Of a DNA stretch of 64,000 bases, positions 1 to 64,000 are shown one piece after another. The stretch lies in the IMG/VR virus record IMGVR_UViG_3300045988_089680, positions 1 through 64,000 of that record; one strand, given 5' to 3'. The notes below the pieces were generated by a model, which had not been told where the DNA came from, made no database searches, and was given only the letters and a program-made list of their open reading frames with translations. Numbering within the stretch: position 1 is the first letter of the stretch; each line of letters begins with the position of its first letter. The stretch is from a virus. Made by a program: the position numbers and the translations under genes.

Positions 1-12
1 ATAAACGGGTTA

Positions 13-369
13 ATGGCAGAACCTCCGTATTCATTCATGAAGAAAGGTTTTCAAACATATCAACTCTCAAATAATCTTGCCAAAATTAAAGACACAGAGC
101 AGGCTATTAAGCGCCATACAGTTATGGCAACCACAGAAGACAAAGAATATAAGTTTGACGGTGGTAAAGTTGTTATATGTAATTCAGATGAGCGTATACG
201 TATATATTTCGATGAAAAACCTAACAGCGAAACAAGGTCTATGCTAAAGGGAAATGCTTTTAAATGGTCTCCTAAAAACAATGCATGGCAGCGACAGCTT
301 ACATCTAACGCAAGGTTTGCGCTGAAACATCACATCATACTTCCGGGCTTTACATTCGCCAACGACTAA
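13..369 (+). CDS. hypothetical phage protein (may be 5'-truncated at window edge)
   Basis: 118-aa ORF in a co-directional array. It has a C-terminal FDEKP..LKGNAFKWSP..NAWQR module, but I cannot make a confident family call. Confidence 0.4.
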   Translation: MAEPPYSFMKKGFQTYQLSNNLAKIKDTEQAIKRHTVMATTEDKEYKFDGGKVVICNSDERIRIYFDEKPNSETRSMLKGNAFKWSPKNNAWQRQLTSNARFALKHHIILPGFTFAND

Positions 370-453
370 AGTCCCAAACACACCATATAAGGCGATATAA
401 GCGAGTTTCTTCATGTCGCCTTATATCTTACACACCAAAATATTCATACGCTT

Positions 454-831
454 ATGGAATCTACAATTAGTCAAGTACAAGAAATAGTGTCAGTTCTGAC
501 ATCAGACGAACAGCAGCTACTCAAAGACACCATCAACTACGGTTCATGGGGCGATAGCGATTGGGAGTTTCTTGACGAGAATAACAAAGTAGAAACCGTT
601 AGAATGTACGGTTACTGCACCAATGACGCTAAGAGGGCTGGACATTTCAGCGGAAGAAAGGTATCTTCCATGTTCCGTTCTATTTATAAGAAGCTATGCC
701 CTACAAATCACAATAAGATAGGCAGATACATTTCACACTGTAACGATTGGTGGGGTGATGGTAGTGGAGATATGCTGTTCATCAGAACCGGTTATTACCT
801 CACATTTGAAGAGTGGGCTAGATTGAAATAA
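454..831 (+). CDS. hypothetical protein
   Basis: 125-aa ORF, co-directional and tightly packed with its neighbours. Confidence 0.45.
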   Translation: MESTISQVQEIVSVLTSDEQQLLKDTINYGSWGDSDWEFLDENNKVETVRMYGYCTNDAKRAGHFSGRKVSSMFRSIYKKLCPTNHNKIGRYISHCNDWWGDGSGDMLFIRTGYYLTFEEWARLK

Positions 832-838
832 TTTAAAA

Positions 839-1093
839 ATGACCAATATTATGAGAACAGTAGGAACTTTATATCTAACTTATGACACAAAAGTTGAAGA
901 GATAGAAATGAAAAGCAAAACTTTTGGTGGAATGTTTATGGAAGCTAAAGACATAGTCGAAGATAGAAAACATGATAAAAGATTATCCGACGCTCGGTTC
1001 GTATATGCTGTACTTCTTCCACCTGTACCACAATACGCAAAAAAATATGCTTCTATGGATTTTGTTTTGTTTGATAGTACAAAAGAAAAGTAA
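839..1093 (+). CDS. hypothetical protein
   Basis: 84-aa ORF starting 8 nt after the previous stop. Confidence 0.4.
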   Translation: MTNIMRTVGTLYLTYDTKVEEIEMKSKTFGGMFMEAKDIVEDRKHDKRLSDARFVYAVLLPPVPQYAKKYASMDFVLFDSTKEK

Positions 1094-1116
1094 GAATAAA
1101 GATATAACATACGATT

Positions 1117-1332
1117 ATGGAAAAGTACACACAGAAGTTCATCAAAAACCTTGTAAAGCAAGGCGATGCGATAGACGTTACTAACAGTCTCAGTCGTGAA
1201 GCAATACCCGAGGGATATTTCAAGGTTGGATATTCCAAAGGTGCCAACGGTATTAACGGACTTATCCTCAAAGGTATAAGCGGAAAGCTATACGTAGTGA
1301 CAAAGAGTAATACAGCTATTAATATATTCTAA
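1117..1332 (+). CDS. hypothetical protein
   Basis: 71-aa ORF in the same array. Confidence 0.4.
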   Translation: MEKYTQKFIKNLVKQGDAIDVTNSLSREAIPEGYFKVGYSKGANGINGLILKGISGKLYVVTKSNTAINIF

Positions 1333-1343
1333 ATATAACAGCT

Positions 1344-1553
1344 ATGAAGAAGTACATAATAGTATATTACAAAAGTGATGCGCCTCACGGGTATGAGGAA
1401 TGCATGAGGTCATTACCAATGACAAAGGAAGATTGCGAACGCCATCTTATCAAGAATGGACTCTTCGAAAACCCAGTACTCCCTCGTGTGTGGTATCCGA
1501 AAGACAAGACTAATGCTTTTGTTCAATGTGAGTTCGCACAAGTAGAGGATTAA
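1344..1553 (+). CDS. hypothetical protein
   Basis: 69-aa ORF in the same array. Confidence 0.4.
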   Translation: MKKYIIVYYKSDAPHGYEECMRSLPMTKEDCERHLIKNGLFENPVLPRVWYPKDKTNAFVQCEFAQVED

Positions 1554-1567
1554 ATAATACTGACGAT

Positions 1568-2230
1568 ATGAAACAGTACATCAAGTTTAGCTACACAGAG
1601 GAGTATTTGCCGACTCCTCGGTGTAAGAAGCTTAGAGAGCGTGAGGTAAAGAGTTCTACATCTATAAACATCAAGGAATGTAGCAAGGAAGACGCACCTC
1701 TTGTTATGGTGGTCAAAAGCTATGACTGTGAGGAATGTGAGATAAGAGTGTTTAAAGGGAAACTATATCGCAATGTGCAATGGCGGAACATGAATCGTGC
1801 AGACGGTGAGCCAATAGAACAAAACGAGACTATAAACACAATTAACTGGCAGTATATAATATGGGGTAATGATTATTACAATGATAGCCGTTGGACAGGT
1901 GAGAGAGGTGACGCTACTTCTAAAGCCAAAATTAAGAAAAGAGCAAGTAAATATCTTATAATTGGTGATATGGTTTTTATGAGAACAACAGAGCCTATCT
2001 ATAATATAACTTGTTTCGGTTGCAATGATAGTGCAGGAATGTTTGTTGATTATGCAGATAAGGATTCCAAGTATTGCTATAATTATTCAGCCTTGCAGCG
2101 TGAAGAGTGCCACGAGGAATTGAAAAGAATACTTTCTTATTGCCGTAACAAACATGATAATTCTGATAGTTATAATATTAAGGTTTTGGATCCCGAATAT
2201 GTGAAATTCAAGAGGGCAAAACATAAATAG
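1568..2230 (+). CDS. hypothetical protein
   Basis: 220-aa ORF with no recognisable motif. Confidence 0.5.
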   Translation: MKQYIKFSYTEEYLPTPRCKKLREREVKSSTSINIKECSKEDAPLVMVVKSYDCEECEIRVFKGKLYRNVQWRNMNRADGEPIEQNETINTINWQYIIWGNDYYNDSRWTGERGDATSKAKIKKRASKYLIIGDMVFMRTTEPIYNITCFGCNDSAGMFVDYADKDSKYCYNYSALQREECHEELKRILSYCRNKHDNSDSYNIKVLDPEYVKFKRAKHK

Positions 2231-2270
2231 CAATGATTACGGATTTACAAGATAAGGTATATAATCTATC

Positions 2271-2318
2271 ATCCGTGAGCGATAAGGCGCACATCGGGTT
2301 CGAGACCCGACACGGAAC
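2271..2318 (+). ncRNA. tRNA-like acceptor/T-arm minihelix (tRNA remnant?)
   Basis: tccgtg(2272-2277) pairs with cacgga(2311-2316). The T arm is tcggg-TTCGAGA-cccga (2294-2310) with a canonical T loop. There is no D or anticodon arm. The element also overlaps a possible 30-aa ORF (2233-2325). Confidence 0.25.
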
Positions 2319-2370
2319 AATATAGTAAATGCTCGTAATAAACAATTTGAAAGTATTTGTTAGCTAAAAA

Positions 2371-2410
2371 TATTTGTTATTCAAATACTTTTAGTATATT
2401 TGCAAAAAAG
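2371..2410 (+). promoter_or_regulatory. conserved 40-bp promoter module, copy 1 (upstream of portal)
   Basis: Sequence tatTTGttattcaaatacttttagTAtaTTTGcaaaaaag has a TTTG -33 box and a TAnnTTTG -7 box. Near-identical copies lie at 8621, 18241 and 63891. Confidence 0.6.
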
Positions 2411-2418
2411 CCGCAAAT

Positions 2419-3849
2419 ATGGATATAAAAGAAATACTTGGTAATGCAAATAGTATAGACCAAAAAATCAACGAGTTAAAGAAGAGGACAGTATGTGTTC
2501 CCTTATGGAGTACATTGCTTACGTACTATGAAACCTCCAATCATAAAGTACTTACAGATACGCTAAGTCTGAAAGACAAAGAGAATGGAGAGAAATCTTC
2601 ACGTATTGCTATTGGATTGGAGAAACTGCTGGCCAACCGTGTAAACCAATTTACATTTGCGATACCTGTAAAACGAGAATACAACACACCTTCTAATGCA
2701 CTGCAATCGGAGATTATTAATGCCATAGAAAGAATCTACGATAATGCACATATTGACAGCATGAATTATAAGCGTGGATTAGCCTATTATGCTTCATGCG
2801 AAATCTTCACTATATGGTATACTGTTAAGAGAGAAAACACAATATACGGATTTCCATGTAGATATAAGCTAAAATGTAAAACCTTCTCTCCTATGGATGG
2901 GGTAAAATTATACCCCATTATTGACGAACTCGATGATATGATAGCTATGTCATTCGAGTACGAAAAGAAGATTTCAGACGTAAAAACAATCACTTTTTTT
3001 GAGACCTTTACAGCAGACCGCCATTACGTATGGAAAAAAGACGACCAAGGTAACACATGGGAAGAAACAACTGCACAAATTATGGATGATGGAACAATCG
3101 AAAGCGGTGAGGAGATTATAATCGATAAGATTCCTGGTGTATATCTATGGCGCCCAACCCCTGTCTACCAAGGGTTGAGTAATATCCGTCATGAGTTGGA
3201 GTATAACCTTTCTCGCAATGGTAATGTAATAGCTTACAATGCCGCACCAATAGTGAAAGTAAAGGGAGGAATCAAAGGAAAAGAAAAGAAAGGAGAAAGC
3301 AATCGTATTTGGCGTGTCGAAAGTGATGGTGACATATCCTATGTATCTTGGAATCAGTCCCAAGAGGCAGTGAATAACCAAACTAATACACTTTTGAAAT
3401 TGTTTTGGATGCTTTCGCAGATGCCGGATATCTCTTTTGACAATATGAAAGGACTTGGCAACATAGGCTATGATGCAAGACAAACAATGCTTACAGACGC
3501 AAGGCTTAAGATTAATGAAGAGTCCGGTCCTTGGAAAGAGTTCTTTGAACGAGAATTCAATGTTATAAAGGCATTCTTGAAAAAGATGAATAATCCTTGG
3601 GAAAAAGAGATAGATAATATAACCTGCAAGCATATAATCACCCCATACGTGCCACAAGATGAAAATAATGATATTAATATAAGGATGAAAGCTAATGGTG
3701 GAATGCCAGTAGAAAGTCAACTTGAATCAATTGTTAAGCTCGGTTGCTCAAAAGACCCTAAAGCAACATTAAAGGAGATAAGAGAGCAGCAGGCTGCATC
3801 TGCATTAGCGCAACAAGTGGCATTTAATTTGGGAGAACAAACCTTATAA
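2419..3849 (+). CDS. portal protein
   Basis: 476 aa. It is the first gene after the promoter module and sits immediately upstream of the MuF-type head morphogenesis gene. Size and position are typical of an SPP1-type portal. Confidence 0.7.
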   Translation: MDIKEILGNANSIDQKINELKKRTVCVPLWSTLLTYYETSNHKVLTDTLSLKDKENGEKSSRIAIGLEKLLANRVNQFTFAIPVKREYNTPSNALQSEIINAIERIYDNAHIDSMNYKRGLAYYASCEIFTIWYTVKRENTIYGFPCRYKLKCKTFSPMDGVKLYPIIDELDDMIAMSFEYEKKISDVKTITFFETFTADRHYVWKKDDQGNTWEETTAQIMDDGTIESGEEIIIDKIPGVYLWRPTPVYQGLSNIRHELEYNLSRNGNVIAYNAAPIVKVKGGIKGKEKKGESNRIWRVESDGDISYVSWNQSQEAVNNQTNTLLKLFWMLSQMPDISFDNMKGLGNIGYDARQTMLTDARLKINEESGPWKEFFEREFNVIKAFLKKMNNPWEKEIDNITCKHIITPYVPQDENNDINIRMKANGGMPVESQLESIVKLGCSKDPKATLKEIREQQAASALAQQVAFNLGEQTL

Positions 3850-3860
3850 CAACAGCTATT

Positions 3861-4043
3861 ATGTCTATTAATAAGAGAAAAATTCTCCTAAAAACAGAAA
3901 GCTTTTGTTATAGATGTGCCCATGTCTCCAATCCACGTAATAAAAGCGTAACGGGACAACCCACACTTGCTACATGTCCTTTTGAGAAATACGCCATACT
4001 ATACCAAAGGGTATGTGTAAACGACCATTTTAAACCGAAATAG
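3861..4043 (+). CDS. hypothetical small Cys-containing protein
   Basis: 60-aa ORF whose stop abuts the ATG of the next gene. Confidence 0.35.
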   Translation: MSINKRKILLKTESFCYRCAHVSNPRNKSVTGQPTLATCPFEKYAILYQRVCVNDHFKPK

Positions 4044-5603
4044 ATGAAGCCCAAGACACCAAATCAGAAGAAAGCATACGATGCCCTGAACCTACGACTA
4101 ATTAAGTATATGTCGCAGGTTCAGGGCATTTATGATAGAATAGCAAACCAAATAGCTATTGCTGTTGATAGTACTAATTATGACGGCTCAGTTGAATTTA
4201 ATTTTAGAGATTATCCAGAATTAAATCAAACAGTCAAAAATTTAATGTCTGATTATGCAGGACAGATGAATAACCTCATCTATTCTGGAACTTCAAACGA
4301 GTGGAAGGAAAGTAATATAATGCAAGACCTTTTAGCTCGTAAGGTTCTTCGTGCTTATGATTTTGAGAAGGGTGGAGATAAGTATCAGAGATATTTTCAG
4401 CCTAATACAGATGCGCTTAAAGCATTCCAACAAAGAGTAGATAGAGGGATGAATCTCTCTCAAAAGCTCTGGTTACAGTCACAGGCATTGAAGAAAGAAA
4501 TGGAGCAAACCATTTCAGCTGCAATTGAAAGAGGACAATCTGCGGTAGTTCTTAGTAAGAGAATAAGCAAATATCTCTCGGACTTTCCCTCAATGAAAGC
4601 AGACTATGCAGAGAAATATGGAAAAGCGGTAAGCTGTCTTGACTGCCAATATGCTTCTATACGTTTGGCACGAACGGAGATAAACATGGCTTACAGAAAG
4701 GCAGAGCAGATAAGATGGAAACAATTTGACTTCATCTTGGGGTATGAGATTAAATTGAGTAAGCGCCATCCTGCACCAGACATCTGCGATGATCTGATTG
4801 GAATATACCCTAAAGACTTTGTTTTCTTAGGATGGCATCCTAACTGCATGTGTTATGTTGTGCCTATTGTGATGAGTGATGAAGAGTATTATAACCCCAA
4901 ACAAAGTTTAAATAGTTACAAGCCACTGCCAAGTGGTCTTGGTTCTTGGATAGATAAAAACTGTTTACGAATACTATCCTCAAACATAAGGGAAACTTTG
5001 CCATACTGGTTACGTGACAACAAAAGTGTTAGAGATTGTGCCATATTGATAGGAAAAGCGAGGGAAATAGGTAATGATTTTAAGAAAATAGGAGAAACTA
5101 TAGCAGAAAAGGTAGGAGGAATCGTAACACCTGTTAATTATAAATCGTTTTCCTCTATGTATAGAAAGCTTATTACAGAGAATATCGACATCACAGACAT
5201 CAAAGATGCATTGAGAAGTACAATTATTGTCGATAAAGACAAGTTAGAGGAAGTGGTTTTCAATTTAAAACATTTAGATACATTCCTCAGACACAAGGAA
5301 CAAAAGCCTGAAATGTTCAATGGGTATAGTGGAAATATCATTAATCTATCTATGCCCAACAATATTGTGGCAGAGATTCAAGTAAATACAGCCAAAATGA
5401 TTTATGCAAAAGAAACAGAATCAAATGCAAAAAGAATACTCGGAGAAGAGTTATGGAATAAGATACGTTCGGAAACTAATTTGCAAGGAGGATTAGGACA
5501 TAAATATTATGAAGAAATACGGATGTTAAACAAAGTTACAGACCTACCAAAGATAGAAAGACTAAAAAGATTCTCTGAAGAATATTATTCACATTTCAGA
5601 TAA
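4044..5603 (+). CDS. MuF/SPP1-gp7-like minor head protein fused to a C-terminal RelA/SpoT-like (small alarmone synthetase-type) toxin domain
   Basis: MuF motifs are LARTEINMAY and WHPNCMCY. The C-terminal ~170 aa carry RSH-synthetase-like motifs: YKSFSSMYRKL, DIKDALRSTIIV, NGYSGNIINL and AEIQVNTAKMIYAKE. Confidence 0.7.
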   Translation: MKPKTPNQKKAYDALNLRLIKYMSQVQGIYDRIANQIAIAVDSTNYDGSVEFNFRDYPELNQTVKNLMSDYAGQMNNLIYSGTSNEWKESNIMQDLLARKVLRAYDFEKGGDKYQRYFQPNTDALKAFQQRVDRGMNLSQKLWLQSQALKKEMEQTISAAIERGQSAVVLSKRISKYLSDFPSMKADYAEKYGKAVSCLDCQYASIRLARTEINMAYRKAEQIRWKQFDFILGYEIKLSKRHPAPDICDDLIGIYPKDFVFLGWHPNCMCYVVPIVMSDEEYYNPKQSLNSYKPLPSGLGSWIDKNCLRILSSNIRETLPYWLRDNKSVRDCAILIGKAREIGNDFKKIGETIAEKVGGIVTPVNYKSFSSMYRKLITENIDITDIKDALRSTIIVDKDKLEEVVFNLKHLDTFLRHKEQKPEMFNGYSGNIINLSMPNNIVAEIQVNTAKMIYAKETESNAKRILGEELWNKIRSETNLQGGLGHKYYEEIRMLNKVTDLPKIERLKRFSEEYYSHFR

Positions 5604-5668
5604 ACAAAGTTAAATACTTGTATAATTGAATATAAATTCATAACTTTACAACCGATAAAATATTAAAT

Positions 5669-5896
5669 ATGAATGAGTTAGAAATTTGGAAGAAATTGCC
5701 AACAAAAGGTCAGATGTATATATACGACGATTTTGAAAAATTGGCAATAAGACTGCATGTAACCAAAGAGGTTATAATGTGTAACTTCAAGAGAAAAGGC
5801 AAAAGAGAAAAATTGGGGGATTTCACTTCTGCCTTTATAAGAGAAAGCATTTGTTACGGAAAAGAAATAACAAAAGAAGAATATGATAAACTTTGA
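5669..5896 (+). CDS. hypothetical protein (candidate immunity/adaptor)
   Basis: 75-aa ORF between the toxin-domain gene and the HD hydrolase. It overlaps the next gene by 14 nt. Confidence 0.4.
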   Translation: MNELEIWKKLPTKGQMYIYDDFEKLAIRLHVTKEVIMCNFKRKGKREKLGDFTSAFIRESICYGKEITKEEYDKL

Positions 5897-6329
5897 GGAA
5901 GCAGTAGAAATAGCATATAGATACCATAAGGGACAGAAAGACTTAGATGGTAAACCAGTTTTACTTCATCCTTTAGCGGTTGCACTTATGGGTAACAATG
6001 ATACGGAAAGAATAGTGGGGGTATTACATGATGTTATAGAAGATACAGATTGCTCCTTCACAGACTTAGAAAATTTGGGCGTAAGCAAAAATGTCATCAA
6101 TACCTTAGAATTGCTGACTCATACAGAAGACGAATCGTACGGCAAATATCTTTCACGAATAATTACATCAGGCAACATTATAGCCTTAAAGGTAAAGATA
6201 AATGACTTGCGCCATAACATAAGTCGGAATAATGAAGATACCGAACAAAAGAAAAGGATTAAAGCTAAACACCAAAAGGCGTTAAAAAAGATTGAAAACT
6301 TTCTAACGGCATATAATCTTAAAAAATAG
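5883..6329 (+). CDS. HD-domain (p)ppGpp/alarmone hydrolase-like protein (small alarmone hydrolase type)
   Basis: 148 aa. Motifs YHKGQKDLDGKP..LHP and LHDVIEDT match the HDxxED signature of RSH hydrolase domains. Confidence 0.65.
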   Translation: MINFEEAVEIAYRYHKGQKDLDGKPVLLHPLAVALMGNNDTERIVGVLHDVIEDTDCSFTDLENLGVSKNVINTLELLTHTEDESYGKYLSRIITSGNIIALKVKINDLRHNISRNNEDTEQKKRIKAKHQKALKKIENFLTAYNLKK

Positions 6330-6346
6330 GTTATATGCCGTTTTCT
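6305..6346 (+). terminator. intrinsic terminator
   Basis: Perfect 12-bp stem, aacggcatataa / ttatatgccgtt, followed by TTTT. Confidence 0.6.
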
Positions 6347-6353
6347 ATACCTT

Positions 6354-6577
6354 CTAAGCTTGTCAAATATTCTCTCCATATACTTACACGTATTTTCATA
6401 ATCAGCGTGTCACAGCGAAAAACATACACTTACATTACTCCTTAGTCTAAAAGTTAGCTAAAGTTAAATTATTGATAATCAGTAAATTACGAGTTTATAA
6501 ATTTGGTCAATTCACAAAAAATGACTACCTTTGCAATAGATAATTAAAACAATAACAACTTAAAGATAAGAGCAATG
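6354..6577 (+). repeat. 224-bp regulatory/leader repeat, copy A (includes a promoter: TTTG at 6502-6505, TAccTTTG at 6526-6533)
   Basis: About 88% identical by eye to 16508-16732. It ends at the ATG of the downstream gene. Confidence 0.75.
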
Positions 6578-7726
6578 AATACGATTAAAACATTTATCCC
6601 ATCAGAATCAGTAGACGCATTCAAGAGGTTTGCTGATAAGACACGTAAGAACGTAAAAGACTTCGCTTACTCACTAGGTAAGCCTTATGAGAAGTTGTTT
6701 TATCATCCTGTAATCAATAAAGATGGAATTGGTGGACATAAAATCAAGGCATTCCATGAAGTATGTGACCTCACAATCAACATACCAGAGCAGAGCGGTT
6801 GGAAACTCCTTGCTACATACAAGGATGATGCTTTTACTCCTGCCGACCCGACCAAGGAACTTATCTTCAAGAACCATCAACACGGAGCAGACTACGGAAA
6901 ATGTGACTTTTGCGGTCATTGGTGCAAGAATGCCTATGTCGTTGAAAATGTGAAGACGGGCGAGGAATTACAAGTAGGTTGCGAATGTATCAAGAAGTTT
7001 GGTATCAATGATATGTACTACATATCCGACTTCACCAAAAAGCTCTATGAACTCTATGATTACAGGGGCAGTAATGCTACCGATGATGAGTTTGGTGACA
7101 TCGAGAAATGGGGCGGCAGAAAGGATTCAAGCTACAAGAATGCTATCCTTAAAACGAACCTCATCATGGCTGCCAAGGCTCAGTACGATATTTGCCCAGT
7201 CTATAAGAAAGGAACGAAAGTTGAACATGTCAGTTACCGCTCGGCAACTTTGGAGGGTATCGACACCATCTTGAATAGCGGTAAGTTAAAGGTGGATGAA
7301 GCTTACGTGAAGGCGGTTTGCGAGTTCGGTGCAAAGATTCAACCTAAGACCGAGTTTGAAGAAGATATGCTTGCCGTAGCAAAGAACTTCTATTGTTATC
7401 AAGCTCAAGAGGTCTATGCCTTCTTCCTAGTCAAAGCTTATGAAGATAGCTTGAAGCCAGAGTTGAACCTTCCGAAAGGATGCCAAGTTAAGGTGTGTGG
7501 CAAGGTCATTCAGAAGCGTTTCGAGGAGTCTTACTACGGAATGATGGAAATCAACACCATTCTTACTGACAAGGGTGTTACCTGTGAACGCTACGGAAAG
7601 GTACCTACCACCGAAGATAAGCGCACTTCATTCTACGCACTTGTAAAAGGGGTATTCAATGGAAAGGTTAGCCTAGACAGAGCTACCAAGAATCCTAAGA
7701 AAGGAATAGAAGTAATAAACATATAA
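6575..7726 (+). CDS. hypothetical protein with a Cys cluster (CDFCGHWC...GCEC)
   Basis: 383-aa ORF. Its start lies in the AAGAGCAATG context. Confidence 0.55.
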   Translation: MNTIKTFIPSESVDAFKRFADKTRKNVKDFAYSLGKPYEKLFYHPVINKDGIGGHKIKAFHEVCDLTINIPEQSGWKLLATYKDDAFTPADPTKELIFKNHQHGADYGKCDFCGHWCKNAYVVENVKTGEELQVGCECIKKFGINDMYYISDFTKKLYELYDYRGSNATDDEFGDIEKWGGRKDSSYKNAILKTNLIMAAKAQYDICPVYKKGTKVEHVSYRSATLEGIDTILNSGKLKVDEAYVKAVCEFGAKIQPKTEFEEDMLAVAKNFYCYQAQEVYAFFLVKAYEDSLKPELNLPKGCQVKVCGKVIQKRFEESYYGMMEINTILTDKGVTCERYGKVPTTEDKRTSFYALVKGVFNGKVSLDRATKNPKKGIEVINI

Positions 7727-7732
7727 ACATTC

Positions 7733-7753
7733 AGCCCTCGCTATCACGGATAA
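7733..7753 (+). repeat. 21-nt intergenic motif agccctcgctatcacggataa, copy 1
   Basis: An identical 21-mer is at 8078-8098. Both lie in the short gap after a stop codon. Confidence 0.7.
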
Positions 7754-7763
7754 AGCATTTCGT

Positions 7764-8078
7764 ATGAAAAACATCTATGGAGAGACAGTTAAGCCTAAAT
7801 ATGAGATTGCTCTCAAACAACACGTAAAAGGTAGTGTTGAAAACGATTACGAAAGTATAGAGTTCTATAATGCTGAAAATTATTGGGATGCCGTTAAAAA
7901 GGCTAAGAAATATTCGTTAGGCATTGGCTCTGAAAACATCCGCTTTAAGGAGTCAAATCATTTAGACGCTGGTCTTGCGCAGGTAACTATAGTTTGTTAT
8001 TATTCAGATGATACGTCTGACTATAATGAAGTATGGCAAGAAGAATATATTAACGGAAAGAAAACAAGGAGATATTAA
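7764..8078 (+). CDS. hypothetical protein
   Basis: 104-aa ORF. Confidence 0.45.
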   Translation: MKNIYGETVKPKYEIALKQHVKGSVENDYESIEFYNAENYWDAVKKAKKYSLGIGSENIRFKESNHLDAGLAQVTIVCYYSDDTSDYNEVWQEEYINGKKTRRY

Positions 8079-8107
8079 GCCCTCGCTATCACGGATAAGT
8101 CAATATT

Positions 8108-8332
8108 ATGGGAAAATGGTATTTAAACGAAAGGTGGAGTTCAAATGTATGTCCTAATAATCCAAGATATGCAGAATATAGTTCATTGCACGAAGCCCAA
8201 GAAGCACTCGTAAAAGAAAAGAAATCTCTAACAGAAGGATTTATCTCTGGTGAGTTAATAAAAGACGAACCCTCCCTTATAAGAGTAATGATGACTGTAA
8301 ATTGGGTTGAGCATTATATAACATATGAATAA
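8108..8332 (+). CDS. hypothetical protein
   Basis: 74-aa ORF. Confidence 0.4.
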   Translation: MGKWYLNERWSSNVCPNNPRYAEYSSLHEAQEALVKEKKSLTEGFISGELIKDEPSLIRVMMTVNWVEHYITYE

Positions 8333-8427
8333 TATGAAAACTCTCTCAGAATTAGTAGAAAACAAAGGCCACGTATTAGAGGACGGACAAGGCCTTCATT
8401 ATAACGACATTTAAAAGACAAAGAGCA

Positions 8428-8604
8428 ATGGTAAAGAGAATCTATAAAATAGAAGTCCAAGAGATTCTGTCACGTACGATAGAAATTGAATCATCTACAG
8501 CTAAATCTGCAAGAGAAAAGGTTGAAGAAATGTATCGTAATCAAGAAATAATTCTTGGCGGAGACGATTTCAAGGAGAAAAGTATAAAAATAGTATTAGG
8601 GTAG
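8428..8604 (+). CDS. small DpnD/PcfM-like protein (below the ORF-track cutoff)
   Basis: 58-aa ORF that I translated by hand: MVKRIYKIEVQEILSRTIEIESSTAKSAREKVEEMYRNQEIILGGDDFKEKSIKIVLG. Its start lies in the AAGAGCAATG context. Confidence 0.45.
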   Translation: MVKRIYKIEVQEILSRTIEIESSTAKSAREKVEEMYRNQEIILGGDDFKEKSIKIVLG

Positions 8605-8620
8605 AAATTTCTACGCTTTC

Positions 8621-8660
8621 TATTTGTTATTCAAATAATTTTAAGTATATTTGCAAAAAG
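8621..8660 (+). promoter_or_regulatory. conserved 40-bp promoter module, copy 2
   Basis: Sequence tatTTGttattcaaataattttaagTAtaTTTGcaaaaag. Confidence 0.6.
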
Positions 8661-8669
8661 TTACAAGAT

Positions 8670-9068
8670 ATGAAAATTTACACATCATACTTCGCAAACA
8701 GCAAGAAGTTACACAAGGATAATATTGTAGTTATAGGAATAGCTTTGTACCCTCCTAAGTGGTTTGCCGGACCTTCGTTGAAAATGGTATCACCATCATA
8801 CGACATCCTGCACAATTCACAAGACCATGAGGATTACAAAAAGCGTTTCTTCTCTGAAATATTAGCTCATAGAGACCCAAAAGTATTCCTCTCCAACATA
8901 GAGAGATTGGCAAATGGTAAAGATGTAGCTCTTTGCTGCTACGAAAAGCCTGACGATTTTTGCCATCGTCATTTGGTTGCAAAATGGATGAACGAGAAAT
9001 TAGGTCTTCAAATCCAAGAGTATGGGGTTTCTAGGAATCCAACATACATAGAACAGAGTTTGTTTTAG
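8670..9068 (+). CDS. DUF488-family protein
   Basis: 132 aa. The LCCYEKPDDFCHRHLVAKWM motif is typical of DUF488. Confidence 0.55.
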   Translation: MKIYTSYFANSKKLHKDNIVVIGIALYPPKWFAGPSLKMVSPSYDILHNSQDHEDYKKRFFSEILAHRDPKVFLSNIERLANGKDVALCCYEKPDDFCHRHLVAKWMNEKLGLQIQEYGVSRNPTYIEQSLF

Positions 9069-9147
9069 TAAAGTATATTAATATACCGTATGGTTGACAG
9101 CTCGGAAAGACGAGCATTTTTGCGTGTAAAGTAATTTGTTATATTAA

Positions 9148-9220
9148 GCGGAGATAGCTCAGTTAGCAGAGCGCAATGTGTCCATCATTGAGGTCGTTGG
9201 TGCAGTTCCAACTCTCCGCT
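9148..9220 (+). tRNA. atypical tRNA-Gly(UCC)-like gene
   Basis: Cloverleaf folded by hand. The acceptor stem is gcggaga/tctccgc, the anticodon stem caatg/cattg with loop tgTCCat, and the T stem gttgg/ccaac. Discriminator is T. Non-canonical features are G at position 33, a D loop lacking GG, and a T loop TGCAGTT instead of TTCRANT. Confidence 0.55.
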
Positions 9221-9235
9221 CTAAATACTAAGAGC

Positions 9236-10303
9236 ATGAAAGTTACAATAATTGGAGCAGGAAACATAGGAGTAGCTTTCGCAGCTGACCTTTCTATTAA
9301 GGGACATGAAGTTACACTCCTAAAAACATCTTCATACAAATCAGATGCCTTTGATAGACTTATCAAGAACGGCAACAGGGTTTTTCTTAAAGAAAAATCA
9401 ATTTATACAGAAACTGCAATCAAAGAGGTTTCTAAAGACCTCAGCAAGGTTGCAGACGCAGAAGTTATATTTTGTACTATTCAGAGTAACTTCTATGAAG
9501 GTATAGTAGAACGTATACATCAATACCTTCACAAGGATCAGATTGTAGTCTGTGTCTGTAGTTACGCATCTTCCTTCTATTTTGATAAACATTGCAGAAT
9601 ACTACCAATGTTAGTTGAAGCAACTGGTCCATATTTGGAAGGACGAGTAGAGTTGGATGATAAACCAAACGAAGTTGTTTTTCGTGTTGGTTATAGGCAT
9701 GAAGTCATTCCTGTTTCATGCTTTTCTAATCATGATACATGTATAGAGAAACTGCATAGAATTAGCAAAGGTTTTATAGGAAAATATTGCGTGCTTGAAT
9801 CTGCATTACTCAATCCAAATATGGTGTTGCATACGATAGGTTCAATTATGAGTATTCCGAGAATAGAATATTCAAAGGGAAATTTCTGTATGTATCGTGA
9901 AGCATACGCAAGAGGAAATGACTCCACCATCAATCTATTGATGAGACTTGACGAAGAAAAGATGAAAGTCTTAAAAAACTTGGGCTTTTTCAAAACAAGC
10001 GTATTTGAAGCAGGAGGTTTTAATATGTCAGACCCAATAGAGAGTTTGTATCGTTACTCAGAATCTAATGATAGAGCAATCAGCCCTACGTCTGTTCACT
10101 CACGTTACATCACAGAAGATGTTTCAGAGGGATTGGTACTGATGGAAAGTATTGCCAATCATATAGGCTTAGAGCTTCCGGTTACATCATCCCTCATTAC
10201 GCTTGCAAGTGTAGCTTTAGGGATTGACTTCCGAAAGACAGGAAGAACTATTCAGAGATTAGGTATTGTTAACGAAATAGATATGCTTCATGAATGTAGA
10301 TAG
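9236..10303 (+). CDS. NAD(P)-dependent opine (octopine/nopaline) dehydrogenase-family protein
   Basis: Rossmann motif MKVTIIGAGNIGVAFA, plus C-terminal RYITEDVSEGLVLMESIA typical of the octopine_DH helical domain. I moved the start off the tRNA-overlapping track ORF (9176). Confidence 0.6.
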   Translation: MKVTIIGAGNIGVAFAADLSIKGHEVTLLKTSSYKSDAFDRLIKNGNRVFLKEKSIYTETAIKEVSKDLSKVADAEVIFCTIQSNFYEGIVERIHQYLHKDQIVVCVCSYASSFYFDKHCRILPMLVEATGPYLEGRVELDDKPNEVVFRVGYRHEVIPVSCFSNHDTCIEKLHRISKGFIGKYCVLESALLNPNMVLHTIGSIMSIPRIEYSKGNFCMYREAYARGNDSTINLLMRLDEEKMKVLKNLGFFKTSVFEAGGFNMSDPIESLYRYSESNDRAISPTSVHSRYITEDVSEGLVLMESIANHIGLELPVTSSLITLASVALGIDFRKTGRTIQRLGIVNEIDMLHECR

Positions 10304-12368
10304 CGACATAAAAAACAGAACTTTCGGTATTGAAATCGAAATGTGCAATCTTGAAAGGGCGAAGGTAAATTTGCCCGAAGGTTACTCCTGGAGCAAGGAA
10401 GAGAGCATTGATAATACCGATTGTTCAAGCAATAAGCAGTTTGGTGGAGAGGTGAATACCCCTCCACTACATCTTTGCTGCCTAAAAGAGCTGCATGACC
10501 TCCGTTCTGTATACGAATCGATGGTTGTTGCAGGTGGCAAGATTAAGTGGAGTATAGATACTCATGTCCATATATATGTAGGCGATTTGACAGTCGATCA
10601 GCTAAAGAAAGTATATCTATTCTTTTATGTCTGCTATCCATATTTTAAAAGATATGCGAAAATTTCAGATTGGGATGAAAACATATTCAATGCAAAACCT
10701 ATTCCTACAGAAAAATATTTCGAAGGAGTAAAAAATGCACAGACGTTTGATGATTTACAAACTCTCTTCACTAATCAGTCTAAGAAGGGGTTCATACGTC
10801 ATGCAGTGAATATCTCGGCATATTTTAAGACAAAGACGATAGAATTCAGAACGTTTCATGCAACTGATGATTTCTATCGAGCTATGAATTGTGTGTATTC
10901 TGCATATCGCATATTCTATTACGCCATAAGCCACGAATTGGAAGATTATCAATCCATAACATCTTACAAGCAATTTTGTGAGGTTACGGGGCTTAAATAT
11001 GATACTCCAGAAGAGTTATGTCCACTCCTATACCAAGGGAATCCATATAGCGCAATAGAAGCTTTTATGACTATGCCTTTGCCCTACAATTCTAAAATGG
11101 TTTCAGTTCTGTATGATGCCATAAAAGCTAACGGACACAAGGAAATCTGCATAGTAAATGGCTTCATGTATTACTATGAGTTATTCTTCCTTGATAAGGT
11201 GGAAGTATCTATATACTGCCAAGATGCCTACTGCTATCTGCTCTATATGTTGGCAAATGGCAAAACATCACTTACATATAAGGATAAGCTTGCATGGTTA
11301 GAAGATTACAATAACCCGACACCATCAAGACAGCTTGCTTTGGCTCTTTATGCGGTGAAACTGCAAAAGTATTTCATGAGCGAATCGGCAAGAAATAGTG
11401 CCATCTTCGAAGCGTTGAAAATTAAGGCAAGGGAATCTATCGAGAAAACCGAGCAGGTAAATGAGCGATTGATGAGATTACTCACAACATGTGATTTCCA
11501 TGTCGGAACACTAGAAGAAGCCATTAAGAATAAGAAGGTAATCTTCTTTAATTACGGAAGAAAAGAGAAGAATCAGAAGAGAGCATTCAAACTCATTTCT
11601 GAGAACAGTGACTTAAAATCGGACTTTTCAGTCGCAAGAAACGACTATTACAATCTTGTGGAAAGTATTCCTAGCGATAGCTATTTCTACTATTTTAGCA
11701 ATAGTCCTTACCTGAGAAACTTGCATAAAATTGCTTTAATGGACAGTTCAACTGGTGAAAGGTGGGCGGCTGGAAGATACTTATACTGCAATAAGCCAAT
11801 TGTAAAAAAAAGTGTAAACACATCGTATACTTCGTTCAGAGATGAGTGCAACGAGATTGTCCCACCAGACAACTTAGAGATCAGCAACCCAAACTTGTTG
11901 AAAATAGAGGTAGTTTCACCACCGCTGCTGAAGAATCTTCAAAGAAAGTATATCAAAAAGATAGATCAAGTTTCCAGTGCGGTATTCCCATTTGTGGTTA
12001 AGTACGATAAATATACTCTTGGGGGATTTGGATTTACGTTATCTAAGTATGACAAATACGACTTGTTCCAAATTTCGGATTTTTGCACCAACAACGCAAT
12101 TCCAAGGTTGAGTAAGCTAATTCTTTACTGCGTTTTATCCGTAGGAGTACAGAAATATCTTAATAGGAGAATGCACAAGTTTATCAACAAGGTTCTATCT
12201 CTTGCTTACACACATAAGCCAGTGAGTATGAAATATCGTGGTGTGTACAAAAAAGTTAAAGAGCACTGCACATCATCTTATCTTGCTTACGAAGGAATAC
12301 TTGGTCTATACCCTACGAGTAAGGAAATCATCGAGAAATATCAAAAATCGTTGAAGAATGGAAAATGA
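10290..12368 (+). CDS. amidoligase (COOH-NH2 ligase, glutamine-synthetase-like fold) domain protein with a ~475-aa unknown C-terminal region
   Basis: N-terminal motifs FGIEIEM, GGEVNTPPL, THVHIY, RHAVNISAY and TIEFRTFHAT match Amidoligase_2. It overlaps the upstream gene by 14 nt. Confidence 0.6.
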   Translation: MNVDSDIKNRTFGIEIEMCNLERAKVNLPEGYSWSKEESIDNTDCSSNKQFGGEVNTPPLHLCCLKELHDLRSVYESMVVAGGKIKWSIDTHVHIYVGDLTVDQLKKVYLFFYVCYPYFKRYAKISDWDENIFNAKPIPTEKYFEGVKNAQTFDDLQTLFTNQSKKGFIRHAVNISAYFKTKTIEFRTFHATDDFYRAMNCVYSAYRIFYYAISHELEDYQSITSYKQFCEVTGLKYDTPEELCPLLYQGNPYSAIEAFMTMPLPYNSKMVSVLYDAIKANGHKEICIVNGFMYYYELFFLDKVEVSIYCQDAYCYLLYMLANGKTSLTYKDKLAWLEDYNNPTPSRQLALALYAVKLQKYFMSESARNSAIFEALKIKARESIEKTEQVNERLMRLLTTCDFHVGTLEEAIKNKKVIFFNYGRKEKNQKRAFKLISENSDLKSDFSVARNDYYNLVESIPSDSYFYYFSNSPYLRNLHKIALMDSSTGERWAAGRYLYCNKPIVKKSVNTSYTSFRDECNEIVPPDNLEISNPNLLKIEVVSPPLLKNLQRKYIKKIDQVSSAVFPFVVKYDKYTLGGFGFTLSKYDKYDLFQISDFCTNNAIPRLSKLILYCVLSVGVQKYLNRRMHKFINKVLSLAYTHKPVSMKYRGVYKKVKEHCTSSYLAYEGILGLYPTSKEIIEKYQKSLKNGK

Positions 12369-13086
12369 AGATAGATGGAAATACGCAAAAGTTGATATAA
12401 ACCTCATAGATGAGGTAGAAATCAATGCAAACGAAATGTCGGGTGAAGACTTCGCCCAACTAACAGACAACATTGCTAAGTCTGGATTGAGTAGTGTGCC
12501 TACCTGTATCAAGAAGGATAATGGTAGATACATCATGATCAGCGGTAATCATCGTTTGAGGGCTTGCAAGAAACTGCACTATAAAATGCTTGGCATCTTA
12601 TATGTAGAAGAGAGCGAGATTACAAATGATGAAGCTATTGCTATTGAATTATCTCACAACTCCCTTCATGGTGAAGCTAATGTTAGCATTTTGAAGAAGT
12701 TGTTTGCATCAATTCAATCTATCGACTTTAAGAAGTTTGCCCATGTGAACATCGACGAGATTAAGCCAATAAGCACAGAGGGTATAGATGTATATGCCAT
12801 GCAGGAGAATTTCGTATTCACCATCATCCTCTACCCTAGTTCATTTGCTAGTCTGGACACATTGTATGGAGACATTCGTGAGCAAGCTCGCAAAAGTGAT
12901 GCTCTAGTTCTAGCTTCCGAAGAAGATAACGAGAAGACCCTGCTTAAGATTCAACAGGACATAGGTAAGGAGTTTGGCATAAAATCTCCAAGTATCTCAT
13001 TTGCCAAATTGCTAGAGTTAGCGAGTGAACGTTTAATCGAAATAAAGGAAGGAGAAAAAGAAAATGATTTGGAGCATAACAAGTAA
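12358..13086 (+). CDS. ParB/Srx-fold (ParB N-terminal domain-like) protein
   Basis: Motifs YIMISGNHRLRACKKL and IELSHNSLHGE. It overlaps the upstream gene by 11 nt. Confidence 0.6.
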   Translation: MENEDRWKYAKVDINLIDEVEINANEMSGEDFAQLTDNIAKSGLSSVPTCIKKDNGRYIMISGNHRLRACKKLHYKMLGILYVEESEITNDEAIAIELSHNSLHGEANVSILKKLFASIQSIDFKKFAHVNIDEIKPISTEGIDVYAMQENFVFTIILYPSSFASLDTLYGDIREQARKSDALVLASEEDNEKTLLKIQQDIGKEFGIKSPSISFAKLLELASERLIEIKEGEKENDLEHNK

Positions 13087-13927
13087 AGAAGAGATGGAGA
13101 GCTATGGAATTTCTTCCGTCTTCAAATATTATCGAGAAGCCTTAGGAAAAGAAAATGTCAAACTAGCTGTTGTAGATGAAAACGATAAGCTAGACTTCTT
13201 ACAAAAGGAAGATGTGGCATTACTTAGAACCGCAAGTGAATCTCTCATCAAGACTATCCGAGCAAAAGGTGTAAAAACAACTGCAGAGGATTTCTCTAAA
13301 TACGAATTGGTTAAGGATAAGGAAAAGGTCTTCCGTTTCCTTTGTTTTTGCGGTATTAGGGCACCGAAGCAATATCAAAACCATTTATCATCATTACAAG
13401 AAGGTAAGACATATTTTGTTAAACCTAGATATGGCAGTGATAGCTTTGGTATATCAGAGAAAAGCATCTGTCGTACCCCCAAAAAGGTAATAGAACAGAT
13501 GAGATACATTAAAGAAGAGCTTGGAATGGAAAGTATAGTTGAGGAGTATATTGCTGGCTCTGATTGCACAGTAACGTGCATTAATAACTGCACAACAAAC
13601 GAGCTACTTCTGTGTTCAATCTCGATTGATTGCGACGAAACCAATGGCATCCAAACACGAGACTGTAAGGTTGGTTTTAAAGAATGCTGTTCAGCAATAA
13701 ATGATGTTGAGTTAAATCGTTTGGCAAGCGAAATATTCCATTACTTAGAATTAAAGTCTCACGCAAGAATTGATTTTCGCAAGGGAATAGATGGTAGATA
13801 TTATCCTATAGATATCAATCTGCTTCCTGGGCTTGGTCCATTAGACCATCTTTCGAAATCACTTTTGTTGTGCAAGAATATGTCGTATATAGATGCTTTG
13901 AAAGCAGTCATAGCATCTGCAAGTTAG
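13064..13927 (+). CDS. ATP-grasp ligase (D-Ala-D-Ala ligase-like)
   Basis: Motifs YFVKPRYGSDSFGI, VEEYIAGSDCTV and ARIDFRKG..YPIDINLLPGLGP. It overlaps the upstream gene by 23 nt. Confidence 0.6.
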   Translation: MIWSITSKEEMESYGISSVFKYYREALGKENVKLAVVDENDKLDFLQKEDVALLRTASESLIKTIRAKGVKTTAEDFSKYELVKDKEKVFRFLCFCGIRAPKQYQNHLSSLQEGKTYFVKPRYGSDSFGISEKSICRTPKKVIEQMRYIKEELGMESIVEEYIAGSDCTVTCINNCTTNELLLCSISIDCDETNGIQTRDCKVGFKECCSAINDVELNRLASEIFHYLELKSHARIDFRKGIDGRYYPIDINLLPGLGPLDHLSKSLLLCKNMSYIDALKAVIASAS

Positions 13928-13938
13928 AAAGGTTGATT

Positions 13939-14286
13939 ATGGCAAAGGTAAGAAGAACAGAATTAAAAAAGATTGCCGCTGCTTACGAAAAGAAGGGCGG
14001 CAATATGGCTGCTACGGCAGTAGCTTTGGGCATTACACGCCAAGCCTTATATAACTGGAGAAAAGAGGATGAGAAGTTAGCCAAGATGTTGGACGATATA
14101 GATGAAGGCATTCTTGACTTTACTGAAAGCAAGTTGGTTGAAAAGGTGAACGAAGGCAACCTAACTGCAATAATCTTCCTTCTGAAAACCAAGGGCAAGA
14201 AGCGTGGCTATGTCGAGCAAGTAGATAACAGATTAGTAGAAAATCCATTCGAGAAGTTAATGAAGGAGCTTCCCGATGATGATTAG
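13939..14286 (+). CDS. terS: terminase small subunit
   Basis: HTH segment AATAVALGITRQALYNWRKE plus IIFLLKTKGKKRGY. It lies just upstream of terL. I chose the ATG at 13939 rather than the track start at 13870. Confidence 0.65.
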   Translation: MAKVRRTELKKIAAAYEKKGGNMAATAVALGITRQALYNWRKEDEKLAKMLDDIDEGILDFTESKLVEKVNEGNLTAIIFLLKTKGKKRGYVEQVDNRLVENPFEKLMKELPDDD

Positions 14287-14398
14287 AAAGTAGGGAAAAT
14301 GGGGATATAAGCAATGATACGAGAGTAATGAGAACTGGGAGTTTCTTATGCAAGACGTATTATAAATAAAAGATAGTAATATTTCACAATAAATAGGA

Positions 14399-14803
14399 AT
14401 GAGTAAACGAGGATATTACGAATACAACCCTGTTATTTATCCACGGATATTATGCGTCGCGATTGGAATGAACCAAGAAGATGCAAATAAATGCTTTGAA
14501 GGTAGAAATGATGAAATACTGATGGTTGACTTCAGAAACTCTGATGCACTTACTTTCGATAGCGTAATTCAGAAAAAAGATGGAAAATATGCCGTGTTTG
14601 TAAACTTTGCAAATAAGTCTGCAATGACTATGGGTATTTGCTGCCATGAGGCAAGTCATGTTTGTGATGCGATAGAAGAAGATATTGGCATGAAACACGG
14701 GGGTGAGCCATCTGCCTATCTTATTGGTTGGATATCCTCATGTATCAACAAGGCTCGTTTGGGCATTGGTGATTTCGTAGAGATTAAGGATAGAGAAAAA
14801 TAA
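14399..14803 (+). CDS. small HExxH metallopeptidase-like protein
   Basis: 134 aa with CCHEASHVCDAIEEDIG...GEPSAYLIGW. A paralog is at 46911-47327. Confidence 0.5.
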   Translation: MSKRGYYEYNPVIYPRILCVAIGMNQEDANKCFEGRNDEILMVDFRNSDALTFDSVIQKKDGKYAVFVNFANKSAMTMGICCHEASHVCDAIEEDIGMKHGGEPSAYLIGWISSCINKARLGIGDFVEIKDREK

Positions 14804-14816
14804 TATTATAAAGAAG

Positions 14817-16331
14817 ATGTTTGAACAGAAGGCTAAAAAGAAAATGATTGCATGGCGCAATGATTGGTGTCTCTTCGCCAAAGAAGTCTTGAAGGCTCAC
14901 CTTGACGAAGAGCAAAAGGCTATATTGCGTTCTGTTCAAAAGAATAAAATGACAACGGTAGCCAGTGGAACTGCAAGGGGTAAGGATTACATCGCTGCCG
15001 TAGCTGCTTTATGTTTCCTCTACCTCACTCCTCGCTTTGGTAAGGATGGCAGTTTGGAAAAGAATACCAAGATTGCCCTTACGGCGCCGACAGGAAGACA
15101 GGTAACAAACATCATGATTCCAGAGGTAGCACGTTTATACAAGAAGGCCGGCTTTCTTCCCGGTCGTTTGTTGGCGGATGGTATCAGAACCAATTATGAG
15201 GAATGGTATTTGACTGGTTTCAAGTCTTCCGACGACAACATAGAGGCATGGTCGGGATTTCACGCAGTAAACACCATGTTCATCGTAACCGAAGCTTCGG
15301 GTATCTCAGATACCATCTATAATGCAATCGAAGGTAACCTACAGGGAAACTCTCGATTGCTATTGGTATTCAACCCTAACGTTACAACGGGATATGCAGC
15401 CAATTCCATGAAGTCTCCTCGTTTCAAGAAGTTCAGACTATCATCCCTTAACGCAGAGAATGTAGTCAGAAAAAAAATTATTATTCCTGGTCAAGTTGAC
15501 TATGAATGGGTAGCTGACAAGGTCTCAGCATGGGCACAGAAAATCAGAAAGTCTGAGTTTGATGAAGGTCGTGGCGACTTTATTTGGGAAGGAGGCTATT
15601 ATACTCCCAACGACCTCTTCCGCGTTAAGGTTCTCGGTATATTCCCGAAGGTTTCAGAAGATACTCTCATCCCTTACGAATGGTGTGAGATTGCACATAA
15701 ACGATGGGAAGAGCTCAAAGAAAGTGGATTCATCACCCATAAACCAGTACGCTTAGGTGTCGATGTAGCGGGTATGGGTCGCGATAGGTCTTGCTTCATT
15801 CCAAGACAAGGGAATTATGTATCAGAAATAAGATGTCATAACTCAGGAGGAAGGGCAGATCACATGGCAGTCGCAGGTCAAGTAGCTAACTATCTTAAAA
15901 CGGATCACCGTAACAAGGCATTCATTGATACAATAGGTGAGGGAGCGGGTGTTTACTCACGATTGATAGAACAGAATATACTAACAGCATTCTCCTGTAA
16001 GTTTTCTGAAGGAGTGAGAAACAAACATGATGTCACTGGTTGTTACACATTCGCTAATATGAGAGCCTATTTATTTTGGTGTATCCGTGATTGGCTTAAT
16101 CCAAAGAATGGCTTTTTTGCAGCTCTTCCACCAGATGAAGAGTTAGACCAAGAATTGTGCGAGCCACATTGGTTCTTTCAGTCTGATGGCTCCATCATCA
16201 TAGAGCCGAAAGAAGAAATCAAAAAACGCCTCAAACGCTCTCCCGATAAGATGGACGCACTTGCTAATACATTCTATCCATATGACTATGATAAGGATAA
16301 TGATATTCAACTATTAAATAGTGTTGTATAG
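14817..16331 (+). CDS. terL: terminase large subunit
   Basis: 504 aa. Features are a Walker A-like SGTARGKD, ALTAPTGRQ, a Walker B-like FIVTEASG, and the nuclease-domain motif GVDVAGMGRDRS. Confidence 0.85.
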   Translation: MFEQKAKKKMIAWRNDWCLFAKEVLKAHLDEEQKAILRSVQKNKMTTVASGTARGKDYIAAVAALCFLYLTPRFGKDGSLEKNTKIALTAPTGRQVTNIMIPEVARLYKKAGFLPGRLLADGIRTNYEEWYLTGFKSSDDNIEAWSGFHAVNTMFIVTEASGISDTIYNAIEGNLQGNSRLLLVFNPNVTTGYAANSMKSPRFKKFRLSSLNAENVVRKKIIIPGQVDYEWVADKVSAWAQKIRKSEFDEGRGDFIWEGGYYTPNDLFRVKVLGIFPKVSEDTLIPYEWCEIAHKRWEELKESGFITHKPVRLGVDVAGMGRDRSCFIPRQGNYVSEIRCHNSGGRADHMAVAGQVANYLKTDHRNKAFIDTIGEGAGVYSRLIEQNILTAFSCKFSEGVRNKHDVTGCYTFANMRAYLFWCIRDWLNPKNGFFAALPPDEELDQELCEPHWFFQSDGSIIIEPKEEIKKRLKRSPDKMDALANTFYPYDYDKDNDIQLLNSVV

Positions 16332-16333
16332 AT

Positions 16334-16364
16334 TTTGAAAATCGGTAATAAATTTGTAACTTTG
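16334..16364 (+). promoter_or_regulatory. Bacteroidota-type promoter (TTTG-19 nt-TAacTTTG) in the terL-downstream intergenic region
   Basis: TTTG at 16334-16337 and TAACTTTG at 16357-16364, with 19-nt spacing. Confidence 0.5.
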
Positions 16365-16369
16365 CAGTC

Positions 16370-16447
16370 GAATCGTTGTTTTAATTATCTATTAAACGAT
16401 TCATTGCTCTTAGTGCATCTTGACCGTGAGGTTAGGATGCCTTTTTT
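16370..16447 (+). ncRNA. candidate ~78-nt trans-acting antisense sRNA
   Basis: Hairpin 1 is gaatcgtt(16370-77)/aacgattc(16395-402). Then comes a linker, then a terminator hairpin at 16415-16440 plus T6. Positions 16402-16420 are the exact reverse complement of agatgcactaagagcaatg (50526-50544 and 53393-53411). The loop at 16377-16394 is the exact reverse complement of 6535-6552. Confidence 0.45.
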
Positions 16448-16448
16448 A
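16415..16448 (+). terminator. intrinsic terminator
   Basis: 11-bp stem gcatcttgacc/ggttaggatgc (two G-U pairs) with a GTGA loop, followed by cTTTTTT. Confidence 0.7.
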
Positions 16449-16475
16449 TTTCCCATCATTCCCCAATTCATTACT

Positions 16476-16521
16476 CTAAAGCTTATCTAAAGCTTATCTA
16501 AGCCTATCTAAGCTTGTCTAA
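16476..16521 (+). repeat. tandem 10-11-nt repeat (ctaaagcttat x4, degenerate)
   Basis: Four head-to-tail units lie at the 5' edge of leader copy B. Copy A has a single unit. Confidence 0.7.
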
Positions 16522-16732
16522 TAAATTCTCCATATACTTACACATATTTTCATAATCGGTGTGTCACAGCGAAAAATACACACCTACATTACTCCTTGGT
16601 TTAAAAGTTAGCTAAAGTTAAACTATTGGTTATCAGTAAATTACAAGTTTTGAAATTTGGTCAATAGCAAAAAAATGACTACCTTTGCAACAGATAATTA
16701 AAACAATAACAACTTAAAGTTAAAGAGCAATG
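16508..16732 (+). repeat. 224-bp regulatory/leader repeat, copy B (includes promoter TAccTTTG)
   Basis: Aligns with 6354-6577 and ends at the ATG at 16730. Confidence 0.75.
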
Positions 16733-16993
16733 AAAAGATATTATTTGATTTCGTCGGAATATGACATTAAAAAACGTGAAGCAATCCTTAGTACTATTAA
16801 GGATAAAGCAATTGCTTCTTACGCAGACCTCTCAAATGACGAATACAATAGTTTTGCTTTCACAGAGGATGAAGGTAGAGAGGTGTATAAAAAGTTGATG
16901 CAAAAGTATCATTCAAGTGCGGCTTTCTTTGGAGATTCATACGAGGAGGAAGAAATTAAGGAAATGGGGCTTGATGAGTATATAACATTTTAA
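16730..16993 (+). CDS. hypothetical protein
   Basis: 87-aa ORF. Its start lies in the AAGAGCAATG context. Confidence 0.45.
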   Translation: MKRYYLISSEYDIKKREAILSTIKDKAIASYADLSNDEYNSFAFTEDEGREVYKKLMQKYHSSAAFFGDSYEEEEIKEMGLDEYITF

Positions 16994-17235
16994 TGTATAG
17001 AACAATGGAAAATAAAAACAACGTTTCAAAAAAGACTAAATATACAGTTTTAGCTCATACCTTCCATTCTTTTGATGAAGCTTGTGAATATGTGAACCGT
17101 ATTGTTTCCAAGGGTGCGTCTCGTATTATTCCTCCAGTTAAAGCCTGGAGGGAAGGTAAGGTAGTCGCACAATGGGAGCCAACAGTAACTAAAGATGGTA
17201 TTAGTTACAAGTCAAATGGTAATGTTAGTATTTAA
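16993..17235 (+). CDS. hypothetical protein
   Basis: 80-aa ORF. Its start overlaps the previous stop. Confidence 0.4.
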   Translation: MYRTMENKNNVSKKTKYTVLAHTFHSFDEACEYVNRIVSKGASRIIPPVKAWREGKVVAQWEPTVTKDGISYKSNGNVSI

Positions 17236-17253
17236 TTATAAAAAATAAGAGCA

Positions 17254-17523
17254 ATGAAGCAGACAATAAACGTATCAAGCAAAGCAGAGATTAAAGCAGC
17301 AGTAACAAGCCAATTCTGTAAAGGTTGTTATAATTACTTTGAAGGTGAAATTAGAAACGGAAATCGTTATGCGAGAGTATCATATTATCATACAAACAAT
17401 AAGCTTCAGATACAAGTAACATATTGGGAAGATGGAAAGGATAAAGCTGTAGACTGTGCTTCTCATTGTTCCTCACCCAGTGGATTGACCCAAAAAGTAT
17501 CTAAATTCTTGAATGTAAAATAA
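17254..17523 (+). CDS. hypothetical protein
   Basis: 89-aa ORF preceded by aaaaataagagcaatg. Confidence 0.45.
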   Translation: MKQTINVSSKAEIKAAVTSQFCKGCYNYFEGEIRNGNRYARVSYYHTNNKLQIQVTYWEDGKDKAVDCASHCSSPSGLTQKVSKFLNVK

Positions 17524-17536
17524 AAAAATAAGAGCA

Positions 17537-18211
17537 ATGGATATGATAAGTAATTTGGTTGCAGAGGAAAAACCAGAATATAAGATAAAGGAAAGTGGAG
17601 ATTTTTCATCACTTACATCAGTTGAATTATTAGCAATATTGTTTGGCAAGAGTTCGACATCAACTCTTCAAAAGGCAAGGGGTATTCTTAATCTAACAGA
17701 TGGTAGTATAAGAGGTATCTCTAAACTTACTACGAAACAGATAAGAGAAGTAACGAATTTCACAGAACAAAAGGCTAATGCTGTCCTTGCAGCATGCGAA
17801 CTTGGACGAAGAGCGCAAATAGAAGAATCCAATAATATCAACCTCGGTAGTGCATATGGCATATACAACTTCATGAAGCCACGAATAGGTAGATTAGACC
17901 ATGAAGAAGTTTGGGTAATGCTAATGGATAACGCCTTTAATCTAAAGAAGGTAAAAAAGATAAGCAGCGGAGGACTTACAGAAACTGCATTTGATGTGCG
18001 TGTTATTTTAAAAGAAGCACTTCTCAATAATTCTACAGTGATAGCCGTTGCACATAATCATCCAAGTGGTAATAAAAGACCAAGCAAAGATGATGATGGA
18101 GTAACACGGAAGCTACAACAAGCATGTGACACCATGAGAATAAAACTGATAGACCATGTAATCGTAACAGATTTAGGTTATTATAGTTTCTCAGAAGAAG
18201 GTAAACTATAA
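17537..18211 (+). CDS. radC: RadC-like JAB/MPN-domain protein
   Basis: JAMM motif AVAHNHPSGNKRPSKDD, plus an N-terminal helix-hairpin-helix-like region. Confidence 0.75.
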   Translation: MDMISNLVAEEKPEYKIKESGDFSSLTSVELLAILFGKSSTSTLQKARGILNLTDGSIRGISKLTTKQIREVTNFTEQKANAVLAACELGRRAQIEESNNINLGSAYGIYNFMKPRIGRLDHEEVWVMLMDNAFNLKKVKKISSGGLTETAFDVRVILKEALLNNSTVIAVAHNHPSGNKRPSKDDDGVTRKLQQACDTMRIKLIDHVIVTDLGYYSFSEEGKL

Positions 18212-18240
18212 TTCTCTAGAACAGCAAATTTTCTTCAAAA

Positions 18241-18280
18241 AATGTTTGCTATTCAAATATTTTTAAGTATATTTGCAAAC
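18241..18280 (+). promoter_or_regulatory. conserved 40-bp promoter module, copy 3 (head operon)
   Basis: Sequence aatgTTTGctattcaaatatttttaagTAtaTTTGcaaac. Confidence 0.6.
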
Positions 18281-18294
18281 AAAAGCGTGTGAAG

Positions 18295-19125
18295 ATGCAC
18301 GTGACAGAACCGTTCGTAATCATTGCTCAATTTATATCGGGTTCTAATAACGATGGTCTGCCTGCATTAACGCTCGCAGACCATTTTTATTTAATCACAA
18401 AAGCAATGAATAAGTATTTAAGAAAGGTTCTTGAAATGCTGAAAACCAACAAGGACATTAAGGCATTGGGGTTCAGCCGTAGAGAGTTAAAGGGTATCGC
18501 TGCCAATGTTGCCGATAAACTGAAACTCGAAGAAGATGCTACTGACGAAGATGTTAGTGAAGCAATCAGTAATGCAATTGATGATGTCTTGCCATTACTG
18601 AAACTCACTCAATCGGCAGTAGACCGCCAAGTCCAAGATTACAAACGCTCTACAGATGACGACCCAGATGACGACCCAGATGACGACCCAGAGCCAAATC
18701 GTACTAGTCCATCAAAGAAGAATCCCAAGAGCAAAAAGGATAGCGATGATGCAGATTCCGCTACCCTAGCTGCACTCAAAGAACTGAAGGAGGTAGTCAC
18801 AGCTTTACAAGGTGAGGTTAGCACACTTAAAGCTGGTAATACAACTAACAGCAGACGCACTAAAGTTGAGAAATTACTATCCGATACAGGTAAGTTCGGA
18901 GAAAGACAGCTGAAAGCCTTCTCTCGTATGAGTTTCAAGGATGAAGAGGAATTTGAAGAGTATCTCGAAGACCTAAAAGAGGACATTGAGGCAGAGAACC
19001 AAGAAAGAGCCGATCGTGGTCTTGGAAAGCTCGGAAATATTCCTGCTCCAGACAAGAATCAAAACAACAACAAGGAGGAAGAATTAATGTCAGATGAGGA
19101 CGTCAAAAAGTTGGCTCAGATGTAA
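18295..19125 (+). CDS. putative scaffolding protein (start uncertain; M at 18406 is an alternative)
   Basis: Acidic, helical protein with a (DDDP)3 repeat. It sits just upstream of the decoration-like and capsid genes. Confidence 0.4.
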   Translation: MHVTEPFVIIAQFISGSNNDGLPALTLADHFYLITKAMNKYLRKVLEMLKTNKDIKALGFSRRELKGIAANVADKLKLEEDATDEDVSEAISNAIDDVLPLLKLTQSAVDRQVQDYKRSTDDDPDDDPDDDPEPNRTSPSKKNPKSKKDSDDADSATLAALKELKEVVTALQGEVSTLKAGNTTNSRRTKVEKLLSDTGKFGERQLKAFSRMSFKDEEEFEEYLEDLKEDIEAENQERADRGLGKLGNIPAPDKNQNNNKEEELMSDEDVKKLAQM

Positions 19126-19156
19126 TCATCTATTGTTTAACTTTAAAAAAGCAAAC

Positions 19157-19570
19157 ATGTCAGTTTACGAAAATTACGAACCAGATCGAAAGAAGTTTGA
19201 CTCGGGTATGGATGCAGTCGTAATCCGTCAGTATAACGGAGGAATCACTGGCGGCCGTGCCCTTGATTACACTGGCTTCATTGACGAGGTTATTAAGGCT
19301 GGCCACCTAGTAGTAAAAAAGGAAGTCGATGGTGTCTACGAATACAAGCCACTCGCAATCGAAGCAAGTACGGGTAAGTATCAAGCCATTCCTGCCGATG
19401 GTACACTGCCTGCAGGTGTTGTTGTGCGTTCTCGCCTAAAGGGTGAGGCTGTAGCAATCATGGACGATGGTCGTGTTAATGATGCTGCAATGCCTTATCA
19501 GTTTAAGGACGAAGACCAGAGAACTGCTTTCAAGACAGCTCTACCAAATCTTATTTTCGAGCACGATTAA
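19157..19570 (+). CDS. putative head decoration/cement-like protein
   Basis: 137 aa, located between the scaffold and major capsid genes (lambda D-like position). I used the ATG at 19157. Confidence 0.35.
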   Translation: MSVYENYEPDRKKFDSGMDAVVIRQYNGGITGGRALDYTGFIDEVIKAGHLVVKKEVDGVYEYKPLAIEASTGKYQAIPADGTLPAGVVVRSRLKGEAVAIMDDGRVNDAAMPYQFKDEDQRTAFKTALPNLIFEHD

Positions 19571-19608
19571 ATAGTGCTCTAGTGTTAAATTAATAATTGC
19601 ACAAAAGT

Positions 19609-20967
19609 ATGCATGAATCTCTTTTTATTCAGTTTATAAGGGCAATCTTTCCTAAGCTCAGTCTGTACGTAAAGGAGAAGGAGACCCCAAAAAACCGTAC
19701 ATATCTATTCAAGAAGATGTTGCGTGAGGTCTACTCTGCAGACCAGAAGTGGGAAGGAACATCAGCAAACACCACTTATGTTGCTGCTGACATTGTGGAG
19801 ATGGATTCTCCTTTGCCATTGAAGAAACGTGGTTCTATAGCCACATCAAATGGCAAGCTACCGAAGATTGCCATGAAAAAAACTCTTTTGGAGTCAGACA
19901 TCAACAATGTCAACATTATGAAAGCGCAGTATGAGAATTTGGTAACGAAAGCCAATACCCTCCAAGCGCAAGGTCTTGTAGAGCAAGCAGCGGCAGCAAA
20001 ACAAGCAGCAGACAATGCAAAAGCTCGTATCATCAACAAACTCATGAATGATGGCGTAGCTTGTTCTGTGGGTATCGAAGAACGTAACGAATTGAACTTT
20101 TTGGCAGGTCTCTCCAATGGTATCATAGCTGTTGAGGACGAGGACAATTCGGGAAAGGCAATACGTGTCAATTATGGTTATTTGCCAGCTAACAGCTTCC
20201 GTACAGCAACAAATGGAGTAACCACAAGAGACGACTTCGAGAAGATATTCGAGAAAGCAAATGCTGATGGCAACACCATCATAAAGGTATTGCTTGCAAA
20301 GAATCAGTTGAAGAAAATCCGTAAGGAACAGTGGGCGAAGGAACTCGTTGCTGACTATGAAGGCAAGACATACACAGAGGAGTCCAAGTTGAAAACCCCA
20401 TCAGAAAGCTCTTTCTCAGAAGCCTTTGAGGACGAGTTCGGTGCTTCAATTGAGACAGTTAACCGAACGGTTGTCATTGAAAAGAATGGCAAACAGCATT
20501 CAGTAAAGCCTTGGAATGAGAACAATATTATCTTTATATGTAACGAAGAGGTAGGTTCACTTGTATGGGGTACACTCGCAGAATCCACAAACCCTGTAGA
20601 AGGTGTAAAGTACAGCACCGTAGATTCGTACAAGCTTATCTCTAAGTACTCAAAGAATGAGCCTTCTTTGCAGGAGGTAACATCAGGGCAGGCTCTCATA
20701 CTTCCTGTTATCGAAGACGTAGACCAGATATATATGCTATCTACAAAGTCAGAAGAGGTAGATGAGGAAGCAGAGAAAACCGACACTTCCGACGAGTACA
20801 CCACCTATAAAGGTAAAAAGTACAAGAAAACCGACCTTATCTCAGCTTTAAAAGCTGTAGGTGCAAATGTCAAGTCAAATTCTACGGACGAGACTTTGGT
20901 AAAGGCACTGAACGCACTTAGTGATGAAGACGAGGAGGCTCTTCTTTCACAGTTAACTGAACAGTAA
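19609..20967 (+). CDS. major capsid protein with an acidic linker and C-terminal HeH/Rho_N-like motif
   Basis: About 452 aa in the canonical capsid position. The C-terminus reads KKTDLISALKAVGANV...TLVKALNALSDED. Confidence 0.6.
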   Translation: MHESLFIQFIRAIFPKLSLYVKEKETPKNRTYLFKKMLREVYSADQKWEGTSANTTYVAADIVEMDSPLPLKKRGSIATSNGKLPKIAMKKTLLESDINNVNIMKAQYENLVTKANTLQAQGLVEQAAAAKQAADNAKARIINKLMNDGVACSVGIEERNELNFLAGLSNGIIAVEDEDNSGKAIRVNYGYLPANSFRTATNGVTTRDDFEKIFEKANADGNTIIKVLLAKNQLKKIRKEQWAKELVADYEGKTYTEESKLKTPSESSFSEAFEDEFGASIETVNRTVVIEKNGKQHSVKPWNENNIIFICNEEVGSLVWGTLAESTNPVEGVKYSTVDSYKLISKYSKNEPSLQEVTSGQALILPVIEDVDQIYMLSTKSEEVDEEAEKTDTSDEYTTYKGKKYKKTDLISALKAVGANVKSNSTDETLVKALNALSDEDEEALLSQLTEQ

Positions 20968-20979
20968 ATTTGAATTACA

Positions 20980-21303
20980 ATGAAGACAATAAAGCAAGCA
21001 TTGATTGATGAAATCCACTACCCTATCCCTTTAGGATTCGTGGAGAATAAGCTGATTGAGCGTCAGCTTGATGGTGACGATGATTATACATTCGAGGTCG
21101 CCCAGTCCAAGGAATGGAAAGGTGCGCTTGCTGATTGTCTGTACTCTCTCATACAAGCTGTAAGCTTATCCGAGTCAGACAAGAGCATTGGAACACTGTC
21201 TGACAAGGATAAGGAAAGGCTGTTAGTACGAATAAATGCTTTATACAGAACCATCGGTGAATCCCCTGCACTGGGTCAACCGATGGTTTATATAGGAGGT
21301 TAA
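20980..21303 (+). CDS. putative head-tail adaptor
   Basis: 107 aa. Called by position after the capsid gene. Confidence 0.35.
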   Translation: MKTIKQALIDEIHYPIPLGFVENKLIERQLDGDDDYTFEVAQSKEWKGALADCLYSLIQAVSLSESDKSIGTLSDKDKERLLVRINALYRTIGESPALGQPMVYIGG

Positions 21304-21306
21304 GAT

Positions 21307-21639
21307 ATGGCTGTATTGGATTTCGCTGCTCATACCCTAGATTACCTACACGTAACTGACGGGTATGAAGACAATAACGGAGACTATGTTCAAGGCTCAG
21401 AAGAATGGGTGGAGAACTATTGTAAATGTGATATTGTTCCTGCTGGCAAGGCAAACGTTATCACTATCCCCGATGGTTCTGCTAAGAACTATTCCTACAC
21501 CATCTACAACCTTCCTAGAGCATGCCGCGATTTCGAGTATGGAGACAAAATCCGTGTAAAGCTCTTCGGAAACGAAGTGAAGGAATTTGTCGTACTCGGC
21601 TTTCATCGTTATCAACTGCAATGTAAAATATGGGTATAA
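21307..21639 (+). CDS. putative head closure protein
   Basis: 110 aa. Called by position. Confidence 0.3.
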   Translation: MAVLDFAAHTLDYLHVTDGYEDNNGDYVQGSEEWVENYCKCDIVPAGKANVITIPDGSAKNYSYTIYNLPRACRDFEYGDKIRVKLFGNEVKEFVVLGFHRYQLQCKIWV

Positions 21640-22112
21640 AACTCTCAACCTCTCAGTCTGCGCTCAATAACTTTTTTCAGTCCGCTATGGCGATAATAAA
21701 GCAAGAAATCCTCACTGCTTATGCCAAGTTAGGAGAAGAATGTAATGCAAGGATAAGAGACCGCTCGGCAGAGGAAAGTTGGATAGACCATACAGGAAAC
21801 CTACGAAGCTCCATCGGTTACGCCATCTTTGACTACGGAAGGAAACAAATAGAATCAGCCTTTGCTTCCATAGGAAATGGTTCTAATGGTTCACAAGAAG
21901 GAAGACAAATGATAGCTGACCTAGCAAAGGAATACTCACAGGTTTACGCATTGGTAGTAGTCGCGGCTATGAACTATGCAGACTTTGTAGAAGCTAAAGA
22001 AAATAAAGATGTGCTTGCATCCACTGAGTTATGGGCTCGTTCTGTCGTTGATGGTAAACTAAAGCTCGCTGTGGATAAAGCTGTAAGTAGAATCAATCAG
22101 ATAAGGCTATGA
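21630..22112 (+). CDS. HK97 gp10-family tail-completion-type protein
   Basis: The HTGNLRSSIGY motif is typical of the HK97 gp10 family. Confidence 0.5.
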   Translation: MGIKLSTSQSALNNFFQSAMAIIKQEILTAYAKLGEECNARIRDRSAEESWIDHTGNLRSSIGYAIFDYGRKQIESAFASIGNGSNGSQEGRQMIADLAKEYSQVYALVVVAAMNYADFVEAKENKDVLASTELWARSVVDGKLKLAVDKAVSRINQIRL

Positions 22113-22528
22113 AATCGGATATTGACATCAAGGATGATGTGTACAACATTATCTCTTCTTCGAAATTAAAGACTGCAGTAACAGGTAGTCTTTGTAAGCG
22201 AGGAAGACCATACAATGGCACAGGTAAGACTGGCAAGGAAGATATTTGTATCTCCATCTTAGCTAACAGAACTTCGCAGATACAAGAAGCTTTCGTGAAT
22301 GTAAACATCTACGTTCAAGACCAGACCACCACCAAGAAAGGCAATATCCAAAAGGAAGAGAACACGGCAAGGCTTCGTGAGTTATGTCAACTCTCTTTCT
22401 CTATCTTCGAAGCGGTTCATGGATCAGATTTCCGCTTATCCATGAACGAACAAAGGGTAATAGCTTGCGAGGGCACAAGTGAGCACATCATTAATAACAA
22501 ATTATTGTACCAAACCATAAACGATTAA
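22109..22528 (+). CDS. putative tail terminator
   Basis: 139 aa. Called by position. It overlaps the upstream stop. Confidence 0.3.
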   Translation: MKSDIDIKDDVYNIISSSKLKTAVTGSLCKRGRPYNGTGKTGKEDICISILANRTSQIQEAFVNVNIYVQDQTTTKKGNIQKEENTARLRELCQLSFSIFEAVHGSDFRLSMNEQRVIACEGTSEHIINNKLLYQTIND

Positions 22529-22532
22529 GATT

Positions 22533-23135
22533 ATGTCAGTAATTACATGGGGAAAGCCATCCATCTATGTTCGTGACCTTAGTGCTTCAACCAACAACTG
22601 GAAGAAGCTTGATACTCCAAAGGAGGACACTACTCAGTTGAACCCTACCAAGGGTGATACAACAGAAGCTAAGGAGGAAGGTGGCGGTATTGTCGATTCC
22701 AAGACAGCTAAGTCTACCTACGAACTCGTTTATCAAGAGTTCATCAAGAAGGGCTTATCTCAGCCTTTCCCTACCATTGATGGACTTATCGAAGGAAACT
22801 ACGCTATCGCTGTTCAGCCGGAAGATGCAGAGAACCCTGGTTGCTATATCGGAAAGTCAACAGTAAGCGTGGAGGAGTCATATTCTTCAGCGGATGGTGC
22901 TTTGATGCAGTACACCCACAAGGCTCTTGTGCCAGAGGGTGACGAAGTAGCAAAGACCACCAACAATAAGGGTGAGACCGTATATTGCCAGTTCCGTTGG
23001 CGCATCATCACAGCCAAGAAGGCTAAGGGAAAGACAGACGAATACGTTCTCACATTCAAGCATCCTGCAGGTGCTACAGACACATCAACGGAAATAACCG
23101 TTCCAACAAACGGACAAATCGAAGGTGACGTTTAA
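22533..23135 (+). CDS. putative major tail protein
   Basis: 200 aa. It is the last gene before the chaperone/tape-measure block. Confidence 0.45.
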   Translation: MSVITWGKPSIYVRDLSASTNNWKKLDTPKEDTTQLNPTKGDTTEAKEEGGGIVDSKTAKSTYELVYQEFIKKGLSQPFPTIDGLIEGNYAIAVQPEDAENPGCYIGKSTVSVEESYSSADGALMQYTHKALVPEGDEVAKTTNNKGETVYCQFRWRIITAKKAKGKTDEYVLTFKHPAGATDTSTEITVPTNGQIEGDV

Positions 23136-23194
23136 GGCAATATGTTGATTTCTTCTCTCCCTTCTGCCGATTGAGGGTTATCAGTCGGCAATCT

Positions 23195-23304
23195 ACCCAA
23201 GTAGCTCAGTTGGTTAGATTGCGAGACCAAATCCTGTCCTGTAAAATCCAGTTGGTCTTTAAAAAGATGGTTGAGAGACGCAGGTTCGAGTCCTGCCTTG
23301 GGTG
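23195..23304 (+). ncRNA. 110-nt aberrant tRNA-like element
   Basis: Perfect acceptor stem acccaag/cttgggt, a canonical 5' D region tagctcagttggtta, and a canonical T arm gcagg-TTCGAGT-cctgc. The middle 60 nt contain no 5-bp/7-nt anticodon arm (I checked every register). Instead there is a 7-bp stem agaccaa/ttggtct with a 21-nt loop. Confidence 0.4.
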
Positions 23305-23324
23305 CTAACAAATTTTATTGGCTT

Positions 23325-24047
23325 ATGAAGAATGACATCGAAATTGGCACAAAGATAGCCATGGTGTTAACAGATACACCTATAGGCATACAGGTAGGTA
23401 GAAGACACATGTTTATCTACCCTCAGACTTTAGGCAAAATGTATTTGACTGCTCCATTGATTAAGCAGATGGGAATCAAAGATGATAACCTAAAACTGAA
23501 TCCACTCATAGAAGCACTCCGTGTAGTAAGTGAGAACCGAAGTATCTGCTGTAAGCTAATAGCCTATCATACCCTTCAGAAGAAATCCGATATGCTAAGT
23601 TCACGCATACTGAAGGCAAGGGAAAACATCATCTTCAAGTTCTGTGATAACGATGATATAGCTACCCTTCTCATCACCATACTCTCAGACAACAAACTTC
23701 ATGACATTATCACAGAATGTGGTATAGACAAGCAAGCACAACGCATGGAGAAAATAAACAGAGCCAAAGACTCCAGTAATCAGTATATATTTGGTGGAAG
23801 AACCATTTGGGGCTCTCTCATTGATGCAGCTTGCGAGAGATACAAGTGGACCCTTGACTATGTTCTGTGGGAAATATCATATAACAACCTCACACTCATG
23901 ATGAAGGACAAGATAACTTCCGTCTATCTATCTGACGAGGAGAGAAAGAAGGCTCACATTCCATCGGCAACAGAGAAGGTCTTTAGCGGAGATAACAAAG
24001 AGGACATCATGGAGCTGATCAGACAGAGCGAAGAGAATCCAATTTAA
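23325..24047 (+). CDS. putative tail assembly chaperone
   Basis: 240 aa immediately upstream of the tape measure. I moved the start off the tRNA-like overlap. Confidence 0.3.
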   Translation: MKNDIEIGTKIAMVLTDTPIGIQVGRRHMFIYPQTLGKMYLTAPLIKQMGIKDDNLKLNPLIEALRVVSENRSICCKLIAYHTLQKKSDMLSSRILKARENIIFKFCDNDDIATLLITILSDNKLHDIITECGIDKQAQRMEKINRAKDSSNQYIFGGRTIWGSLIDAACERYKWTLDYVLWEISYNNLTLMMKDKITSVYLSDEERKKAHIPSATEKVFSGDNKEDIMELIRQSEENPI

Positions 24048-24128
24048 CCTCCAACACTAACAAGAAAAAAGTAAAGAATAAAGGTTTGAAATAGGAGGTG
24101 CACCTTTACGTAATTGACAGAATAAAAA

Positions 24129-27100
24129 ATGCCAGGTTTAAAGTTTGACATAACAGGAGATAATTCAGCTGTACTGAGAGCCTTTAAGGGTGTGCAAGAT
24201 GGTGTGGCACAGACAGCAAGAGTAGTCGAGCAGCAGGGTCAGAGCATTGAGAATGTTTTCAATCGCATCAAGTCTGTTGCATCGGTAGCTGTTGCTGGCT
24301 TTACGGCAAAGGAAATCATCAGCACACTGGGTACTGTCCGAGGAGAGTTTCAGCAGTTTGAGATTGCCTTTGAAACCATGCTCGGTAGCGGGCAGAAGGC
24401 AAAGGGAATGATTTCGGACCTCGCCAACCTTGCTGCTTCTACACCTTTTGACATGAAGGGTGTGGTAGATGGAGCAAAGCAGCTCCTTGCATACGGATTT
24501 GCAGCCAACGAGATTACCGATACCATGAGAAGACTCGGTGATGTATCTGCAGGATTGGGATTGAACCTTCAAGACCTCACATGGCTCTATGGTACCACGA
24601 TGGTGCAAGGTCGATTGTTCACAAGAGACTTGATGCAATTTACAGGTCGCGGTATTCCTTTGACAGAGGAACTTGCCAAGCAGTTCGGAGTTACCAAGGA
24701 TAAGGTTTCGGAATTGGTGACCGCAGGTAAGGTTGGTTTCCCCGAAGTCAAGAAGGCTATCGAAAGCCTTACCAATGAGGGTGGTAAGTTCGGTGGATTG
24801 ATGGAAAAGCAATCTCACTCTATTACTGGTCAGGTAAGCAATATTAAAGATACTATCGAAATGGCTATCAATGACCTTGGCACTCAGACAGAAGGCTTGA
24901 TGAATGATGCTTTGGACATCACATCTACGGTTATTGACCATTGGAAGGAGATAGGTGAGGTTATCCTTGCAGCCGCATCTGCCATCGGTCTTTATAAGGC
25001 AATGGCGGTAAGTGTAGCAGCCTTTGATACAGCTACAGCAAATGTAGGCTATGCGGCTGAGTTGTCAGCCCTTGACGCATTACTTCCAAAGAAGGAAGAA
25101 GTAAAGAAGACAGACCTTGAAGAAGCAGTAGCCAAAGGTCAGTTATCAGCAGCACAGGCGGAATTGGTAGCATCCAAGCGTGAAGAGGTTGCAGCTTACG
25201 TTGCCGAATTGCAAACCAAGGCAAAGGTTATGCAAGACGAGGTTCACGTATTGGAGAATAAGCTTGCGCTACAAGATAACGAAGTACAATCACTCCAAGA
25301 TGCTTATGATGCCCTTGACGATTATGTATCAGCAGAAGTCAGAGATACGGCAGCAACAAACCTCAATACGGCAGCAAACGAAAGAAACAATATAGCAAAC
25401 CAACTTAAAGCAGCAAGAGAGAAAGCTGCAACGGCTGCAACCAATGCCAATACAGCATCCCAAGGATTGAATACCGCAGCGACAGCTCGCGATACAGCAA
25501 CCAAAGGAATATGGGCACAGGTTACTCTCTTATGCGAGAAAGCACAGAGGGCATGGAATGCTTCTATGTTCTCTAGTCCATTATTTTTGATAGCAGCTGC
25601 CATAGTAGCTACTACATATGCTGTGTATAAGCTTGCTACTGCAGAATCGGCTCACGAAGCAGCCGTAAGAAAATCCAATGAAGCATGGGATGAGTTCGAT
25701 AACAAGGTTAAAGAACGTCAGCAGAATATAGAAAGCCTTATCAGAACCATACAATCTGAAACGGCAACGGAATTCGAGAAAGCAGAAGCCTACCAAAAGC
25801 TCTCTAATCTCGCTCCTCAACTTACAGATCAGTATGACCAAGCTGCCATAGCTTCTCTTGACTTTTCTAAGGCCCAAAAGGAAGTGGCAGAAAGCATGGA
25901 TGAGTCAAAATACGACAAAGCCGTAGAAGATGTAAAAAAATACAAAGATGAAGTAAGCAAACTCCAGCAATTATTATCAAGTGATGCAAAGTACAACGGA
26001 GGAGGTCAAGGAATACTACTCAGTCGTCAATTAGAGACAGCAGAAGCAGCATTAGATCGTGCAGAGGACAGACTCAATAATATCATTTCCCTACGTAATC
26101 AAGCTGCCGAAAACGCAAAGCCTATAGAGGTTCGCTTGCAAGAAGCGCAGGAGAACGAGAGTGTTCGTCAAGAAATCTTTGACTTCTACGATGAAGCTAT
26201 GACGCTAGCTAACGACTGGCAATCAGCCAACGAAACCATCAACTACGCCACTGGCGAGAGTAGATTGGACGCATTCATCAATAAAGCTCAGATGGAAATA
26301 GCAGATCTTCGTGAAGACATTAAGAAGAATCCAGCTGATCTGAATCTCCGCATGCAGGAGTCTGAGAAAACAAAGGTTCTGGACAACCTCTTAGCGATGA
26401 AGCGTAATTGGGCGGTTACTGGCGCAACAACCATTCCTTTGATTTTTAGGGCTCAATGGAACACCGCCAAACAATCCCTCAATCAAGCCAAAACAAAGGC
26501 ACAAGCGTTGGTTAATGCGGGTTCTACGGAAACCTACCAGCAATCTTACAACAAGGCGCAGCGAAAATACTACGCAGCCCAAAAGAAGGTTGCTGCTATG
26601 GAGAAAAATAAGAGCAAATACACCACTGCTCAGTACGAAACCGCCATCCAAGACTTGAAAGCAGCCAAGGATGCCTACTCTAAGCTAGGTGGTGATGTAA
26701 GTGGGAATGCAGCGAAGGCAGCAGCAACGGCACGTAAGACTCGCATCAAGGAGGTAAACCAAGCTATCAAGGTCCGGGAGGAGTTGAACAACCGCTTGAA
26801 GGCTTTGCAGCAGAAAAATACTGACGAGACTATCTCCCTTATGCAGGAAGGCACGGAGAAGAAGCTTGCTCAAATCAAGAATGACTATGCCAAGCGCAAA
26901 GCCGAGATTGACAAGCAGGAAGCCGAGTTCAAGAAGAAGAACAAGGAAGCTGGCAAGAAAGAAGCCCTTACTTCTGCTCAGTCTAATGCTCTCAGTAAGG
27001 CAAGAGACCTCGCTACCCAAGAATACAACAAGAAGCTTGATGAGGTCAACAGGGAAGCCCTCACCTCTATGCGCGACTACTTGAAGGAGTATGGTTCTCT

Positions 27101-29240
27101 CTATCAGCAGAAACAAGCCATTGCCGAGGAATATGAAGAGAAGATTGCCAAGGCTCAGACGGAAGGCGAAAAGCTCTCCCTTCAGCAACAGAGGAAAAAG
27201 GACCTCCAAGCCATCGAGTTAAACACTATCAGACAGAACATTGACTGGGGAAGCATCTTCGGAGACTTCGGTGCTATGTTCAAGGATCAACTGGAGCCAA
27301 CCATCAAGAAGCTGCAGGAGCTCTCCAAGAGCACAACAGATGTCAACGAACAGAAGACCATACAGGAGCTTATATCCAAGCTACAAGGCTCTGCCACCGT
27401 CTGGGATAGCGATATTTTCAAGAAGGTCTCTGACGACATCAACACCTATCAGTCAGCCATGCAAGGCTATATTGATGCCCAGGAACGAGAAATAAAAGCA
27501 GCAGAAGCAGTCACCAAGGCTCAAGAAGACCTCGCAAAGGCAAAGAAGGGTGGAGACCAAACAAAGATAGACAAGTCAGAGGTAAATCTTGCATTAGCAC
27601 AAAAGAATCTTACTACAGCATCGAACGATGTTAAAACGTTCGGTTCTACAGTACAGAAGGCAACCTCAGACTTACAGACATCTGCTCAGAAGGCAGCCTC
27701 TCAGTTCCAACAGCTTGAAGATGGCTTGCAGGGTCTTACCTCTGGCTCACTCAAAGGCATAGGAAACTCCATTCTTGGCCTTGACAAGCTTTTTGGTGGT
27801 AGTATGCAGAAGGATACAGCCAATACCATTGCTAAGGGTATTCAAGATTTGCTCGGCAAGGACAGCAATGCTGCAAAGGTTCTGACGCAAGCTTTAGGGG
27901 ATAGCGGTTTGGCAGGAGAGATAATATCAGCAATACTTGGAATCCTCGATATTCTCAAAGATGGCTTTGGAACACTCATAAGCAACCTCATGGACACGGT
28001 CTTTGGCACAGTAACTGGCATCCTAGATGATGCTTTATCGGGTGACATCGTTATGAAGCCTTTGAAGAGCATAGGAGACAATGTCTCTCATATCCTCAAC
28101 ACGCTATCATTCGGTGGTTTCAATAGTCTGTTCGGTGGAGACGGTAATGCCAAGAAGGTAAATGACACCATCGAAAGACTCACAGACCGAAATGAACTCC
28201 TGCAACAATCCATCGAGGATTTAACTGACGCAATGGAAAACTCCTATGGCTCCAAGGCAACCTCATACTACGAGCAAGCCTATAAGAATCAGCAGGAGAC
28301 CAATCAAAACTACCTCGACATTGCAAAGGCGCAAGCAAGCTATCACGGTTCTCACCATTCATGGAACGCTTATTGGAGTGGCTTCAGTAGTGAAGAGATG
28401 GAGTGGATCAAGAAGAACGTCAAGTCTGACTTCAATGGCGACCTCTTCTCCCTCAGTCCAGAAGAGATGAAACTTCTCCGTGGAAACGTCGCCATTTGGG
28501 AACACATAGAGAATACTGGTAAGGGTAATTATGGCGGTCGTTTGACAGATAAGCTGAATGACTATATAGACCAAGCTGGTAAGTTAGAGGAGCTGTCAGA
28601 TAAGATGAAGGAGAATCTTACTCAGATTACCTTTGACAGTATGAAGGAAAGCTTTATCTCTGACCTCATGGATATGAATAAGTCAGCACAAGACTTCGCA
28701 GACGATTTCGCAGAAATGATGCAGAAGGCTCTTCTCTCCTACTCCATGGAAGACCTCATCAATGGTGACTTGAAGAAGCTATATGATGATTGGGCAGCTC
28801 TCATGAAGGCTAAAAACGGTCAGCTTACCGACGCAGACATAGAAGATTTCAACAAACGATATGAAGACATCGTTTCGGAGGGAATTAAGCGCAGGGATGA
28901 ATGGTCTAAGGTAACAGGCTTCACTGGAACATCATCCCAGTCTGCTACAAGCGGAGGATGGCAGTCAATGGGACAAGAAACGGCTGATGAACTAAACGGT
29001 CGTTTCACAGCTCTACAGATTGCAGGAGAGAACATTTCCGCTAACATGGTAACCACCGTAGCACAGATGGAAACAATAGTGGCAACTGGAATATCAACAA
29101 ATGGGGCGGTCGTAGAAATCCGTAACATGATGATAATGACCAACAGCTACCTTGAAGACATCGTTAAATACGCTAAGCTCACATACAACGAGTTCGGTAC
29201 TAAGATAGATGATATGAATAAACGATTAAAGGAAATTTGA
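24129..29240 (+). CDS. tail tape measure protein
   Basis: 1703 aa, alpha-helical with low-complexity coiled coil. It has the N-terminal conserved TMP core (STPFDMKGVVDGAKQLLAYGF, GRGIPLTEELAKQFG) and a TM-like segment. Confidence 0.9.
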   Translation: MPGLKFDITGDNSAVLRAFKGVQDGVAQTARVVEQQGQSIENVFNRIKSVASVAVAGFTAKEIISTLGTVRGEFQQFEIAFETMLGSGQKAKGMISDLANLAASTPFDMKGVVDGAKQLLAYGFAANEITDTMRRLGDVSAGLGLNLQDLTWLYGTTMVQGRLFTRDLMQFTGRGIPLTEELAKQFGVTKDKVSELVTAGKVGFPEVKKAIESLTNEGGKFGGLMEKQSHSITGQVSNIKDTIEMAINDLGTQTEGLMNDALDITSTVIDHWKEIGEVILAAASAIGLYKAMAVSVAAFDTATANVGYAAELSALDALLPKKEEVKKTDLEEAVAKGQLSAAQAELVASKREEVAAYVAELQTKAKVMQDEVHVLENKLALQDNEVQSLQDAYDALDDYVSAEVRDTAATNLNTAANERNNIANQLKAAREKAATAATNANTASQGLNTAATARDTATKGIWAQVTLLCEKAQRAWNASMFSSPLFLIAAAIVATTYAVYKLATAESAHEAAVRKSNEAWDEFDNKVKERQQNIESLIRTIQSETATEFEKAEAYQKLSNLAPQLTDQYDQAAIASLDFSKAQKEVAESMDESKYDKAVEDVKKYKDEVSKLQQLLSSDAKYNGGGQGILLSRQLETAEAALDRAEDRLNNIISLRNQAAENAKPIEVRLQEAQENESVRQEIFDFYDEAMTLANDWQSANETINYATGESRLDAFINKAQMEIADLREDIKKNPADLNLRMQESEKTKVLDNLLAMKRNWAVTGATTIPLIFRAQWNTAKQSLNQAKTKAQALVNAGSTETYQQSYNKAQRKYYAAQKKVAAMEKNKSKYTTAQYETAIQDLKAAKDAYSKLGGDVSGNAAKAAATARKTRIKEVNQAIKVREELNNRLKALQQKNTDETISLMQEGTEKKLAQIKNDYAKRKAEIDKQEAEFKKKNKEAGKKEALTSAQSNALSKARDLATQEYNKKLDEVNREALTSMRDYLKEYGSLYQQKQAIAEEYEEKIAKAQTEGEKLSLQQQRKKDLQAIELNTIRQNIDWGSIFGDFGAMFKDQLEPTIKKLQELSKSTTDVNEQKTIQELISKLQGSATVWDSDIFKKVSDDINTYQSAMQGYIDAQEREIKAAEAVTKAQEDLAKAKKGGDQTKIDKSEVNLALAQKNLTTASNDVKTFGSTVQKATSDLQTSAQKAASQFQQLEDGLQGLTSGSLKGIGNSILGLDKLFGGSMQKDTANTIAKGIQDLLGKDSNAAKVLTQALGDSGLAGEIISAILGILDILKDGFGTLISNLMDTVFGTVTGILDDALSGDIVMKPLKSIGDNVSHILNTLSFGGFNSLFGGDGNAKKVNDTIERLTDRNELLQQSIEDLTDAMENSYGSKATSYYEQAYKNQQETNQNYLDIAKAQASYHGSHHSWNAYWSGFSSEEMEWIKKNVKSDFNGDLFSLSPEEMKLLRGNVAIWEHIENTGKGNYGGRLTDKLNDYIDQAGKLEELSDKMKENLTQITFDSMKESFISDLMDMNKSAQDFADDFAEMMQKALLSYSMEDLINGDLKKLYDDWAALMKAKNGQLTDADIEDFNKRYEDIVSEGIKRRDEWSKVTGFTGTSSQSATSGGWQSMGQETADELNGRFTALQIAGENISANMVTTVAQMETIVATGISTNGAVVEIRNMMIMTNSYLEDIVKYAKLTYNEFGTKIDDMNKRLKEI

Positions 29241-29342
29241 CCTACAACGGTTTTTCGCTGCCCAACCCTTATTACTATACTCACAAATAGGAAAAGAGGT
29301 TCACAGCGAAAACCAAGTGGGTCTAAGCTAAAATAATAAGAT

Positions 29343-29804
29343 ATGCCTAAAGGACAACTCATAATAAACGGTAAGGATGCGTTCAGAGAGTATGGAATCT
29401 TCATGGATGATACCGCACTCAGCACACTTATGACACCTGCTCCTAACAAGGAGTTTATAAGTAACAAGTATCGCTCCAAGAATGGAAAGCGTGTTATCAA
29501 GCATAACCCATGCTTGGATGAGCGAGAGATAACGGTAGGATTCCATTTGTCAGCCAAAGACGTTGATTCCTTCTTGTCGAAATATGAGAAGTTCTGCAAC
29601 GAAGTCCTTGCTACTGGAGAAATGGTTATCCATTCTTCCTTTCAGCCTAAAGTATGGTATAGATGCATTTACATATCATGTTCGCAGTTTAGTCAGTTCA
29701 TGAGGGAAATGGCATCATTCAGCCTAAAGCTCAATGAACCAGACCCAAGTGACAGAGGAGAAAAAAGCAAATACGTAACAGATGATACAGATATACAGAA
29801 ATAA
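29343..29804 (+). CDS. putative distal tail protein (Dit-like)
   Basis: 153 aa, the first gene after the TMP. The N-terminus reads LIINGKDAFREYGIFMDD. Confidence 0.45.
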   Translation: MPKGQLIINGKDAFREYGIFMDDTALSTLMTPAPNKEFISNKYRSKNGKRVIKHNPCLDEREITVGFHLSAKDVDSFLSKYEKFCNEVLATGEMVIHSSFQPKVWYRCIYISCSQFSQFMREMASFSLKLNEPDPSDRGEKSKYVTDDTDIQK

Positions 29805-32631
29805 TCAGCCGTTCTTCGCTCTCGAAGATGTTTGTGATGGTTCTAAGATGTCACGGCAGCTTATGGACCATCACTACATCGTCTTGAAGTTTTCTACAGA
29901 AGAGCCAGTCTATTTTGAGATTGGTGACTCTGTGGAGATAGCTGATTTCGGTCTTTTCGTCCTTACATCTGCATACTTCCCGAAGTATAACGAAACCACT
30001 GACGGTTACGACTATGAGCTGCAGATGGATGCCTATTACATGAGCTGGAAGAACAAGATATGTAAGTATCGTCCTCAGTATGGTGCTAACGAGACATCAT
30101 TCAAGCTCACAACATCTGTTTCTGTACACTTAAACGTTGTTCTAAGCAACTTAAAGGCCTTAAACTATAAATACCACAACAAGGATTTCTCAGTCGATTA
30201 CACGACATATAATAAGGAAGTGTTCGACACGGAAAAGAGATTCCTTGTAGAGTATAGTTCAATAAGCATAATAGAAGCTCTCAATACGATATGTGAGACT
30301 CTTGATTGTGAGTGGTGGGTGGATGGTTCTATCATATACCTTGGTTACTGTGAAATGAATGGACAGATAACCTTTGAACAAGGGGTTAATATGCTGTCTA
30401 TGTCACAATCAGAATCAAAATCATCTTTCATCACTCGACTGTACGCTTTCGGATCAGACAAGAACATACCTTCGGGATATTTCTCAGGAGCTGACGCAGA
30501 TGTGACTACAGACGGTATAGCTACTGATTACCTCATGCTTCCAAACAAGGACGTTGACGAAGAAGGCTATTACAGTAAAGATGGGTATATCGAGAATGTA
30601 AATGTGGTCAAGAGTGATTCACAAGCCATCGAAGGAGTAGTAAAGTTTGAAGATGAATACCCTAAAGTGAGTTGTGTTGTAAGTGCCATAAAAACGTATG
30701 AAAGTACGGTAGATAATGAAGATGGAACTAAAAATACAGCTACATTCTGGCAAGTAACATCAAATGACTCTTTTGCAACGAATTTCGAAACGAGTTGGAT
30801 AAAGAAGGGACTCAACCTTATGATTAGGTTTGAGAGCGGTGCGCTAACAGGGATGGAATTTGAGGTAAGCTTCAAGATAATAGACAATGTTAACTATTTC
30901 GAGATTGTTGCCAACGATACATACGGTCGCACACTACCAGATTCTGTAATGTGTCCGAAGATAAGTGATAAGTTCCATCTCTACAACTGGGACGCAAGTA
31001 AGATAACAGATACACCTCTAATCTCAGATGCGCAAGAAGCCTTGTATGCCAGAGCGAAGAACTACTACAAGAAATCAATGGTGGATAACTCCAACTTCAC
31101 CTGTGTTCTTGATAGTGAGAAGTTCTTCAACAACGGAACATACAACTATCACCCTCTTGGCGAGCAAGTGAAGCTCATCAATCCGTTGTTTTCGGAGACA
31201 GATAAGGATGGTAAGCATTATCGTAACTCTCGTATCATAGGTATCGAAATCAAATTGGACATACCTTATGACAGTCCAACCTACATAGTGGGCGAGAAAG
31301 CAGCCTATAGTCGTCTTGGTCAACTTGAAGACAAGGTTAACTCTATAACAGTCAATGGACAACAAATCGGAGGTGCATCAGGTGGTGGAGGAGTCTATAT
31401 TATCGGAATGAATGACACTACACCAGAGACCGATAGTAATGTCTACTCTGCACGACGTACACGTAATAGTTTCCTTTCCAAGGTTCGAGCGGACACGGCA
31501 ATGGGTCTTATCAACTTCGCTAAAGGCCTTGTCTCAAAGGAGACTGCAAGCCTACATGAAGGCGCACAGTTCGGAGAATCCTTTGCCGATGGTCAAGCAG
31601 GTTTCGGTGGAAAGATAGACGGTCGAGGTGTGGGCTATCTTGAATCCCTCACACTGCGTTCATTTATGGAAGCTCCTGAGTATCGCTTCAACCGCATATC
31701 AATACGAGTTGGTAACGACTGGAGAGCGGCAGGAGGTGGTATTATAGAGAGTGTAGAGATAGACCATGATGAGGGAGGAAACGAGCTGCAGAGAGGCACA
31801 GTATACTTGCATCTTGAAGAAGGTGAGATTGGAAAGATAGCAGTTGACGACATCTGTCAAGGAATATGGCACGACCACATTACGCTGGCCAACAATTCCA
31901 CAGGCGACTACGACGATGGTATAGGCAACTTCCGCTTCGGTGGCTTCTTCACCGCCTACTTCCGTATAGTAGAGGTTATGAGCGTGAATGGAGGTATCAA
32001 CAACGCATTCCGTTACGTCCTCAGAAGTGACAAACACTGGAAAGCCTTACATCACCCTGCAAGCATGATGCACTTCGTTGCTTACGGTAACTTCTCGGAT
32101 AAGACAAGACAAAGCTCTCGCTACTCTACCCTTACCTACGAGCGTTATCTGAAGGACGTGAACGACTGGGAGTTTACAGAGAACATGATAGCCGCACAAT
32201 TTGGAGACCTGTCTAATCTTAGCATTTTCGGTCTCAACATGAAGGGCTATTCTGCTTACCTCAACAACATCTACATGTCGGGAACAATTCAGCAGTTTGT
32301 AAAGCTCGGCAGGAAGATGCACATCGACCAAAGCCTCGGTGGTTACATGGCACCAGGCGAGGTTGAAACAGTTACGGTGAGCGTCCTTGACGGTTATATG
32401 CAAGACCACACAGAAGAATATACATTCATGGTGGAGCGAAACACAGGCGACACGGCAGCTGATGATGTTTGGAACGCGATGCCGGAACATATAAACTGCG
32501 GTTCTACGTTTGAAATCTCGTTTGAGGACTTGCACATCAACCCAAATCACGGAGGTATAAGCACCTTATTTTATGTGACAGCCGACAACGGCAAAGAAGG
32601 AGAGAGGGTGTCTACAGCAATAGAATATTAA
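29782..32631 (+). CDS. putative tail-associated/baseplate hub protein (Tal-like)
   Basis: 949 aa, following Dit with a 23-nt overlap. Confidence 0.45.
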   Translation: MIQIYRNNQPFFALEDVCDGSKMSRQLMDHHYIVLKFSTEEPVYFEIGDSVEIADFGLFVLTSAYFPKYNETTDGYDYELQMDAYYMSWKNKICKYRPQYGANETSFKLTTSVSVHLNVVLSNLKALNYKYHNKDFSVDYTTYNKEVFDTEKRFLVEYSSISIIEALNTICETLDCEWWVDGSIIYLGYCEMNGQITFEQGVNMLSMSQSESKSSFITRLYAFGSDKNIPSGYFSGADADVTTDGIATDYLMLPNKDVDEEGYYSKDGYIENVNVVKSDSQAIEGVVKFEDEYPKVSCVVSAIKTYESTVDNEDGTKNTATFWQVTSNDSFATNFETSWIKKGLNLMIRFESGALTGMEFEVSFKIIDNVNYFEIVANDTYGRTLPDSVMCPKISDKFHLYNWDASKITDTPLISDAQEALYARAKNYYKKSMVDNSNFTCVLDSEKFFNNGTYNYHPLGEQVKLINPLFSETDKDGKHYRNSRIIGIEIKLDIPYDSPTYIVGEKAAYSRLGQLEDKVNSITVNGQQIGGASGGGGVYIIGMNDTTPETDSNVYSARRTRNSFLSKVRADTAMGLINFAKGLVSKETASLHEGAQFGESFADGQAGFGGKIDGRGVGYLESLTLRSFMEAPEYRFNRISIRVGNDWRAAGGGIIESVEIDHDEGGNELQRGTVYLHLEEGEIGKIAVDDICQGIWHDHITLANNSTGDYDDGIGNFRFGGFFTAYFRIVEVMSVNGGINNAFRYVLRSDKHWKALHHPASMMHFVAYGNFSDKTRQSSRYSTLTYERYLKDVNDWEFTENMIAAQFGDLSNLSIFGLNMKGYSAYLNNIYMSGTIQQFVKLGRKMHIDQSLGGYMAPGEVETVTVSVLDGYMQDHTEEYTFMVERNTGDTAADDVWNAMPEHINCGSTFEISFEDLHINPNHGGISTLFYVTADNGKEGERVSTAIEY

Positions 32632-32650
32632 TTTATAAACATTATACAGA

Positions 32651-33922
32651 ATGGCTAATAAAAAAAGAACATTTCAGTCGCAACGCAAGCACACACGACT
32701 TGACTTCTCGCCATTGGTAATAAGTTGCTCGTTGGTGTGTATCACGCCTGATTCGCCTACGGCACAAGCTGCAAACACGGCACTTGGGCAGTATGAGCCA
32801 GACCGCAAGATTACCCCAACTATAATCCGACCAGAAGTAAGAGTGAATGACCCCGATGGTATATACACATCGGGAATTAACAACATCAATCTTGCAAGCG
32901 ACCAGCATGAGTGGTTTATTAACTCTAAACCTATCGCAACCGTATGGAAAGTTGGCATTGACTACGACATTATCAAGGACAACACAGACGACAACGGCAG
33001 TCTGAAGGTTAAGAAAAACCTTGTGCCTGGAGAAGTGGCAGAGCTACGCTATAGAGGTAAATTCTACGATTTCCGAACAGGTACTAACAACAATGTCAGC
33101 GGAAGCGGAATAGTGTTGACAACAACAGACAAGGGCAGTAACAAAATTGATTGCTCTGTTGATTGTGAGTTGCTGACATACGACCCCCTCAAAGACGAGT
33201 TGTTGTTTTACGAGTTCCTTGTAGCTGAGGGTATCGAGCAAGAAGGACAACGTGACAAATTTGTTAACGGTAAAAGCTATGAGCGTACCGTGACAGTTAT
33301 ACTCACATCGGGAACATCAACGCTGACTGAACTGCCTAAAGGTTGGACAATGCGCCTTGTTGAGCGAGGAAAGACAACAGCACTTACCGCAAACACGCTT
33401 GACAGACCTGAAATCACGGCTATCAACTTCCCAACAATCAAGTTTGACCTTCGTTTTGTTTGGAGTGAGCAATATGAAGTGCAAATACTTGACGCTAATG
33501 GCAATGTTCAAGCAAGTACGGGTATCAGTATTATACGCAATATGAGTATTCTGACACAGCATGAGGTGGCGAGAGGAAATGACATTGTGCCTGGACAGCA
33601 GCGTTACTTTAACAAGGGTATATTTTCAGCAGGAAGTCAGCTTATACAATACCCTCAGCTCTACTATGAGATACAATGGTGGACGCAAGCAAGAGTGTAC
33701 GACACGGTAACAAGCTCATACAAGTACGCGGACCGCATAAACCGTCAGATTGGCGAAAGTATGGAATGTAGCGTTGAATCATTGGGAATAGGTAATGAGA
33801 AGAACCTTTGTTGGTTTGACGTGGCAATGGACATTGAAGAGCGTGAACCTGCAACAATACTCACAACGGAAGATGCAAACACAGTACTCACAGATGAGAA
33901 TGGCAATGTGCTTTTTTTCTAA
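32651..33922 (+). CDS. putative baseplate/tail fibre component
   Basis: 423 aa, in the tail-tip cluster. Confidence 0.35.
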   Translation: MANKKRTFQSQRKHTRLDFSPLVISCSLVCITPDSPTAQAANTALGQYEPDRKITPTIIRPEVRVNDPDGIYTSGINNINLASDQHEWFINSKPIATVWKVGIDYDIIKDNTDDNGSLKVKKNLVPGEVAELRYRGKFYDFRTGTNNNVSGSGIVLTTTDKGSNKIDCSVDCELLTYDPLKDELLFYEFLVAEGIEQEGQRDKFVNGKSYERTVTVILTSGTSTLTELPKGWTMRLVERGKTTALTANTLDRPEITAINFPTIKFDLRFVWSEQYEVQILDANGNVQASTGISIIRNMSILTQHEVARGNDIVPGQQRYFNKGIFSAGSQLIQYPQLYYEIQWWTQARVYDTVTSSYKYADRINRQIGESMECSVESLGIGNEKNLCWFDVAMDIEEREPATILTTEDANTVLTDENGNVLFF

Positions 33923-33936
33923 GAATAAAGTTAAAT

Positions 33937-34149
33937 ATGAGATACGCAATAGTAGATACAGAGAAGGCAGAAGCCAAAGGGCTTAAAGCAAAATACCATA
34001 TTACGAACAACACACGTTCGAAAATGGCAGTGAATGAAAACGAATTGCTCAAGATTGAAAGTGACCCTGCCACAGCTGCACGTCAGCTGGGTGGTGAGCT
34101 TTTAGAATATGAGCAGTTCAAGTCAAAACTTAACAAATGGGACGAGTAA
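33937..34149 (+). CDS. hypothetical protein
   Basis: 70-aa ORF. Confidence 0.35.
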   Translation: MRYAIVDTEKAEAKGLKAKYHITNNTRSKMAVNENELLKIESDPATAARQLGGELLEYEQFKSKLNKWDE

Positions 34150-34152
34150 CAT

Positions 34153-35259
34153 ATGGGTAACACAGTTAAAGGAGCGTTCACGGTGCGCTTTCTCCGAACA
34201 GGAGACCAAATCTTTATAGTTAAGAACGTCGTAAAATTCGACCAGAAAGGAACTGAGAGTGGAGCTGCTTTGTTTCAGGCGATAGATCCTACGAACGGCA
34301 CTTTGTCAGCAGATTGGAAAACAGACATCTACAATCAGCCTGCGCTCAAAGTAGGTCTTAGCAGTGCTGTAGGCAATCCTGTAACGATAACTAACATCAA
34401 GTGGACCTACAGAGGTGTGGAGCTTGCATTTAACGCAAGTGCGGCAACAAGTGGCAACTATGTAGGATGGCAGCTTTCAACGGACGGTAAATTTGCTAAA
34501 AAGGAGACAGACGGTTACTGCTATCTCCGTTTTATCGACAATGCTGCAAGTCCTTCGGTGGTGTCTAACCAAATCATCGGCTTTGAAATTAGCTATATAT
34601 GCAACAATGTGCGTGACACATACAAAGGCTCAGAAGATGTACTTATACAGGAAGCAGGTGCTGACAGCTACTCAGTGATTATAAGCACGAACATTGTATC
34701 ACTCGAAGCAACCCAAAACACAGAAACAACTCTAACAGCTCGATGTATGTACGGTGTAAAGGACATAGCAGACGATGAGTTTACTGCAAATTGGAAACTG
34801 GAATGGTACAAGGACTTTGTTCTTATTGAAGGTCAGAATGAAAAAACGCTCACGGTGACACGTGACGATGTTGACGGTAGCTCTGTATATAGCGTTAAGC
34901 TCCTGCATAAGGAAGGAGACGCATGGGTAGTGAAAGCTGTTGATGCACAGAGAATAACAGATGAGTCGGACGAGTGGCAGATTAAAGCGACACCAGACGG
35001 TACAAATCCCGATGCCATCTCAAAGACGAGCAATGCAAAATATTTGCTCACCCTAACCCAGAATGGTTCTCCGTACACTAACAGTACAATCACGTGGAGT
35101 TGGGAGGTATGGAATGCTATCAATGTTAAGACATACACAGGCTCAGGCTCAAGCGTGACTCTTACAGCGGATATGGCAAAATGTATACCCGACACGAGTA
35201 ATACCGACAAATACTATCACTCAGATGTAGCAGTTGAAGTGGAAGCAACAATATCGTAA
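34153..35259 (+). CDS. putative tail fibre/structural protein
   Basis: 368 aa, beta-rich, in the tail-tip cluster. Confidence 0.35.
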   Translation: MGNTVKGAFTVRFLRTGDQIFIVKNVVKFDQKGTESGAALFQAIDPTNGTLSADWKTDIYNQPALKVGLSSAVGNPVTITNIKWTYRGVELAFNASAATSGNYVGWQLSTDGKFAKKETDGYCYLRFIDNAASPSVVSNQIIGFEISYICNNVRDTYKGSEDVLIQEAGADSYSVIISTNIVSLEATQNTETTLTARCMYGVKDIADDEFTANWKLEWYKDFVLIEGQNEKTLTVTRDDVDGSSVYSVKLLHKEGDAWVVKAVDAQRITDESDEWQIKATPDGTNPDAISKTSNAKYLLTLTQNGSPYTNSTITWSWEVWNAINVKTYTGSGSSVTLTADMAKCIPDTSNTDKYYHSDVAVEVEATIS

Positions 35260-35280
35260 TTATTTAAAAAAACAACAAAT

Positions 35281-36663
35281 ATGACAGCATTCAGCAAAAT
35301 TACAGAACGAGGACTATCATCAAGTCTTAACGAAACGGATTACATAATGGTTGTGGCAGGTGGCTCGCTCAAGCGAATCACTCTCGCCAATCTCAGAGCG
35401 ATGATGGAGGAAAACCAGCAGCAGTTCTTGGACGAGAACGCATTTTATATCGAAGAAAACACGGCATCGAGCAAAGGAAGTACAAGCTGCGACACTGGCG
35501 GCAGCAGCCTTATGCGTCAGATATGGCTATCTAAGATTACTGGCATCCTAATGTCTCCCGATGGTCACTATACACGTCTGAATCCCAAGGACCACCGATA
35601 TACAGCAGATGGCGACCAAGTCGTGAGCAACGGAGTGGTTGTGGCTGCATATCAAAAAGCAGACTGGTTCGGCATGTTGGACGGTGGTTATTGGAACTTT
35701 ATACAAGAGGTGGTTATCAGCGGTGTTAAGCACCTTCGTCACCACATATCGCTCACTCCATTGCCCGGTGGATGGTACACTAAGAACGTACCTGTAGGCA
35801 TGTTTAAATGCTTTATGCAGAATAACCAGTTGCGAAGCATTCCATTTGTAGTACCTACTGGAAGTCAGAAGATAAACAATTTCTTCAACCTTGCGCAAGC
35901 ACGAAACAAAAATTATGGTTTGGCTGGCGAGCCTTTCCGCAATTTCCTGCTACAGTACATGATGGCTAAGTATGGATATCGTGATATACAGAACCTAACA
36001 GCTAAGGATGGTACTAAGATTTTCGGTCCAGGTCTGGATGGAACAGAAAAAAGCGCAACATCAACATTAGCAGACGGATTCGAACGACAGAAGAATATCA
36101 AGACAGGCGCGTGTCTCGCTCTTGGTTACAATGATGGCAAAGTTGAAGTCAAGGATGCAGATAATTACGCATGTCACAGTGTAAACGTAGGAGTATGGGA
36201 AAATCCATACGGTCAGTATTGGGAAACAGACGGACACTTATGCTCAGTAGGTACAACAGTGTATCAGTGGGACAGTAACTTTATGCCGAGTATTGATAAA
36301 CCTACGGTAGACACATTTGCAACGGTTGATTGCCGTAAGCTTACAATACTGTCATCAAAAGAATGGGTTTCTAATCATGAGATAACGCTTGTCACAACGG
36401 CAGGAGCACAGTACATGAGCTATGTGCCAATTGTTGAAAAGAATGGCATTAGCTATAATGATGGCTATTCATACTCTGCTAATGGTCAGCTGTGGCTGTG
36501 TGGCGGTTTCTCGGACGCCGCTTCGGATTGCGGTCTCGAGCGTGCGCACTCGGGTAGCGCTTGGGCGGCCGCGAGCTCGTACGTCTCGGCTCGGCTTGAT
36601 TATCATGGCGAGATTAAAGAGGTTACCTCAGCAGAACTCAAAAAGATACTCGCAAGTGCATAG
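35281..36663 (+). CDS. DGR target protein (putative receptor-binding tail fibre protein with a C-type-lectin/FGE-like variable C-terminus)
   Basis: 460 aa. The C-terminal GQLWLCGGFSDAASDCGLERAHSGSAWAAASSYVSARL is encoded by the VR. Confidence 0.75.
   Translation: MTAFSKITERGLSSSLNETDYIMVVAGGSLKRITLANLRAMMEENQQQFLDENAFYIEENTASSKGSTSCDTGGSSLMRQIWLSKITGILMSPDGHYTRLNPKDHRYTADGDQVVSNGVVVAAYQKADWFGMLDGGYWNFIQEVVISGVKHLRHHISLTPLPGGWYTKNVPVGMFKCFMQNNQLRSIPFVVPTGSQKINNFFNLAQARNKNYGLAGEPFRNFLLQYMMAKYGYRDIQNLTAKDGTKIFGPGLDGTEKSATSTLADGFERQKNIKTGACLALGYNDGKVEVKDADNYACHSVNVGVWENPYGQYWETDGHLCSVGTTVYQWDSNFMPSIDKPTVDTFATVDCRKLTILSSKEWVSNHEITLVTTAGAQYMSYVPIVEKNGISYNDGYSYSANGQLWLCGGFSDAASDCGLERAHSGSAWAAASSYVSARLDYHGEIKEVTSAELKKILASA
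36488..36597 (+). repeat. DGR variable repeat (VR)
   Basis: Aligns without gaps to 36774-36883 at an offset of 286. Of the differences, 11 fall at TR adenines and 1 at a TR thymine. Confidence 0.85.
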
Positions 36664-36690
36664 AAATTATTAAAATCTCCCCAAGGGGGT

Positions 36691-36710
36691 GTGGGGGATA
36701 AATCCCCCAC
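36691..36710 (+). other. GC hairpin downstream of the VR/target stop
   Basis: gtggggg-ataaat-cccccac, a 7-bp stem flanked by further G5/C5 runs. Confidence 0.5.
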
Positions 36711-36773
36711 TCAAATCATACCCCCAAAAACTCCTTGCCCAAGCTCGTGGCAAGGTAGGCAAAGGATAAGGAT

Positions 36774-36883
36774 AGCTGTGGCTGTGTGGCGGTTACTCGG
36801 ACGCCGCTTCGGATTGCGGTCTCGAGCGTGCGAACTCGAATAACGCTTGGGCGTACACGAGCTCGTACATCTCGGCTCGAATT
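36774..36883 (+). repeat. DGR template repeat (TR)
   Basis: Non-coding copy of the VR. It carries AAC/AAT/TAC codon equivalents where the VR differs. Confidence 0.85.
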
Positions 36884-37142
36884 ACTTCAACGTCTTTCGG
36901 AAACGGAGGACGAAATATAAGGACATTAGTACTGCGTCATGGGAAAATGTCCGCCTTATCTGAGCCTCGGCAGCTGGTGCATAAGTATAGCCAGTGATTA
37001 GCCGGAACAAATCGAACTTGCGCAGGCAACGTCAGCGACCTGCCAGTGGTGTTAGTAAATCCAAATTGGAAGTTGAAAGCTCTGCACAGAGAGAAGCAAG
37101 CTACCGATAAAAAATACGAGTTACTTGAAAACACGAAAGACA

Positions 37143-38662
37143 TGCCGAAAAGACAAGGTTACATATACGACCAGATGTGGCAATGGGACACATTAAAGGA
37201 AGCGGATAGAGTATCTACAAGACGTAAAAAGAACTACGGTGTAAAGAAGCACAAGAAGCAATGGATTAAAGACCTTGTGGAAGTTCAGAATATTATCCAC
37301 GACCGCAAGATGCGAACCGACGAATATAAGCATATGGAGGTGAACAATGGCAAGAAGAGGAGAAAAATCAGCAAACTTAACTTTCATCCAAATCACCTTG
37401 AACATCAAGCCTTGGTCTTAGTAAGTCACGACAGAATAGAACGCACATTGATTTCGCACACTTATGCGTCGAGAATCGGCTATGGACAGATAGCAGGTGC
37501 GTTGCAAGTAAAGAAATGGTTGCGAGAAAAAAGTGAGGAATGCTTGTGGTATGCACAAGGCGACATTTGCAAATACTATGCAAACATAGCACATGCCGTG
37601 TTGAAGAATAACTTGGAATACCTCTTTAAGGATAAAGAGTTTATCGATGCCTACATGGAACCGTTCGAGAGGTTTACTATAAGCGGTAAGGGCATACCTC
37701 TTGGAATCCGACCAAGCCAAGACAGCGGAAATATAGCTCTTATGCGATTTGACAGACATATGAAGGAGGTTGCAAAAGCTCACCTTTACCTGCGATACCT
37801 TGATGATTTCGTGATATTCGGAAGAACCAAGGGCGAGGTTAAGAGAAAAATGAAAATGGCGGAAGCTTTCCTTAAAGAATTAGGTTTTAAGATACACGAA
37901 CCTAAAATACGCCCTATCAGCGAAGGTTTAGACTTCCTTGGTTACGTATTCTACGAAGGTGGTGATATGTACTGGAGGAAGAGCAACAAGGTAAGTTGGC
38001 TGAAAAGAAGAACTAAGGTAACCAACAAACGCCGACTTCATGAGATAGACGCAGCAGCATGGGGAATGATAAAATGGGGAAATAAACATTGTAAAAGGTT
38101 ATATAAAATGGAAACAGGAATAGATATGAGCGAACTCGGCATAGAACTGCCGAAGAAAACGGACAGTATGGGTATGCGCATTATCGACGCTCCTAAGATT
38201 ACTGCATCAGTTGTGCTTAACAGTGAGCTTGAAGTGGTAGATTGGGTAAGAAACGTTGAGACAAGCTACGGCACGGGGCGTTATGCTTTGGAGGTTGTCT
38301 TCTATGGAAAGCACCATAAGCTCATTGTTAACACGTCAAAAATCAAGCAGATTATCGATGGTTTCGCCCTTGCCAACGTGACAAGCTTTACTGGCAAGTT
38401 CAAAGATGAAGGTGGTAATCATTTTTACTTTGACAATGTTAGAATCACAGGTATTGACAAACGACCTATAGGCAGGAACGAGGAAGGTAAACTCATTTTT
38501 ACCGACAAGAATGAACCAGTTGACATGGATGCCATGAAAGCCAAGGGTGCGGAAAATGTCAAAAAGGAAGCTGAAATAATGAAGAATGTGGAAGCTGCAC
38601 GCAAGGCAGAACTTGAGAAAAAGGCTGCTGAACAAGAAGAAAAGAATCAAAACAAAAAATAG
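37143..38662 (+). CDS. DGR-type reverse transcriptase with a ~200-aa C-terminal extension
   Basis: RT motifs are GIPLGIRPSQDSGNI (DGR-type LGxxxSQ) and YLRYLDDFVIFG (YxDD). It lies immediately downstream of the TR. I chose the ATG at 37143 over the track start at 37046. Confidence 0.85.
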
Positions 38663-38673
38663 GAGGAAATAAA

Positions 38674-39108
38674 ATGAAAAATCAGTATGGAAATATCAGA
38701 CGAGTGTTTATGACAGAGAAGCCTATGGTATACGACCGAGAGACGCGTATAGCATACATGGACTTTCAAACTGACACACAGACGAAAACTAACACCGACA
38801 ATGTTAGTAATACAACAAAGGGCAAGAAAGAGTCTAACACTATTGAGGGATACAGCGGTTTTGTTGTACAGACAGACGGTATCATCGATTACGGACACCT
38901 CAAGAGCTTGCTCATTGAAGCAGGTTATCCTCAGAAGGAAGAACATGCTATTTCTATCAACACAATCAGCGCACTCATGGCAAAGATTAATGGCAAGGAG
39001 CTGAGTGATGATGCTAAGAATGACATCGCTACTTTTGAGGAGTTTGACGAGTATCGCGGTCTGTGCGCAAACTGTGCAAGAGCGATAGTTGACATATTCA
39101 AGGTATAA
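38674..39108 (+). CDS. hypothetical acidic protein
   Basis: 144-aa ORF between the RT and the fibre gene. It is not Avd-like. Confidence 0.4.
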   Translation: MKNQYGNIRRVFMTEKPMVYDRETRIAYMDFQTDTQTKTNTDNVSNTTKGKKESNTIEGYSGFVVQTDGIIDYGHLKSLLIEAGYPQKEEHAISINTISALMAKINGKELSDDAKNDIATFEEFDEYRGLCANCARAIVDIFKV

Positions 39109-39128
39109 ACAATTAAAAAGGAGAGCAC

Positions 39129-41423
39129 ATGCCAAAACCAAAACTAAGAACATTCAAGGGTTCGTTCACTTGCAGGTGGGCTCCTTCGGATGGCGAGGAT
39201 GGAGCATACACGGCCTATAGCTACAACATCAGTAAAAACAAGACAAGTAAAAATTCATCCACTGCACCTACAGACTGCTATTACTCCACATGGCAGGACG
39301 CGCCGATAGCAACCACCGAAACATATCCGTTTTTGTGGATGAAGATGGAACGCAAGAACGACGCGAGCGACAAGAGTGTGAGCTATGTCTGTGTAACAGG
39401 TGATAAAGGCGACAAGGGTAACCCTGGAGATAACGGTACGGATGGCAACGGCATAGCGTCGCAGGTGTCGCTTTTCGTAGCTACGGACAAGAAAGCGGTG
39501 GCCTCGTATGGCAGCGTGTCTGGCTGGAGCAACCTCTTTCCGCAGCCTATAGAACAAAAGCCTTATGTGTGGAAATGTGTAAAGACTACCTACACAAAAA
39601 AACCAAACTCCTACTCTACTCCAGAGCTTGTGACTATCTATCAGAGCGGAACTAACGGCAATATACTTCGCAATGCGTCATTTACCGATTCGGGCAACAT
39701 GGAAGCGTGGGTAACACAAAGCAAGTATAGCATGTTGAGTCATAGCGCACCGATTGGCGACGGTGAGGGTATAGATACAAGCAACAAGCTGCATGGACAT
39801 AACTCCTACTTCGACAGATGTAGCGGTGTGAGTGGAGCTGCTAATTACAAGGACGTGCTTGTACAGACGATACATCATCCTAACGGAGGACTAAACAATA
39901 TTGTTAACGGTCAGTGGTACACACTGAGCTTTTGGGCAAAACGAGCTACCAATGTTATTACCCTTAACAAGACTGTATCCGCGACCTCCTATGCTATTGC
40001 AAACGTCTATCTTAAAGCAGGAATAGAGTATGCTATTAGTGTACAAAGCACTGTATCAAGTGCATCATACCCTATTGTCACAGCTGTGACACTTAACGGC
40101 ACATCGGCTGCAAGCTTAATTATTATGCAAACAGACAGTGGCAGAAAGACCGACTATCTTACACCGTCTACAAGCGGTATATATGTAATACGCAGCATTG
40201 TGGGCGGTAGCACGGGCAAGGGCACGGTTACTTCCTATGCTGTTGACGATAGCCGCGACCTATCCACTTATCTTGCTCCCAGTCTTATTGACACAAGCAG
40301 TAAGATATATGTTGATGGCGAGGAACGCACACCGTCGGCAGACTTGGGTGTTGTATGGTCGTTAGCAAGCGAATGGAGCTTTCACACGCTGACATTCAAG
40401 GCGGCATCGAGCCTAACTGCATCGGTTAAGCAGCAGTTGTCCTTTAGACTGGACTCTGTGCCTCATGTAGACCTTTGGCGTAAGGTGTGGATATGCGAAC
40501 CTAAACTCGAAAGCGGCATGATGTACACGGGATATGTAGACAGTTCAGAAGATTTGAAGGGTATTCCTGGCCTTATAGAACGCACAAGCGAATGGGTAGC
40601 AGGAGTTGAGTATCACAACGACTCAAATCTGACTGGAGGTATAAGATACCGTGACATAGTGACCGTAACGGACACGAAAGGCAACTTTGAGATATACGTA
40701 TGTCAGAAGACTCATCTATCCACGACCTCAAATGCACCTAAAACAGGCGAAGACAGCGCAGAATGGCTACACATTAATAATATGCAAAGACCTATCTACA
40801 CGCCACTTATCATAGCAGATAATGCGGTGCTGCGATTTGGGCAAACGAACAGAATGCTCATCACGAACAGCTCTCAGAAGGTGCAAGGTTGCTTTGGTGG
40901 TGTTGAAGACGAAGTAAACGGCTATCCACTGTGGATCGGTGGAGAGACAGCAGAGAAGGCGAACTTCAGACTGAGGTATGATGGACACATGGAAGCATTT
41001 GATGGTTTGTTCTCTGGCTTTGTTTTTAAGAAGGAGGTAGTTATTACTGATGATAACTTATCTTATTACTTGGAAAAATCCCCTTGGGGTTATGATGCCA
41101 TAAATCTAAAAAAAACAGGTTCAAGAATAAGACTTAAAATTAAAGATGCTTGTGACATATATATTCCTTGTATCTATCCTGAAGTGACAACTTATACCGA
41201 AGAACACAAAGACTTGTGTCGTTCGTATATTGGTACTACATTATTGATTTACGTAGAAAGTGGCACTGCGGTATTTACGGGAAACTTCAAGATAAAAGAA
41301 ACTGACAGCCCTTCGAGCTATGCTGTGACAGCAGGACGTTTTGCCGCTTTAACATGTAGCATAACAGGCACGAATGACAAAGAGGATATATATTGGTTGA
41401 TAAGGGTGGGAAAACAGAATTAA
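39129..41423 (+). CDS. tail fibre protein with a short collagen-like G-X-Y stretch
   Basis: 764 aa, containing GDKGDKGNPGDNGTDGNG. Confidence 0.55.
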   Translation: MPKPKLRTFKGSFTCRWAPSDGEDGAYTAYSYNISKNKTSKNSSTAPTDCYYSTWQDAPIATTETYPFLWMKMERKNDASDKSVSYVCVTGDKGDKGNPGDNGTDGNGIASQVSLFVATDKKAVASYGSVSGWSNLFPQPIEQKPYVWKCVKTTYTKKPNSYSTPELVTIYQSGTNGNILRNASFTDSGNMEAWVTQSKYSMLSHSAPIGDGEGIDTSNKLHGHNSYFDRCSGVSGAANYKDVLVQTIHHPNGGLNNIVNGQWYTLSFWAKRATNVITLNKTVSATSYAIANVYLKAGIEYAISVQSTVSSASYPIVTAVTLNGTSAASLIIMQTDSGRKTDYLTPSTSGIYVIRSIVGGSTGKGTVTSYAVDDSRDLSTYLAPSLIDTSSKIYVDGEERTPSADLGVVWSLASEWSFHTLTFKAASSLTASVKQQLSFRLDSVPHVDLWRKVWICEPKLESGMMYTGYVDSSEDLKGIPGLIERTSEWVAGVEYHNDSNLTGGIRYRDIVTVTDTKGNFEIYVCQKTHLSTTSNAPKTGEDSAEWLHINNMQRPIYTPLIIADNAVLRFGQTNRMLITNSSQKVQGCFGGVEDEVNGYPLWIGGETAEKANFRLRYDGHMEAFDGLFSGFVFKKEVVITDDNLSYYLEKSPWGYDAINLKKTGSRIRLKIKDACDIYIPCIYPEVTTYTEEHKDLCRSYIGTTLLIYVESGTAVFTGNFKIKETDSPSSYAVTAGRFAALTCSITGTNDKEDIYWLIRVGKQN

Positions 41424-41439
41424 ATAAAACTAAGACATC

Positions 41440-41868
41440 ATGAAAGTAAGTAACGAATTAATTGACAAGATTAAACAGTTTGAGGGCTACCGCTCTAAAG
41501 CTTATAGATGTTCGGCAGGAGTGCTGACGTGTGGCTACGGTCACACTGAGGGAGTGACTGCAAGGACTACGTGCAACAAGACTAAGGCTCTTGCATGGTT
41601 AAAATCCGACCTTGAGCCGATAGAGAACTTCCTCTCGGCTGTGCCTGAGGTGGCAAAGACACAAGGGAGGTTTGACGCTTGTGCGGACTTCTGTTTCAAT
41701 CTTGGCATGGGGGCGTTTAAGGTGTCTACGCTCTTCAAGCTGATACAGAAGAAGGCTTCGGTGACTGCTATTCAGGCAGAGTTCTTAAAGTGGATTTACG
41801 CAGGTGGCAAACCTTTGGAAGGATTGAAAAACCGCAGACGATGGGAAGCTCAGAGATGGGTCGAATAA
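41440..41868 (+). CDS. endolysin, GH24 lysozyme family
   Basis: The motif FEGYRSKAYRCSAGVLTCGYGHT is typical of GH24 lysozymes. Confidence 0.8.
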   Translation: MKVSNELIDKIKQFEGYRSKAYRCSAGVLTCGYGHTEGVTARTTCNKTKALAWLKSDLEPIENFLSAVPEVAKTQGRFDACADFCFNLGMGAFKVSTLFKLIQKKASVTAIQAEFLKWIYAGGKPLEGLKNRRRWEAQRWVE

Positions 41869-41890
41869 TTAATACATTAAGATAAAGAAA

Positions 41891-42379
41891 ATGGTGAATA
41901 ATATAACTGCAAGTACAGGACGTGCTGTTGTGGTCGGCACGATGGGCGTTGAAGCAATGACAGCACTCTACGATTTACGATGGATGCTTGTGTTGATAGT
42001 GGTGTTGATAGTTGCGGACTTTTGGTTCGGGGTGAGCGAGAGCCTTCATAAACACGAGCACTTCCGCTTCTCGAGAGCAGGACGGAGAACGTGCAACAAG
42101 GCGGTGGACTATGTGACGTACCTTATACTTGGCTCGGTGATAGGTCTTGCTATCTTTGAGCCGCTTGGTTGGGCGACACACACCACTACGGCTGCTATAG
42201 GATTGGGGTTTGGATGCGTGTGGGAGATTGATTCGATTGTGGGTCATGTGTGCGAGCTGCACGGTGTAAAAAACAGGTTTTCTATTAAGCGTCTCATTAT
42301 CGCGCTGATAAAAAAGAAGGATGCTGACATGGGAGAAGCGGTTGAAGAGGCGTGGAGTGAAGAAGGAGAAAAGAAATAG
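41891..42379 (+). CDS. holin-like membrane protein
   Basis: 162 aa with about 3 TM segments, adjacent to the lysozyme. Confidence 0.5.
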   Translation: MVNNITASTGRAVVVGTMGVEAMTALYDLRWMLVLIVVLIVADFWFGVSESLHKHEHFRFSRAGRRTCNKAVDYVTYLILGSVIGLAIFEPLGWATHTTTAAIGLGFGCVWEIDSIVGHVCELHGVKNRFSIKRLIIALIKKKDADMGEAVEEAWSEEGEKK

Positions 42380-42397
42380 ACAAAAAAGAGTAAAAAT

Positions 42398-42910
42398 ATG
42401 ACGAAAAAATTGTGGATAGTTTATGGGGGTGTGTTTGTGGTGCTGTTTCTGCTGTTTATGAATGTGGCGTTGATGAGACACTACTTCAAGGGACAGACGG
42501 AAGAGTGGAAGGACACCGTGAGGGTGACGGTGGTGGATACTGTGACGTATGACAAGCCAGTGGCGAGGGACAGCTTGGTGGTGAGGTATGTGAGGATGAT
42601 GGTGCCTGTGGTACGTGATACATTACACTCTATCTACACTGATACTATACAGGTAGATATGCCTATTACACAGAAAAGGTACGAGGACAGCACGTATACT
42701 GCCTGGGTGAGCGGATATGAGCCTTCATTGGACAGTATAAGGGTGTATGCGAGAAAGGACGTGGTGACTATAAACAAGATAATAAAAGAACCTCCTAATA
42801 GGTTTGTAGTTAGCTTTAACGTCGGCTACGGGCTTACTCAAAATGGCTTACAGCCATATATAGGTATTGGTGTTGGGTGTAAACTATTCTCATTTGGTAA
42901 ACAAAAATAA
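42398..42910 (+). CDS. membrane-anchored lysis-accessory (spanin-like?) protein
   Basis: 170 aa with an N-terminal TM anchor, in the lysis cassette. Confidence 0.3.
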   Translation: MTKKLWIVYGGVFVVLFLLFMNVALMRHYFKGQTEEWKDTVRVTVVDTVTYDKPVARDSLVVRYVRMMVPVVRDTLHSIYTDTIQVDMPITQKRYEDSTYTAWVSGYEPSLDSIRVYARKDVVTINKIIKEPPNRFVVSFNVGYGLTQNGLQPYIGIGVGCKLFSFGKQK

Positions 42911-42915
42911 GCAAT

Positions 42916-42993
42916 ATGGAATACGTACTATTGATAATTGTTGGTATCTTTGCTGCTGTATCAGCATTTATGCCAAAGTGTAAAAATAAATAA
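42916..42993 (+). CDS. possible 25-aa membrane peptide
   Basis: Hand translation gives MEYVLLIIVGIFAAVSAFMPKCKNK. It lies upstream of a strong terminator. Confidence 0.25.
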   Translation: MEYVLLIIVGIFAAVSAFMPKCKNK

Positions 42994-43031
42994 TTAAGTA
43001 TGTTTTAGGTAATTAGATTGTTTTAGGATGT

Positions 43032-43070
43032 GCCTTGCTTGTCTGTGATAGATAGGCAAGGCTTTTATTT
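43032..43070 (+). terminator. intrinsic terminator ending the late operon
   Basis: gccttgc...gcaaggc stem followed by TTTTATTT. Confidence 0.6.
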
Positions 43071-43218
43071 CCAAATTGTAATAACACGCATCTTTTATGT
43101 AGCACTTTGTCACAAAAATCAAATGTATGCTATTTATTTGAAGAATTAACAGTTAAATTAACTACATTCTGATAATTTTTGCTATATTTGCACAATATCA
43201 GATTTTAGACTAAAGATT

Positions 43219-43725
43219 ATGACAGAAGAAAAGAAAAAGACACTCCTTTCTGTCTTAGACGGAATGGACGTGAGCGAGGTTATCTCGCTGCTAATTATGA
43301 GCGGCAACAGTTATTCAAGAAGATTGTTGAAATTCATCAAGTGGATAACTAAATGGCTACCTATATGTATAATGGTGTGGCATAGTTTTGCTATGTTGGA
43401 TTTTTCTCAGAATCCGAGAGAAATGTTTATCGTGCATTCCGAACACTGGCCAAGCTACACATTTATATATGTGTTACTGTATGTATTACCACTTGTGCTC
43501 ATACTGTTCAGTAGATTCTTCTGGCTGTGTTGGGTATACAGGATTCCATTCTTTTACTACTTCGGTGTAAATGCTATACATCTCACTTTTTGGTCGTGGT
43601 ATACTACAAAAGAAATGGTAATGTCATGTATGTCTGTAATTGTAATGACAGGAGTATTTTACTTATACTGGGTAATAGATTGGTTCTTAACAAGAACAAG
43701 GATAGGTAAAAGGTTTTTCTTCTAA
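43219..43725 (+). CDS. multi-pass membrane protein (moron?)
   Basis: 168 aa with 4-5 hydrophobic segments. It has its own TAtaTTTG box at 43183-43190. Confidence 0.5.
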   Translation: MTEEKKKTLLSVLDGMDVSEVISLLIMSGNSYSRRLLKFIKWITKWLPICIMVWHSFAMLDFSQNPREMFIVHSEHWPSYTFIYVLLYVLPLVLILFSRFFWLCWVYRIPFFYYFGVNAIHLTFWSWYTTKEMVMSCMSVIVMTGVFYLYWVIDWFLTRTRIGKRFFF

Positions 43726-43736
43726 AGGCTAAGAAT

Positions 43737-44084
43737 ATGAAAAGGAAGGTTTTTAATTACTACACCTTGGCTCTCGTCCTAAAATCTCTGTATGATAGCT
43801 GTATGAAGGCATGGGAACAACAGAAGAATGGAGAAAAGGTAACAGCTTGTGGAATGTCAGATGAAGATATAGAAGAATTATGCGAAGACTATCTTCCGAA
43901 TCTGATGAATCCTATGATGTCTAAAGAAGAAGTACAACGTAAGCTTGGTGTCAGTGAAGCTACACTCAACAGAATGGTAAAAAGAGGAGATATTCCTAAC
44001 GGACAGCAAGACGTAGGAGGACACGTAAGATGGTGGAAGAAATGGGATATACTACCTTTTATAAGAAATAAGCATAAGAAATGA
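43737..44084 (+). CDS. HTH DNA-binding protein (excisionase/AlpA-like)
   Basis: Motif KLGVSEATLNRMVKRGDIPNG. Confidence 0.45.
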   Translation: MKRKVFNYYTLALVLKSLYDSCMKAWEQQKNGEKVTACGMSDEDIEELCEDYLPNLMNPMMSKEEVQRKLGVSEATLNRMVKRGDIPNGQQDVGGHVRWWKKWDILPFIRNKHKK

Positions 44085-44242
44085 TAGCATATGCTATCAA
44101 CGTAAATAGCTGAATTTCAGAGGATAATAAAAAGTGTGAGCGTGTTATGGCTTTTTTGGTCGTAACACGCTAATTTTGTGTCTGTAACGTTACATAGTGT
44201 TAGTAAATCTATTAAGGTAAAAACTGAAAAAAGATTGTTATT

Positions 44243-45244
44243 ATGGAGAGTAAAACTTACGTATTCGGAGAGAATGGGCCTACTACTGGTGGCGGTCTTA
44301 ATAGCATTCTGGCTATGCTCCCAGCACTCATGCAGAAGCAGGGCGTAGACCCAAGCCTTTTTGCCCTTTGCAATGGCAAGAGCAATGGCAATGGTTGGGG
44401 CGAAAATCTATTCGCCATCTTGCTTCTCTTCATCCTCATGGGTAGAGGCAACCTCTTTGGAGGTGGCTTTGGTGGCGGTATGATGCCTAACGGACAAGGT
44501 GGCGTTGTTCCTATGCTCAACAACGATGCGAACACAGCAGTTATCATGCAAGCTGTTCAGCGCAATGGTTATGATGTTCAGAGCTTGGCAACAGCCCTCA
44601 ACACTTCGAGCGACGCTGTAATGGCTGCTATCAACAGTTTAGGTCAGCAGATATGCAACATCGGCAGTCAGATGGGCTTGAATACCAATCAGATAATCAC
44701 CGCTCTCATGCAAGGTAACAACGCTATTGCTACACAGTTGGCAGAGTGTTGCTGCAAGACAAACAACGCTATCACCGCAATGGACGGTAATGTGAAGTTA
44801 GCAATGTGTCAGCAGACAGGTGCTTTGACAAATGCTATCAACAACGTGGCTGTTAGTCAGGAGCGTGGCTTCTCTAATCTTGCTTACGAAACTCAGCGTC
44901 AGACTTGCGACTTGCAAAACGCTATCAAGGACAGTACCCAGACTATCATTGACGGGCAGAAGCAAGCCGAAATGCGCGAGCTTCAGAACAAGATTGACTC
45001 GCTTCGCGAAGAGAACAGCACCTTCAAGTCTTCTGCTATGACTTCGCAGATTGTCGGTCAAGCTATAGCACCTATCAATGCTGTACTGACAGGTTTGCAG
45101 CAAGAAGTAGCAGGAATCAAGTGCAAATTGCCCGAGACAGCGACTGTAGCTTACAGCCCCTTTACTGCCGTTCCTAACTGTGTAGCAGCTCAGATGGGAC
45201 TGTACGGTTTTAATGCCGTGAATGGTGCAAGCTTCTGGACTTAA
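44243..45244 (+). CDS. hypothetical protein (Gly-rich N-terminus, TM-like segment, Cys cluster, coiled coil)
   Basis: 333-aa ORF. Confidence 0.5.
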   Translation: MESKTYVFGENGPTTGGGLNSILAMLPALMQKQGVDPSLFALCNGKSNGNGWGENLFAILLLFILMGRGNLFGGGFGGGMMPNGQGGVVPMLNNDANTAVIMQAVQRNGYDVQSLATALNTSSDAVMAAINSLGQQICNIGSQMGLNTNQIITALMQGNNAIATQLAECCCKTNNAITAMDGNVKLAMCQQTGALTNAINNVAVSQERGFSNLAYETQRQTCDLQNAIKDSTQTIIDGQKQAEMRELQNKIDSLREENSTFKSSAMTSQIVGQAIAPINAVLTGLQQEVAGIKCKLPETATVAYSPFTAVPNCVAAQMGLYGFNAVNGASFWT

Positions 45245-45262
45245 AGAAAGGAGGACAAGACT

Positions 45263-45607
45263 ATGATATGGGGCTATCCTTTTTCATGGGTCAATAGAAG
45301 AGGTTCGGCAGCGATAGGCTCTACTGGTGTAAAGGTAAATGCTGAGAACGTGGTGTTTACCTTTAAGAACCACGCTTTCGTTAATGCAAACTACAGAGGA
45401 ACAATTTTCGTTAATCTGCTACAGGCTATACCGACAGGTACAACGACTACGCTGCCAATCCTCTTTGAGACCAACGGCACTACACAGGCTGTTACCAAGT
45501 TCAATGGAGCAGCACTGACGGTTGCCGACGTAGCCGGAACTGGTGTATATCAGTTGTGGTTCGAGAGAGACACTAACACCCTTCAACTCATGACGGGTAT
45601 TGTATAA
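45263..45607 (+). CDS. hypothetical beta-rich protein
   Basis: 114-aa ORF preceded by aaggagg. Confidence 0.45.
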   Translation: MIWGYPFSWVNRRGSAAIGSTGVKVNAENVVFTFKNHAFVNANYRGTIFVNLLQAIPTGTTTTLPILFETNGTTQAVTKFNGAALTVADVAGTGVYQLWFERDTNTLQLMTGIV

Positions 45608-45627
45608 CAAGTTAAAATTCGACTTCT

Positions 45628-46149
45628 ATGTTTCAAGGACTTCGACAAAACAGCATATTTTATGTGCTTGACAAATCGGGAGAACCGACACTGAAAATAG
45701 GACAAGTGGTAAATGTGAGCAATCCGCAACCCAAGTTTCCTTCATATCAGCCTGGGCAATTTAATCCGCAGCCAATGGAAACAACGGTAGATGTAAAGGT
45801 TAAAATGCCAGATGGTGAGGCAGAATTTAAGCAATTGCCATCGAACGGACAGATTGCTAACTCGGGAGACCTCGTTGTATCTGAGAGCCGTGAGGCTATG
45901 AGCGCAGAGATTGAAGCTATGCTCAGGCACTCTAAAGAGGTGCTTGAGAGCAAGGAATATCATGAGAAAGTGGTAAAGAACTGTGAGCAGATGTTGGGTG
46001 TCCTCAATCCGCAGATAGCCAAAGAAAAGGCGCAAGAACAAAGGATAGGTAACCTTGAAGCCGATGTGAGCGGCATGAAAGGCACGCTGTCGAACATTGA
46101 GACTATGCTGCAAAGAGCCTTGAACAAGAAGTCGAACGGAAACACTTAA
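45628..46149 (+). CDS. hypothetical protein
   Basis: 173-aa ORF. Confidence 0.45.
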   Translation: MFQGLRQNSIFYVLDKSGEPTLKIGQVVNVSNPQPKFPSYQPGQFNPQPMETTVDVKVKMPDGEAEFKQLPSNGQIANSGDLVVSESREAMSAEIEAMLRHSKEVLESKEYHEKVVKNCEQMLGVLNPQIAKEKAQEQRIGNLEADVSGMKGTLSNIETMLQRALNKKSNGNT

Positions 46150-46160
46150 TACTGAACATT

Positions 46161-46430
46161 ATGTATATGGTTGAGATTACAGAAAACAAGTTAGATGAGC
46201 TTGTTGAGAATGCCGAGAAAATGCTTAAATACGGTTCTAAGGTAATGTCCTGCATCGAAAGCATAAGACAAGGCGAAGGTCGTATGGGTGAGCGTTCTCC
46301 AATGTCAGATTATCGTGACATGGGACGTGACGAGCGCAGACGCTATGAGCGTGGCATGGACTACGACGATGAAGGACGTTACGGAGAACGTTATGGTGGC
46401 GGCTACTATGGTGGTGGCAGACGCTACTAA
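46161..46430 (+). CDS. hypothetical protein with an R/G/Y-rich disordered tail
   Basis: 89 aa ending GERYGGGYYGGGRRY. A 10-bp hairpin follows at 46439-46469. Confidence 0.45.
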   Translation: MYMVEITENKLDELVENAEKMLKYGSKVMSCIESIRQGEGRMGERSPMSDYRDMGRDERRRYERGMDYDDEGRYGERYGGGYYGGGRRY

Positions 46431-46485
46431 GTAAAACCGACAGGTAGGGAATACTGTTTCCTACCTGTCTTAACAAGGAAAGACT

Positions 46486-46914
46486 ATGGAAAAATGTAGA
46501 ATGCCTTTAGATGTCTATGATTTGAAGCCTGATGCAATGATAGCCTATCTCAGATATAACGGCTACCACTTCAACAAGAAGATGTGCGATTGGGCTGTCA
46601 GTCATATGCGCAAGGTCAACAAAGCGAGCGGTAAAGAAGAACCGATTGAGCCTATTAACAAGGACAAGGTAGAGGAAATGATGCAGACCAATGGGCTGAC
46701 CCTTGAAAACCTTGTCGGCTACGACCATGTCTATGTGGCGAATATGTGTAAGGCTGACTTTTGGGGCAAGTCCATTAAAGACGAAGCGAGCTTGGCGCAT
46801 TATGTAAAGGACACAATAGACGATGTAGACCAGAAGGACGGTTTTGTGTTCAATCGTTTCTATGCAGACTGCTGCCACAATGGTATGCCTATACCTTGGG
46901 AAGATTTGCTATGA
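46486..46914 (+). CDS. hypothetical protein
   Basis: 142-aa ORF with an ATGA overlap onto the next gene. Confidence 0.45.
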   Translation: MEKCRMPLDVYDLKPDAMIAYLRYNGYHFNKKMCDWAVSHMRKVNKASGKEEPIEPINKDKVEEMMQTNGLTLENLVGYDHVYVANMCKADFWGKSIKDEASLAHYVKDTIDDVDQKDGFVFNRFYADCCHNGMPIPWEDLL

Positions 46915-47327
46915 TAAGGCGTGAGATTCATTTGGATCAGTATAGGTGGAGTATTACGTGTTTTATCGGGTACACTGCTGATGATACGGATGAGATATGT
47001 CATGCGTTAGAAAATATAGGCTGTAATGGCCACTCCCTTGAATCTGCATACAGGCATCTATCATTGTCGAGTGACGAGCGAGGACTAACCTACTCTAACG
47101 TGGGTAAAAGAGAAAGCGTTGTCGCAGTTGGCGCATCGGATAACAGAGGAAGCGTTGTGAACACTATAGGACATGAACTCTTTCATGTAGTTGCGCACAT
47201 CTGCGATAATGACGGTATAGAAATGCAGAGCGAACATCCGTGCTATATCATGGGCGAGCTTTGTGAAAAAATATATGACAATCTAAATCTTATAAAGTGG
47301 AACTATGGATATAAATGTAATGATTGA
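46911..47327 (+). CDS. small HExxH metallopeptidase-like protein (paralog of 14399-14803)
   Basis: TIGHELFHVVAHICDNDGIEMQSEHPCYIMGEL aligns with CCHEASHVCDAIEEDIGMKHGGEPSAYLIGWI. Confidence 0.5.
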   Translation: MIRREIHLDQYRWSITCFIGYTADDTDEICHALENIGCNGHSLESAYRHLSLSSDERGLTYSNVGKRESVVAVGASDNRGSVVNTIGHELFHVVAHICDNDGIEMQSEHPCYIMGELCEKIYDNLNLIKWNYGYKCND

Positions 47328-47553
47328 AGCAACAACAAAGCTTAACAATACTTGGAACAAATGTACGAACGGAATAGACAAAGAAGACCTTTCCGCTGAT
47401 GTATACAACTGTGCTTGCGAAATCGACGAAGCAATAATAGCACTTGTTGAAAAAATAGGTAATTGCACCAAGGCGATTACTATCAGTAAAATGTATGGAA
47501 AATCACCTCTTGCAGAAAGTCATAAAACAATCATAGCAAGAGATAATATATAG
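47305..47553 (+). CDS. hypothetical protein
   Basis: 82-aa ORF. Confidence 0.4.
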   Translation: MDINVMIEATTKLNNTWNKCTNGIDKEDLSADVYNCACEIDEAIIALVEKIGNCTKAITISKMYGKSPLAESHKTIIARDNI

Positions 47554-47557
47554 TTAA

Positions 47558-47596
47558 AGGAGACAAGTTGTTTAGTACAATTTGTCTCCTTTTTTA
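47558..47596. terminator. bidirectional hairpin terminator between convergent genes
   Basis: aggagacaa/ttgtctcct stem followed by TTTTT. Confidence 0.6.
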
Positions 47597-47737
47597 TATA
47601 TTAATATTGAGTTAATGAATAGTTAAATCCTTTGTCTTAGCTGTTCTAAGCTTGTATAAAATCCCCATCATATACATATACACATTTTAGAAAATATACG
47701 TTTACATAGAAAAACTACATTTAGACCAAACGCTATC

Positions 47738-48991
47738 CTATTTATCCTCGTTTATATCAAGTATATAATCTATTACCTTACGATTTGCATCGTCTATTTT
47801 TTTTCGATTAAAATTGATATACACTTGTGTAACAGCAGCTCCTGTCGAATAAGAATGTCCAAGAGCACGACTTATAACATCTTCTGGTATATCAAGTTCG
47901 CTTGCCAATGTAGCCCATGTATGCCTTGCCCAGTATGATGATAGACGAGGGAACAAAGGTGTGTACTCCTTGATGAATTTATGGCGATGCGTTTTTGAAA
48001 ATTTCGGGTTTTGAATTATAACGCATTTCCCTACTCTTTTAAGCTGATAGTCAAAACTACCTATAAAAGATTGTGTAGTCTTATATCTTTCTAAGATGTC
48101 TAGTAAGTACTCGTTGCCTTTGTATCGATTTATTATCTCAAGTGCTTCTGGTTCTACTTTTATAGAATACAACTTTTTGGTCTTCCGGCGTCTGTAGTTA
48201 ATTCTACCTTGACTATCTATTTCTCTCAATTCGCACAAATCAGCAATGTTAATGCCAATTAGATATATACATAACTTAAATAAGTCTATAGTTCGCTGTA
48301 GATGAGGATCGGCTACTGCAAACAATGACCTAACCTCATCTAAAGTTAAAGAGCGTTTTACTGTCTGTTCCGTTTTAATCTTAAACACACGAAAAGGATA
48401 ATTCTGAGTAATCTCGTTATCTAAAGCATCATTGAAAACAGCTCTAATACTACGAAAATGCATGTTACGTCCATTTATAGTAGGAGAATACCTCCGTAGG
48501 AAAATGTCAAATCCGGTAAGCCAGTCTTTTGTTATGTTTTCAAATGTTTTTGACTTAATATGATTGTCATACTCTAACATCTTCTTTGCTGTTAATAAAT
48601 ATATCTTTTTTGTTCGCATTGCAGAACGAGAGTTCGCAAAAGAAAGAAAACGATTATAGAAACTGTTAGACGCAGCAACAGCAGGATCCAGCATTTCTTG
48701 CACTTTATTTTTTATTTGTGTTGCTGTCAGTTTTGTTAATTTTCCATCCTTGGTTAAATCCATGATTATATTAGACACTTTATTGCGTAGAGTGTCTATA
48801 TAACTTTGAAGAGCTTTCTTATTAGGATGGTCTTTAATACGTTCTTTTTCTGCATCCCATTGAGTGGGATATATTCTCACATTCAAAGATATATAAGCAG
48901 AAGACCCCTTCTTATTTATGCCGATTTTAAGAGGAGCTTCTTCACCACGCTTTACTGAACGCTTATCTAAATATAAATGTACTGTTGCCAT
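47738..48991 (-). CDS. int: tyrosine recombinase/integrase (Bacteroidota Arm-domain type)
   Basis: 417 aa. The N-terminal Arm-type beta domain reads VHLYLDKRS...PLKIGINKKG. The C-terminal catalytic motifs are ARHTWAT, LGHS and VYI. Confidence 0.85.
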   Translation of the reverse strand: MATVHLYLDKRSVKRGEEAPLKIGINKKGSSAYISLNVRIYPTQWDAEKERIKDHPNKKALQSYIDTLRNKVSNIIMDLTKDGKLTKLTATQIKNKVQEMLDPAVAASNSFYNRFLSFANSRSAMRTKKIYLLTAKKMLEYDNHIKSKTFENITKDWLTGFDIFLRRYSPTINGRNMHFRSIRAVFNDALDNEITQNYPFRVFKIKTEQTVKRSLTLDEVRSLFAVADPHLQRTIDLFKLCIYLIGINIADLCELREIDSQGRINYRRRKTKKLYSIKVEPEALEIINRYKGNEYLLDILERYKTTQSFIGSFDYQLKRVGKCVIIQNPKFSKTHRHKFIKEYTPLFPRLSSYWARHTWATLASELDIPEDVISRALGHSYSTGAAVTQVYINFNRKKIDDANRKVIDYILDINEDK

Positions 48992-49009
48992 AGTTTATCG
49001 TGTAGAAAT

Positions 49010-49070
49010 ATTTGCGGTTTATTTGCGGTTTATTTGCGGTTTATTTGTGGTTTATTTGCGGTTTATTTTA
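49010..49070. repeat. 11-bp tandem repeat (tatttgcggtt x5 plus a partial unit)
   Basis: Located directly upstream of the int start codon. Further atttgcggt-like copies lie at 49283-49307. Confidence 0.85.
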
Positions 49071-49323
49071 CCCACATTTACTCAAAAATAATTAAGAATA
49101 ATGTCTTTATATGCCTGTGGCGGCCAAGCCTATCTGTCTGACTTTCAAGCTATAACTCTTGCCTCTATCCGATTCTATCTTCAACGTGCTATGTGCCTCT
49201 ATAATAGGTTTTATGCATTGTATGGGAGTATAAATTTTTGAACCAAGTAACTGATATTCACCACTTTACAAAAGATTACCATTGCAATTGCGGTGTATTT
49301 GCGGTTTTTTCGTGTTTGGCACC

Positions 49324-50319
49324 TTATAATGATGCTGCCATTTTGAAAGCTGATATAATACGAGCCCTCATATTGTATAGAGAATCTATATTGTCAATCT
49401 GTATCCATTCGTTGGTCTTGTAGGAATCAACAGGGAAGCAAATCTTAATAGAAGAACTACGCTTCGACTTTACTCGAATAATCCATCTCCAGACAGAACC
49501 ACCTTGGTTGACAGTAAAATATGACTTGAACTTCTTGTATTGTATTTCTGAGCATTTATCTTTCAGAACATCTTTTACAATCTCGTATGCTCTTAACTCA
49601 ATTCTGTTTATTATAGGAGTCTCGTCAGTTTGAGGAGGTGTAGGTATAAAATCATTCATTAATGACTTTATTGTACTTTTGTAAACAGAATGTAAAGATT
49701 TATCATATCCTTCTCCGAGGGCAGACTTGGTCGCATATTCTACGAAATCATCACTCGGACACATTATGTTGTTATTGATAAAATCAGAAAGCATATGTCT
49801 TAGTCTTATCTCTGTGAACCTTTCTATTATTTTTAGCTCGTCTAAGCTGTTTTTAGAGAACAACCCTAATAATTCTATACCTACAGAATCACAATTGTTC
49901 ATATCGAAAATAAAGAACGGTTTAGCATCCATTAAGTTTGTCTTATCAAAATCAGCAAAGAACCAATACTCAATACCGTTAGTTAAAACTGCAAAACGTG
50001 CGTTAGTAGCTACATAATATTTAGATAGTTGTGGGACAAACGGGGCAAGTTCTTTTGAGCATTGCTTACATTCGACTATCATCACTGGCTCTTCGTCCTT
50101 GAAAATAGCATAATCCACCCTATCACCTTTGTTGGATATGTCGCATGGCATTTCTGGTACAACCTCCAAGGGATTGTACACATCATAGCCCAAAGACAGC
50201 AATAACGGCAACACAAAAGCGTTCTTTGTGGCTTCCTCCGTGCCGATATGGTCTTTCATCTTTTCTATCTTTGTTGATAGATTATCTAAATTTTCTGTTA
50301 AGTTCATTGCCCTATACAT
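49324..50319 (-). CDS. HsdR_N-like PD-(D/E)xK nuclease-domain protein with an unknown C-terminal half
   Basis: EEATKNAFVLPLLLSLGY...DRVDYAIF...IVECK...FAVLTNGIEYWFF matches the type I restriction R-subunit N-terminal (HSDR_N) module. Confidence 0.55.
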   Translation of the reverse strand: MYRAMNLTENLDNLSTKIEKMKDHIGTEEATKNAFVLPLLLSLGYDVYNPLEVVPEMPCDISNKGDRVDYAIFKDEEPVMIVECKQCSKELAPFVPQLSKYYVATNARFAVLTNGIEYWFFADFDKTNLMDAKPFFIFDMNNCDSVGIELLGLFSKNSLDELKIIERFTEIRLRHMLSDFINNNIMCPSDDFVEYATKSALGEGYDKSLHSVYKSTIKSLMNDFIPTPPQTDETPIINRIELRAYEIVKDVLKDKCSEIQYKKFKSYFTVNQGGSVWRWIIRVKSKRSSSIKICFPVDSYKTNEWIQIDNIDSLYNMRARIISAFKMAASL

Positions 50320-50405
50320 TATATATAATACAAGCGTAAAAGTTAAACAAAGTAAAAGATAAGAAATTTCTATCTATTCTATATAGATATTTAAGAAATT
50401 ATTAT

Positions 50406-50442
50406 TACCTTTGCAACGTAAAACTTAATATAACAATACAAA
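50406..50442 (+). promoter_or_regulatory. early promoter/operator, copy 1
   Basis: TAccTTTGcaacgtaaaacttaatataacaatacaaa is near-identical to 56351-56388. Confidence 0.5.
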
Positions 50443-50522
50443 GATATGCAAATATATTGTAATGTCGGTATTGTTTTTAGTTAAATGTACTAAGAGCAAT
50501 TAAAAACATAAAGAAAACGGAT

Positions 50523-50780
50523 ATGAGATGCACTAAGAGCAATGGGTCGTCTACTTCTATATTGAAGAGAACCGCAATTTATGGACTTTTAAACTTGTGG
50601 AAACAAGACATAGGTTGGAATAGAAAAACAAGAAAGGAGAAGAAAATCATCGTGTGGTTCATCCTTTCGTTTATAGTTATGGCTATAACGTTTGCAAGCA
50701 TTCTGACCCTTCCTGCTGTAGTCAACTTTCTTATGGCAAACAATGCAATGAATAGAAATAAAATAGAAGTGGAGGAATAG
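50523..50780 (+). CDS. hypothetical membrane protein
   Basis: 85 aa with one TM segment. Codons 2-7 are covered by the 20-mer gagatgcactaagagcaatg. Confidence 0.4.
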   Translation: MRCTKSNGSSTSILKRTAIYGLLNLWKQDIGWNRKTRKEKKIIVWFILSFIVMAITFASILTLPAVVNFLMANNAMNRNKIEVEE

Positions 50781-50782
50781 TC

Positions 50783-51058
50783 ATGGCAACATACATTAGT
50801 ACAAGCGGTTTTGAATTAGATGTATTTCCGAGCAATGGAGAGAAGTTTACTTTGGAAGAACTACAGAAACTCGTCAATGGATATATTGAAAGAATAGCAA
50901 TGCCGAACGGACAAGCTATGTATATCAATGAAGAAGGCAAACTAAATGATCTGCCATGGAACAGTAGAGCTACCACTATACTGAAATTACACGGACTCAT
51001 CCCAAATGACTATATAGTTGGTGACGTAGTAATACTATCTAACGAAGAGGAGGATTAA
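50783..51058 (+). CDS. DUF3846-like protein
   Basis: Motif YINEEGKLNDLPWNSRAT...IVGDVVIL. Confidence 0.35.
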   Translation: MATYISTSGFELDVFPSNGEKFTLEELQKLVNGYIERIAMPNGQAMYINEEGKLNDLPWNSRATTILKLHGLIPNDYIVGDVVILSNEEED

Positions 51059-51060
51059 GT

Positions 51061-51255
51061 ATGGCAAAATTCATAGAGTTAATCGACTATAGGGATGTTA
51101 AGCACTTTGTCAATATAGATAAGATAGAACAAGTGCTGAATGTTAAAGGTAATGAAACTCTAATATGTTTGCCGAATGACAGATTTATAGTCAGAAATTC
51201 ATTCGAAGACATCGTTAAGAACATAAACAAGAAAGGAGGTTTCCCATGGCTGTAA
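51061..51255 (+). CDS. hypothetical protein
   Basis: 64-aa ORF. Confidence 0.35.
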   Translation: MAKFIELIDYRDVKHFVNIDKIEQVLNVKGNETLICLPNDRFIVRNSFEDIVKNINKKGGFPWL

Positions 51256-51449
51256 CAAGCAACAAGCCAGAGGTTGTCGCAACTAGTAGATATAGCATCA
51301 ATGAAACTTGTGCTATCCTCGGCATAACACGTAAGACACTTGCCAAGTACACAACTGCAGGACAGATAGAGTGCGGTTTTAGGAAAGCCACCTTAAGAAA
51401 ATTTTATACTGGACTATCCATCTTGAAATTTTGGATGGCTGCTGTTTAG
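51246..51449 (+). CDS. HTH (excisionase/HTH_17-like) protein
   Basis: Motif YSINETCAILGITRKTLAKYTTAGQI. Confidence 0.45.
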   Translation: MAVTSNKPEVVATSRYSINETCAILGITRKTLAKYTTAGQIECGFRKATLRKFYTGLSILKFWMAAV

Positions 51450-51689
51450 ACACTGAACCACATTAATATGATAAATTCATAAAGAGTTTTATTTGATTTT
51501 GACACTCGGTGTCTGTGAAGACGGTACGAGTGTTCTATTGCTCCCAGGTAATCTTAGCGAAGAAACCTTGGGAGCAATTTTGATTTAAAGACGTTCTAAG
51601 CGAGTTTTAGATAATCCACTAATAACTACCACATCTGAAACTTTCAGATGAATAAAGATTGAAACAGTAATGTATAAGCATTATAACGC

Positions 51690-51986
51690 TTACTCAATAT
51701 TATCTGTTTCTTTTTGCGGTATAGCCGTGCAGACTAATTGGTTTGCTTTAATCAAATCTGAATGAAGTTCAAAAAGACCATCATCCATTCTACAATATAG
51801 AGAAGCTGCTACAACCTTGTTTTTCTTGTTTCGTCCTTGAATAGCATAAGCAATACCCATATTGTTTGTTCTTCCAAATGTCTCTGGAAGAAACACCCAA
51901 TCGGCTTCTACTCCATATTCTTTACATAGCTCAAGTACTCTTTTTCGAATGTCAATCAACGTTCGGCAGATAATTTTTGTTTTCAT
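51690..51986 (-). CDS. hypothetical protein co-transcribed with the XRE repressor
   Basis: 98-aa ORF, 41 nt downstream of the repressor gene on the minus strand. Confidence 0.45.
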   Translation of the reverse strand: MKTKIICRTLIDIRKRVLELCKEYGVEADWVFLPETFGRTNNMGIAYAIQGRNKKNKVVAASLYCRMDDGLFELHSDLIKANQLVCTAIPQKETDNIE

Positions 51987-52027
51987 ACACTAATATTTGA
52001 ATGTTCAACTATTCGATAAAACTGCAA

Positions 52028-52327
52028 TTATTTCAGCTTCGGTATAAGAGCTTCGAGGTCTTCTATAGAAGATGCGGAATACAGATTGTTACCTTTCTTT
52101 ATTAAAGCGGTGAAGTCAGAAGAACTGGATAGTAAGGGTTGAGCAATCTCGTCTTCAAAGAACTCGTTAATATTAGCACCAATTATATCGGCTATTTTCC
52201 GCAAGTAGCTAACTTGCGGATTTCCCTTGCATATTTGGTTCGCAAGAGACCCACGCAATATCCCCATTTCTTTAGCGACCGTAGCTAAATCATACCCATG
52301 TTTGCGTATAATCTTTGATATTTCCAT
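52028..52327 (-). CDS. XRE-family HTH repressor (CI-like)
   Basis: Motif DLATVAKEMGILRGSLANQICKGNPQVSYLRKIADIIGANINEFF. I chose the internal M (MEISK) as the start. Confidence 0.6.
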   Translation of the reverse strand: MEISKIIRKHGYDLATVAKEMGILRGSLANQICKGNPQVSYLRKIADIIGANINEFFEDEIAQPLLSSSSDFTALIKKGNNLYSASSIEDLEALIPKLK

Positions 52328-52571
52328 ATATAATCTATTTAAATGATGTTCTAACAATGCAAAGTTAACTATAAAACCCGAACAACCAAAACAATACACA
52401 AAAAATAACTTATACACGTTATAGGTTAGCAAAAGTTAATCTACGTAGATTATATATAAGGTAAAGTTAAATATCATTTATATAGAGTATATATATGACA
52501 AAATCTTTGCTCATATCATTTATTTAGATTATCTTTGCAATATCAAATAAAACAAATAAACAATATAAGAT

Positions 52572-52799
52572 ATGAAGAAGAATTTATCATACATCAAGAA
52601 GAACCTCAGCCAAACATTCGGCATCAAGTTCGACATTATTCCACAAGGAACAGTAGCAGCAATGGTTTACTTCAATGGTAACATTGATGAAGAACACCTC
52701 AATAGCGACATGCAAATCTACTGCGCTAAATTCGGCTATACTTGGACTGGTATTAAAAATGACGGTCACGATAAGTACTTCGCAATATTCACTTTTTAA
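52572..52799 (+). CDS. hypothetical protein
   Basis: 75-aa ORF downstream of a TAtcTTTG box (52530-52537). Confidence 0.4.
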   Translation: MKKNLSYIKKNLSQTFGIKFDIIPQGTVAAMVYFNGNIDEEHLNSDMQIYCAKFGYTWTGIKNDGHDKYFAIFTF

Positions 52800-52811
52800 A
52801 AGTTAGCAGAT

Positions 52812-53063
52812 ATGGGAACTATATTCACGCAAGTAAACAACGGAACGCTCAAAACCTACATACAAGGTAAATCAAGAGAGATATTCCGTAATTCAAGAGA
52901 CTTGATTGAAAGAGCCCAAGCAAAAGGTTTCAAGCTTACCCAAAGGAAAGCTGGTAATAGTGGTGTTGGTCTTACCTACGCTGGCAATGGCTACAAAGTT
53001 CTCATTCAAATCTGTTATACCGAACTTGAAGTAATGATGTTTAAGGCAAATCATAAAATCTAA
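52812..53063 (+). CDS. hypothetical protein
   Basis: 83-aa ORF. Confidence 0.4.
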   Translation: MGTIFTQVNNGTLKTYIQGKSREIFRNSRDLIERAQAKGFKLTQRKAGNSGVGLTYAGNGYKVLIQICYTELEVMMFKANHKI

Positions 53064-53067
53064 AGAT

Positions 53068-53403
53068 ATGAGTACTACAAGAAAGAATCAGTTGAAGAAG
53101 GTCATGCAACTCGCCTGGCAGTTCGTCAAGAAAAACGGCTACACTCTCTCGGTAGCCTTGAAGATAGCTTGGGCAAATATAAAACTCCACACTGCAATGC
53201 AGACACGAATCGTTAAGTTCTACTTTCAGAAGGTGGACGGAACAATCAGAGAAGCGTTCGGTACGCTTAAATCATCCATCCTCCCTCCAACCAAGGAGAG
53301 CGGACGAACACCGAACCCAACCTGCCAAGTCTACTACGACACAGAAAAAGAAGCATACAGAAGTTTTAAGAAAGCAAATCTCGTAAGAGTAGAGATGCAC
53401 TAA
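53068..53403 (+). CDS. DUF2693-like (SH3-like barrel) protein
   Basis: Motif VKFYFQKVDGTIREAFGTL...YYDTEKEAYRSF. Confidence 0.4.
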   Translation: MSTTRKNQLKKVMQLAWQFVKKNGYTLSVALKIAWANIKLHTAMQTRIVKFYFQKVDGTIREAFGTLKSSILPPTKESGRTPNPTCQVYYDTEKEAYRSFKKANLVRVEMH

Positions 53404-53535
53404 GAGCAATGAAATAAGAATAGAAAAAGAAAGTAAGAGGGTGCGAGCGAGCACACACTAAGAGCAATGAATTATAGATAGATAGTTAAGCAACGGTTCA
53501 CAAAAATAGAAGTTAAACCATAAATAGTAACAAAA

Positions 53536-53697
53536 ATGGAAAGAAAAGACAAAGAAAGCAAGATGAAGGATATTCATGCTGCAATCTGCATAGTGAACCA
53601 AATGTTAGAGTTTCTGCCGGACGATTACAAGAAGGACAGTGAAACCACACTCCCAATCTCAGTATTGGAAGATTACAAGAATATGTTGAACAAATAA
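53536..53697 (+). CDS. possible 53-aa protein (below the ORF-track cutoff)
   Basis: Hand translation begins MERKDKESKMKDIHAAICIVNQMLEFLPDDYKKDS... It ends 11 nt before the next ATG. Confidence 0.35.
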   Translation: MERKDKESKMKDIHAAICIVNQMLEFLPDDYKKDSETTLPISVLEDYKNMLNK

Positions 53698-53708
53698 AAT
53701 CAAGAACT

Positions 53709-54197
53709 ATGGAAGAAAAAGAAATCATGCTCACACCCTCAGTAAACAAGGACGGAATGACCTCACTCGAAATTGCAGAGGTCACGGGTAAAGAACACTA
53801 TCACGTTATGAGAGACATTCGCAGCCTTTTGGAACAAGGCGTATCACAATCCAACTTTGGTTTCTCATCGTATCAGCAACCGCAACCGAATGGTGGTTAC
53901 AAGGAAGTACCCATGTACAACCTCACTCCAAAAGGCTGCTTGATACTTGCAAGCGGTTATAACGCTGTTCTTCGAGAGAAGATGATCGACCGCTTGTTTG
54001 AGTTGGAAGCCAAGGAGCGACAGTTCAAGCCACTTTCGGCATACCCCATGCTCACCACAGAGCGCAAGAAAGCCGAGGAGTTAATGAGCAACACCTCTAT
54101 GGAAGTGTTGGAGGACGCATCACTACTCATAGAGAATCATATCTTGAGAAGGAAACTCCAAGAAGCTGGTATTGAGTATAAAGAACGTGTCTTTTAA
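53709..54197 (+). CDS. Rha-family phage regulatory protein
   Basis: MTSLEIAEVTGKEHYHVMRDIRSLL...VPMYNLTPKGCLILASGYN matches the Phage_pRha pattern. Confidence 0.65.
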   Translation: MEEKEIMLTPSVNKDGMTSLEIAEVTGKEHYHVMRDIRSLLEQGVSQSNFGFSSYQQPQPNGGYKEVPMYNLTPKGCLILASGYNAVLREKMIDRLFELEAKERQFKPLSAYPMLTTERKKAEELMSNTSMEVLEDASLLIENHILRRKLQEAGIEYKERVF

Positions 54198-54223
54198 GTC
54201 TAACCGCCTATAAATCAATATAT

Positions 54224-54535
54224 ATGAAAGGATTAATCCAGTCAATAGCGGATAACGCAAGACACAGATACGATTGTCTTGACGATAGCGAAATCATCGC
54301 TAATACACTTATCGACCTCAATGATGTCCTACAAGCCACACAAGGCTCATATAAGACGCAAACGCTGTCAAACCTACTATCATACTACCTCATTAGTTCA
54401 AGCGGTTCTAAGCGAGAAAAACAGGCTTTAGCGGAAGAAGTAGGCAAGATTATCTCCACCCTTGACGTTCTAAACAGCCGATCAGATGCACTCACATTAC
54501 TACAATGTGCGATAGACCAAGAGTTGAATAAGTAA
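54224..54535 (+). CDS. hypothetical protein
   Basis: 103-aa ORF. Confidence 0.4.
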   Translation: MKGLIQSIADNARHRYDCLDDSEIIANTLIDLNDVLQATQGSYKTQTLSNLLSYYLISSSGSKREKQALAEEVGKIISTLDVLNSRSDALTLLQCAIDQELNK

Positions 54536-54540
54536 GTAAA

Positions 54541-54575
54541 ATCCCTCTCCAACTTGTTATGGAGAGGGATTTTTG
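54541..54575 (+). terminator. intrinsic terminator
   Basis: Perfect 10-bp stem atccctctcc/ggagagggat followed by TTTT. Confidence 0.7.
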
Positions 54576-54610
54576 CGTTTAAACGAGCGCAAAACTGCGC
54601 TTATTGTCGG

Positions 54611-54915
54611 ATTTCCAAATGGGCACACAAAAGGCACACGCAAACAACTAAATATCAACGACTTACGTAAGGTCTGATTTTAAAATGGGCACACAAAGGG
54701 CACACGGTGGGCACGCCAAGGGCAAACCTAACACCTTAAATATCAATAACTTATAGAATATCAGATTTTAGAATGGGCACACCAACTTTAAAAAGTGGCA
54801 AGATTTTTAAGTCTCCCAAATTTCCAAATGGGCACACAAAGGGCACACGCAAACAACTAAATATCAACGACTTACGTAAGGTCTGATTTTAAAATGGGCA
54901 CACAAAGGGCACACG
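54611..54915. repeat. iteron array (putative replication origin): a 96-bp direct repeat (54611-54706 and 54820-54915) containing five AATGGGCACAC iterons
   Basis: The two 96-bp copies differ at one position. ATGGGCACAC occurs at about 54619, 54685, 54773, 54828 and 54894. Confidence 0.6.
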
Positions 54916-54926
54916 CCTTTCGCAGA

Positions 54927-55005
54927 CAATAATAATATAGAATATATATAGTTAATTATATATATTATTATATTATTTATTATTAGCTATTACGCGTGCG
55001 CGCGA
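54927..55005. other. AT-rich palindromic tract followed by a CG clamp (candidate DNA unwinding element)
   Basis: About 65 bp that are almost pure A/T and contain inverted aatatatata/tatatatatt, followed by acgcgtgcgcgcga. Confidence 0.5.
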
Positions 55006-55032
55006 GGTTTTGCCGACTTTTGATGCGACCTT

Positions 55033-55539
55033 TTACTTTGTCAAGTTGGTTGAAAGCGAAATAGAACAAAGACGACCATCATCATCTATAGAAGGGACTG
55101 TGACTATAGTTATAGAATTACCTGCATTAGTAACCTTCTCTATTGTTATGTAGGCCGAGTAAGGAGACTCTTTCCCATCATCAATAGGTTTGACTAAAAA
55201 GCGGTGAATTTCAGAAAAGCCTTTATCGGAAAAAACCTTGTCTTTGGTGTATGTGCAAGAAACAATCTTGTACTTCTCCTCGAACTCTCCACCTTTGTCT
55301 TTGTAAAAAAAGCCATTGGCAACGGTAAAAACATTATCCAACCATAACGTATTAGCGTCGCAGTCCATTCTGTCTTCGTGTTTAGACACAAAATCACATG
55401 CACCATATAGCCAATGAATTTGTTCGGTTGTGGTCTTAACAACCATGCTTAGGTTAGAAACAGCGATTTCCTTGCGTTCTAAGCCCTTACAAGTGATACT
55501 TACTAACAATACCACTATTAACGAAATAAAATGTCTCAT
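55033..55539 (-). CDS. putative lipoprotein (moron)
   Basis: The signal peptide MRHFISLIVVLLVSITC has a lipobox-like Cys17. Confidence 0.5.
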   Translation of the reverse strand: MRHFISLIVVLLVSITCKGLERKEIAVSNLSMVVKTTTEQIHWLYGACDFVSKHEDRMDCDANTLWLDNVFTVANGFFYKDKGGEFEEKYKIVSCTYTKDKVFSDKGFSEIHRFLVKPIDDGKESPYSAYITIEKVTNAGNSITIVTVPSIDDDGRLCSISLSTNLTK

Positions 55540-55826
55540 AGCTCAATACTTTTTGAATTAGTAAACATATTACCTACTCCTATCAATAACCAATTTGCAT
55601 TAACACCGTAATCTTGTACTAAATGAGATAGCCATTCGGGCTTTAAGAACCTTCGTTCAGGTTCTTTTTTTAGGGTACTAAGATTCCAGTAGTTAATGTT
55701 GTATCGGTCTGTAAAAGTCTTCATTCCTCTCAGCTCTCTTCTCATCTGCAACGTGTCGAGTGCAAGAAAAAAGCGTTTTGTGATAGCAATCCCTTCTGGG
55801 GTTATATTTATTCTCATACGAAACAA
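55536..55826 (-). CDS. HTH DNA-binding protein
   Basis: The C-terminal NANWLLIGVGNMF is a Bacteroidota phage-repressor-type ending. Confidence 0.45.
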   Translation of the reverse strand: MFRMRINITPEGIAITKRFFLALDTLQMRRELRGMKTFTDRYNINYWNLSTLKKEPERRFLKPEWLSHLVQDYGVNANWLLIGVGNMFTNSKSIEL

Positions 55827-55845
55827 TACTTGCCTTTAATGTAGA

Positions 55846-56283
55846 TTATATAGATTTCTTGATCTCGTTTTCAGAAAATATATGTCCATTCGCCAACTTC
55901 TCGAAAGCACTTGCAAGGTGCTCGTATGCTTTGCGTAGCTCTCGTATCTCTTCATCCTTTTGAGCGTTAATATTGATGAGATGATTGATAATAGTTAGCG
56001 AGTCAACCTGCTCTGCTTGCTTATCACGCAGAACTGTAGCTGACGAGCCTATTGACTCATCAAGCATATCTCCATCCCCAGTTAACAACCATTCCAGCCG
56101 ATACATAGGCTTGGCGGCACGAATAAGATTAGCTATTCGTGGACTTACCTTTTGTGTCTTACCTCGCAATGTGTCATACAAGGCTTGTGTCTTACTACCT
56201 ACCAGTCCTATCTGTTGACAGAGCTGTGCAGCATTGATACATTCGTGCGCTAAAATAGCGTTAATAACGTCTTTTCCTTCCAT
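55846..56283 (-). CDS. HTH repressor-like protein
   Basis: Motifs NAAQLCQQIGLVGSKTQALYDTLRG and LEWLLTGDGDML. I used the start at M9 of the track ORF. Confidence 0.5.
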   Translation of the reverse strand: MEGKDVINAILAHECINAAQLCQQIGLVGSKTQALYDTLRGKTQKVSPRIANLIRAAKPMYRLEWLLTGDGDMLDESIGSSATVLRDKQAEQVDSLTIINHLININAQKDEEIRELRKAYEHLASAFEKLANGHIFSENEIKKSI

Positions 56284-56350
56284 AATGTTAAATAATGCGA
56301 AAGACAAAGATATTTCTACGTTTTCTATGTTGGTAATATAGAAATAATCA

Positions 56351-56388
56351 CTATCTTTGCAACGTAAAACTTACAATAACGATACAAA
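56351..56388 (+). promoter_or_regulatory. early promoter/operator, copy 2
   Basis: Sequence cTAtcTTTGcaacgtaaaacttacaataacgatacaaa. Confidence 0.5.
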
Positions 56389-56407
56389 TTTAATAAAAAG
56401 TATTTAT

Positions 56408-56644
56408 ATGGCAAACAACAATGACACAAAATGTGTAGATATGACCCTAAAGGGTTATTACGAAAATCTACCAAAGGCGACTTATCCTAAAAAGGATTTT
56501 CTCGCACGTGTGATGATTGAGTGCGATGTCTCTTTCACCACCGCCAACAACTGGGTAAAAGGTCATACAAAACCTGTGAAGCAAAGTCAGATTTCGGCAC
56601 TTAGTAAAATAACTGGCATACCAGAAGAGAATCTATGGCAATAG
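56408..56644 (+). CDS. Cro-like small HTH protein
   Basis: 78 aa, divergent from the repressor-like gene. Motif FLARVMIECDVSFTTANNWVKG. Confidence 0.45.
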   Translation: MANNNDTKCVDMTLKGYYENLPKATYPKKDFLARVMIECDVSFTTANNWVKGHTKPVKQSQISALSKITGIPEENLWQ

Positions 56645-57195
56645 AGTTTTATCAATATAACGATGAACTTTGGTTCAAAACCAACGATGGAAGAAATCAG
56701 GTTTTTACAGAACATGATTCTGAAATCATTCAGAAGTTAATAGATGCAATCCGTGAACGTTATCCCTCTGCATATAAGGCCCTTGAACTTGAATATCAGA
56801 AGAGTTCACTAAATGCACCATATTACCAGTATTTGATAGTGAGAAGGTTCTGTAAATGCAATTTCGGAAAACTCGAAACAACATCTTACGATATAGAATC
56901 TTCTGGAAAATTCAACTTCGAGAAAGTAGAATGTCCGTTACGCGGTGAATGTAAGAATGAAGGTGTAATATGTTGCCCACGCTTTAATTCTAAGCTCTCA
57001 GAGGCAGAGCTAAGAGTTATGAGACTCGTTTACGAAGGTGTTAGTAAGGACGAAATATCAACACGTTTGTTCATAGCACCGAACACTATTAAGAATCACA
57101 TCAAATCAGTATATCTGAAATTAGGCATCCATGACCAAATTGAGTTTGTGAGATATGCAAACGATAATAATTTGTTTAACGATTTAAAGCACTAA
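56635..57195 (+). CDS. LuxR/GerE-type HTH transcriptional regulator with an N-terminal Cys-rich region
   Basis: Motif SEAELRVMRLVYEGVSKDEISTRLFIAPNTIKNHIKSVYLKLG. Confidence 0.6.
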   Translation: MAIEFYQYNDELWFKTNDGRNQVFTEHDSEIIQKLIDAIRERYPSAYKALELEYQKSSLNAPYYQYLIVRRFCKCNFGKLETTSYDIESSGKFNFEKVECPLRGECKNEGVICCPRFNSKLSEAELRVMRLVYEGVSKDEISTRLFIAPNTIKNHIKSVYLKLGIHDQIEFVRYANDNNLFNDLKH

Positions 57196-57200
57196 GAGCA

Positions 57201-58154
57201 ATGAGTATGATTAAAAGAAGCAATGAGATTACTATTTCGAAGAATGTTAAAATGATGGTTTACGGACAGGCTGGTATGGGTAAGACAACTTTCGCCCTCT
57301 CTGCACCTAAGCCTTTGTTGCTTGACTTTGATAATGGTGTCAAGCGTGTTAATACAGCACATTTGGATGATAGCGTAGGTATCGTTCAGATTGATAGTTG
57401 GCAAGACGTGATGAATTTGCTGAACTACAACAAGAATGACTTGGCAGAGTTCGATACCATCGTAGTAGACACCATCGGAAAGATGATAGACTACATCATT
57501 CAATATCGCTGCAACGGTCGCAACCCGCAGATTCAAGACTGGGGAACTATTAACAATGACTTCAAGTGGTTTACTTCGTCCCTCTCATCACTTAACAAGA
57601 ATATTGTATTTGTTGCACATCGTGACACTCGCAAGGAAGGGGAAAGCACAGTATTCATTCCTGCGCTCCGTGAGAAGAACTACAATAGTATCGTAACTGA
57701 CTTGGACCTTCTTGGCTATCTCGAAATGAGAAGTGAGAATGGTCGTCAGATGAGAACTATCACTTTTGACCCGACAAGCCGAAACGACGGAAAGAATACA
57801 TGTCAGCTTCCTGGTTGTATGCAGATACCAGTAATCCTTGATGCAAACGGACAGCCAACAGCCCCGAACAACTTCATCGCCACTCAGATTCTCTCACGTT
57901 ATCAGTCTATGATAGCACAGAAGGAGAAAAAGGTTAAGGAGTACAATAAGGCTCTTGACGAAATAAAAGAAAGCGTACAATTGATTACAGATGCACAAGG
58001 AGCTAACCATTTCATCGGGCACATCAAAGATTATGCAAACTTGGGCAACTCAGTAATTCTTCATGCAAGAAGTCTGTTCACCGAGAAGGCCAGTGCACTG
58101 AAGTTGGTTTACAATAAGGAGACCAAGCAATACGAGGACCCACAAGAAGCATAA
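57201..58154 (+). CDS. Sak4-like/AAA_24 RecA-fold ATPase
   Basis: Motif MMVYGQAGMGKTTFAL..PLLLDFDNG. Its start lies in the CACTAAGAGCAATG context. Confidence 0.6.
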   Translation: MSMIKRSNEITISKNVKMMVYGQAGMGKTTFALSAPKPLLLDFDNGVKRVNTAHLDDSVGIVQIDSWQDVMNLLNYNKNDLAEFDTIVVDTIGKMIDYIIQYRCNGRNPQIQDWGTINNDFKWFTSSLSSLNKNIVFVAHRDTRKEGESTVFIPALREKNYNSIVTDLDLLGYLEMRSENGRQMRTITFDPTSRNDGKNTCQLPGCMQIPVILDANGQPTAPNNFIATQILSRYQSMIAQKEKKVKEYNKALDEIKESVQLITDAQGANHFIGHIKDYANLGNSVILHARSLFTEKASALKLVYNKETKQYEDPQEA

Positions 58155-58158
58155 CGTT

Positions 58159-58941
58159 ATGGAAGTAGTCAAGTTTAGGTTCTATGCGACGCTTTTGGAT
58201 GCGTATCAGAACTACCTTGATAGTGACATCATTTGGAGTAAGTATTGGGGATGGTCTGAAAATCCACCCCATACTCCAGAAGAGTTCAAGAAGATACAAT
58301 TCCAGTCGTTAATAGATAGAATAAATCGAGTACCATTCGATAGTGAAGCTGCTGACAAAGGCACAGCATTCAATGAGGTTATTGATTGTATGGTCCTTCA
58401 TCGTAACTCGGAGAATATGGATATTCACACCATTTATCAAGAAGTAGAAGAATATCCGTATAGCAAAAGGGTTCCTGTCGGTGTAGAAGCAAAGCTGAAC
58501 GGCAGAAGTTTCTGCTTCCCTATTCAGCTAGTCCGACATTATGCAACCTACTATAAAGGAGCATTGCCACAGGTTTATATACAAGCTGTCTTGCCTACCA
58601 TGTATGGCAAAGTAATGCTGTATGGGTATATTGATTACCTTATGCCGTTCTGTACTCATGATCTGAAAACAACACGTCAGTATGCAGTTGGCAATTACAA
58701 AAGACACTGGCAACATAAGGTCTATCCTTATGCTCTCATGAAGAATGGTTGTGATGTTTACGACTTCGAATACAATATCTCGGAAATCGGAAAGACGTAT
58801 TACAGAAACTATACGGAAAGTTATACGTTTAACCCTAAAAGGGATATTCCTCTACTCACTCAACACTGCGAAGGATTGATTAGTTTCATTCAAGAAAACA
58901 GAGATTTGATAACAGACAAGAAAATATTCAATTTAGTTTAA
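58159..58941 (+). CDS. PD-(D/E)xK (RecB/Cas4-like) exonuclease
   Basis: Motifs GYIDYL...HDLKTT...WQHKVY (D, DxK, QxxxY). Confidence 0.5.
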   Translation: MEVVKFRFYATLLDAYQNYLDSDIIWSKYWGWSENPPHTPEEFKKIQFQSLIDRINRVPFDSEAADKGTAFNEVIDCMVLHRNSENMDIHTIYQEVEEYPYSKRVPVGVEAKLNGRSFCFPIQLVRHYATYYKGALPQVYIQAVLPTMYGKVMLYGYIDYLMPFCTHDLKTTRQYAVGNYKRHWQHKVYPYALMKNGCDVYDFEYNISEIGKTYYRNYTESYTFNPKRDIPLLTQHCEGLISFIQENRDLITDKKIFNLV

Positions 58942-58942
58942 T

Positions 58943-59146
58943 ATGGCAGAAAAAAAGAAAAAGAGCGCAAAGATGTCTTCAAACGAAGACGATGCAGCAG
59001 ATGCTTTTGCAGCTGCTATGGGACAATCAGTAGCTCCTCCAGTTCCAACTGAAATACGTAATTACGTTTGTTCTGGCACAAATGACTCATTGGAATGTTT
59101 GGAACGCTTCATGCGTGACAATGGTATCACTTTTAATGTTCAGTAA
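58943..59146 (+). CDS. hypothetical protein
   Basis: 67-aa ORF. Confidence 0.35.
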   Translation: MAEKKKKSAKMSSNEDDAADAFAAAMGQSVAPPVPTEIRNYVCSGTNDSLECLERFMRDNGITFNVQ

Positions 59147-59148
59147 AA

Positions 59149-59667
59149 ATGGCATTTCAGATTAGTGGAATTATTCAGCATATAGGGAATACGGAGAGTA
59201 TTCCCTATCAAGACAAAGTCTTCAAAAAAAGAGAGCTTGTCTTGGATTGCTCCTATCGTAACCAGTTCACAGGGCAGATAGAGAGAGCAAACTATCCAAA
59301 GTTCGAGTTTACAGGCAATCACGTTGACGATCTGAACGGCTTCAATATTGGTGATATTGTGACGGTATCATTCTCCTTGAATGGTTCACGCTCAGAGAAA
59401 GATGGGCAAGTCAGATACTTCACTAACGTTCAAGGTTATAAAATCGATAAATATCAATCTCGTTATAATCAGCAACAGGGTGGAAATCAACCTACGCAAG
59501 CCGTTAATGGTAGTCAGCCTACCAACTCACAAGGTGCAGGGCAAATGAGCGCACAACAATCAGCTATGGAGTCTGCAAGAAACGCAGCATCAGCTTCTAA
59601 TTTCCCTCCAGCTGTAGATGAAAACGGTATCCCGATTCAAGGTAATAGCGATGATTTACCATTTTAA
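59149..59667 (+). CDS. ssb: single-stranded DNA-binding protein (DUF3127-type OB fold with an acidic DDLPF tip)
   Basis: The N-terminal OB-like region is followed by a Q/G-rich linker and a C-terminal NSDDLPF. Confidence 0.6.
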   Translation: MAFQISGIIQHIGNTESIPYQDKVFKKRELVLDCSYRNQFTGQIERANYPKFEFTGNHVDDLNGFNIGDIVTVSFSLNGSRSEKDGQVRYFTNVQGYKIDKYQSRYNQQQGGNQPTQAVNGSQPTNSQGAGQMSAQQSAMESARNAASASNFPPAVDENGIPIQGNSDDLPF

Positions 59668-59677
59668 GAAATAGAAT

Positions 59678-60118
59678 ATGGCACTCTATAATTTGAAAAA
59701 CCCATACGAAAGAGAAAGGTTCAAAGAGAAATGCAGAGAGTTGTATATTAATCAGTCTTATGTAGAGCTGAAAAAAAAGGCGACTCAACGGTCTTTGGCT
59801 CAGAACAGCTATCTCCATCTACTGTTAGGCTACTTCGCGTCAGAATTTGGCTACACACTCGAAGAAGTCAAGTTTGACATATTCAAGAAGATATGCAACA
59901 GAGATATATTCGAAAAAAAACGAATAAACAAAAGAGGACAAGAAGTTACCTACATCAGAAGTAGTACAGAGCTTGATAAGGCCGAAATGACAACTGCAAT
60001 AGAAAGGTTTAGGAATTATAGCAGTGCCCAATGTGGGTTATATCTTCCAGAAGCAAACGAGGGTGAAGCTTTATTTTTCGCCCAACAGCAGATGGATCAG
60101 TACAAAGAATATCAATAA
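59678..60118 (+). CDS. possible NinB/Orf-like recombination mediator
   Basis: Weak resemblance only: RSLAQNSYLHLLLGYFA. Confidence 0.3.
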   Translation: MALYNLKNPYERERFKEKCRELYINQSYVELKKKATQRSLAQNSYLHLLLGYFASEFGYTLEEVKFDIFKKICNRDIFEKKRINKRGQEVTYIRSSTELDKAEMTTAIERFRNYSSAQCGLYLPEANEGEALFFAQQQMDQYKEYQ

Positions 60119-60133
60119 TAAAAAAATACAACT

Positions 60134-60829
60134 ATGTTATCAGATTTGAAAAATTACTGTCCGAAGGAAATAGAGTTCAACCTTTCAGACAAAGACAAAG
60201 AAATGTTCGGTGAAGTGTTGGTACTTTGCCCAGAGTGTAAGTCTGCAAAAGAAGTATTCAAGAAGATAAAAGACAAATTCAATGCGACCTTCCCTAACGG
60301 CGAAAACGCAGAGCGTAAGTATGACAGTTTCGAGGTTACTGCCATCCGTGAGGAATATTGCGTAAAGCAGGAAAATGAAGCTCCTAAGCGCAAGACGGAA
60401 CTTGAATGCACCCTTGCGCAAATCAAGCAAATGAAAAAGGACGCAGAAGAAGCCTACAATTCGGTACTGCTTGAAATCGCAGACTTGGCTGCAAAAGTAA
60501 AGAACGGACTTACCGATTACCGTCTGTCAGCTAATGACACAATGCGTATAGCTCTGAATGGTCACTACCTCACCTACTCGTGGGTTGATGAAAAGTTTCA
60601 GCTCTGTAAAGTAGAACCTATATCTCCATTCGAGAAGGGCAGTCTATGGGCCCAAGAGGACACAAACCGTAAAGTCATGTTAGAAGAGTTCGGCATAGAG
60701 TTCCCAGAAGTGGACAAACCTGTAGAGGAAGACAAAAACGACAGCACGGACAACAATGGTAACGATTTGCCGTTTGGCGACGAAGACCCTTCATTGGGCG
60801 ATGATGACGAACCAAATTTAGATGAATAA
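60134..60829 (+). CDS. hypothetical protein with an acidic tail containing an SSB-tip-like DLPF
   Basis: 231 aa, ending NGNDLPFGDEDPSLGDDDEPNLDE. Confidence 0.45.
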   Translation: MLSDLKNYCPKEIEFNLSDKDKEMFGEVLVLCPECKSAKEVFKKIKDKFNATFPNGENAERKYDSFEVTAIREEYCVKQENEAPKRKTELECTLAQIKQMKKDAEEAYNSVLLEIADLAAKVKNGLTDYRLSANDTMRIALNGHYLTYSWVDEKFQLCKVEPISPFEKGSLWAQEDTNRKVMLEEFGIEFPEVDKPVEEDKNDSTDNNGNDLPFGDEDPSLGDDDEPNLDE

Positions 60830-62007
60830 TGATTTATCAGTTACGAGACTACCAACAGAGAGCAAGTGATGCTGCTGTTAGAGCGTTTCAAAGTAAATCT
60901 AAAAGTAACGGACTCCTTATCCTGCCCACTGGAGCAGGAAAGAGTCTTGTTATTGCTGATATTGCTTCACGTCTTGATGGACCTTTACTTGTATTTCAGC
61001 CGAGCAAAGAAATCCTTGAACAGAACTTTGCTAAACTGCAAAGCTATGGTGTGGTAGACTGTGGTGTTTATTCAGCATCAGTAGGATGCAAAGACATTAA
61101 TCGTATTACCTTCGCTACAATAGGCAGTGTCATGAACCACATGCGCGACTTCGCACATTTCAAGAATGTAATGATAGATGAATGCCATTATGTGAACAGC
61201 AAGGGCGGTCAGTACAAAGATTTTATAGAAGCAGAGAATCGTAGAGTCGTAGGATTAACTGCAACACCTTATAGGTTAGGAAAGGGATTAAATGGGCTAT
61301 CAATGTTGAAGTTTCTTACTCGTACACGTCCAAGAATCTTCGATACAGTCTTATACTATTGTCAAATAAGCGATTTGTTGGCTAAAGGTTATCTTGCTGA
61401 CCTTCGATATTTTGACTGTACGCAGCTTGATATGAGCCAAGTAAAAACCAATTCGACTGGTGCTGATTACGATGAAGAAAGTCTAAAGCTTGAATATGAA
61501 CGAAGCGGTTTTTACGACCAACTTACATCTACAACAATCAGGGTCTTAAAACCAAAGAACAAGATACCAAGAAAGGGAGTTCTTGTCTTCACTCGATTTA
61601 TAGATGAAGCAGAAAAACTTACAAATAAGCTCAGTTCACTTGGAATCAAATCAGCCATAGTAACCGGAACAACCCCGAAGGTAGAACGTGAAAGTATACT
61701 CAAGGAGTTCACGTCAGGTAAGATTAAAGTTGTTTCAAACGTGGGGACACTCACAACTGGTTTTGATTACCCTGCCCTTGATACAGTAATACTTGCAAGG
61801 CCTACTAAGTCTCTGTCACTCTATTATCAAATGGTAGGACGAGCAATACGCCCATTTCAAGGTAAAGACGGATGGATTATAGACCTTGGAGGAAACTATA
61901 AAAGGTTTGGTGATGTAAGTCACCTAAAAATAGACCTCGAACTACCTGGAAGTACAAGATGGTGTATAAGGTCTCAAGGAAAACAATTAACGAACGTAAC
62001 ATTTTAG
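60829..62007 (+). CDS. SF2 DEAD/DEAH-box helicase
   Basis: Motifs LILPTGAGKS, MIDECH, GLTATPYR and the motif VI-like YYQMVGRAIR. Confidence 0.8.
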   Translation: MIYQLRDYQQRASDAAVRAFQSKSKSNGLLILPTGAGKSLVIADIASRLDGPLLVFQPSKEILEQNFAKLQSYGVVDCGVYSASVGCKDINRITFATIGSVMNHMRDFAHFKNVMIDECHYVNSKGGQYKDFIEAENRRVVGLTATPYRLGKGLNGLSMLKFLTRTRPRIFDTVLYYCQISDLLAKGYLADLRYFDCTQLDMSQVKTNSTGADYDEESLKLEYERSGFYDQLTSTTIRVLKPKNKIPRKGVLVFTRFIDEAEKLTNKLSSLGIKSAIVTGTTPKVERESILKEFTSGKIKVVSNVGTLTTGFDYPALDTVILARPTKSLSLYYQMVGRAIRPFQGKDGWIIDLGGNYKRFGDVSHLKIDLELPGSTRWCIRSQGKQLTNVTF

Positions 62008-62011
62008 CATT

Positions 62012-62746
62012 ATGGAGATAAAAGGCAAAGTACATTGTTTCTTTGAACAATCTGGAACATTCAAGAATGAGTTTATAAAGCTTGGTATTCCAGCGGAAGA
62101 TTATGACATACAGAATGACTTCGGACAAACTGAAAACATTGTTGATCTGTTTAAGGAAATAGAAGCAGCTTATGAAGACAAGCCATCTATCTTTGACAAG
62201 ATAGAAAAAGACGACTTAATCTTAGCCTTTTTTCCTTGTATATATTTCTCTGCAATGAGTCAGATGGCGATGTACTACGGATGTACTAATTATCGCAAGA
62301 AGACAACAAAAGAAGCTACTGATATGATATTAGAACGTTCAGTAAACAGAGAGAAATTCTTTCGGCTTGCAGTAAAAATGGTCTCAGTTGTAAAAATCAG
62401 GGGGGGCAGACTTATTATGGAGAACCCATGGAGTGAACAAACATTCTTGAAAAGCAATTTCGTCTTACCACCTACCATCATTGACAACAACAGATTGTTG
62501 CGTGGTGATTATTACAAAAAGCCAACAGCATATTGGTTTATTGGTTGTGAACCTACAAATGGGAAGAGTTTGCAAAAGAACAAAATACAGAAAACAATCA
62601 TTAAAGCAAGGGGAAGTAAACAATCTGGCATTTGTTCAACAGAGCGAAGCCTTATTTCTGCAGATTATGCAAGAAACTTTATATGCGATTTTATCTTAGG
62701 TAAACAACAAAAGGGATTGTCTATTCCTCAACTTTTTAAAATATAA
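62012..62746 (+). CDS. C5-cytosine DNA methyltransferase-like protein (short)
   Basis: Motif I-like FFEQSGTF, motif IV-like FFPCIYFS and motif VI-like IMENPW. No clear TRD or motifs IX-X are visible. Confidence 0.4.
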   Translation: MEIKGKVHCFFEQSGTFKNEFIKLGIPAEDYDIQNDFGQTENIVDLFKEIEAAYEDKPSIFDKIEKDDLILAFFPCIYFSAMSQMAMYYGCTNYRKKTTKEATDMILERSVNREKFFRLAVKMVSVVKIRGGRLIMENPWSEQTFLKSNFVLPPTIIDNNRLLRGDYYKKPTAYWFIGCEPTNGKSLQKNKIQKTIIKARGSKQSGICSTERSLISADYARNFICDFILGKQQKGLSIPQLFKI

Positions 62747-63357
62747 TGGATATGATAATTGAATCAAGACAAATTAAAGAGTGGGTCAAAAGAGCCTACG
62801 ATAATGCTGTCAAACATGGATGGCATGAAGAAGAAAAGTCAAATGCGCATTGGTTGATGATGGTTTGCACAGAAGTAGCAGAAGCCGTACAAGCTGACCG
62901 CAAAGGAAACTATATGGACGACCTTGACAAAGAAGGTCTTAAAACTGTACTTGCCAACGACCAAGGTAGCGGTTTGTTCAACAAATACTACTCTGATACC
63001 ATCGAGGGAAAAGTAGAAAGCGAGTTGGCAGATATTTGTATTCGTGTCTTTGATTTAATGGGTGTTTGTGATGTTGTGCCAAATGCCGGATTTTCCACAT
63101 TTGACTCTGAGGTTAAGTATGTTAAACAGCATAGCTTTACTGAGAACGCTATGACTGTTACTAGAACTATTGTTTCGTGCAACCTTAACCCATCTATAAG
63201 TGTAAAGGCAGAAATGTTCTATGTCTTATATAAAAGTATTCTTTCCTCCGTATTTGAATGGGCAGAAGCACTTGGAATCGACCTCGTTCAGCACATCAAC
63301 TTGAAGATGCGTTATAACGAAAGCAGAGAGTACCATCACGGAAATAAGCTGTATTAA
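62746..63357 (+). CDS. MazG-like nucleotide pyrophosphohydrolase
   Basis: Motifs CTEVAEAVQADRKG and SELADICIRVFDLMG. Confidence 0.5.
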   Translation: MDMIIESRQIKEWVKRAYDNAVKHGWHEEEKSNAHWLMMVCTEVAEAVQADRKGNYMDDLDKEGLKTVLANDQGSGLFNKYYSDTIEGKVESELADICIRVFDLMGVCDVVPNAGFSTFDSEVKYVKQHSFTENAMTVTRTIVSCNLNPSISVKAEMFYVLYKSILSSVFEWAEALGIDLVQHINLKMRYNESREYHHGNKLY

Positions 63358-63371
63358 AGAGTCCTAGGGTT

Positions 63372-63860
63372 ATGAATAAATACTATTTCAATCGCAAACC
63401 AAAAGTTGCTCAAACAGCAGAAAAAGTGGTTAAAAAGAGAAATTACAAGAGCAAACCAAACTTGGTAAAAAAACTCGATAGATTGTTCTCCCTTTACATA
63501 CGTCTTCGTGATGCTATGCCGAATGGATACGTTCGGTGTATCTCATGTGGAAAGATTAAAACCTTTGACGATGTAGATTGTGGCCACTTCTACAGTCGTA
63601 CTCATATGTCAACAAGGTTTGACGAAGACAATTGTAATGCAGAATGTAAATTCTGTAACAGGTTCAGCGCAGATCATCTTATAGCTTACCAAACAAACCT
63701 CATACGTAAGATAGGCATAAGTCGGTTTGAAAAACTTGGCTTAAAGGCAAAATCCACTTGTCATTGGCTTGACAGTGAACTGGAAGATAGAATAAAGTAT
63801 TACTCTCAGAAAGTAAACGAACTAAGCCGTGAAAAGGCAATAAGAGTAAAAGTTAAATAA
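63372..63860 (+). CDS. ninG: NinG/Rap-like recombination endonuclease
   Basis: Motif LFSLYIRLRDA..GYVRCISCGK...DCGHFYSR...RFDEDNCNAECKFCN. Confidence 0.6.
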   Translation: MNKYYFNRKPKVAQTAEKVVKKRNYKSKPNLVKKLDRLFSLYIRLRDAMPNGYVRCISCGKIKTFDDVDCGHFYSRTHMSTRFDEDNCNAECKFCNRFSADHLIAYQTNLIRKIGISRFEKLGLKAKSTCHWLDSELEDRIKYYSQKVNELSREKAIRVKVK

Positions 63861-63890
63861 TGATAGTCTAAGATTTTTTATCCTTGGAAA

Positions 63891-63930
63891 TATTGGTCAT
63901 TCAAATACTTTTAACTATCTTTGCAAACAA
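63891..63930 (+). promoter_or_regulatory. conserved 40-bp promoter module, copy 4
   Basis: Sequence tattggtcattcaaatacttttaacTAtcTTTGcaaacaa. Confidence 0.55.
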
Positions 63931-64000
63931 GAATAACATCAGGAACGTGGAACTTTCTGATAAAACATATTGAATCCTCGACAAGTATTGCTTCTGTTCC

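Follow-up and report, generated by a model that had tools for sequence, protein, structure and literature searches.

A predicted MuF-Apk2/Tis1/Aph toxin-immunity cassette in a temperate siphovirus of gut Bacteroidales

The DNA analyzed here, hereafter the window, comprises positions 1 to 64,000 of the IMG/VR record IMGVR_UViG_3300045988_089680 and belongs to a temperate siphovirus of gut Bacteroidales. In its head-gene region it carries three consecutive genes which we interpret, with a probability of roughly 85%, as an Apk2-type toxin-immunity cassette of the order MuF-Apk2, Tis1, Aph. This reading is built on homologies, catalytic residues, gene order, selection and C-terminal swapping, from which the product, its toxicity and neutralization, and the packaging and delivery of the toxin are predicted. 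Cassettes of the Apk2–Tis1/IapK–Aph1 type were already described and tested between 2023 and 2025, so that the system itself is known and the window holds a further copy of it. A sequence-only reading of the same DNA had proposed that a MuF head protein ends in a toxin domain of the RelA/SpoT fold and that a small ORF and then an HD alarmone hydrolase come after it, a description supported here by matches to PHROG families, Tas1 and Aph1, by a Tis1 profile and by Foldseek. Likewise, the three ORFs, the 14-nt overlap and the motifs that it quoted were all recovered at their positions, and the analogy that it drew with MuF polymorphic toxins and with neutralization by hydrolases corresponds to the published Apk2/Tis1(IapK)/Aph1 systems (PMC10083569, PMC12226406).

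In the mechanism that we propose, the MuF domain would bind the portal and a few copies of the fusion would be packaged, by analogy with gp7 of SPP1. With ATP as donor, the Tas1-like domain would attach the beta,gamma-pyrophosphate to the 3'-OH of ATP, ADP or AMP, and this synthesis of (p)ppApp would lead to a collapse of the ATP/ADP pool. The producing cell would be protected by two co-transcribed genes, the Tis1/IapK homologue blocking the acceptor site and the Aph-family hydrolase regenerating ATP, ADP or AMP from (p)ppApp.

Table 1. Features of the cassette and its surroundings, in positions of the window.
Feature	Position	Strand	Evidence or remark
Bacteroidetes-type promoter motif (TTTG-N-TAnnTTTG)	2373..2402	+	5' of portal gene
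Portal gene, SPP1 gp6-type, 476 aa	2419..3849	+	Pfam PF05133 E 5.5e-26; PHROG 64 E 4.2e-49
Cys-rich 60-aa ORF, conserved	3861..4043	+	Between portal and MuF genes; dN/dS 0.14
MuF-toxin fusion ORF, 519 aa	4044..5603	+	
MuF-like (SPP1 gp7-like) minor head domain (putative), residues 1-327	4044..5024	+	
Tas1/Apk-type adenosine 3'-pyrophosphokinase toxin domain (predicted), residues 336-519 and stop codon	5049..5603	+	
Tis1/IapK-type immunity gene (predicted), 75 aa	5669..5896	+	PF24154 and profile matches to 6OX6_B
Aph-family small HD alarmone hydrolase gene (predicted), 148 aa, divergent subclade	5883..6329	+	7SMG; PHROG 990
Next Bacteroidetes-type promoter motif on the + strand	6502..6533	+	Inside 217-nt repeat (6353-6569)

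The phage context is given by genes for the portal, the large terminase subunit, the major head protein and the tape measure protein, and by an integrase gene (47738-48991, minus strand; PHROG 1, E 1.8e-22) accompanied by siphovirus structural genes; in a megablast search against phage records the sole match was one unannotated faecal contig. The portal gene precedes the MuF gene as gene 6 precedes gene 7 in SPP1, the Cys-rich ORF being the only one in between. A 56-aa ORF resembling it is also found before the MuF gene of another locus, L010. The 519-aa protein contains the motifs ARTEINMAY (residue 209) and WHPNCMCY (264) and, towards the toxin end, YKSFSSMYRK (366), DIKDALRSTII (385), GYSG (427) and EIQVNT (444). 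The HD protein contains LHDVIEDT at residue 48, and the first 14 nt of its gene (ATGATAAACTTTGA, 5883-5896) are also the last 14 nt of the Tis1-like gene. Compared with a relative of about 80% identity, dN/dS amounted to 0.11 for the N-terminal domain, 0.13 for the toxin domain, 0.37 for the 75-aa ORF and 0.16 for the HD protein, and hence all three ORFs of the cassette are constrained genes under purifying selection. The order toxin, Tis1-like, Aph-like is repeated in five Bacteroidales loci (L001, L003, L004, L009, L053), in a locus from a bin annotated as Waltera (L050) and in proteobacterial loci, and the 519/75/148 arrangement is also present in L081-L085.

The identity of the N-terminal domain, which ends in a conserved junction motif (LPYWLRDN, 319-326), was assessed with several kinds of profiles. 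It matched PHROGs 7625, 1657 and 115, annotated as head morphogenesis or minor head proteins, and phmmer aligned it to Onyinye gp25, a "MuF-like minor capsid protein" (1e-12), with motifs collinear with those of gp7. Positions 2-108 of the 109 in TIGR01641 (phageSPP1_gp7) aligned to residues 154-275 at an E value of 0.007, below the cutoff, and 10 of 14 homologues matched the same model, the best at 2e-6. On the other hand, PF04233 (MuF) matched neither the full protein, nor the N-terminus alone at E<=10, nor 13 homologues at E<=1, and an hhalign comparison between the family profile and SPP1 gp7 was not significant; the annotated MuF-like proteins CDKM9 gp04, Onyinye gp25, Riemerella CRP5 gp24 and Gilda gp14, which match the window protein, likewise miss PF04233. 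The structure model of this region was poor (pLDDT <50 for residues 79-213) and Foldseek similarity to MuF/GpF proteins was weak. Residues 1-327 are therefore supported as a putative MuF/SPP1-gp7-like minor head domain on evidence weaker than a match to the Pfam model. The same domain is also found joined to other ends. An 871-aa protein, P0070, is 86% identical to the window protein over a 340-residue alignment, nearly identical up to residue ~285 and without similarity after ~330, and the MuF protein of L010 carries an ADP-ribosyltransferase C-terminus, so that N-terminal domains of one kind with unrelated C-terminal ends show polymorphic C-terminal swapping. Both swapped C-termini and an association with temperate phages, which characterize the MuF polymorphic toxins (the Jamet 2017 class, cited in PMC10083569), were thus observed.

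The motif TTTG-N-TAnnTTTG, which we take to be the promoter consensus of Bacteroides and on which the presumed promoter function upstream of the portal gene depends, occurs 12 times in the window against 2.5 expected, and none of 100 shuffled sequences reached 12. The copy 5' of the portal gene is likely to be the start of the transcription unit that holds the cassette, and the copy beginning at 6502 may mark the downstream boundary of this unit. A scan for sigma-70 promoters returned fewer sites than in shuffled sequences and a terminator scan remained at background, neither of them being informative for a Bacteroidota host. No consensus promoter was found between the toxin and immunity genes when the window was scanned for the Bacteroidetes-type motif, and as a result immunity appears to be tied to toxin production and not to the defence of the lysogen. 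This arrangement fits a different role for the toxin, which we consider doubtful but deserving of weight, namely that, rather than entering newly infected cells by ejection, it is freed upon lysis of the lysogen, or acts as a fitness factor on the gut epithelium or competitor bacteria, as reported for the related MuF toxin Bxa. In fact, the N-terminal domain is common to Bxa-type ADP-ribosyltransferases, and Bxa was reported to act outside its producer (PMC11699363). However, a (p)ppApp synthetase requires cytoplasmic ATP, gp7 of SPP1 is packaged and exits with the DNA (cited in PMC10083569), and the toxin gene is located between the portal and head genes. A possible delivery by the virion is inferred from the MuF domain and from the position of its gene after the portal gene.

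Regarding the C-terminal domain, Tas1 (6OX6_A) was the only PDB sequence matched, at an E value of 4.7e-19 with the single sequence and 5.6e-36 with a profile. Tas1 was also the top Foldseek match of the toxin-domain model (pLDDT 85-95), with an E value of 2.6e-12, a TM score of 0.83 and an rmsd of 2.4 A, Rel, CapRel and SAS1 trailing it by seven orders of magnitude, and the best match in BFVD is a phage protein itself named "Tas1". Residues K367, S371, R374, K375, D385, D388, R391, T393, G427, Y428, G430, E444, Q446, H486, Y489 and E490, distributed over syn1 to syn5, are invariant in 14 homologues. According to a published rule, Apk-type enzymes depart from the RSH consensus in syn2, syn3 and syn4 (PMC12226406), and the three motifs of the window protein are all of the Apk type: syn2 reads D388-A-L-R-S-T, with R-x-T in place of A-V-R; syn3 reads G-Y-S-G430, with Gly and without the His or Ser-x-His, albeit continuing as G-N-I and lacking the Asn of the G-x-N reported for S. 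pneumoniae Apk2; and syn4 reads E-I-Q-V-N-T, with V-N in place of I-R. The Pfam family PF04607 (RelA_SpoT) scored 19.9 bits (E 9.2e-4), under its gathering threshold of 27 bits, and was matched at E<=1 by 10 of 14 homologues (best 8.1e-6), the fold still being RSH by Foldseek. On the basis of sequence and structure model, residues ~336-519 are assigned as a predicted Tas1/Apk-type pyrophosphokinase.

The sequence-only reading had envisaged immunity of the hydrolase type; the hydrolase is probably not the sole immunity factor, as the 75-aa ORF appears to encode a blocker of the Tis1/IapK type, and immunity would be dual. The 75-aa protein matched PF24154 (Tis1_ImmP) at 5.5e-4 and 20.4 bits, with a cutoff of 27, and the same model was matched by 10 of 12 syntenic homologues (best 2e-39). 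Against Tis1 of the 6OX6 structure (chain B), the protein alone gave an E value of 0.098, a profile 2.2e-22 and a profile limited to Bacteroidales 1.1e-7, and a structure model from the single sequence reached a pLDDT of 49. In related loci a Tis1-like ORF also lies directly after the toxin gene, in accordance with the report that a Tis1/IapK-type immunity gene always follows Apk2 (PMC10083569). By these homologies the product is classed as a putative Tis1/IapK-type immunity protein, predicted to occlude the acceptor-nucleotide site of the toxin.

The HD protein matched the (p)ppApp hydrolase Aph1 (7SMG) at 1.1e-18, the next best matches being HD domains of Rel at 1.8e-7, and PHROG 990 at 4.8e-35, while PF13328 (HD_4) scored 21.2 bits, under its cutoff of 27.2. 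Residues H29, H49-D50, D108, E53-D54 and N112 align with H33, H53-D54, D110, E57-D58 and N114 of Aph1, and the metal ligands (H29, H49-D50, D108) are therefore conserved. The protein has 148 residues against the 149 of Aph1, and helices 0 and 9 are absent as judged from length and alignment only. The signature defined for Aph enzymes consists of six residues, D24, R96, D116, R119, K133 and Y134 (PMC10083569), and was only partly found: D20, R92 and K129 retain D24, R96 and K133, respectively, whereas D116 is replaced by Ser114 and Y134 by His130, and the equivalent of R119 is R115, which lies two residues nearer to the Asn and is aligned in the HMMER alignment only. Two residues, D24 and R119, were shown to determine specificity; the former is thus kept and the latter is ambiguous. 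This pattern is conserved across a 111-member set of the subclade, and the HD protein is accordingly placed, by its residues, in a divergent Aph subclade in which HN-x-x-R and K-H replace DN-x-D-I-T-R and K-Y. We predict that the HD protein is a (p)ppApp hydrolase conferring enzymatic immunity.

A bolder extension, which seems rather unlikely to us, is that this abundant subclade (DLxHN-x-[D/S/E]-R, K-H, R96 variable) has different or broader substrates, for example (p)ppGpp in addition to (p)ppApp; as a distinct possibility, the Apk2 fusion might travel in the virion and be ejected, collapsing ATP on entry. If members of the subclade hydrolyze both alarmones, the phage could reset the stringent response of its host besides neutralizing its own toxin. 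Still more improbable, in our view, is that the C-terminal domain synthesizes (p)ppGpp, or (p)ppGpp together with (p)ppApp, in the manner of SAS or EAS enzymes, that the HD protein hydrolyzes both products and that the target is the host stringent response and not a mere drain of ATP. The RSH fold is indeed common to the toxin domain and to (p)ppGpp synthetases, enzymes of the Tas1/Apk1 clade making both products were reported (PMC12691689), the hydrolase subclade resembles the DRLHN of Rel in its DLxHN motif and lacks D116 and Y134 of Aph1, and modest ppGpp hydrolysis was seen in 2 of 12 Aph clusters tested (PMC10083569). Nevertheless, no (p)ppGpp synthetase was matched by sequence at E<=1, the syn2, syn3 and syn4 residues follow the Apk and not the RSH form, D20 is kept where Rel has guanine-stacking Arg residues, Aph1 is the best match of the hydrolase by 11 orders of magnitude, and every MuF-Apk2 tested so far makes (p)ppApp alone. 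Given a toxin resembling Tas1 and a hydrolase resembling Aph1, (p)ppApp, rather than (p)ppGpp or modified tRNA, is favored among the three products and expected for this toxin. A tRNA-pyrophosphorylating toxSAS of the CapRel, FaRel2 or PhRel2 type, serving as a toxin-antitoxin or abortive-infection module, is scarcely credible: such modules occur in phages and prophages and CapRel is among the fold matches (E 1.2e-4), but at a TM score of 0.30 against 0.83 for Tas1, the toxin domain has no sequence match (E<=1) to tRNA-modifying toxSAS structures and neither sequence match (E<=1) nor close structural similarity to FaRel, FaRel2, PhRel or CapRel, its partners are of the Tis1 and Aph1 types, whose targets are the acceptor-nucleotide site and (p)ppApp, and its fusion partner is a head domain of structural type and not a regulatory pseudo-ZFD antitoxin domain.

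The Pfam searches suggested by the sequence-only reading gave sub-threshold (PF04607, PF13328) or negative (PF04233) results, and better comparators were called for; the matches to Tas1, Aph1 and Tis1 lie far above what chance would give. Since that reading was to be abandoned if the C-terminal domain failed RSH profiles, Pfam results of this kind would have looked ambiguous. The models PF04233, PF04607, PF13328 and PF24154 under-detect the cassette in Bacteroidales phages, and consequently surveys based on Pfam domains miss it. The window adds one more case from an uncultured gut phage to a biochemically characterized toxin-immunity family and by itself changes little, and the Aph subclade departing from the published signature is a cheap target for studying what sets (p)ppApp specificity.

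Among known systems, the toxSAS modules FaRel-ATfaRel and CapRel also have the RSH fold, and FaRel is neutralized by a small alarmone hydrolase, but they have no detectable sequence similarity to the window toxin and are stand-alone toxin-antitoxin or defence modules, several of which modify tRNA. Tas1 (Apk1)-Tis1 of P. aeruginosa PA14 (6OX6) shares a toxin 32% identical (TM 0.83), with an identical syn4 EIQVN, and a homologous immunity protein (26% identity), and differs in having PAAR and not MuF, in depending on type VI secretion and not on a phage, and in the absence of a hydrolase partner from the locus. The Bxa-type MuF polymorphic toxins of Bacteroidales prophages, which include an Apk2-like protein of Phocaeicola vulgatus, KAB3885718.1 (Alexei et al. 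2024, PMC11699363), have the N-terminal family in common with the window protein (PHROG 16625, E 1.3e-56) and likewise possess dual immunity, composed of one blocker and one enzyme reversing the product. Bxa itself is an ADP-ribosyltransferase with Bsi and BAH immunity, whereas the window carries the alarmone-synthetase alternative, which was noted only bioinformatically in that study. A comparator with the syn3 G-x-N form reported for S. pneumoniae Apk2 has the same architecture, gene order and R-x-T syn2, but differs in syn3 (G-x-N against G-N-I), in syn4 (Y-H against V-N) and in host phylum.

The remaining comparison is with Apk2, BcTis1 and Aph1 (structure 7SMG) of a B. caccae temperate phage (BACCAC_01148-01146; Ahmad et al. 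2023, PMC10083569); production of (p)ppApp, toxicity and neutralization by both partners were shown for the equivalent proteins of B. caccae, S. pneumoniae and M. haemolytica (PMC10083569, PMC12226406). L010 has a hydrolase 87% identical to Aph1 but was ruled out as the B. caccae Apk2 locus, its toxin being the MuF-ADP-ribosyltransferase. The window hydrolase shares only ~36-40% of its residues with Aph1, the value varying with the alignment, and falls in a separate subclade, with HN-x-S-R instead of DN-x-D-I-T-R and K-H instead of K-Y. The two systems share the order and sizes of the three genes, a Tas1-like C-terminus preceded by a MuF-like N-terminus, a short ORF resembling Tis1, an HD hydrolase of small size, a temperate phage of Bacteroidales as carrier and a location adjoining the portal gene.

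The three open reading frames proposed by the sequence-only reading, encoding proteins of 519, 75 and 148 residues, were recovered at the coordinates it gave, together with the 14-nt overlap (ATGATAAACTTTGA) between the second and the third. The motifs it quoted were also found: ARTEINMAY (residue 209) and WHPNCMCY (264) in the MuF part of the 519-aa protein, YKSFSSMYRK (366), DIKDALRSTII (385), GYSG (427) and EIQVNT (444) in its synthetase part; the HD protein has LHDVIEDT, starting at its residue 48. When compared with L081, a related locus with about 80% protein identity, dN/dS within the 519-aa protein was 0.11 (N-terminal domain) and 0.13 (toxin domain); it was 0.37 in the 75-aa ORF and 0.16 in the HD protein, and therefore all three are real, constrained genes. 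Against the same locus, dS is 0.40-0.74 for the toxin, Tis1-like and hydrolase genes and saturated in the flanking portal gene and orf383 (window 2419-7726), and this lower dS hints at a more recent exchange of the cassette than of its flanking genes.

The claim that the C-terminus is a RelA/SpoT-type synthetase is supported, and similarity to Tas1, Tis1 and Aph1 sharpens it to (p)ppApp synthesis with dual immunity. The Pfam RelA_SpoT match is present but sub-threshold (19.9 bits vs a cutoff of 27). As a single sequence, residues 336-516 match Tas1 (6OX6_A), the type VI (p)ppApp synthetase of P. aeruginosa, at E 4.7e-19, and a 14-sequence toxin profile reaches it at 5.6e-36, with no other PDB match at E<=1. 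Likewise, a confident AlphaFold model of the domain (pLDDT 85-95) has Tas1 as its best Foldseek match (E 2.6e-12, TM 0.83 normalised to Tas1, 2.4 A, 32% identity), followed by Rel (1.9e-5), CapRel (1.2e-4) and SAS1 (~1e-3), all with TM <=0.5, and the top viral match is a phage protein annotated 'Tas1'. The residues of syn1 to syn5, the synthetase catalytic motifs, are invariant among 14 homologues, and the domain displays R-S-T in syn2, Gly without His in syn3 and V-N in syn4, departures from the (p)ppGpp-synthetase consensus that are Apk-type (PMC12226406).

The 75-aa downstream partner, left unnamed in the sequence-only reading, exists, and profiles of syntenic ORFs give it a Tis1-like identity. 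Alone, it matches Pfam Tis1_ImmP at E 5.5e-4, below the cutoff, and Tis1 itself (6OX6_B) at E 0.098. A profile built from aligned ORFs in the same post-toxin position at related loci matches Tis1 at 2.2e-22, and 10 of 12 syntenic members match PF24154 (best 2e-39). Because three proteobacterial members are close to Tis1, the comparison was repeated with a Bacteroidales-only profile that drops them, which matched Tis1 at 1.1e-7 in a PDB-sized search space.

The predicted HD alarmone hydrolase is also borne out, its top solved relative being the (p)ppApp hydrolase Aph1 (7SMG, E 1.1e-18), with weaker matches to Rel hydrolase domains (1.8e-7 or worse) and MESH1 (6e-3). The chain numbering of 7SMG agrees with the published residue numbers (PMC10083569), and thus the Aph signature can be read directly from the alignment. 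The metal ligands H29, H49-D50 and D108 are kept, as are E53-D54 and N112, and from the six-residue signature D24, R96 and K133 are retained as D20, R92 and K129. N-M-D-I-T-R of Aph1 corresponds to N-I-S-R, with D116 replaced by Ser and the Arg two residues nearer the Asn, and Y134 corresponds to His130. Across an alignment of 111 homologues of 130-200 aa, the pattern DLxHN-x-[D/S/E]-R plus K-H is conserved and R96 is variable. The best match, the kept ligands and the altered signature therefore place the HD protein, by sequence, in a divergent subclade of the Aph family; (p)ppApp hydrolysis is expected, with a putative specificity for this substrate. Canonical Aph1-type hydrolases lie downstream of related toxins at loci L001, L003, L004 and L009.

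The assignment of the N-terminal domain to MuF/SPP1 gp7 stood in part. PF04233, which detects SPP1 gp7 at 6.8e-33, matched neither the 519-aa protein, nor its N-terminus alone (E<=10), nor any of 13 homologues, and hhalign of the family profile against gp7 was not significant. However, PHROGs place the domain in head morphogenesis/minor head protein (phrog_7625, full length, 5.1e-93; phrog_115, 7.8e-28), and the full TIGR01641 model (phageSPP1_gp7, NCBIfam) can be aligned to residues 154-275 (E 0.007); it also matches 10 of 14 homologues (best 2e-6), always below cutoff. In phmmer searches the domain matched Mycobacterium phage Onyinye gp25, a 'MuF-like minor capsid protein' (1e-12), and head-morphogenesis proteins of a Clostridium phage (1.7e-18) and a Riemerella phage (2e-37), each encoded immediately downstream of its own portal gene. 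In addition, RLARTEINM and HPNCMC of the window protein occur in the same linear arrangement as RLTARTEGH and DCNCRC of gp7, and Foldseek gave weak matches to MuF-like and GpF-like proteins. Other annotated MuF-like proteins are missed by PF04233 as well, and the model is therefore narrow; together, these comparisons lend weak support to MuF membership.

The N-terminal domain carries exchangeable C-termini, a clear polymorphic-toxin behaviour. P0070, an 871-aa relative, is near-identical up to about residue 285 (86% identity across a 340-residue alignment) and has the same junction motif, LPY[WF]L[RK]DN, followed by an unrelated C-terminus, and in L010, a locus of a Parabacteroides MAG, an ADP-ribosyltransferase is attached to the same domain. 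There (5995-8785), the MuF-ADP-ribosyltransferase precedes a 264-aa ORF, ADP-ribosylhydrolase-like by eye only, and an 'orphan' Aph1 with 87% identity to the crystallised B. caccae enzyme; no (p)ppApp synthetase occurs at the locus, which suggests a cassette swap that left the hydrolase, or a poly-immunity locus.

The phage in the window is of a temperate, siphovirus type, and metagenome contigs hold identical or ~80% identical copies of the cassette. The sole phage-database match comes from human faecal samples. Full-length genomic relatives, the closest with 58% identity, are nearly all from Bacteroidales, including Prevotella, Caecibacteroides, Alistipes and Porphyromonas; two belong to Dyadobacter. 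TTTG-N18-22-TAnnTTTG, the Bacteroidetes promoter motif, has 12 matches in the window vs 2.5 expected, a count reached in 0/100 shuffles, and on the + strand no consensus copy lies ahead of the immunity genes, between 2373-2402 and 6502-6533. Because + strand motifs only flank the portal-to-HD-gene stretch, we infer a single transcription unit that would run from the portal gene through orf60, the toxin and the Tis1-like gene to the hydrolase.

Features of the window
Feature	Coordinates	Strand	Remark
Bacteroidetes-type promoter motif	2373-2402	+	ahead of portal gene
Portal, SPP1 gp6-type	2419-3849		directly upstream of cassette; Pfam 5.5e-26
orf60	3861-4043		
MuF-toxin gene	4044-5603		
Tis1-like gene	5669-5896		
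HD hydrolase gene	5883-6329		
217-nt direct repeat, copies	6353-6569, 16507-16723		
Bacteroidetes-type promoter motif	6502-6533	+	next + strand copy, downstream of HD gene
Cargo block	8428-14286		
DpnD/PcfM	8428-8604		
DUF488	8670-9068		
tRNA-Gly (TCC)	9148-9221		
Octopine-dehydrogenase-like ORF	9176-10303		
Amidoligase + DAM-like + phage-GNAT fusion	10290-12368		692 aa
ATP-grasp protein	13064-13927		
Large terminase subunit	14817-16331		
RadC-like JAB protein	17537-18211		between terminase and head genes
Major head protein	19609-20967		
Tape measure protein	24129-29240		
Integrase	47738-48991	minus	
96-nt repeat x3	54611-54915		early region

The two copies of the direct repeat (89% identity, 94% across the 140 nt closest to the genes) contain a Bacteroidetes-type promoter and 5' leader reaching the start codons of genes 6575 and 16730, and flank a 10-kb block that separates the toxin cassette from the head genes. 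A second near-identical promoter-like family, TTTG[TC]TATTCAAATA.TTTTA(A)GTATATTTGCAAA, occurs ahead of the portal gene, the DUF488 gene and gene 18295 (2373-2402, 8623-8653 and 18245-18275) and may represent a common regulatory class. The Cys-rich orf60 (60 aa), kept in relatives (dN/dS 0.14) and resembled by a 56-aa ORF before the MuF gene of L010, may encode a small zinc-ribbon protein. The large terminase gene follows the portal and MuF genes only after ~11 kb that include the cargo block, and the RadC-like JAB protein is encoded between terminase and head genes; for a siphovirus, this packaging/head gene order is unusual. The cargo block resembles a DNA-hypermodification module; at its position, L081 and the related locus L082 hold another gene set (GLF, ATP-grasp, TAGT, Orn/Arg decarboxylase). 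The tRNA overlaps the mechanically called start of the octopine-dehydrogenase-like ORF, whose true start is probably the Met at ~9236, since the NAD-binding motif starts near residue 22. The 96-nt repeats, rich in GGGCACAC iteron-like units, are a candidate origin or operator array.

The homologies, the invariance of catalytic residues, the synteny, the signature of selection and the swapped C-terminal domains were all observed directly and support the reading of the cassette as a (p)ppApp toxin with dual immunity. By analogy with characterised homologues, the toxin would transfer pyrophosphate from ATP onto the 3'-OH of adenine nucleotides, depleting ATP and ADP, the 75-aa protein would obstruct its acceptor site and the HD enzyme would undo its product. 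Judging from the gene layout, toxin and immunity genes would share a late transcript on which translation of aph is coupled to that of the Tis1-like gene, so that the immunity proteins would guard the cell during virion assembly. More speculatively, the MuF domain would mediate packaging and then ejection into the next host; packaging or injection of MuF toxins was demonstrated by none of Ahmad 2023, Paulet and Alexei 2024, all of which call the role unknown (PMC10083569, PMC11699363).

In proteobacterial loci, large non-MuF proteins with a C-terminal Tas1-like domain (L054, 2151 aa, 103-7200; L064, 1006 aa, 3478-7216) are followed by Tis1-like and then Aph-like genes, in the gene order of the phage, and therefore the toxin-blocker-hydrolase trio is not confined to MuF carriers. 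In L078 (270-1441), also proteobacterial, only a short toxin ORF at the contig end is visible before both partners, and in L062 (1279 aa) and L079 (2160 aa), with the same C-terminus, one or both partners were not found at the thresholds used. Among MuF carriers, Ahmad et al. (2023) described the same cassette in a temperate phage of B. caccae, in which the MuF-fused Apk2 produces (p)ppApp and is toxic, BcTis1 or Aph1 alone protects partially and both protect fully; MuF-Apk2 is always followed by a Tis1-like gene, and the presence of aph is variable (PMC10083569). Likewise, Alexei et al. (2024) reported fusions of a Bxa-type N-terminal MuF domain to an Apk2-like synthetase in Bacteroidales, with a small ORF and then an Aph1-like hydrolase downstream (PMC11699363). 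The window cassette thus adds a further copy to a system already described, and its divergent Aph subclade is the only mildly new element.

What the first reader, a model, noticed from the sequence alone, without database searches (positions are those of the whole stretch)
9148..9220. Non-canonical tRNA-Gly(UCC)-like gene with an altered elbow, placed immediately upstream of the ligase operon
The hand-folded cloverleaf has perfect stems. Its G1-C72/C2-G71/G3-C70 pairs, U73 and UCC anticodon fit tRNA-Gly identity. It deviates at three normally invariant places. Position 33 is G rather than U, the D loop (agttagca) lacks the G18G19 pair, and the T loop reads G-TGC-A instead of G-TTC-R. From memory, the non-proteinogenic Staphylococcus tRNA-Gly(UCC) species that feed peptidoglycan bridge synthesis show the same kind of changes (GUGC in place of GTPsiC, altered D loop) and avoid EF-Tu. 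A tRNA of this type next to amide-bond-forming enzymes could be a non-ribosomal aminoacyl donor. Alternatively it could resist host anticodon nucleases, or it could be a pseudogene.
Basis: partly seen in the sequence, partly recalled or inferred. Interest (0 to 1): 0.65.

Follow-up and report, generated by a model that had tools for sequence, protein, structure and literature searches.

The report
Phage glycine tRNA for DNA modification
This odd glycine tRNA gene is real, is conserved in related phages, and sits at the head of a probable DNA-modification operon, so it most likely hands glycine to a Mom-like enzyme that decorates phage DNA instead of serving protein synthesis.

Summary
The tRNA at 9148-9220 (+) is real: ARAGORN calls tRNA-Gly(UCC) and Rfam scores it 47 bits. 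All three reported deviations are present. The UGC T loop (G55) and the D loop without GG (A18 G19) are invariant or nearly so in 25 distinct relatives, with compensatory stem changes, so this is not a pseudogene. G33 is private to this copy.

In relatives, loop positions 32-34 drift (anticodons ACC, UCC, CCC; loops of 5, 6 or 8 nt). The glycyl-tRNA synthetase identity set stays fixed: G1-C72, C2-G71, G3-C70, U73, C35, C36.

The gene lies 15 nt upstream of an operon whose 692-aa protein joins an amidoligase, a Dam-like domain and a GNAT-like domain. The closest solved structure to that GNAT domain is phage Mu Mom, which transfers glycine from Gly-tRNAGly to adenine in DNA.

Gly-like tRNAs, often unable to decode, also sit just upstream of distant members of this GNAT family. 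These include the cultured Mycobacterium phage Jeon and Gordonia phage Clawz.

Best reading: a phage-encoded, non-proteinogenic tRNAGly dedicated to tRNA-dependent DNA modification. I found no report of this. The chemistry, charging and EF-Tu avoidance are inferred, not shown.

The parts
9148..9220 (+). Non-canonical tRNA-Gly(UCC) gene, 'type A': G33, A18 G19 D loop, U54 G55 C56 T loop, G58, U73, no encoded CCA.
   Evidence: ARAGORN. Rfam RF00005 at 47.4 bits. My own covariance model R1 at 78.5 bits. Conservation and covariation in 25 relatives.
9100..9125 (+). Terminator-like hairpin (GCUCG GAAAGA CGAGC plus a U run) that closes the upstream DUF488 gene. It places the tRNA in the downstream transcription unit.
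   Evidence: Terminator scan and the sequence itself. Function not shown.
8670..9068 (+). DUF488-N3a protein (132 aa), a conserved upstream neighbour of the tRNA and the GNAT gene.
   Evidence: Pfam PF22751, E 1.2e-12. Synteny in 68 related loci. A DUF488 C-terminal motif also lies upstream in the distant Dam-like1+GNAT family.
9236..10303 (+). Octopine/opine dehydrogenase-like NAD(P) oxidoreductase (355 aa). Its start codon is 15 nt after the tRNA. The gene is optional among relatives.
   Evidence: Pfam Octopine_DH, E 2.6e-28. Absent from part of the related loci.
10290..12368 (+). 692-aa fusion protein: Amidoligase_2 (aa 39-198), DAM-like-phage2 (aa 240-419), GNAT-phage-like (aa 537-687).
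   Evidence: Pfam. PHROG 2443. A 90%-identical protein is named 'GNAT-like putative antirestriction protein [Segatella copri]' by NCBI.
11847..12365 (+). GNAT-like domain (aa 520-692), the proposed Gly-tRNA-dependent transferase. Family-wide motif TTAFTxKPVSMKYRG.
   Evidence: AlphaFold2 model with pLDDT 93.5. The best PDB matches are Mu Mom 8bv8 chains B and A. Conserved motif.
10953..11894 (+). Middle region (aa 222-535) containing the Dam-like domain, the proposed DNA/adenine-presenting module.
   Evidence: Pfam PF22556, E 1.4e-89. AlphaFold2 model with pLDDT 82. The top 8 Foldseek hits are E. coli Dam or DpnM, but weak: E 5e-3, TM 0.33-0.44.
12358..13086 (+). ParB N-terminal-like protein (242 aa), a conserved partner downstream of the GNAT gene.
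   Evidence: Pfam ParB_N is weak and PHROG 7405 scores 3e-66. Synteny. A ParB-like gene also follows the GNAT gene in Gordonia phage Clawz.
13064..13927 (+). ATP-grasp ligase (287 aa). Relatives carry three divergent alleles.
   Evidence: Pfam Dala_Dala_lig_C and ATP-grasp_3. Allele identities of 90%, 54% and 36%.

Best explanation
The gene encodes a phage-made, non-proteinogenic tRNAGly that acts as the glycine carrier for a DNA-modification enzyme.

Proposed steps:
1. The tRNA is transcribed at the head of the operon (inferred).
2. Host RNase P, a 3' processing enzyme and the CCA-adding enzyme mature it (inferred; CCA is not encoded).
3. Host GlyRS charges it, because every known bacterial glycine identity element is retained (the retention is shown; the charging is inferred).
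4. The altered elbow (A18/G55, G58), the lack of a G51-C63 pair and the drifting anticodon loop keep it out of ribosomal translation (inferred by analogy with staphylococcal NP-tRNAGly).
5. The C-terminal GNAT-like domain of the 692-aa protein takes the glycyl group from its 3' end and transfers it to phage DNA. The acceptor is most likely N6 of adenine presented by the fused Dam-like domain, as Mu Mom does with host Gly-tRNAGly (inferred).
6. The amidoligase, ATP-grasp and opine-dehydrogenase-like enzymes may then elaborate the adduct. The result would protect the DNA from restriction (speculative).
For: **The tRNA is functional and constrained**
- Across 25 distinct relatives, 97% of stem cells pair and 6 pairs show changes on both sides. 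No shuffle out of 500 reached the observed pairing or covariation score, and slid controls pair at 38-50%.
- The acceptor stem, U54 G55 C56 and A14 G15 U16 are invariant.

**Decoding is relaxed but charging identity is kept**
- Close relatives have anticodon loops AUACCAU (most frequent, giving anticodon ACC), AAACCAU, AUUCCAU, UUUCCAU, GUUCCAU and UGUCCAU.
- More distant relatives have 8-nt, 6-nt (AUUCCA) or 5-nt loops.
- G1-C72, C2-G71, C35, C36 and U73 are invariant in the 18-sequence alignment of Gly-like tRNAs, and G3 is nearly so. These are the bacterial Gly identity elements (PMC9976931).
- CCA is encoded in many distant relatives.

**Linkage to the enzyme gene**
- 76 of 80 loci encoding relatives of the 692-aa protein have a Gly or Gly-like tRNA just upstream.
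- A search starting from the tRNA pattern recovered the same synteny in 68 of 80 listed loci.
- In the distant Dam-like1+GNAT family (26-41% identity to the query), 31 of 41 tRNAs found are Gly-like. 28 of 73 loci have one less than 1.2 kb upstream on the same strand, often 16-90 nt from the start codon. A covariance model adds about nine compact tRNA-like RNAs directly upstream.
- Cultured phages show the same arrangement. In Mycobacterium phage Jeon the annotated tRNA-Gly(tcc) gene 67 abuts gene 68. Gordonia phage Clawz has an unannotated Gly-like tRNA 108 nt upstream of gp29.
- Loci carrying Mu-type Mom have no tRNA-Gly nearby.

**The enzyme**
- The GNAT domain model (pLDDT 93.5) has Mu Mom 8bv8 as its top two PDB hits.
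- Mom uses Gly-tRNAGly to modify N6-adenine in double-stranded DNA (PMC13219725).
- The fused domain is Dam-like.

**Precedent for a dedicated non-proteinogenic tRNAGly with a UGC T loop:** PMC7826273.
Against: - No experiment shows expression, charging, EF-Tu avoidance or a DNA adduct.
- The GNAT-like domain is not a sequence-level member of the Mom family. It has no Pfam PF25680 hit, BLASTP is not significant, and hhalign of its profile against Mu Mom is not significant.
- The lead of Mom over generic GNATs in Foldseek is small: E 6e-5 against 2.5e-4, TM about 0.5.
- About half of the distant GNAT-family loci have no tRNA of their own, so the tRNA is an accessory.
- This copy and most close relatives keep a 7-nt loop, and most keep U33, so some decoding cannot be excluded.
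- In some rumen relatives the same site holds a mixed tRNA cluster (Asn, Met, Ile/Ser, Arg, Lys).
- The 6-nt-loop Gly-like tRNAs keep G51-C63, so a weak EF-Tu T stem is not universal.
Confidence: 0.65

Rival explanations
1. It is a defence-escape tRNA. The phage supplies a tRNAGly whose anticodon loop and elbow differ from the host's. It would survive host tRNA-targeting immunity (anticodon nucleases, GNAT toxins such as TacT, acceptor-end modifiers such as FaRel2) and keep translation going.
For: - Positions 32-34 are the most variable part of the molecule, as expected under an arms race at a cleavage site.
- Phage tRNAs that neutralise tRNA-cleaving defences are known (PARIS and T5 tRNA, cited in PMC12839542; PMC12409363).
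- Toxins acting on tRNAGly are known: TacT (PMC9976931) and FaRel2 (PMC11559606).
Against: - Relatives have 5-, 6- and 8-nt anticodon loops, A33 or G33, and A34. Such tRNAs could not rescue translation.
- The isotype is always Gly, and the position is always next to the GNAT-family gene, across Bacteroidota, actinobacterial and environmental phages. Escape from host-specific nucleases does not predict that.
- The acceptor end, which TacT and FaRel2 recognise, is the most conserved part.
Confidence: 0.12
2. It is an ordinary phage tRNA that supplements glycine decoding (codon-usage compensation). Its position next to the operon is incidental, because this site is a tRNA island.
For: - Phage tRNA genes are common.
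- Rumen relatives carry several other tRNAs at the same site.
- The window copy has a 7-nt loop and a UCC anticodon.
Against: - The wobble base changes among phages whose flanking DNA is 84-95% identical. ACC, the dominant anticodon, is by general knowledge almost never used for decoding in bacteria.
- G55 removes the universal pseudouridine-55 site, and G18 is replaced by A18.
- 31 of the 41 tRNAs found next to a distant gene family are Gly-like.
Confidence: 0.1
3. It is not used as a tRNA at all. It could be a decaying pseudogene, an attachment-site remnant, or a tRNA-shaped processing signal that lets RNase P or RNase Z cut the 5' end of the operon mRNA.
For: - It lies 15 nt from the first start codon.
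- Several relatives have heavily remodelled 66-nt tRNA-like bodies.
- CCA is not encoded here.
Against: - Compensatory changes keep all four stems.
- C35, C36, U73 and the first acceptor pairs are conserved, which a mere processing signal does not need.
- Many distant relatives encode CCA.
- No integrase gene lies beside it. The neighbours are DUF488 and the opine-dehydrogenase-like gene.
Confidence: 0.05
4. The tRNA is an aminoacyl donor, but for a product other than DNA. The GNAT, amidoligase and ATP-grasp enzymes might build a peptide-like small molecule, or modify a host or phage protein or the cell wall. Precedents are Fem transferases, the L/F-transferase and PacB.
For: - GNAT-fold enzymes that use aminoacyl-tRNA act on peptidoglycan, proteins, lipids and natural products (PMC13219725 Fig. 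5 legend).
- The operon holds two ATP-dependent amide ligases and an opine-dehydrogenase-like enzyme.
Against: - The GNAT domain is fused family-wide to Dam-like domains (27 and 14 of 55 representatives).
- Its best structural match is Mom.
- A ParB-like gene and the terminase genes are its neighbours.
- NCBI names a 90%-identical protein a putative antirestriction protein.
Confidence: 0.08

Closest known systems
Staphylococcal non-proteinogenic tRNAGly(UCC) isoacceptors NP1-NP3 (S. aureus; Ia/Ib of S. epidermidis), glycine donors for FmhB/FemA/FemB
   Same: - A dedicated tRNAGly with UGC in place of UUC in the T loop, so no pseudouridine 55.
- An altered D loop without G18G19.
- A/U pairs at 50-64 and 51-63 in place of G51-C63.
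- Glycine identity retained.
- Proposed to feed a GNAT-fold transferase outside translation (PMC7826273).
   Different: - Encoded by a phage and co-located with its enzyme gene.
- The partner is a Mom-like or phage GNAT-like domain, not a Fem transferase.
- The presumed acceptor is DNA, not peptidoglycan.
- 49-65 is G-C here, against A-U in NP tRNAs.
- The anticodon drifts in relatives (ACC, CCC, odd loop sizes), whereas NP tRNAs keep UCC.
- Rietmeyer et al. find the NP lineage only in staphylococci, so this is convergent and not the same lineage.
Phage Mu Mom (Pfam PF25680; PDB 8bv8), a Gly-tRNAGly-dependent N6-adenine modifying GNAT
   Same: - GNAT fold, and the best PDB match of the window's GNAT domain.
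- Phage-encoded, with antirestriction naming by NCBI for a close relative.
- Uses, or is inferred to use, Gly-tRNAGly (PMC13219725).
   Different: - No detectable sequence homology.
- Mom is a single-domain enzyme that scavenges host tRNAGly, and Mu-like loci carry no tRNA-Gly.
- Here the GNAT is fused to Dam-like and amidoligase domains. It comes with its own tRNA, DUF488, ParB-like, ATP-grasp and opine-dehydrogenase-like genes. That suggests a more elaborate product.
Phage tRNAs that counter tRNA-targeting defences (T5 tRNALys against PARIS, T5 tRNATyr against retron Ec78, mycobacteriophage anticodon-loop variants)
   Same: Phage-encoded tRNAs with anticodon-loop differences from canonical tRNAs.
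   Different: Those tRNAs must still decode. Here the family includes loops of 5, 6 and 8 nt, non-U33 and A34, and the gene is tied to one enzyme family and one isotype.
Other aminoacyl-tRNA-dependent GNAT-fold transferases (FemX, MprF, L/F-transferase, PacB)
   Same: Use of a charged tRNA as an activated amino acid donor by a GNAT-fold domain.
   Different: - None is known to have a dedicated tRNA gene in the same operon, apart from the loose staphylococcal case.
- Their acceptors are not nucleic acids.

Membership tests
Canonical bacterial elongator tRNA-Gly | Cloverleaf with 7/4/5/5-bp stems and a 7-nt anticodon loop | tested here: met
   ARAGORN and Rfam alignments. All 21 pairs are Watson-Crick.
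Canonical bacterial elongator tRNA-Gly | Glycine identity set: G1-C72, C2-G71, G3-C70, U73, C35, C36 | tested here: met
   All are present. G1, C2, C35, C36, C70, G71, C72 and U73 are invariant across Gly-like relatives, and G3 is nearly so. The set follows PMC9976931.
Canonical bacterial elongator tRNA-Gly | U33 (U-turn) | tested here: not met
   G33 in the window. Relatives have U33 or A33.
Canonical bacterial elongator tRNA-Gly | Elbow: G18 G19 in the D loop, U54-U55(pseudouridine)-C56 and A58 in the T loop | tested here: not met
   A18 G19, U54 G55 C56 and G58. G55 is invariant in 25 relatives.
Staphylococcal non-proteinogenic tRNAGly (NP1-3) | UGC/UGU in place of UUC in the T loop | tested here: met
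   UGC. Defined in PMC7826273.
Staphylococcal non-proteinogenic tRNAGly (NP1-3) | Low-affinity EF-Tu T-stem pairs A49-U65, U50-A64, A51-U63 | tested here: inconclusive
   The window has G49-C65, U50-A64 and U51-A63. Two of the three pairs are A/U and there is no G51-C63, but 49-65 differs. No binding energy was computed.
Staphylococcal non-proteinogenic tRNAGly (NP1-3) | Weak EF-Tu·GTP binding and no ribosomal decoding | not testable with these tools
   Needs binding and translation assays.
Staphylococcal non-proteinogenic tRNAGly (NP1-3) | Donor for Fem-family transferases, and membership of the staphylococcal lineage | tested here: not met
   No Fem gene is present; the neighbour is GNAT-phage-like PF22559. 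The host is Segatella. The NP lineage is reported only in staphylococci. No tRNA tree was built.
Mom family (PF25680), applied to the partner enzyme | Sequence match to the Mom profile | tested here: not met
   No PF25680 hit for the window protein or for any of 55 family representatives. BLASTP and hhalign are not significant. Mu Mom itself matches at 2.4e-75.
Mom family (PF25680), applied to the partner enzyme | GNAT fold most similar to Mom | tested here: met
   Foldseek ranks 1 and 2 are 8bv8 chains B and A, E 6.3e-5 and 1.5e-4, TM 0.52. The margin over other GNATs is small.
Mom family (PF25680), applied to the partner enzyme | Catalytic Arg and Ser (Mom R111, S124) and the helix-turn-helix-like insertion | tested here: inconclusive
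   The family has invariant D597, K609, S646, K648, Y649 and R650 and a nearly invariant S608 in window numbering. No residue-level structural superposition was available.
Mom family (PF25680), applied to the partner enzyme | Uses Gly-tRNAGly to modify N6-adenine of double-stranded DNA | not testable with these tools
   Inferred only from the linkage to tRNA-Gly and the Dam-like fusion.
Defence-escape phage tRNAs | The variant anticodon loop still supports decoding | tested here: not met
   Family members have 5-, 6- and 8-nt loops, non-U33 and A34. The window copy keeps a 7-nt loop but has G33.

The most novel reading that the evidence does not exclude
Many unrelated phages, of Bacteroidota, Actinobacteria and soil and water hosts, may carry a 'cofactor gene'. 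This is a tRNAGly-like RNA that has lost the ability to decode but keeps GlyRS identity. It sits in an operon with a Dam-like/GNAT enzyme that aminoacylates DNA.

In the Segatella phages, the glycyl adduct may then be extended by an amidoligase, an ATP-grasp ligase and an opine dehydrogenase into a peptide-like or opine-like DNA hypermodification not yet described.

This would be the first case of a virus evolving its own non-proteinogenic tRNA for nucleic-acid chemistry, with minimal 66-nt versions that define what GlyRS and the transferase need.
Probability: 0.5. Interest if true: 0.9.

Novelty: new variant of a known kind. Interest (0 to 1): 0.82.

Why it matters
Mom was only recently shown to take glycine from charged tRNA to modify DNA, and it was thought to scavenge host tRNA.

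A phage-encoded tRNAGly that is built for this chemistry and unfit for translation would show that tRNA-dependent DNA modification is widespread. It would also show that the demand is strong enough to select a private donor pool, in parallel with the staphylococcal cell-wall tRNAs.

It provides a simple genomic marker, a Gly-like tRNA next to a GNAT-phage-like gene, for finding new DNA hypermodifications.

The natural minimal tRNAGly variants would be useful for studying GlyRS, EF-Tu and transferase recognition.

Cultured phages (Jeon, Clawz) make the idea directly testable.

It also warns annotators that odd phage tRNAs should not be written off as pseudogenes or as codon-usage helpers.

Tried and rejected
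- **Megablast of the operon against the GenBank phage collection:** no match.
- **PDB sequence search:** nothing for the 692-aa protein and nothing useful for DUF488.
- **BLASTP and hhalign of the GNAT domain against Mu Mom:** not significant. The Mom homologues retrieved from IMG/VR were all at least 85% identical to Mu Mom, so no deeper Mom profile could be built.
- **Single-protein searches with distant representatives:** one locus each. An alignment query was needed.
- **Diversity-generating retroelement idea for the variable loop:** rejected. The window holds no second copy or template. The five differences from L001 match the overall 95% DNA identity of the flanks.
- **Link between the DruA-like protein next to the L109 tRNA and the GNAT family:** only a weak local hhalign match, E 0.03. 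Left open.
- **Bacteroidota-type promoter upstream of the tRNA:** no convincing match by eye. The sigma-70 scan is at background level.
- **Literature searches for a phage tRNAGly tied to DNA modification:** nothing found.
Full report
**1. The observation**

ARAGORN reports a single tRNA in the 64-kb window, tRNA-Gly(tcc) at 9148-9221 on the + strand. The Rfam tRNA model scores 9148-9220 at 47.4 bits against a gathering score of 29, E 4.8e-9, when the region is scanned with permissive filters. The fast-filter scan of the whole window missed it.

From the sequence the cloverleaf is: GCGGAGA UA GCUC AGUUAGCA GAGC G CAAUG UGUCCAU CAUUG AGGUC GUUGG UGCAGUU CCAAC UCUCCGC U. All 21 pairs are Watson-Crick. 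The fold is somewhat more stable than shuffles (-25.7 kcal/mol, z = -2.4).

- G33.
- A D loop with A18 G19 and no GG.
- A T loop reading U54 G55 C56 A57 G58.

G1-C72, C2-G71, G3-C70, U73, C35 and C36 are present. These are the bacterial glycine identity set (PMC9976931). CCA is not encoded.

**2. The setting**

The window is phage-like. All sizeable genes run on one strand. A small terminase gene lies at 13936-14286 and a large terminase gene at 14817-16331.

A terminator-like hairpin at 9100-9115 closes the upstream DUF488-N3a gene. The tRNA follows, and 15 nt after it the first start codon of an operon. The operon encodes:
- an octopine/opine-dehydrogenase-like protein;
- a 692-aa fusion of Amidoligase_2, DAM-like-phage2 (PF22556) and GNAT-phage-like (PF22559) domains;
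- a ParB-N-like protein;
- an ATP-grasp ligase.

A protein 90% identical to the fusion is named by NCBI 'GNAT-like putative antirestriction protein [Segatella copri]'. The host is therefore probably Segatella (Prevotella). GenBank phages hold no close DNA relative.

**3. The tRNA is conserved, not decaying**

Eighty IMG/VR loci encode relatives of the fusion protein at 67-100% identity. In 76 of them ARAGORN finds one or two Gly or Gly-like tRNAs just upstream of the operon.

Two types occur:
- **Type A** is the window's kind. It has the invariant acceptor stem GCGGAGA/UCUCCGC, the D loop AGUUAGYA and the T loop UGCRRYU.
- **Type B**, in tandem in most relatives but absent from the window, has a canonical GG D loop and a UUCGA T loop.

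An alignment of 25 distinct type A sequences shows U54, G55, C56, A14, G15, U16, the D stem and nearly all of the acceptor stem invariant. The named cloverleaf pairs in 97% of cells. Six pairs show changes on both sides, four in the anticodon stem and two in the T stem. No shuffle out of 500 reached the observed pairing or covariation score, and slid controls pair at 38-50%.

The UGC T loop and the GG-less D loop persist through T-stem replacements: GUUGG/CCAAC, GUAGG/CCUAC, GAAGG/CCUUC and GUGGG/CCUGC. These two deviations are therefore selected features.

G33 is not. Among the 17 distinct 73-nt type A sequences compared position by position (139 matched gene copies gave 23 distinct sequences), only the window has it.

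**4. What varies is the decoding end**

In close relatives the anticodon loop reads AUACCAU (the commonest, giving anticodon ACC), AAACCAU, AUUCCAU, UUUCCAU, GUUCCAU or UGUCCAU.

The rumen clade has an 8-nt loop, or a 6-bp stem with a 6-nt loop.

C35, C36 and A37 stay, with one exception. So selection maintains what GlyRS reads and has let go of what the ribosome reads. This pattern is expected for a tRNA that must be charged but need not decode.

The flanks of these phages are 84-95% identical to the window. The changes of wobble base therefore cannot reflect changed codon usage.

**5. The link to the GNAT-family gene is deep**

Starting from the tRNA alone, I scanned IMG/VR with the pattern GGTGCNNNTCCNNCTCTCCGC. 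This recovered the same synteny in 68 of the 80 listed loci: DUF488, tRNA, optional opine dehydrogenase, fusion protein, ParB-like, ATP-grasp, terminase. Most of the rest were chance matches.

One, L109, is an unrelated phage. There a UGC-type tRNA-Gly(ACC) with encoded CCA lies between a DNA polymerase gene and a DruA/DUF4338-like gene.

A search of 1.8 billion representative proteins with the GNAT region found 245 clusters. Their architectures are about 680 aa (amidoligase + Dam-like2 + GNAT), about 430-450 aa (Dam-like1 + GNAT) and solo GNAT. They share a motif TTAFTxKPVSMKYRG.

I fetched 80 loci of the Dam-like1+GNAT group, which are 26-41% identical to the query. In these and two further loci:
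- ARAGORN found 41 tRNAs: 31 Gly-like, 7 Cys, and one each of Gln, Ser and Arg. Twenty of the Gly-like ones have a 6-nt loop AUUCCA.
- 28 of the 73 loci with enough upstream sequence have a Gly-like tRNA less than 1.2 kb upstream on the same strand, many of them 16-90 nt from the start codon.
- A covariance model built from 18 Gly-like tRNAs added about nine compact tRNA-like RNAs directly upstream of the gene, and a few Gly-like tRNAs elsewhere in other loci.

The compact RNAs are about 66 nt. They have a GCGGGGA-type acceptor stem, a 3-4-bp D hairpin, a 9-bp anticodon stem with a 5-nt loop containing ACC, CCC or UCC, no variable loop, a canonical T arm, U73 and encoded CCA. One relative, L190, again has G33 with ACC.

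About half of the loci have no tRNA of their own. These presumably use host Gly-tRNA.

Counting independent lineages, I estimate at least 13 of about 15 with an adjacent tRNA have a Gly-like one. If Gly makes up about 6% of phage tRNAs (my assumption), the binomial chance is of order 1e-14. This is a hand estimate, not a tool result.

By contrast, 43 loci with Mu-type Mom have no tRNA-Gly nearby.

**6. Cultured examples**

A translated search of GenBank phages with the GNAT domain hit two groups:
- Mycobacterium phages Jeon, GodPhather, Megabear, Cepens, Taptic, PR, D12 and Argie;
- Gordonia phages Clawz, Soos, Sting and Jollymon.

In Jeon, the annotated tRNA-Gly(tcc) gene 67 abuts gene 68, which carries the GNAT-like match.

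In Clawz, the covariance model finds an unannotated Gly-like tRNA (UCC, aberrant T and D loops) 108 nt upstream of gp29, and gp30 is ParB-like.

**7. The enzyme**

The GNAT-like domain (aa 520-692) gave a confident AlphaFold2 model, pLDDT 93.5 and pTM 0.90. Against the PDB, its two best matches are chains B and A of 8bv8, phage Mu Mom S124A (E 6.3e-5 and 1.5e-4, TM 0.52). Generic GNATs follow from E 2.5e-4.

Mom transfers glycine from Gly-tRNAGly to N6 of adenine in double-stranded DNA. It accepts all host isoacceptors, and its authors suggest it recognises the acceptor end (PMC13219725). That paper does not mention phage-encoded tRNAGly.

At the sequence level the domain is not a Mom-family member:
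- no PF25680 hit;
- BLASTP not significant;
- hhalign not significant.

I therefore say it probably works like Mom, not that it is a Mom.

The middle domain model (pLDDT 82) has E. coli Dam and DpnM as its top eight hits. The scores are weak (E 5e-3, TM 0.33-0.44). This agrees with the Pfam name and with a role in presenting adenine, but does not prove it.

**8. Comparison with the staphylococcal tRNAs**

Rietmeyer et al. (PMC7826273) confirm the following for NP1-3:
- They carry UGC or UGU in place of UUC in the T loop.
- They lack pseudouridine.
- They bind EF-Tu·GTP poorly.
- They have A49-U65, U50-A64 and A51-U63, where proteinogenic tRNAGly have G49-U65, C50-G64 (or U50-A64) and G51-C63.
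- FmhB prefers them through determinants in the D and T arms.

The window tRNA shares the UGC loop, the GG-less D loop and A/U pairs at 50-64 and 51-63. It has G49-C65. The resemblance is functional and convergent, since the NP lineage is reported only in staphylococci.

Weak EF-Tu binding here is an inference. It is not universal in the wider family, because the 6-nt-loop tRNAs keep G51-C63.

**9. Mechanism proposed**

Shown:
- A conserved, structured tRNAGly-like gene with a relaxed decoding loop and retained GlyRS identity.
- Operon-level linkage to a GNAT-fold, Mom-like domain fused to a Dam-like domain.
- The same linkage in many unrelated phages.

Inferred:
- Co-transcription with the operon, and processing and CCA addition by host enzymes.
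- Glycylation by host GlyRS.
- Exclusion from translation.
- Glycyl transfer to DNA adenine.
- A benefit from a private donor pool that neither drains nor competes with translation late in infection.

Speculative: the amidoligase, ATP-grasp and opine-dehydrogenase-like enzymes elaborate the adduct. From general knowledge, opine dehydrogenases condense an amino group with a 2-oxo acid, and the glycine/pyruvate enzyme makes strombine. The opine dehydrogenase gene is optional, and the ATP-grasp gene comes in three divergent alleles while its neighbours stay 95-99% identical. This suggests modular diversification of the product.

**10. Rivals**

- **Escape from tRNA-targeting defences.** This would explain the variable positions 32-34. 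It does not explain the non-decoding loop sizes, the constant Gly isotype or the constant neighbour.
- **Ordinary codon supplementation.** This is contradicted by the wobble drift, the ACC anticodon and the G55 elbow.
- **Pseudogene or mere processing signal.** This is contradicted by covariation, conserved C35/C36/U73 and the encoded CCA in relatives.
- **Donor for a non-DNA product.** This remains possible but is disfavoured by the Dam-like fusions, the Mom match and the ParB and terminase context.

**11. Novelty**

Searches of the paper library found the Mom work, the staphylococcal work and work on defence-escape tRNAs. None reports phage-encoded Gly-like tRNAs tied to GNAT-phage-like or Dam-like genes.

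I rate this a new variant of known kinds. It combines a non-proteinogenic tRNAGly with tRNA-dependent DNA modification, here in a single phage operon.

**12. Verdict**

- Confidence in the donor model: 0.65.
- Interest: 0.82.
- The model can be tested directly with Jeon and Clawz.

Noticed in passing
window 23195-23304 (+): A second tRNA-like element. Rfam scores it 36.3 bits, with a good acceptor stem, D arm and T arm but a 52-nt insert in the anticodon region. Standard ARAGORN misses it. With introns allowed, ARAGORN calls tRNA-Trp(cca) with an intron. It overlaps the start of ORF 23271-24047.
   Followed up: partly
window 6341-6579 and 16494-16734: A direct repeat of about 240 bp at 88% identity. 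It brackets the block from ORF 6575 through DUF488, the tRNA, the modification operon and both terminase genes. It could be a repeated regulatory region or a module boundary.
   Followed up: partly
L002:1310-1384 and the same position in about 60 related loci: Relatives carry a second, tandem tRNA-Gly(CCC or ACC) with canonical loops but conserved mismatches: A51 opposite C, A or G at position 63, never U, and G5 opposite G68. Position 51-63 is the main EF-Tu specificity pair, so this tRNA may also be kept away from EF-Tu. The window lacks this gene.
   Followed up: partly
L109:8536-8609 (-) and L109:7407-8525 (-): An unrelated phage contig (IMGVR_UViG_3300005428_000691) has a UGC-type tRNA-Gly(ACC) with encoded CCA. 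It lies between a family-B DNA polymerase gene and a 372-aa protein matching Pfam DruA/DUF4338. Two 2OG-Fe(II) oxygenase-like genes and a RimK-type ATP-grasp gene are nearby. hhalign to the GNAT family gives only a weak local match (E 0.03).
   Followed up: partly
L202, L204-L213 and L226, directly upstream of the GNAT-family gene (for example L208:4748-4813): Compact tRNA-like RNAs of about 66 nt: a Gly-type acceptor stem, a tiny D hairpin, a 9-bp anticodon stem with a 5-nt loop containing ACC, CCC or UCC, no variable loop, a canonical T arm, U73 and encoded CCA. ARAGORN mostly misses or mislabels them; L211 was called tRNA-Ser(act).
   Followed up: partly
L243:5319-5392 and the same position in L251, L256, L257, L259, L260 and L262: An odd tRNA-Cys(GCA) with a 3-bp D stem, a 6-bp anticodon stem and a T loop UUUGAAU. 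It sits just upstream of the 6-nt-loop Gly-like tRNA in one gut phage lineage.
   Followed up: no
window 8670-9068; upstream of the GNAT-family gene in L197, L201, L218-L221, L244 and L250: A DUF488 (N3a subclade) gene is a conserved upstream neighbour of the tRNA and GNAT genes, even in the distant Dam-like1+GNAT family. Its C-terminal motif FCHR..LVA.WL can be read in the upstream DNA. Its role is unknown, but it probably belongs to the system.
   Followed up: partly
L057, L059, L061, L063, L067, L072 and L073 (about 4300-4920): Rumen-type relatives hold a small tRNA cluster at the same site: Asn, Met with an initiator-like C1 mismatch, and a tRNA with the acceptor stem GCAGU/ACUGC whose anticodon reads Ile, Ser, Asn or Arg in different contigs. 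Four of these loci have no Gly-like tRNA.
   Followed up: no
window 13064-13927 and the homologous gene in related loci: The ATP-grasp gene exists as three divergent alleles, about 90%, 54% and 36% identical to the window's. The flanking ParB-like and small terminase genes stay 95-100% identical. The opine dehydrogenase gene is present or absent. This points to cassette-like swapping of tailoring enzymes.
   Followed up: no
window 9148-9220: The Rfam gathering-threshold scan of the whole 64-kb window did not report this tRNA, although it scores 47.4 bits when the 600-base region is scanned. The non-canonical T loop probably fails the fast sequence filters, so such tRNAs may be systematically under-annotated.
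   Followed up: yes

Follow-up and report, generated by a model that had tools for sequence, protein, structure and literature searches.

A candidate Gly-tRNA-dependent DNA-hypermodification operon upstream of the terminase genes of a phage

We propose, with a probability of roughly 0.5, that a four-gene region just upstream of the terminase genes in a 64,000-nt stretch of viral DNA (the window) is a late-expressed, Mom-like, Gly-tRNA-dependent phage DNA-hypermodification (anti-restriction) operon, extended so as to build a peptide- or opine-like adduct. The operon is an elaborated version of a widespread phage module. We infer the acceptor, that is, DNA and the base concerned, from domain and neighbour identity only. 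Of the roles offered in the original prediction, the evidence favours amino-acid-type hypermodification of phage DNA ahead of packaging, and those of a metabolite, a cell-wall precursor analogue or protein tagging gained no specific support.

Listing the open reading frames of the window returned four on the + strand, here named A to D in 5' to 3' order (9236-10303, 10290-12368, 12358-13086 and 13064-13927), and confirmed the predicted overlaps of 14, 11 and 23 nt between successive frames. The frame of ORF A is open from 9176 to 10303 (+), and ATG 9236 (MKVTIIGAGNIG) is its sensible start because it lies 14 nt past the tRNA gene and agrees with the start of the Pfam alignment to the Rossmann domain. 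The motifs named in the prediction (GAGNIG, RYITEDVSEGL, FGIEIEM, THVHIY, TIEFRTFHAT and SGNHRLRA) were all present in the translations, and the placement of the genes, tightly packed between a DUF488 gene plus tRNA and terS, was borne out. The small terminase subunit gene terS (13939..14286, +; terS PHROGs, HTH domains) begins with ATG 13939, 11 nt past ORF D, and relatives at both IMG/VR and genome loci also keep it directly downstream; terL, encoding the large subunit, lies at 14817-16331 (+; phrog_2, 1.4e-29).

Transcription likely starts at a Bacteroidetes-type promoter-like site, a match to TTTG-N-TAnnTTTG at 8623..8653 (+), 17 nt upstream of the DUF488 gene. This motif has 12 matches within the window versus 3.0 expected, and near-identical copies of the promoter-like 31-mer occur at 2373 and 18245. 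Between the DUF488 gene and the tRNA, a weak hairpin with a T-run (9100..9115, +), a 5-bp stem followed by ATTTTTG that matches by consensus only, may act as an attenuator or processing site. From 9116 to 15145, a scan of the window detected no terminator-like site on the + strand, and no terminator separates the four-gene operon from terS and terL directly downstream.

Our comparison set comprised about 240 related loci overall. The arrangement recurred in 80/80 related IMG/VR loci and about 30 Bacteroidota genome loci, and is confirmed to go beyond chance. Its conserved core consists of DUF488, tRNA-Gly, a Dam-like/GNAT-like protein and a ParB-like protein, just before terS, and its carriers are as diverse as Bacteroidota prophages and the phages of Mycobacterium and Gordonia. 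About 48 genome loci from distant bacteria and archaea share this arrangement, with a Methanobacterium MAG contig as an archaeal example among the carriers. DUF488 is one of the core components and is located upstream of the GNAT-like gene at all Bacteroidota loci and at 58 of 80 diverse viral loci. In the window, this gene (8670-9068, +) encodes a 132-aa DUF488-N3a protein (PF22751, 1.2e-12; phrog_2450, 5.5e-39); C90, E92 and C98-H99-R100 are invariant in the alignment, and its AF2 model (pLDDT 86) had no significant fold match in the PDB.

ORF C (12358..13086, +) encodes a 242-aa ParB/Srx-fold protein (phrog_7405, 3.3e-66; ParB-like PHROGs, 1e-8 to 1e-10). The predicted fold was upheld by many ParB-like PHROGs, with ParB_N itself scoring below its Pfam cut-off (18.3 vs 26.3, E 0.0025), and no recognisable HTH was found in the protein. 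The gene immediately following the GNAT-like gene is ParB-like in 80/80 diverse viral loci and about 42 of 48 distant genome loci, and the motifs NANxM, SGNHRxxA and QLSHN are conserved among 94 non-redundant representatives. The ParB-like protein is the obligate partner of the GNAT-like protein.

The remaining components, namely the amidoligase fusion, the opine dehydrogenase (ODH) and the ATP-grasp ligase, are lineage-specific, dispensable and swappable tailoring accessories. The proposed co-occurrence of the four genes held in part: all four are present in 71 of 107 loci with full-length B, but the set is not a conserved unit. Profile searches agreed with the family assignments, with Octopine_DH, Amidoligase_2 and Dala_Dala_lig_C all above Pfam cut-offs. 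ORF A (9236..10303, +) encodes a 355-aa octopine/nopaline-type ODH (PF02317, 2.6e-28; 99.4 bits vs a cut-off of 30) with an N-terminal NAD Rossmann domain, and its best PDB match is N-(1-D-carboxyethyl)-L-norvaline dehydrogenase (CENDH; 1bg6, 1.8e-16, residues 4-344). ORF D (13064..13927, +) encodes a 287-aa Ddl-like ATP-grasp ligase (Dala_Dala_lig_C, 5.1e-8, 33.1 bits vs a cut-off of 24; ATP-grasp_3, 8.4e-8) that best matches D-Ala-D-Ala ligase in the PDB (8evx, 5.8e-5) and scores far below the cut-offs of NCBIfam Ddl models. The presence of ODH (71/107 loci) follows the type of ATP-grasp gene, which is exchangeable among loci: type II (19 loci, three lineages) never occurs together with ODH, whereas types I and III do. 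Across loci, the accessory slot holds ODH, an LKR/saccharopine-dehydrogenase-like enzyme (match to AASS 8e8u, 1e-38), a classical acetyltransferase or Ddl-like ligases. These enzymes are chemically coherent, as all act on amines or carboxylates.

Protein B (10290..12368, +; phrog_2443, 4.5e-171) has 692 aa and three domains, and its AF2 model (pLDDT 87) matched YbdK (1r8g), Mu Mom (8bv8) and E. coli Dam (4rtq) in Foldseek searches of the PDB. The Amidoligase_2 (carboxylate-amine ligase) domain occupies residues 39-198 (10404..10883, +; PF12224, 1.6e-15, 58.1 bits vs a cut-off of 22), within a fold that reaches over approximately residues 1-235. Eight of its residues are invariant in 26 homologues (E15, E17, G52, T57, P59, R170, E185 and R187), and Foldseek matched it to YbdK (8e-4) and to phage amidoligases in BFVD (~1e-10). 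The rest of the protein, described in the original prediction as 475 aa of unknown sequence, instead contains two Pfam domains: DAM-like-phage2 at residues 240-419 (11007..11546, +; PF22556, 1.4e-89) and GNAT-phage-like at residues 537-687 (11898..12350, +; PF22559, 4.7e-34). We base the Dam-like assignment on the Pfam name and weak Foldseek matches to E. coli Dam (4rtq and 2ore, ~1e-2, probability >=0.9); no sequence-level match to Dam in the PDB was found for this domain, which we propose may serve as a DNA-binding or base-presenting module.

In the GNAT-like domain, D597, S646, K648, Y649, R650 and G651 are invariant among the 26 homologues. Its top GNAT by Foldseek E-value is Mu Mom (8bv8, 1.1e-3), a lead by E-value only, as the TM-score is 0.46 for Mom vs 0.55 for Naa50. 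Membership of the Mom family by sequence was rejected, as B had no PF25680 match and a profile-profile hhalign probability below 1%; B and Mu Mom share a GNAT fold match with no detectable sequence relationship. The alignment places the loop NNAIPRLSK past strand beta-4, without the usual Gly-rich CoA pyrophosphate motif. Core versions of the protein elsewhere (~430-460 aa, Dam-like plus GNAT) carry no ATP-dependent activating domain and therefore need a pre-activated donor. We propose that the GNAT-like domain may be an aminoacyl (glycyl) transferase.

The candidate donor is a tRNA-Gly (anticodon UCC) at 9148-9221 (+), called by ARAGORN and matching Rfam RF00005 at 47.4 bits. It retains the glycine identity elements G1-C72, C2-G71, G3-C70, U73, C35 and C36, with non-canonical features elsewhere: AG for GG in the D-loop, UGCAGUU for UUCGAAU in the T-loop and G at position 33 in the anticodon loop. 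Non-proteogenic staphylococcal tRNA-Gly, whose hallmark is UGC or UGU replacing UUC, bind EF-Tu poorly and supply GNAT-fold Fem transferases (PMC7826273). The window tRNA resembles them in its UGC T-loop and its D-loop without GG, and many tRNAs of relatives share these marks. Among 95 distinct module-linked tRNA-Gly sequences, U73 is present in 94 and a GCG start in 88; the anticodons are NCC (including ACC in 27 and GCC in 1), the T-loop has UGC in 31 and the D-loop lacks GG in 46. We propose that the window tRNA-Gly is a dedicated glycine donor.

The genetic linkage between this tRNA and the GNAT-like gene extends across phyla, and the tRNA is not a bystander. In at least 74 of 80 close relatives, this position is filled by one or two tRNA-Gly genes, and in seven relatives the site holds other tRNAs (Asn, Met, Ile, Lys, Ser or Arg). 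In the 80 diverse viral loci, 33 of 42 nearby tRNAs are tRNA-Gly, and all 29 that lie on the same strand, no more than 600 nt upstream, are either Gly (27) or Gly-like, with odd anticodon loops (2). In Mycobacterium phage Taptic, a tRNA-Gly abuts the Dam-like/GNAT gene, and the annotation of positions 1-57,610 of the 60,973-bp record lists no other tRNA; seven further Mycobacterium phages have the same order of tRNA-Gly, GNAT-like gene and ParB-like gene. Only 32 of the 80 diverse loci have a tRNA-Gly, so the remaining loci would depend on a tRNA of the host.

Mu Mom, itself a GNAT, takes glycine from Gly-tRNA(Gly) and attaches it to adenine N6 of double-stranded DNA (PMC13219725). By analogy, host glycyl-tRNA synthetase would charge the phage tRNA-Gly, and the GNAT-like domain would take Gly-tRNA(Gly) as its pre-activated donor, moving glycine onto an exocyclic base amine in double-stranded phage DNA, most likely adenine N6 because of the fused Dam-like domain. 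The ParB-like protein could be a DNA-loading or activating partner, comparable to the ParB-like activator that a phage DNA dioxygenase acting on thymine requires on double-stranded DNA (PMC13229309). In the Segatella-phage lineage, the glycyl adduct would be elaborated, with the amidoligase domain and ATP-grasp ligase forming amide bonds and ODH reductively condensing a 2-oxo acid with an amine, either the free amine of the adduct or that of a building block ligated by the ATP-grasp enzyme. The outcome would be a peptide- or opine-like side chain on DNA packaged by the adjacent terminase.

An unlikely explanation, although the best placed of the alternatives, is that DNA is modified with a donor other than tRNA-Gly. 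This donor would be an acyl-CoA, or else the fused amidoligase, or the ParB/Srx-fold protein in the role of a kinase, would generate an acyl-phosphate or adenylate. The function of the tRNA would then lie in translation, in replacing host tRNAs cleaved by defence systems or in marking the operon mRNA for processing by RNase P/Z. Acyl-CoA is the substrate of most GNATs, many CoA-dependent GNATs match the fold of the GNAT-like domain equally well, and kinases exist among ParB-fold proteins, with weak SerK matches for window protein C and Taptic gp74. The 48 of 80 diverse loci with no tRNA-Gly nearby also fit, as do the seven relatives with other tRNAs, which make a general tRNA slot possible. 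However, across unrelated host phyla whose codon usage differs greatly, the linked tRNA is nearly always Gly, and glycine identity is conserved while decoding features (U33, G18G19 and the T54-Psi55 positions) are often lost. The common ACC anticodons, the solitary tRNA-Gly in the 57.6 kb examined of the 61-kb Taptic record and the NNAIPRLSK loop likewise argue for the tRNA as donor.

Also improbable, and ranked next, is a tRNA-dependent reaction on a protein (virion, terminase or host), a peptidoglycan precursor or a lipid, in which glycine would be followed by residues added by the amidoligase and ATP-grasp ligase and by an opine cap, as in Fem, MurM, L/F-transferase and MprF chemistry, with the ParB-like protein as an NTP switch. 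Known tRNA-dependent GNAT-fold transferases mostly target peptidoglycan, proteins and lipids (PMC13219725, PMC7826273). The sole described precedent for a tRNA-Gly of the non-proteogenic type is cell-wall synthesis (PMC7826273), and peptide and cell-wall chemistry is typical of Ddl-like ATP-grasp enzymes and amidoligases. DNA as the acceptor agrees better with a transferase that is always fused to a Dam-like domain, always has a ParB-fold protein encoded downstream and lies among DNA-packaging genes. In addition, there was no Pfam match to the Fem, L/F-transferase or MprF families, the hosts (Gram-negative Bacteroidota, Actinobacteria and the archaeal Methanobacterium contig) have unrelated envelopes, and public annotation already labels the family antirestriction.

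We doubt more strongly that a separate small-molecule pathway, merely co-transcribed with the GNAT/ParB/tRNA core, is made up of ODH, the ATP-grasp ligase and the amidoligase and yields an opine-type or dipeptide metabolite (for example metallophore-like or signalling) or a cell-wall precursor analogue. Free amino acids are the normal substrates of opine dehydrogenases, CENDH being the best PDB relative, and Ddl-like ligases normally join free amino acids; ODH also co-varies with ATP-grasp type, as expected of two steps in one route. Conversely, the amidoligase belongs to the same polypeptide as the Dam-like and GNAT-like domains, and among the module loci compared, the accessory genes occurred only inside the module, where their stop and start codons overlap those of neighbouring genes and they are wedged in among the tRNA, B, C and terS. 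In other lineages the slot holds different amine-directed enzymes, an LKR-like dehydrogenase or an acetyltransferase, a pattern more in keeping with enzymes that tailor a shared adduct than with a single defined metabolite. Finally, TacT-like acetylation or acylation of Gly-tRNA(Gly) to manipulate host translation, with the phage tRNA as a decoy or resistant replacement, is very improbable: Gly-tRNA(Gly) is a target of GNAT toxins such as TacT (PMC13219725) and phages carry tRNAs that counter tRNA-targeting systems (PMC12409363), but this would not account for the fusion to a Dam-like domain, the obligate ParB-like partner, the late, packaging-linked position or the amine/carboxylate tailoring enzymes, and no toxin-antitoxin-like partner was seen at the locus.

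The suggestion that this is an unrecognised phage system was partly right. The family is named in public annotation (NCBI labels protein B 'GNAT-like putative antirestriction protein [Segatella copri]'), Pfam and PHROGs, and is therefore not wholly unrecorded, but our literature search found no paper on the module or its mode of action. If Gly-tRNA-dependent hypermodification is the correct reading, a glycine-based DNA side chain would allow these phages to escape host restriction enzymes.

The four overlapping open reading frames (ORFs) of the original prediction were recovered on the plus strand at the coordinates first claimed: an opine dehydrogenase gene (ODH; protein A) at 9236-10303, a gene for a larger amidoligase-containing protein (B) at 10290-12368, a ParB-like gene (C) at 12358-13086 and a gene for a Ddl-like ATP-grasp ligase (D) at 13064-13927. 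The overlaps of 14 nt (A/B), 11 nt (B/C) and 23 nt (C/D) were as described, every quoted motif was found in the translations, and the family assignments of the four proteins proved right. A mechanical start of the ODH frame at 9176 would run into the tRNA gene. A DUF488 gene (8670-9068) and a single tRNA-Gly(UCC) gene (9148-9221) lie 5' of the operon, while terS (13939-14286) begins 11 nt past the end of the ATP-grasp gene, with terL (14817-16331) downstream. With a Bacteroidetes-type promoter-like site at 8623-8653 and no terminator-like site found on the plus strand between 9116 and 15145, the DUF488 gene, the tRNA gene, the four ORFs and the terminase genes look like a single late transcription unit.

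The site at 8623-8653 is one of a set of three promoter-like sequences, each 30-31 nt long and nearly identical to the others, of the Bacteroidetes -33/-7 type, TTTG[T/C]TATTCAAATAnTTTTA[A]GTATATTTG. The copies at 2373-2402, 8623-8653 and 18245-18275 precede the portal gene, the DUF488 gene and an ORF at 18289, respectively, and probably represent a phage-specific, perhaps late, promoter family. A second near-identical pair of promoter-like sequences (TTTGGTCAAT..CAAAAAAATGACTACCTTTG), at 6502-6533 and 16656-16687, precedes a 383-aa ORF (6575) and an ORF at 16730.

Protein A matched Octopine_DH (PF02317) at 99.4 bits against a cut-off of 30, together with N-terminal NAD-binding families, and its closest solved relative was N-(1-D-carboxyethyl)-L-norvaline dehydrogenase (CENDH; 1bg6, 1.8e-16, residues 4-344). 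It is a full-length member of the opine dehydrogenase family (octopine/nopaline dehydrogenase, with an NAD(P) Rossmann domain), in which NPNMVLHTIGS and RYITEDV, read from the translation, are candidate motifs for the catalytic His and Asp/Arg residues. Protein C is a predicted ParB/Srx-fold protein, weakly matched in Pfam (ParB_N, 18.3 bits against a cut-off of 26.3) and clearly in PHROGs (about ten ParB-like matches at 1e-7 to 1e-10). The PDB ParB structure 4umk matched at 5e-3, and the motif SGNHRxxA (GxxRxxA type; SGNHRLRA in C) is kept at a level of at least 80% in 94 non-redundant partners. We rejected a canonical chromosome- or plasmid-partition ParB, since no helix-turn-helix (HTH) or ParB C-terminal match was found in Pfam, no ParA gene was found near the operon, and the score against TIGR00180 (26.9 bits) fell far under the cut-off of 58.45. 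Protein D (287 aa) matched Dala_Dala_lig_C (33.1 bits against 24) and ATP-grasp_3 (32.9 against 23.2) and is a Ddl-like ATP-grasp ligase; it was rejected as a Ddl orthologue because the NCBIfam Ddl models gave 20-37 bits against cut-offs of 243-495 and Pfam returned no match to the Ddl N-terminal domain. The structure of the DUF488 protein, whose family is reportedly close to the rhodanese-phosphatase superfamily (an affiliation that plays no part in our reading), was predicted with confidence; Foldseek returned only generic alpha/beta folds for it at E-values of at least 0.02, and a profile search of the PDB gave nothing usable.

Beyond its amidoligase domain, protein B had been described as unknown sequence. 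Pfam instead recognized a three-domain protein: Amidoligase_2 (PF12224; residues 39-198, 58.1 bits against a cut-off of 22), followed by DAM-like-phage2 (PF22556; residues 240-419, 1.4e-89, 299.1 bits) and GNAT-phage-like (PF22559; residues 537-687, 4.7e-34, 118 bits), the cut-off being 27 for both of the latter. Residues E15, E17, R170, E185 and R187 of the amidoligase domain are invariant across 26 homologues, and Foldseek matched the domain to YbdK (1r8g, 8e-4) and, at about 1e-10, to phage amidoligases. We assign it to Amidoligase_2 (carboxylate-amine ligase, GS/GCS2-like, with a YbdK-like fold), its activity being predicted. An AlphaFold2 model of B built from 26 diverse homologues (pLDDT 87) matched, in domain order, the YbdK carboxylate-amine ligase, E. 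coli Dam and GNATs, with modest E-values of 1e-3 to 1e-2. The last domain is modeled with a GNAT fold, and its invariant set comprises D597, S646, K648, Y649, R650 and G651. "Dam-like" is a tentative label, taken from the Pfam name and from weak fold matches. Searches of PDB sequences with B and with a profile of the Dam-like/GNAT-like part yielded nothing usable, no NCBIfam model matched B, and PADLOC found no meaningful defence-system match for the four proteins. NCBI names close homologues of B [quoted passage not shown]. Two records of Gordonia phages, gene 29 of Jollymon (PV467702) and gene 28 of Sting (PQ201089), label the Dam-like/GNAT-like gene "methyltransferase" or "DNA methyltransferase", probably a misannotation arising from the Dam-like domain.

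The four genes had been proposed to form a unit; their relatives delimit a different one. In full-length form, B has homologues in 768 clusters (90% identity) of a metagenome protein collection, largely from gut metagenomes; at the level of 50%-identity representatives there were 278 matches, with full-length homologues at identities as low as 24%, and the core is present on at least 560 IMG/VR contigs. All 80 close IMG/VR loci (B identity 67-100%) share the order DUF488, tRNA(s), ODH (where present), B, ParB-like, ATP-grasp and terS. A genome scan recovered the same order in about 30 Bacteroidota prophage loci, at identities down to 25%; here ODH was limited to the 65-100% identity clade and the ATP-grasp gene was frequently missing. 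Short core proteins of about 430-460 aa, in which the Dam-like and GNAT-like domains occur without the amidoligase, are found in many lineages, including Proteobacteria, Chloroflexi, Planctomycetes, Bacilli, Actinobacteria and a Methanobacterium MAG, as well as in cultured phages of Mycobacterium, Gordonia and Faecalibacterium. Both gp73 of Mycobacterium phage Taptic and gp29 of Gordonia phage Clawz combine PF22555 with PF22559. Among 80 diverse viral loci retrieved with a profile of these short proteins, a ParB-like gene lies immediately 3' of the Dam-like/GNAT gene in every case and a DUF488 gene lies upstream in 58, so the invariant unit comprises DUF488, Dam-like/GNAT and ParB-like; as accessories, the amidoligase fusion, ODH and the ATP-grasp ligase belong to a single branch of the Bacteroidota. 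At the nucleotide level the operon had no match among cultured phages, and we found no description of the module in the literature; an earlier computational mention is possible.

The naming of the homologues makes Segatella (Prevotella) copri the most likely host. A tyrosine integrase at 47738-48991 on the minus strand, with Arm-DNA-bind_5, SAM_5 and Phage_integrase domains, fits a prophage; it is adjoined by a minus-strand gene (49324-50319) whose product has an HSDR_N-like domain of type I restriction. Strand bias and GC content both shift at about 48 kb, likely at a prophage boundary or at a switch between modules. The terS and terL genes are preceded by an SPP1-type portal gene (PF05133, 5.5e-26) at 2419-3849 and a gene for a 519-aa protein with a weak RelA/SpoT-like match at 4044-5603, an unusual order for a packaging module that may indicate mosaicism or a second element. 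A small HD-domain phosphohydrolase (phrog_990, 4.8e-35) is encoded upstream of the module at 5883-6329; among the 80 IMG/VR loci it has close copies (83-86% identity) in L002, L047 and L055 only, with distant matches (31-33%) elsewhere in the locus in five others. Further downstream, a 224-aa ORF at 17537-18211 carries the motif AVAHNHPSGNKRPSKDD, with a RadC/JAB-type look read from the translation only, and a 1703-aa ORF in the structural region (24129-29240) may encode either a tape measure or a polyvalent protein.

The tRNA-Gly gene is also part of the module. At least 74 of the 80 close relatives have one or two such genes in the interval from DUF488 to the operon, and seven divergent loci have other tRNAs in that spot. 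Across the 80 diverse viral loci, more than half of which have no tRNA of their own, tRNA-Gly accounts for 33 of the 42 tRNAs within 8 kb; of the 29 on the same strand and within 600 nt upstream, 27 are tRNA-Gly and two are Gly-like with odd anticodon loops. The share in distant genome loci is 7 of 15. Taptic has a tRNA-Gly gene that directly adjoins gp73 (DAM-like-phage1 plus GNAT-phage-like), and no other tRNA is annotated between positions 1 and 57,610 of its 60,973-bp record; seven more Mycobacterium phages have the annotated order tRNA-Gly, Dam-like/GNAT gene, ParB-like gene.

These tRNAs keep features of glycine acceptors and often depart from the usual pattern elsewhere. Among 95 distinct linked tRNA-Gly sequences, 94 have U73 and 88 start with GCG, features that together with C35 and C36 make up the GlyRS identity elements; the anticodons include UCC (38), ACC (27), CCC (21) and GCC (1). 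To our knowledge, ACC is essentially absent from bacterial tRNA-Gly sets. The T-loop UUC is replaced by UGC in 31, of which 30 also lack the D-loop GG, and at least 16 lack U33. The window tRNA shows all three deviations (D-loop AG, T-loop UGCAGUU and G33) and, in its sequence and Rfam alignment, retains the GlyRS identity set G1-C72, C2-G71, U73, C35 and C36; it scored 47.4 bits with the Rfam tRNA model, compared to 64.7 for the canonical second tRNA-Gly of most relatives. That anticodon-loop positions 32-34 are hypervariable in the type-1 tRNA was considered and rejected, as 57 of 64 copies read AUACCAU and UGUCCAU in the window is a single variant. In most close relatives (L003 1232-1384, and the majority of L003-L081) the tRNA-Gly genes come as a tandem pair, one non-canonical (UGC T-loop, anticodon mostly ACC) and one near-canonical (UUC T-loop, GG D-loop, CCC or ACC), and the window, L002, L014, L047 and L055 carry only the non-canonical one. 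At 9805-9878 in L028, a non-canonical tRNA with an otherwise identical Gly-type body has the anticodon ACG and is called tRNA-Arg by ARAGORN, so the anticodon can drift.

Replacement of UUC by UGC or UGU in the T loop is the hallmark of the staphylococcal "non-proteogenic" tRNA-Gly, which is charged normally, binds EF-Tu and the ribosome poorly and supplies the GNAT-fold Fem transferases (PMC7826273). Those dedicated paralogues, which work with FmhB, FemA and FemB, likewise keep G1-C72, C2-G71, U73, C35 and C36 (PMC7826273), and the UGC they carry, in the service of a non-ribosomal GNAT-fold transferase, recurs in the window tRNA and in 31 of the 95 linked ones. However, the staphylococcal genes are chromosomal, limited to staphylococci and devoted to peptidoglycan cross-bridge synthesis, whereas the tRNA-Gly of the module, whose likeness to them is one of sequence, is encoded by viruses, found across many phyla and linked to an enzyme associated with DNA.

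A GNAT that uses Gly-tRNA(Gly) on DNA is known from phage Mu. With Gly-tRNA(Gly) as donor, Mom attaches glycine to N6 of adenine in dsDNA, and the adduct rearranges to N6-carbamoylmethyl-adenine (PMC13219725). By E-value, Mom (8bv8, 1.1e-3) was the best GNAT match of the GNAT part of B in a Foldseek search of the PDB; numerous GNATs matched the B model at 1e-3 to 1e-2 over about 160-200 columns, and by TM-score other GNATs match the domain as well as Mom does. We considered whether the GNAT-like domain is a divergent Mom homologue and rejected this: B did not match PF25680, the Pfam family of Mom, at E<=0.01, while all 120 Mom homologues listed carry it; a family-level hhalign comparison, with 42 GNAT-like domains on one side and Mu Mom and 54 of its homologues on the other, gave a probability below 1%, and single-sequence hhalign against Mu Mom was likewise negative. 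We retain only that the domain may work like Mom, a likeness drawn from gene linkage rather than from a sequence relationship, with other GNATs equal by TM-score. The two share a phage GNAT fold and, putatively, a late-acting anti-restriction role, and where Mom uses Gly-tRNA(Gly), the GNAT-fold domain here is genetically tied to tRNA-Gly and to DNA-associated domains. Unlike the module, Mom is a single protein of 231-241 aa that draws on host tRNA, has an HTH-like insertion where B has the Dam-like domain, and comes without a ParB-like or DUF488 partner, a tRNA of its own or tailoring enzymes. The essential residues of Mom are R111, S124, D149 and R151, which the hhalign comparisons did not place reliably on the GNAT-like domain.

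The core proteins lack an ATP-dependent activating domain, which implies the need for a donor activated beforehand. Gene linkage to a tRNA-Gly that is in many cases unfit for decoding points to Gly-tRNA(Gly) as the donor of the GNAT-like domain. From the obligatory Dam-like fusion, the obligatory ParB-fold neighbour and the adjacency to packaging genes, we infer that the acceptor is DNA; the target is likely a purine amine rather than 5-hmdU. DNA hypermodification was among the roles offered in the original prediction and is the option we favour; that prediction had missed the key elements, namely the GNAT-like domain, the Dam-like domain and the part played by the tRNA. The GNAT-like domain would first place a glycyl group on DNA, which the amidoligase domain and ATP-grasp ligase might then extend through amide bonds, and ODH could finally perform reductive N-carboxyalkylation on the adduct or on a building block.

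The content of the accessory slot supports tailoring of an amine-bearing adduct. Among 107 loci with full-length B, 71 carry ODH; 19, from three lineages, carry a different type of ATP-grasp, never with ODH; and eight carry instead an enzyme of about 400 aa whose best solved relatives are lysine-ketoglutarate reductase/saccharopine dehydrogenase (8e8u, 1e-38). By analogy with these relatives, the fold of this enzyme is unrelated to that of opine dehydrogenase and its predicted reaction is the same reductive condensation of an amine with a 2-oxo acid. A strict tie between ODH and an ATP-grasp identity threshold was rejected, as L084 and L091 combine ODH with a third ATP-grasp type; the strict part of the correlation is that type-II ATP-grasp never occurs with ODH. 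In further loci the additions are a classical acetyltransferase and a 285-aa protein. Distant Bacteroidota forms of the module encode, directly 5' of B, a conserved protein of about 285 aa (L095 7136-8002; same position in L096, L106, L107, L111 and L112), with the gene for a classical GNAT acetyltransferase often in front of it; the 285-aa protein matched nothing in Pfam or NCBIfam and is a candidate tailoring enzyme.

Variable tailoring around a fixed core also characterizes the post-replicative thymidine hypermodification clusters of phages M6, ViI and PaMx11 (5-HMUDK, aGPT-Pplase), in which base activation and transfer are followed by combinatorially variable tailoring enzymes. PaMx11 makes glycine adducts and N-acetylates the unmasked amine, and amidoligase genes have been noted in metagenomic clusters of this kind (PMC8989533). 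The core here differs, consisting of Dam-like/GNAT, ParB-like, DUF488 and tRNA, and neither a dUMP hydroxymethylase nor a 5-HMUDK kinase, aGPT-Pplase or TET/JBP gene turned up in the vicinity of the operon. A precedent for protein C is the phage thymine dioxygenase (5mYOX) that requires a ParB-like activator on dsDNA (PMC13229309). That activator is a short ParB-fold protein with nucleotide-binding and C-terminal domains and no obvious HTH, adjoining a DNA-modifying enzyme (PMC13229309); C is of similar general build and conserves GxxRxxA (SGNHRLRA), but the partner of the activator is an Fe/2OG dioxygenase, not a GNAT. The adjacency of the two genes in 80 of 80 loci suggests that B may depend on C. 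Phage Amidoligase_2 systems, which often include gamma-glutamyl cyclotransferase or GATase and whose phrog_2443 proteins have been annotated in Clostridium prophages of the gut (PMC11318856), resemble the N-terminal domain of B, which is structurally close to many phage amidoligases; here, however, the domain is fused to Dam-like/GNAT and is missing from most members of the wider module. Reportedly, Iyer and colleagues predicted in 2009 that phage amidoligase systems tag proteins or alter the cell surface.

Collectively, the system is best read as GNAT-mediated, post-replicative DNA hypermodification that is probably tRNA-dependent, with a non-proteogenic-type tRNA-Gly of its own, a ParB-fold partner, DUF488 and opine- or peptide-type tailoring as new components. 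In its full form, to which we give a probability of only about 0.3, this would be an unrecognized class of DNA hypermodification in many phages, among them abundant Segatella copri prophages and phages of Mycobacterium and Gordonia: a viral non-proteogenic-type tRNA-Gly would serve as dedicated glycine donor to a Dam-like/GNAT aminoacyl transferase that acts with a ParB-fold partner and a DUF488 protein, and two amide ligases would lengthen the glycyl-base in the Segatella lineage before an opine dehydrogenase caps it. Since cultured phages carry the core (Mycobacterium phages Taptic, Jeon, Argie and others, and Gordonia phage Clawz), the system is directly testable.

If true, this would be the first nucleobase modification of a peptide or opine type, and also the first case of a viral tRNA that serves a purpose outside translation. 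Three recurrent families of phage "dark matter" (DAM-like/GNAT-phage-like, the ParB-like partner and DUF488-N3a) would gain a function, and an explanation would be at hand for a class of odd phage tRNA genes to which annotation tools give the name tRNA-Gly(ACC/CCC/UCC) or no assignment. The predicted new bulky DNA adducts could stop restriction enzymes and CRISPR nucleases, disturb the signals obtained when gut metagenomes are sequenced and serve enzymatic DNA labelling. tRNA-dependent aminoacylation of DNA, so far shown for one enzyme, Mu Mom, would become a widespread viral strategy, carried by a system that is itself widespread and that touches a major bacterium of the human gut.
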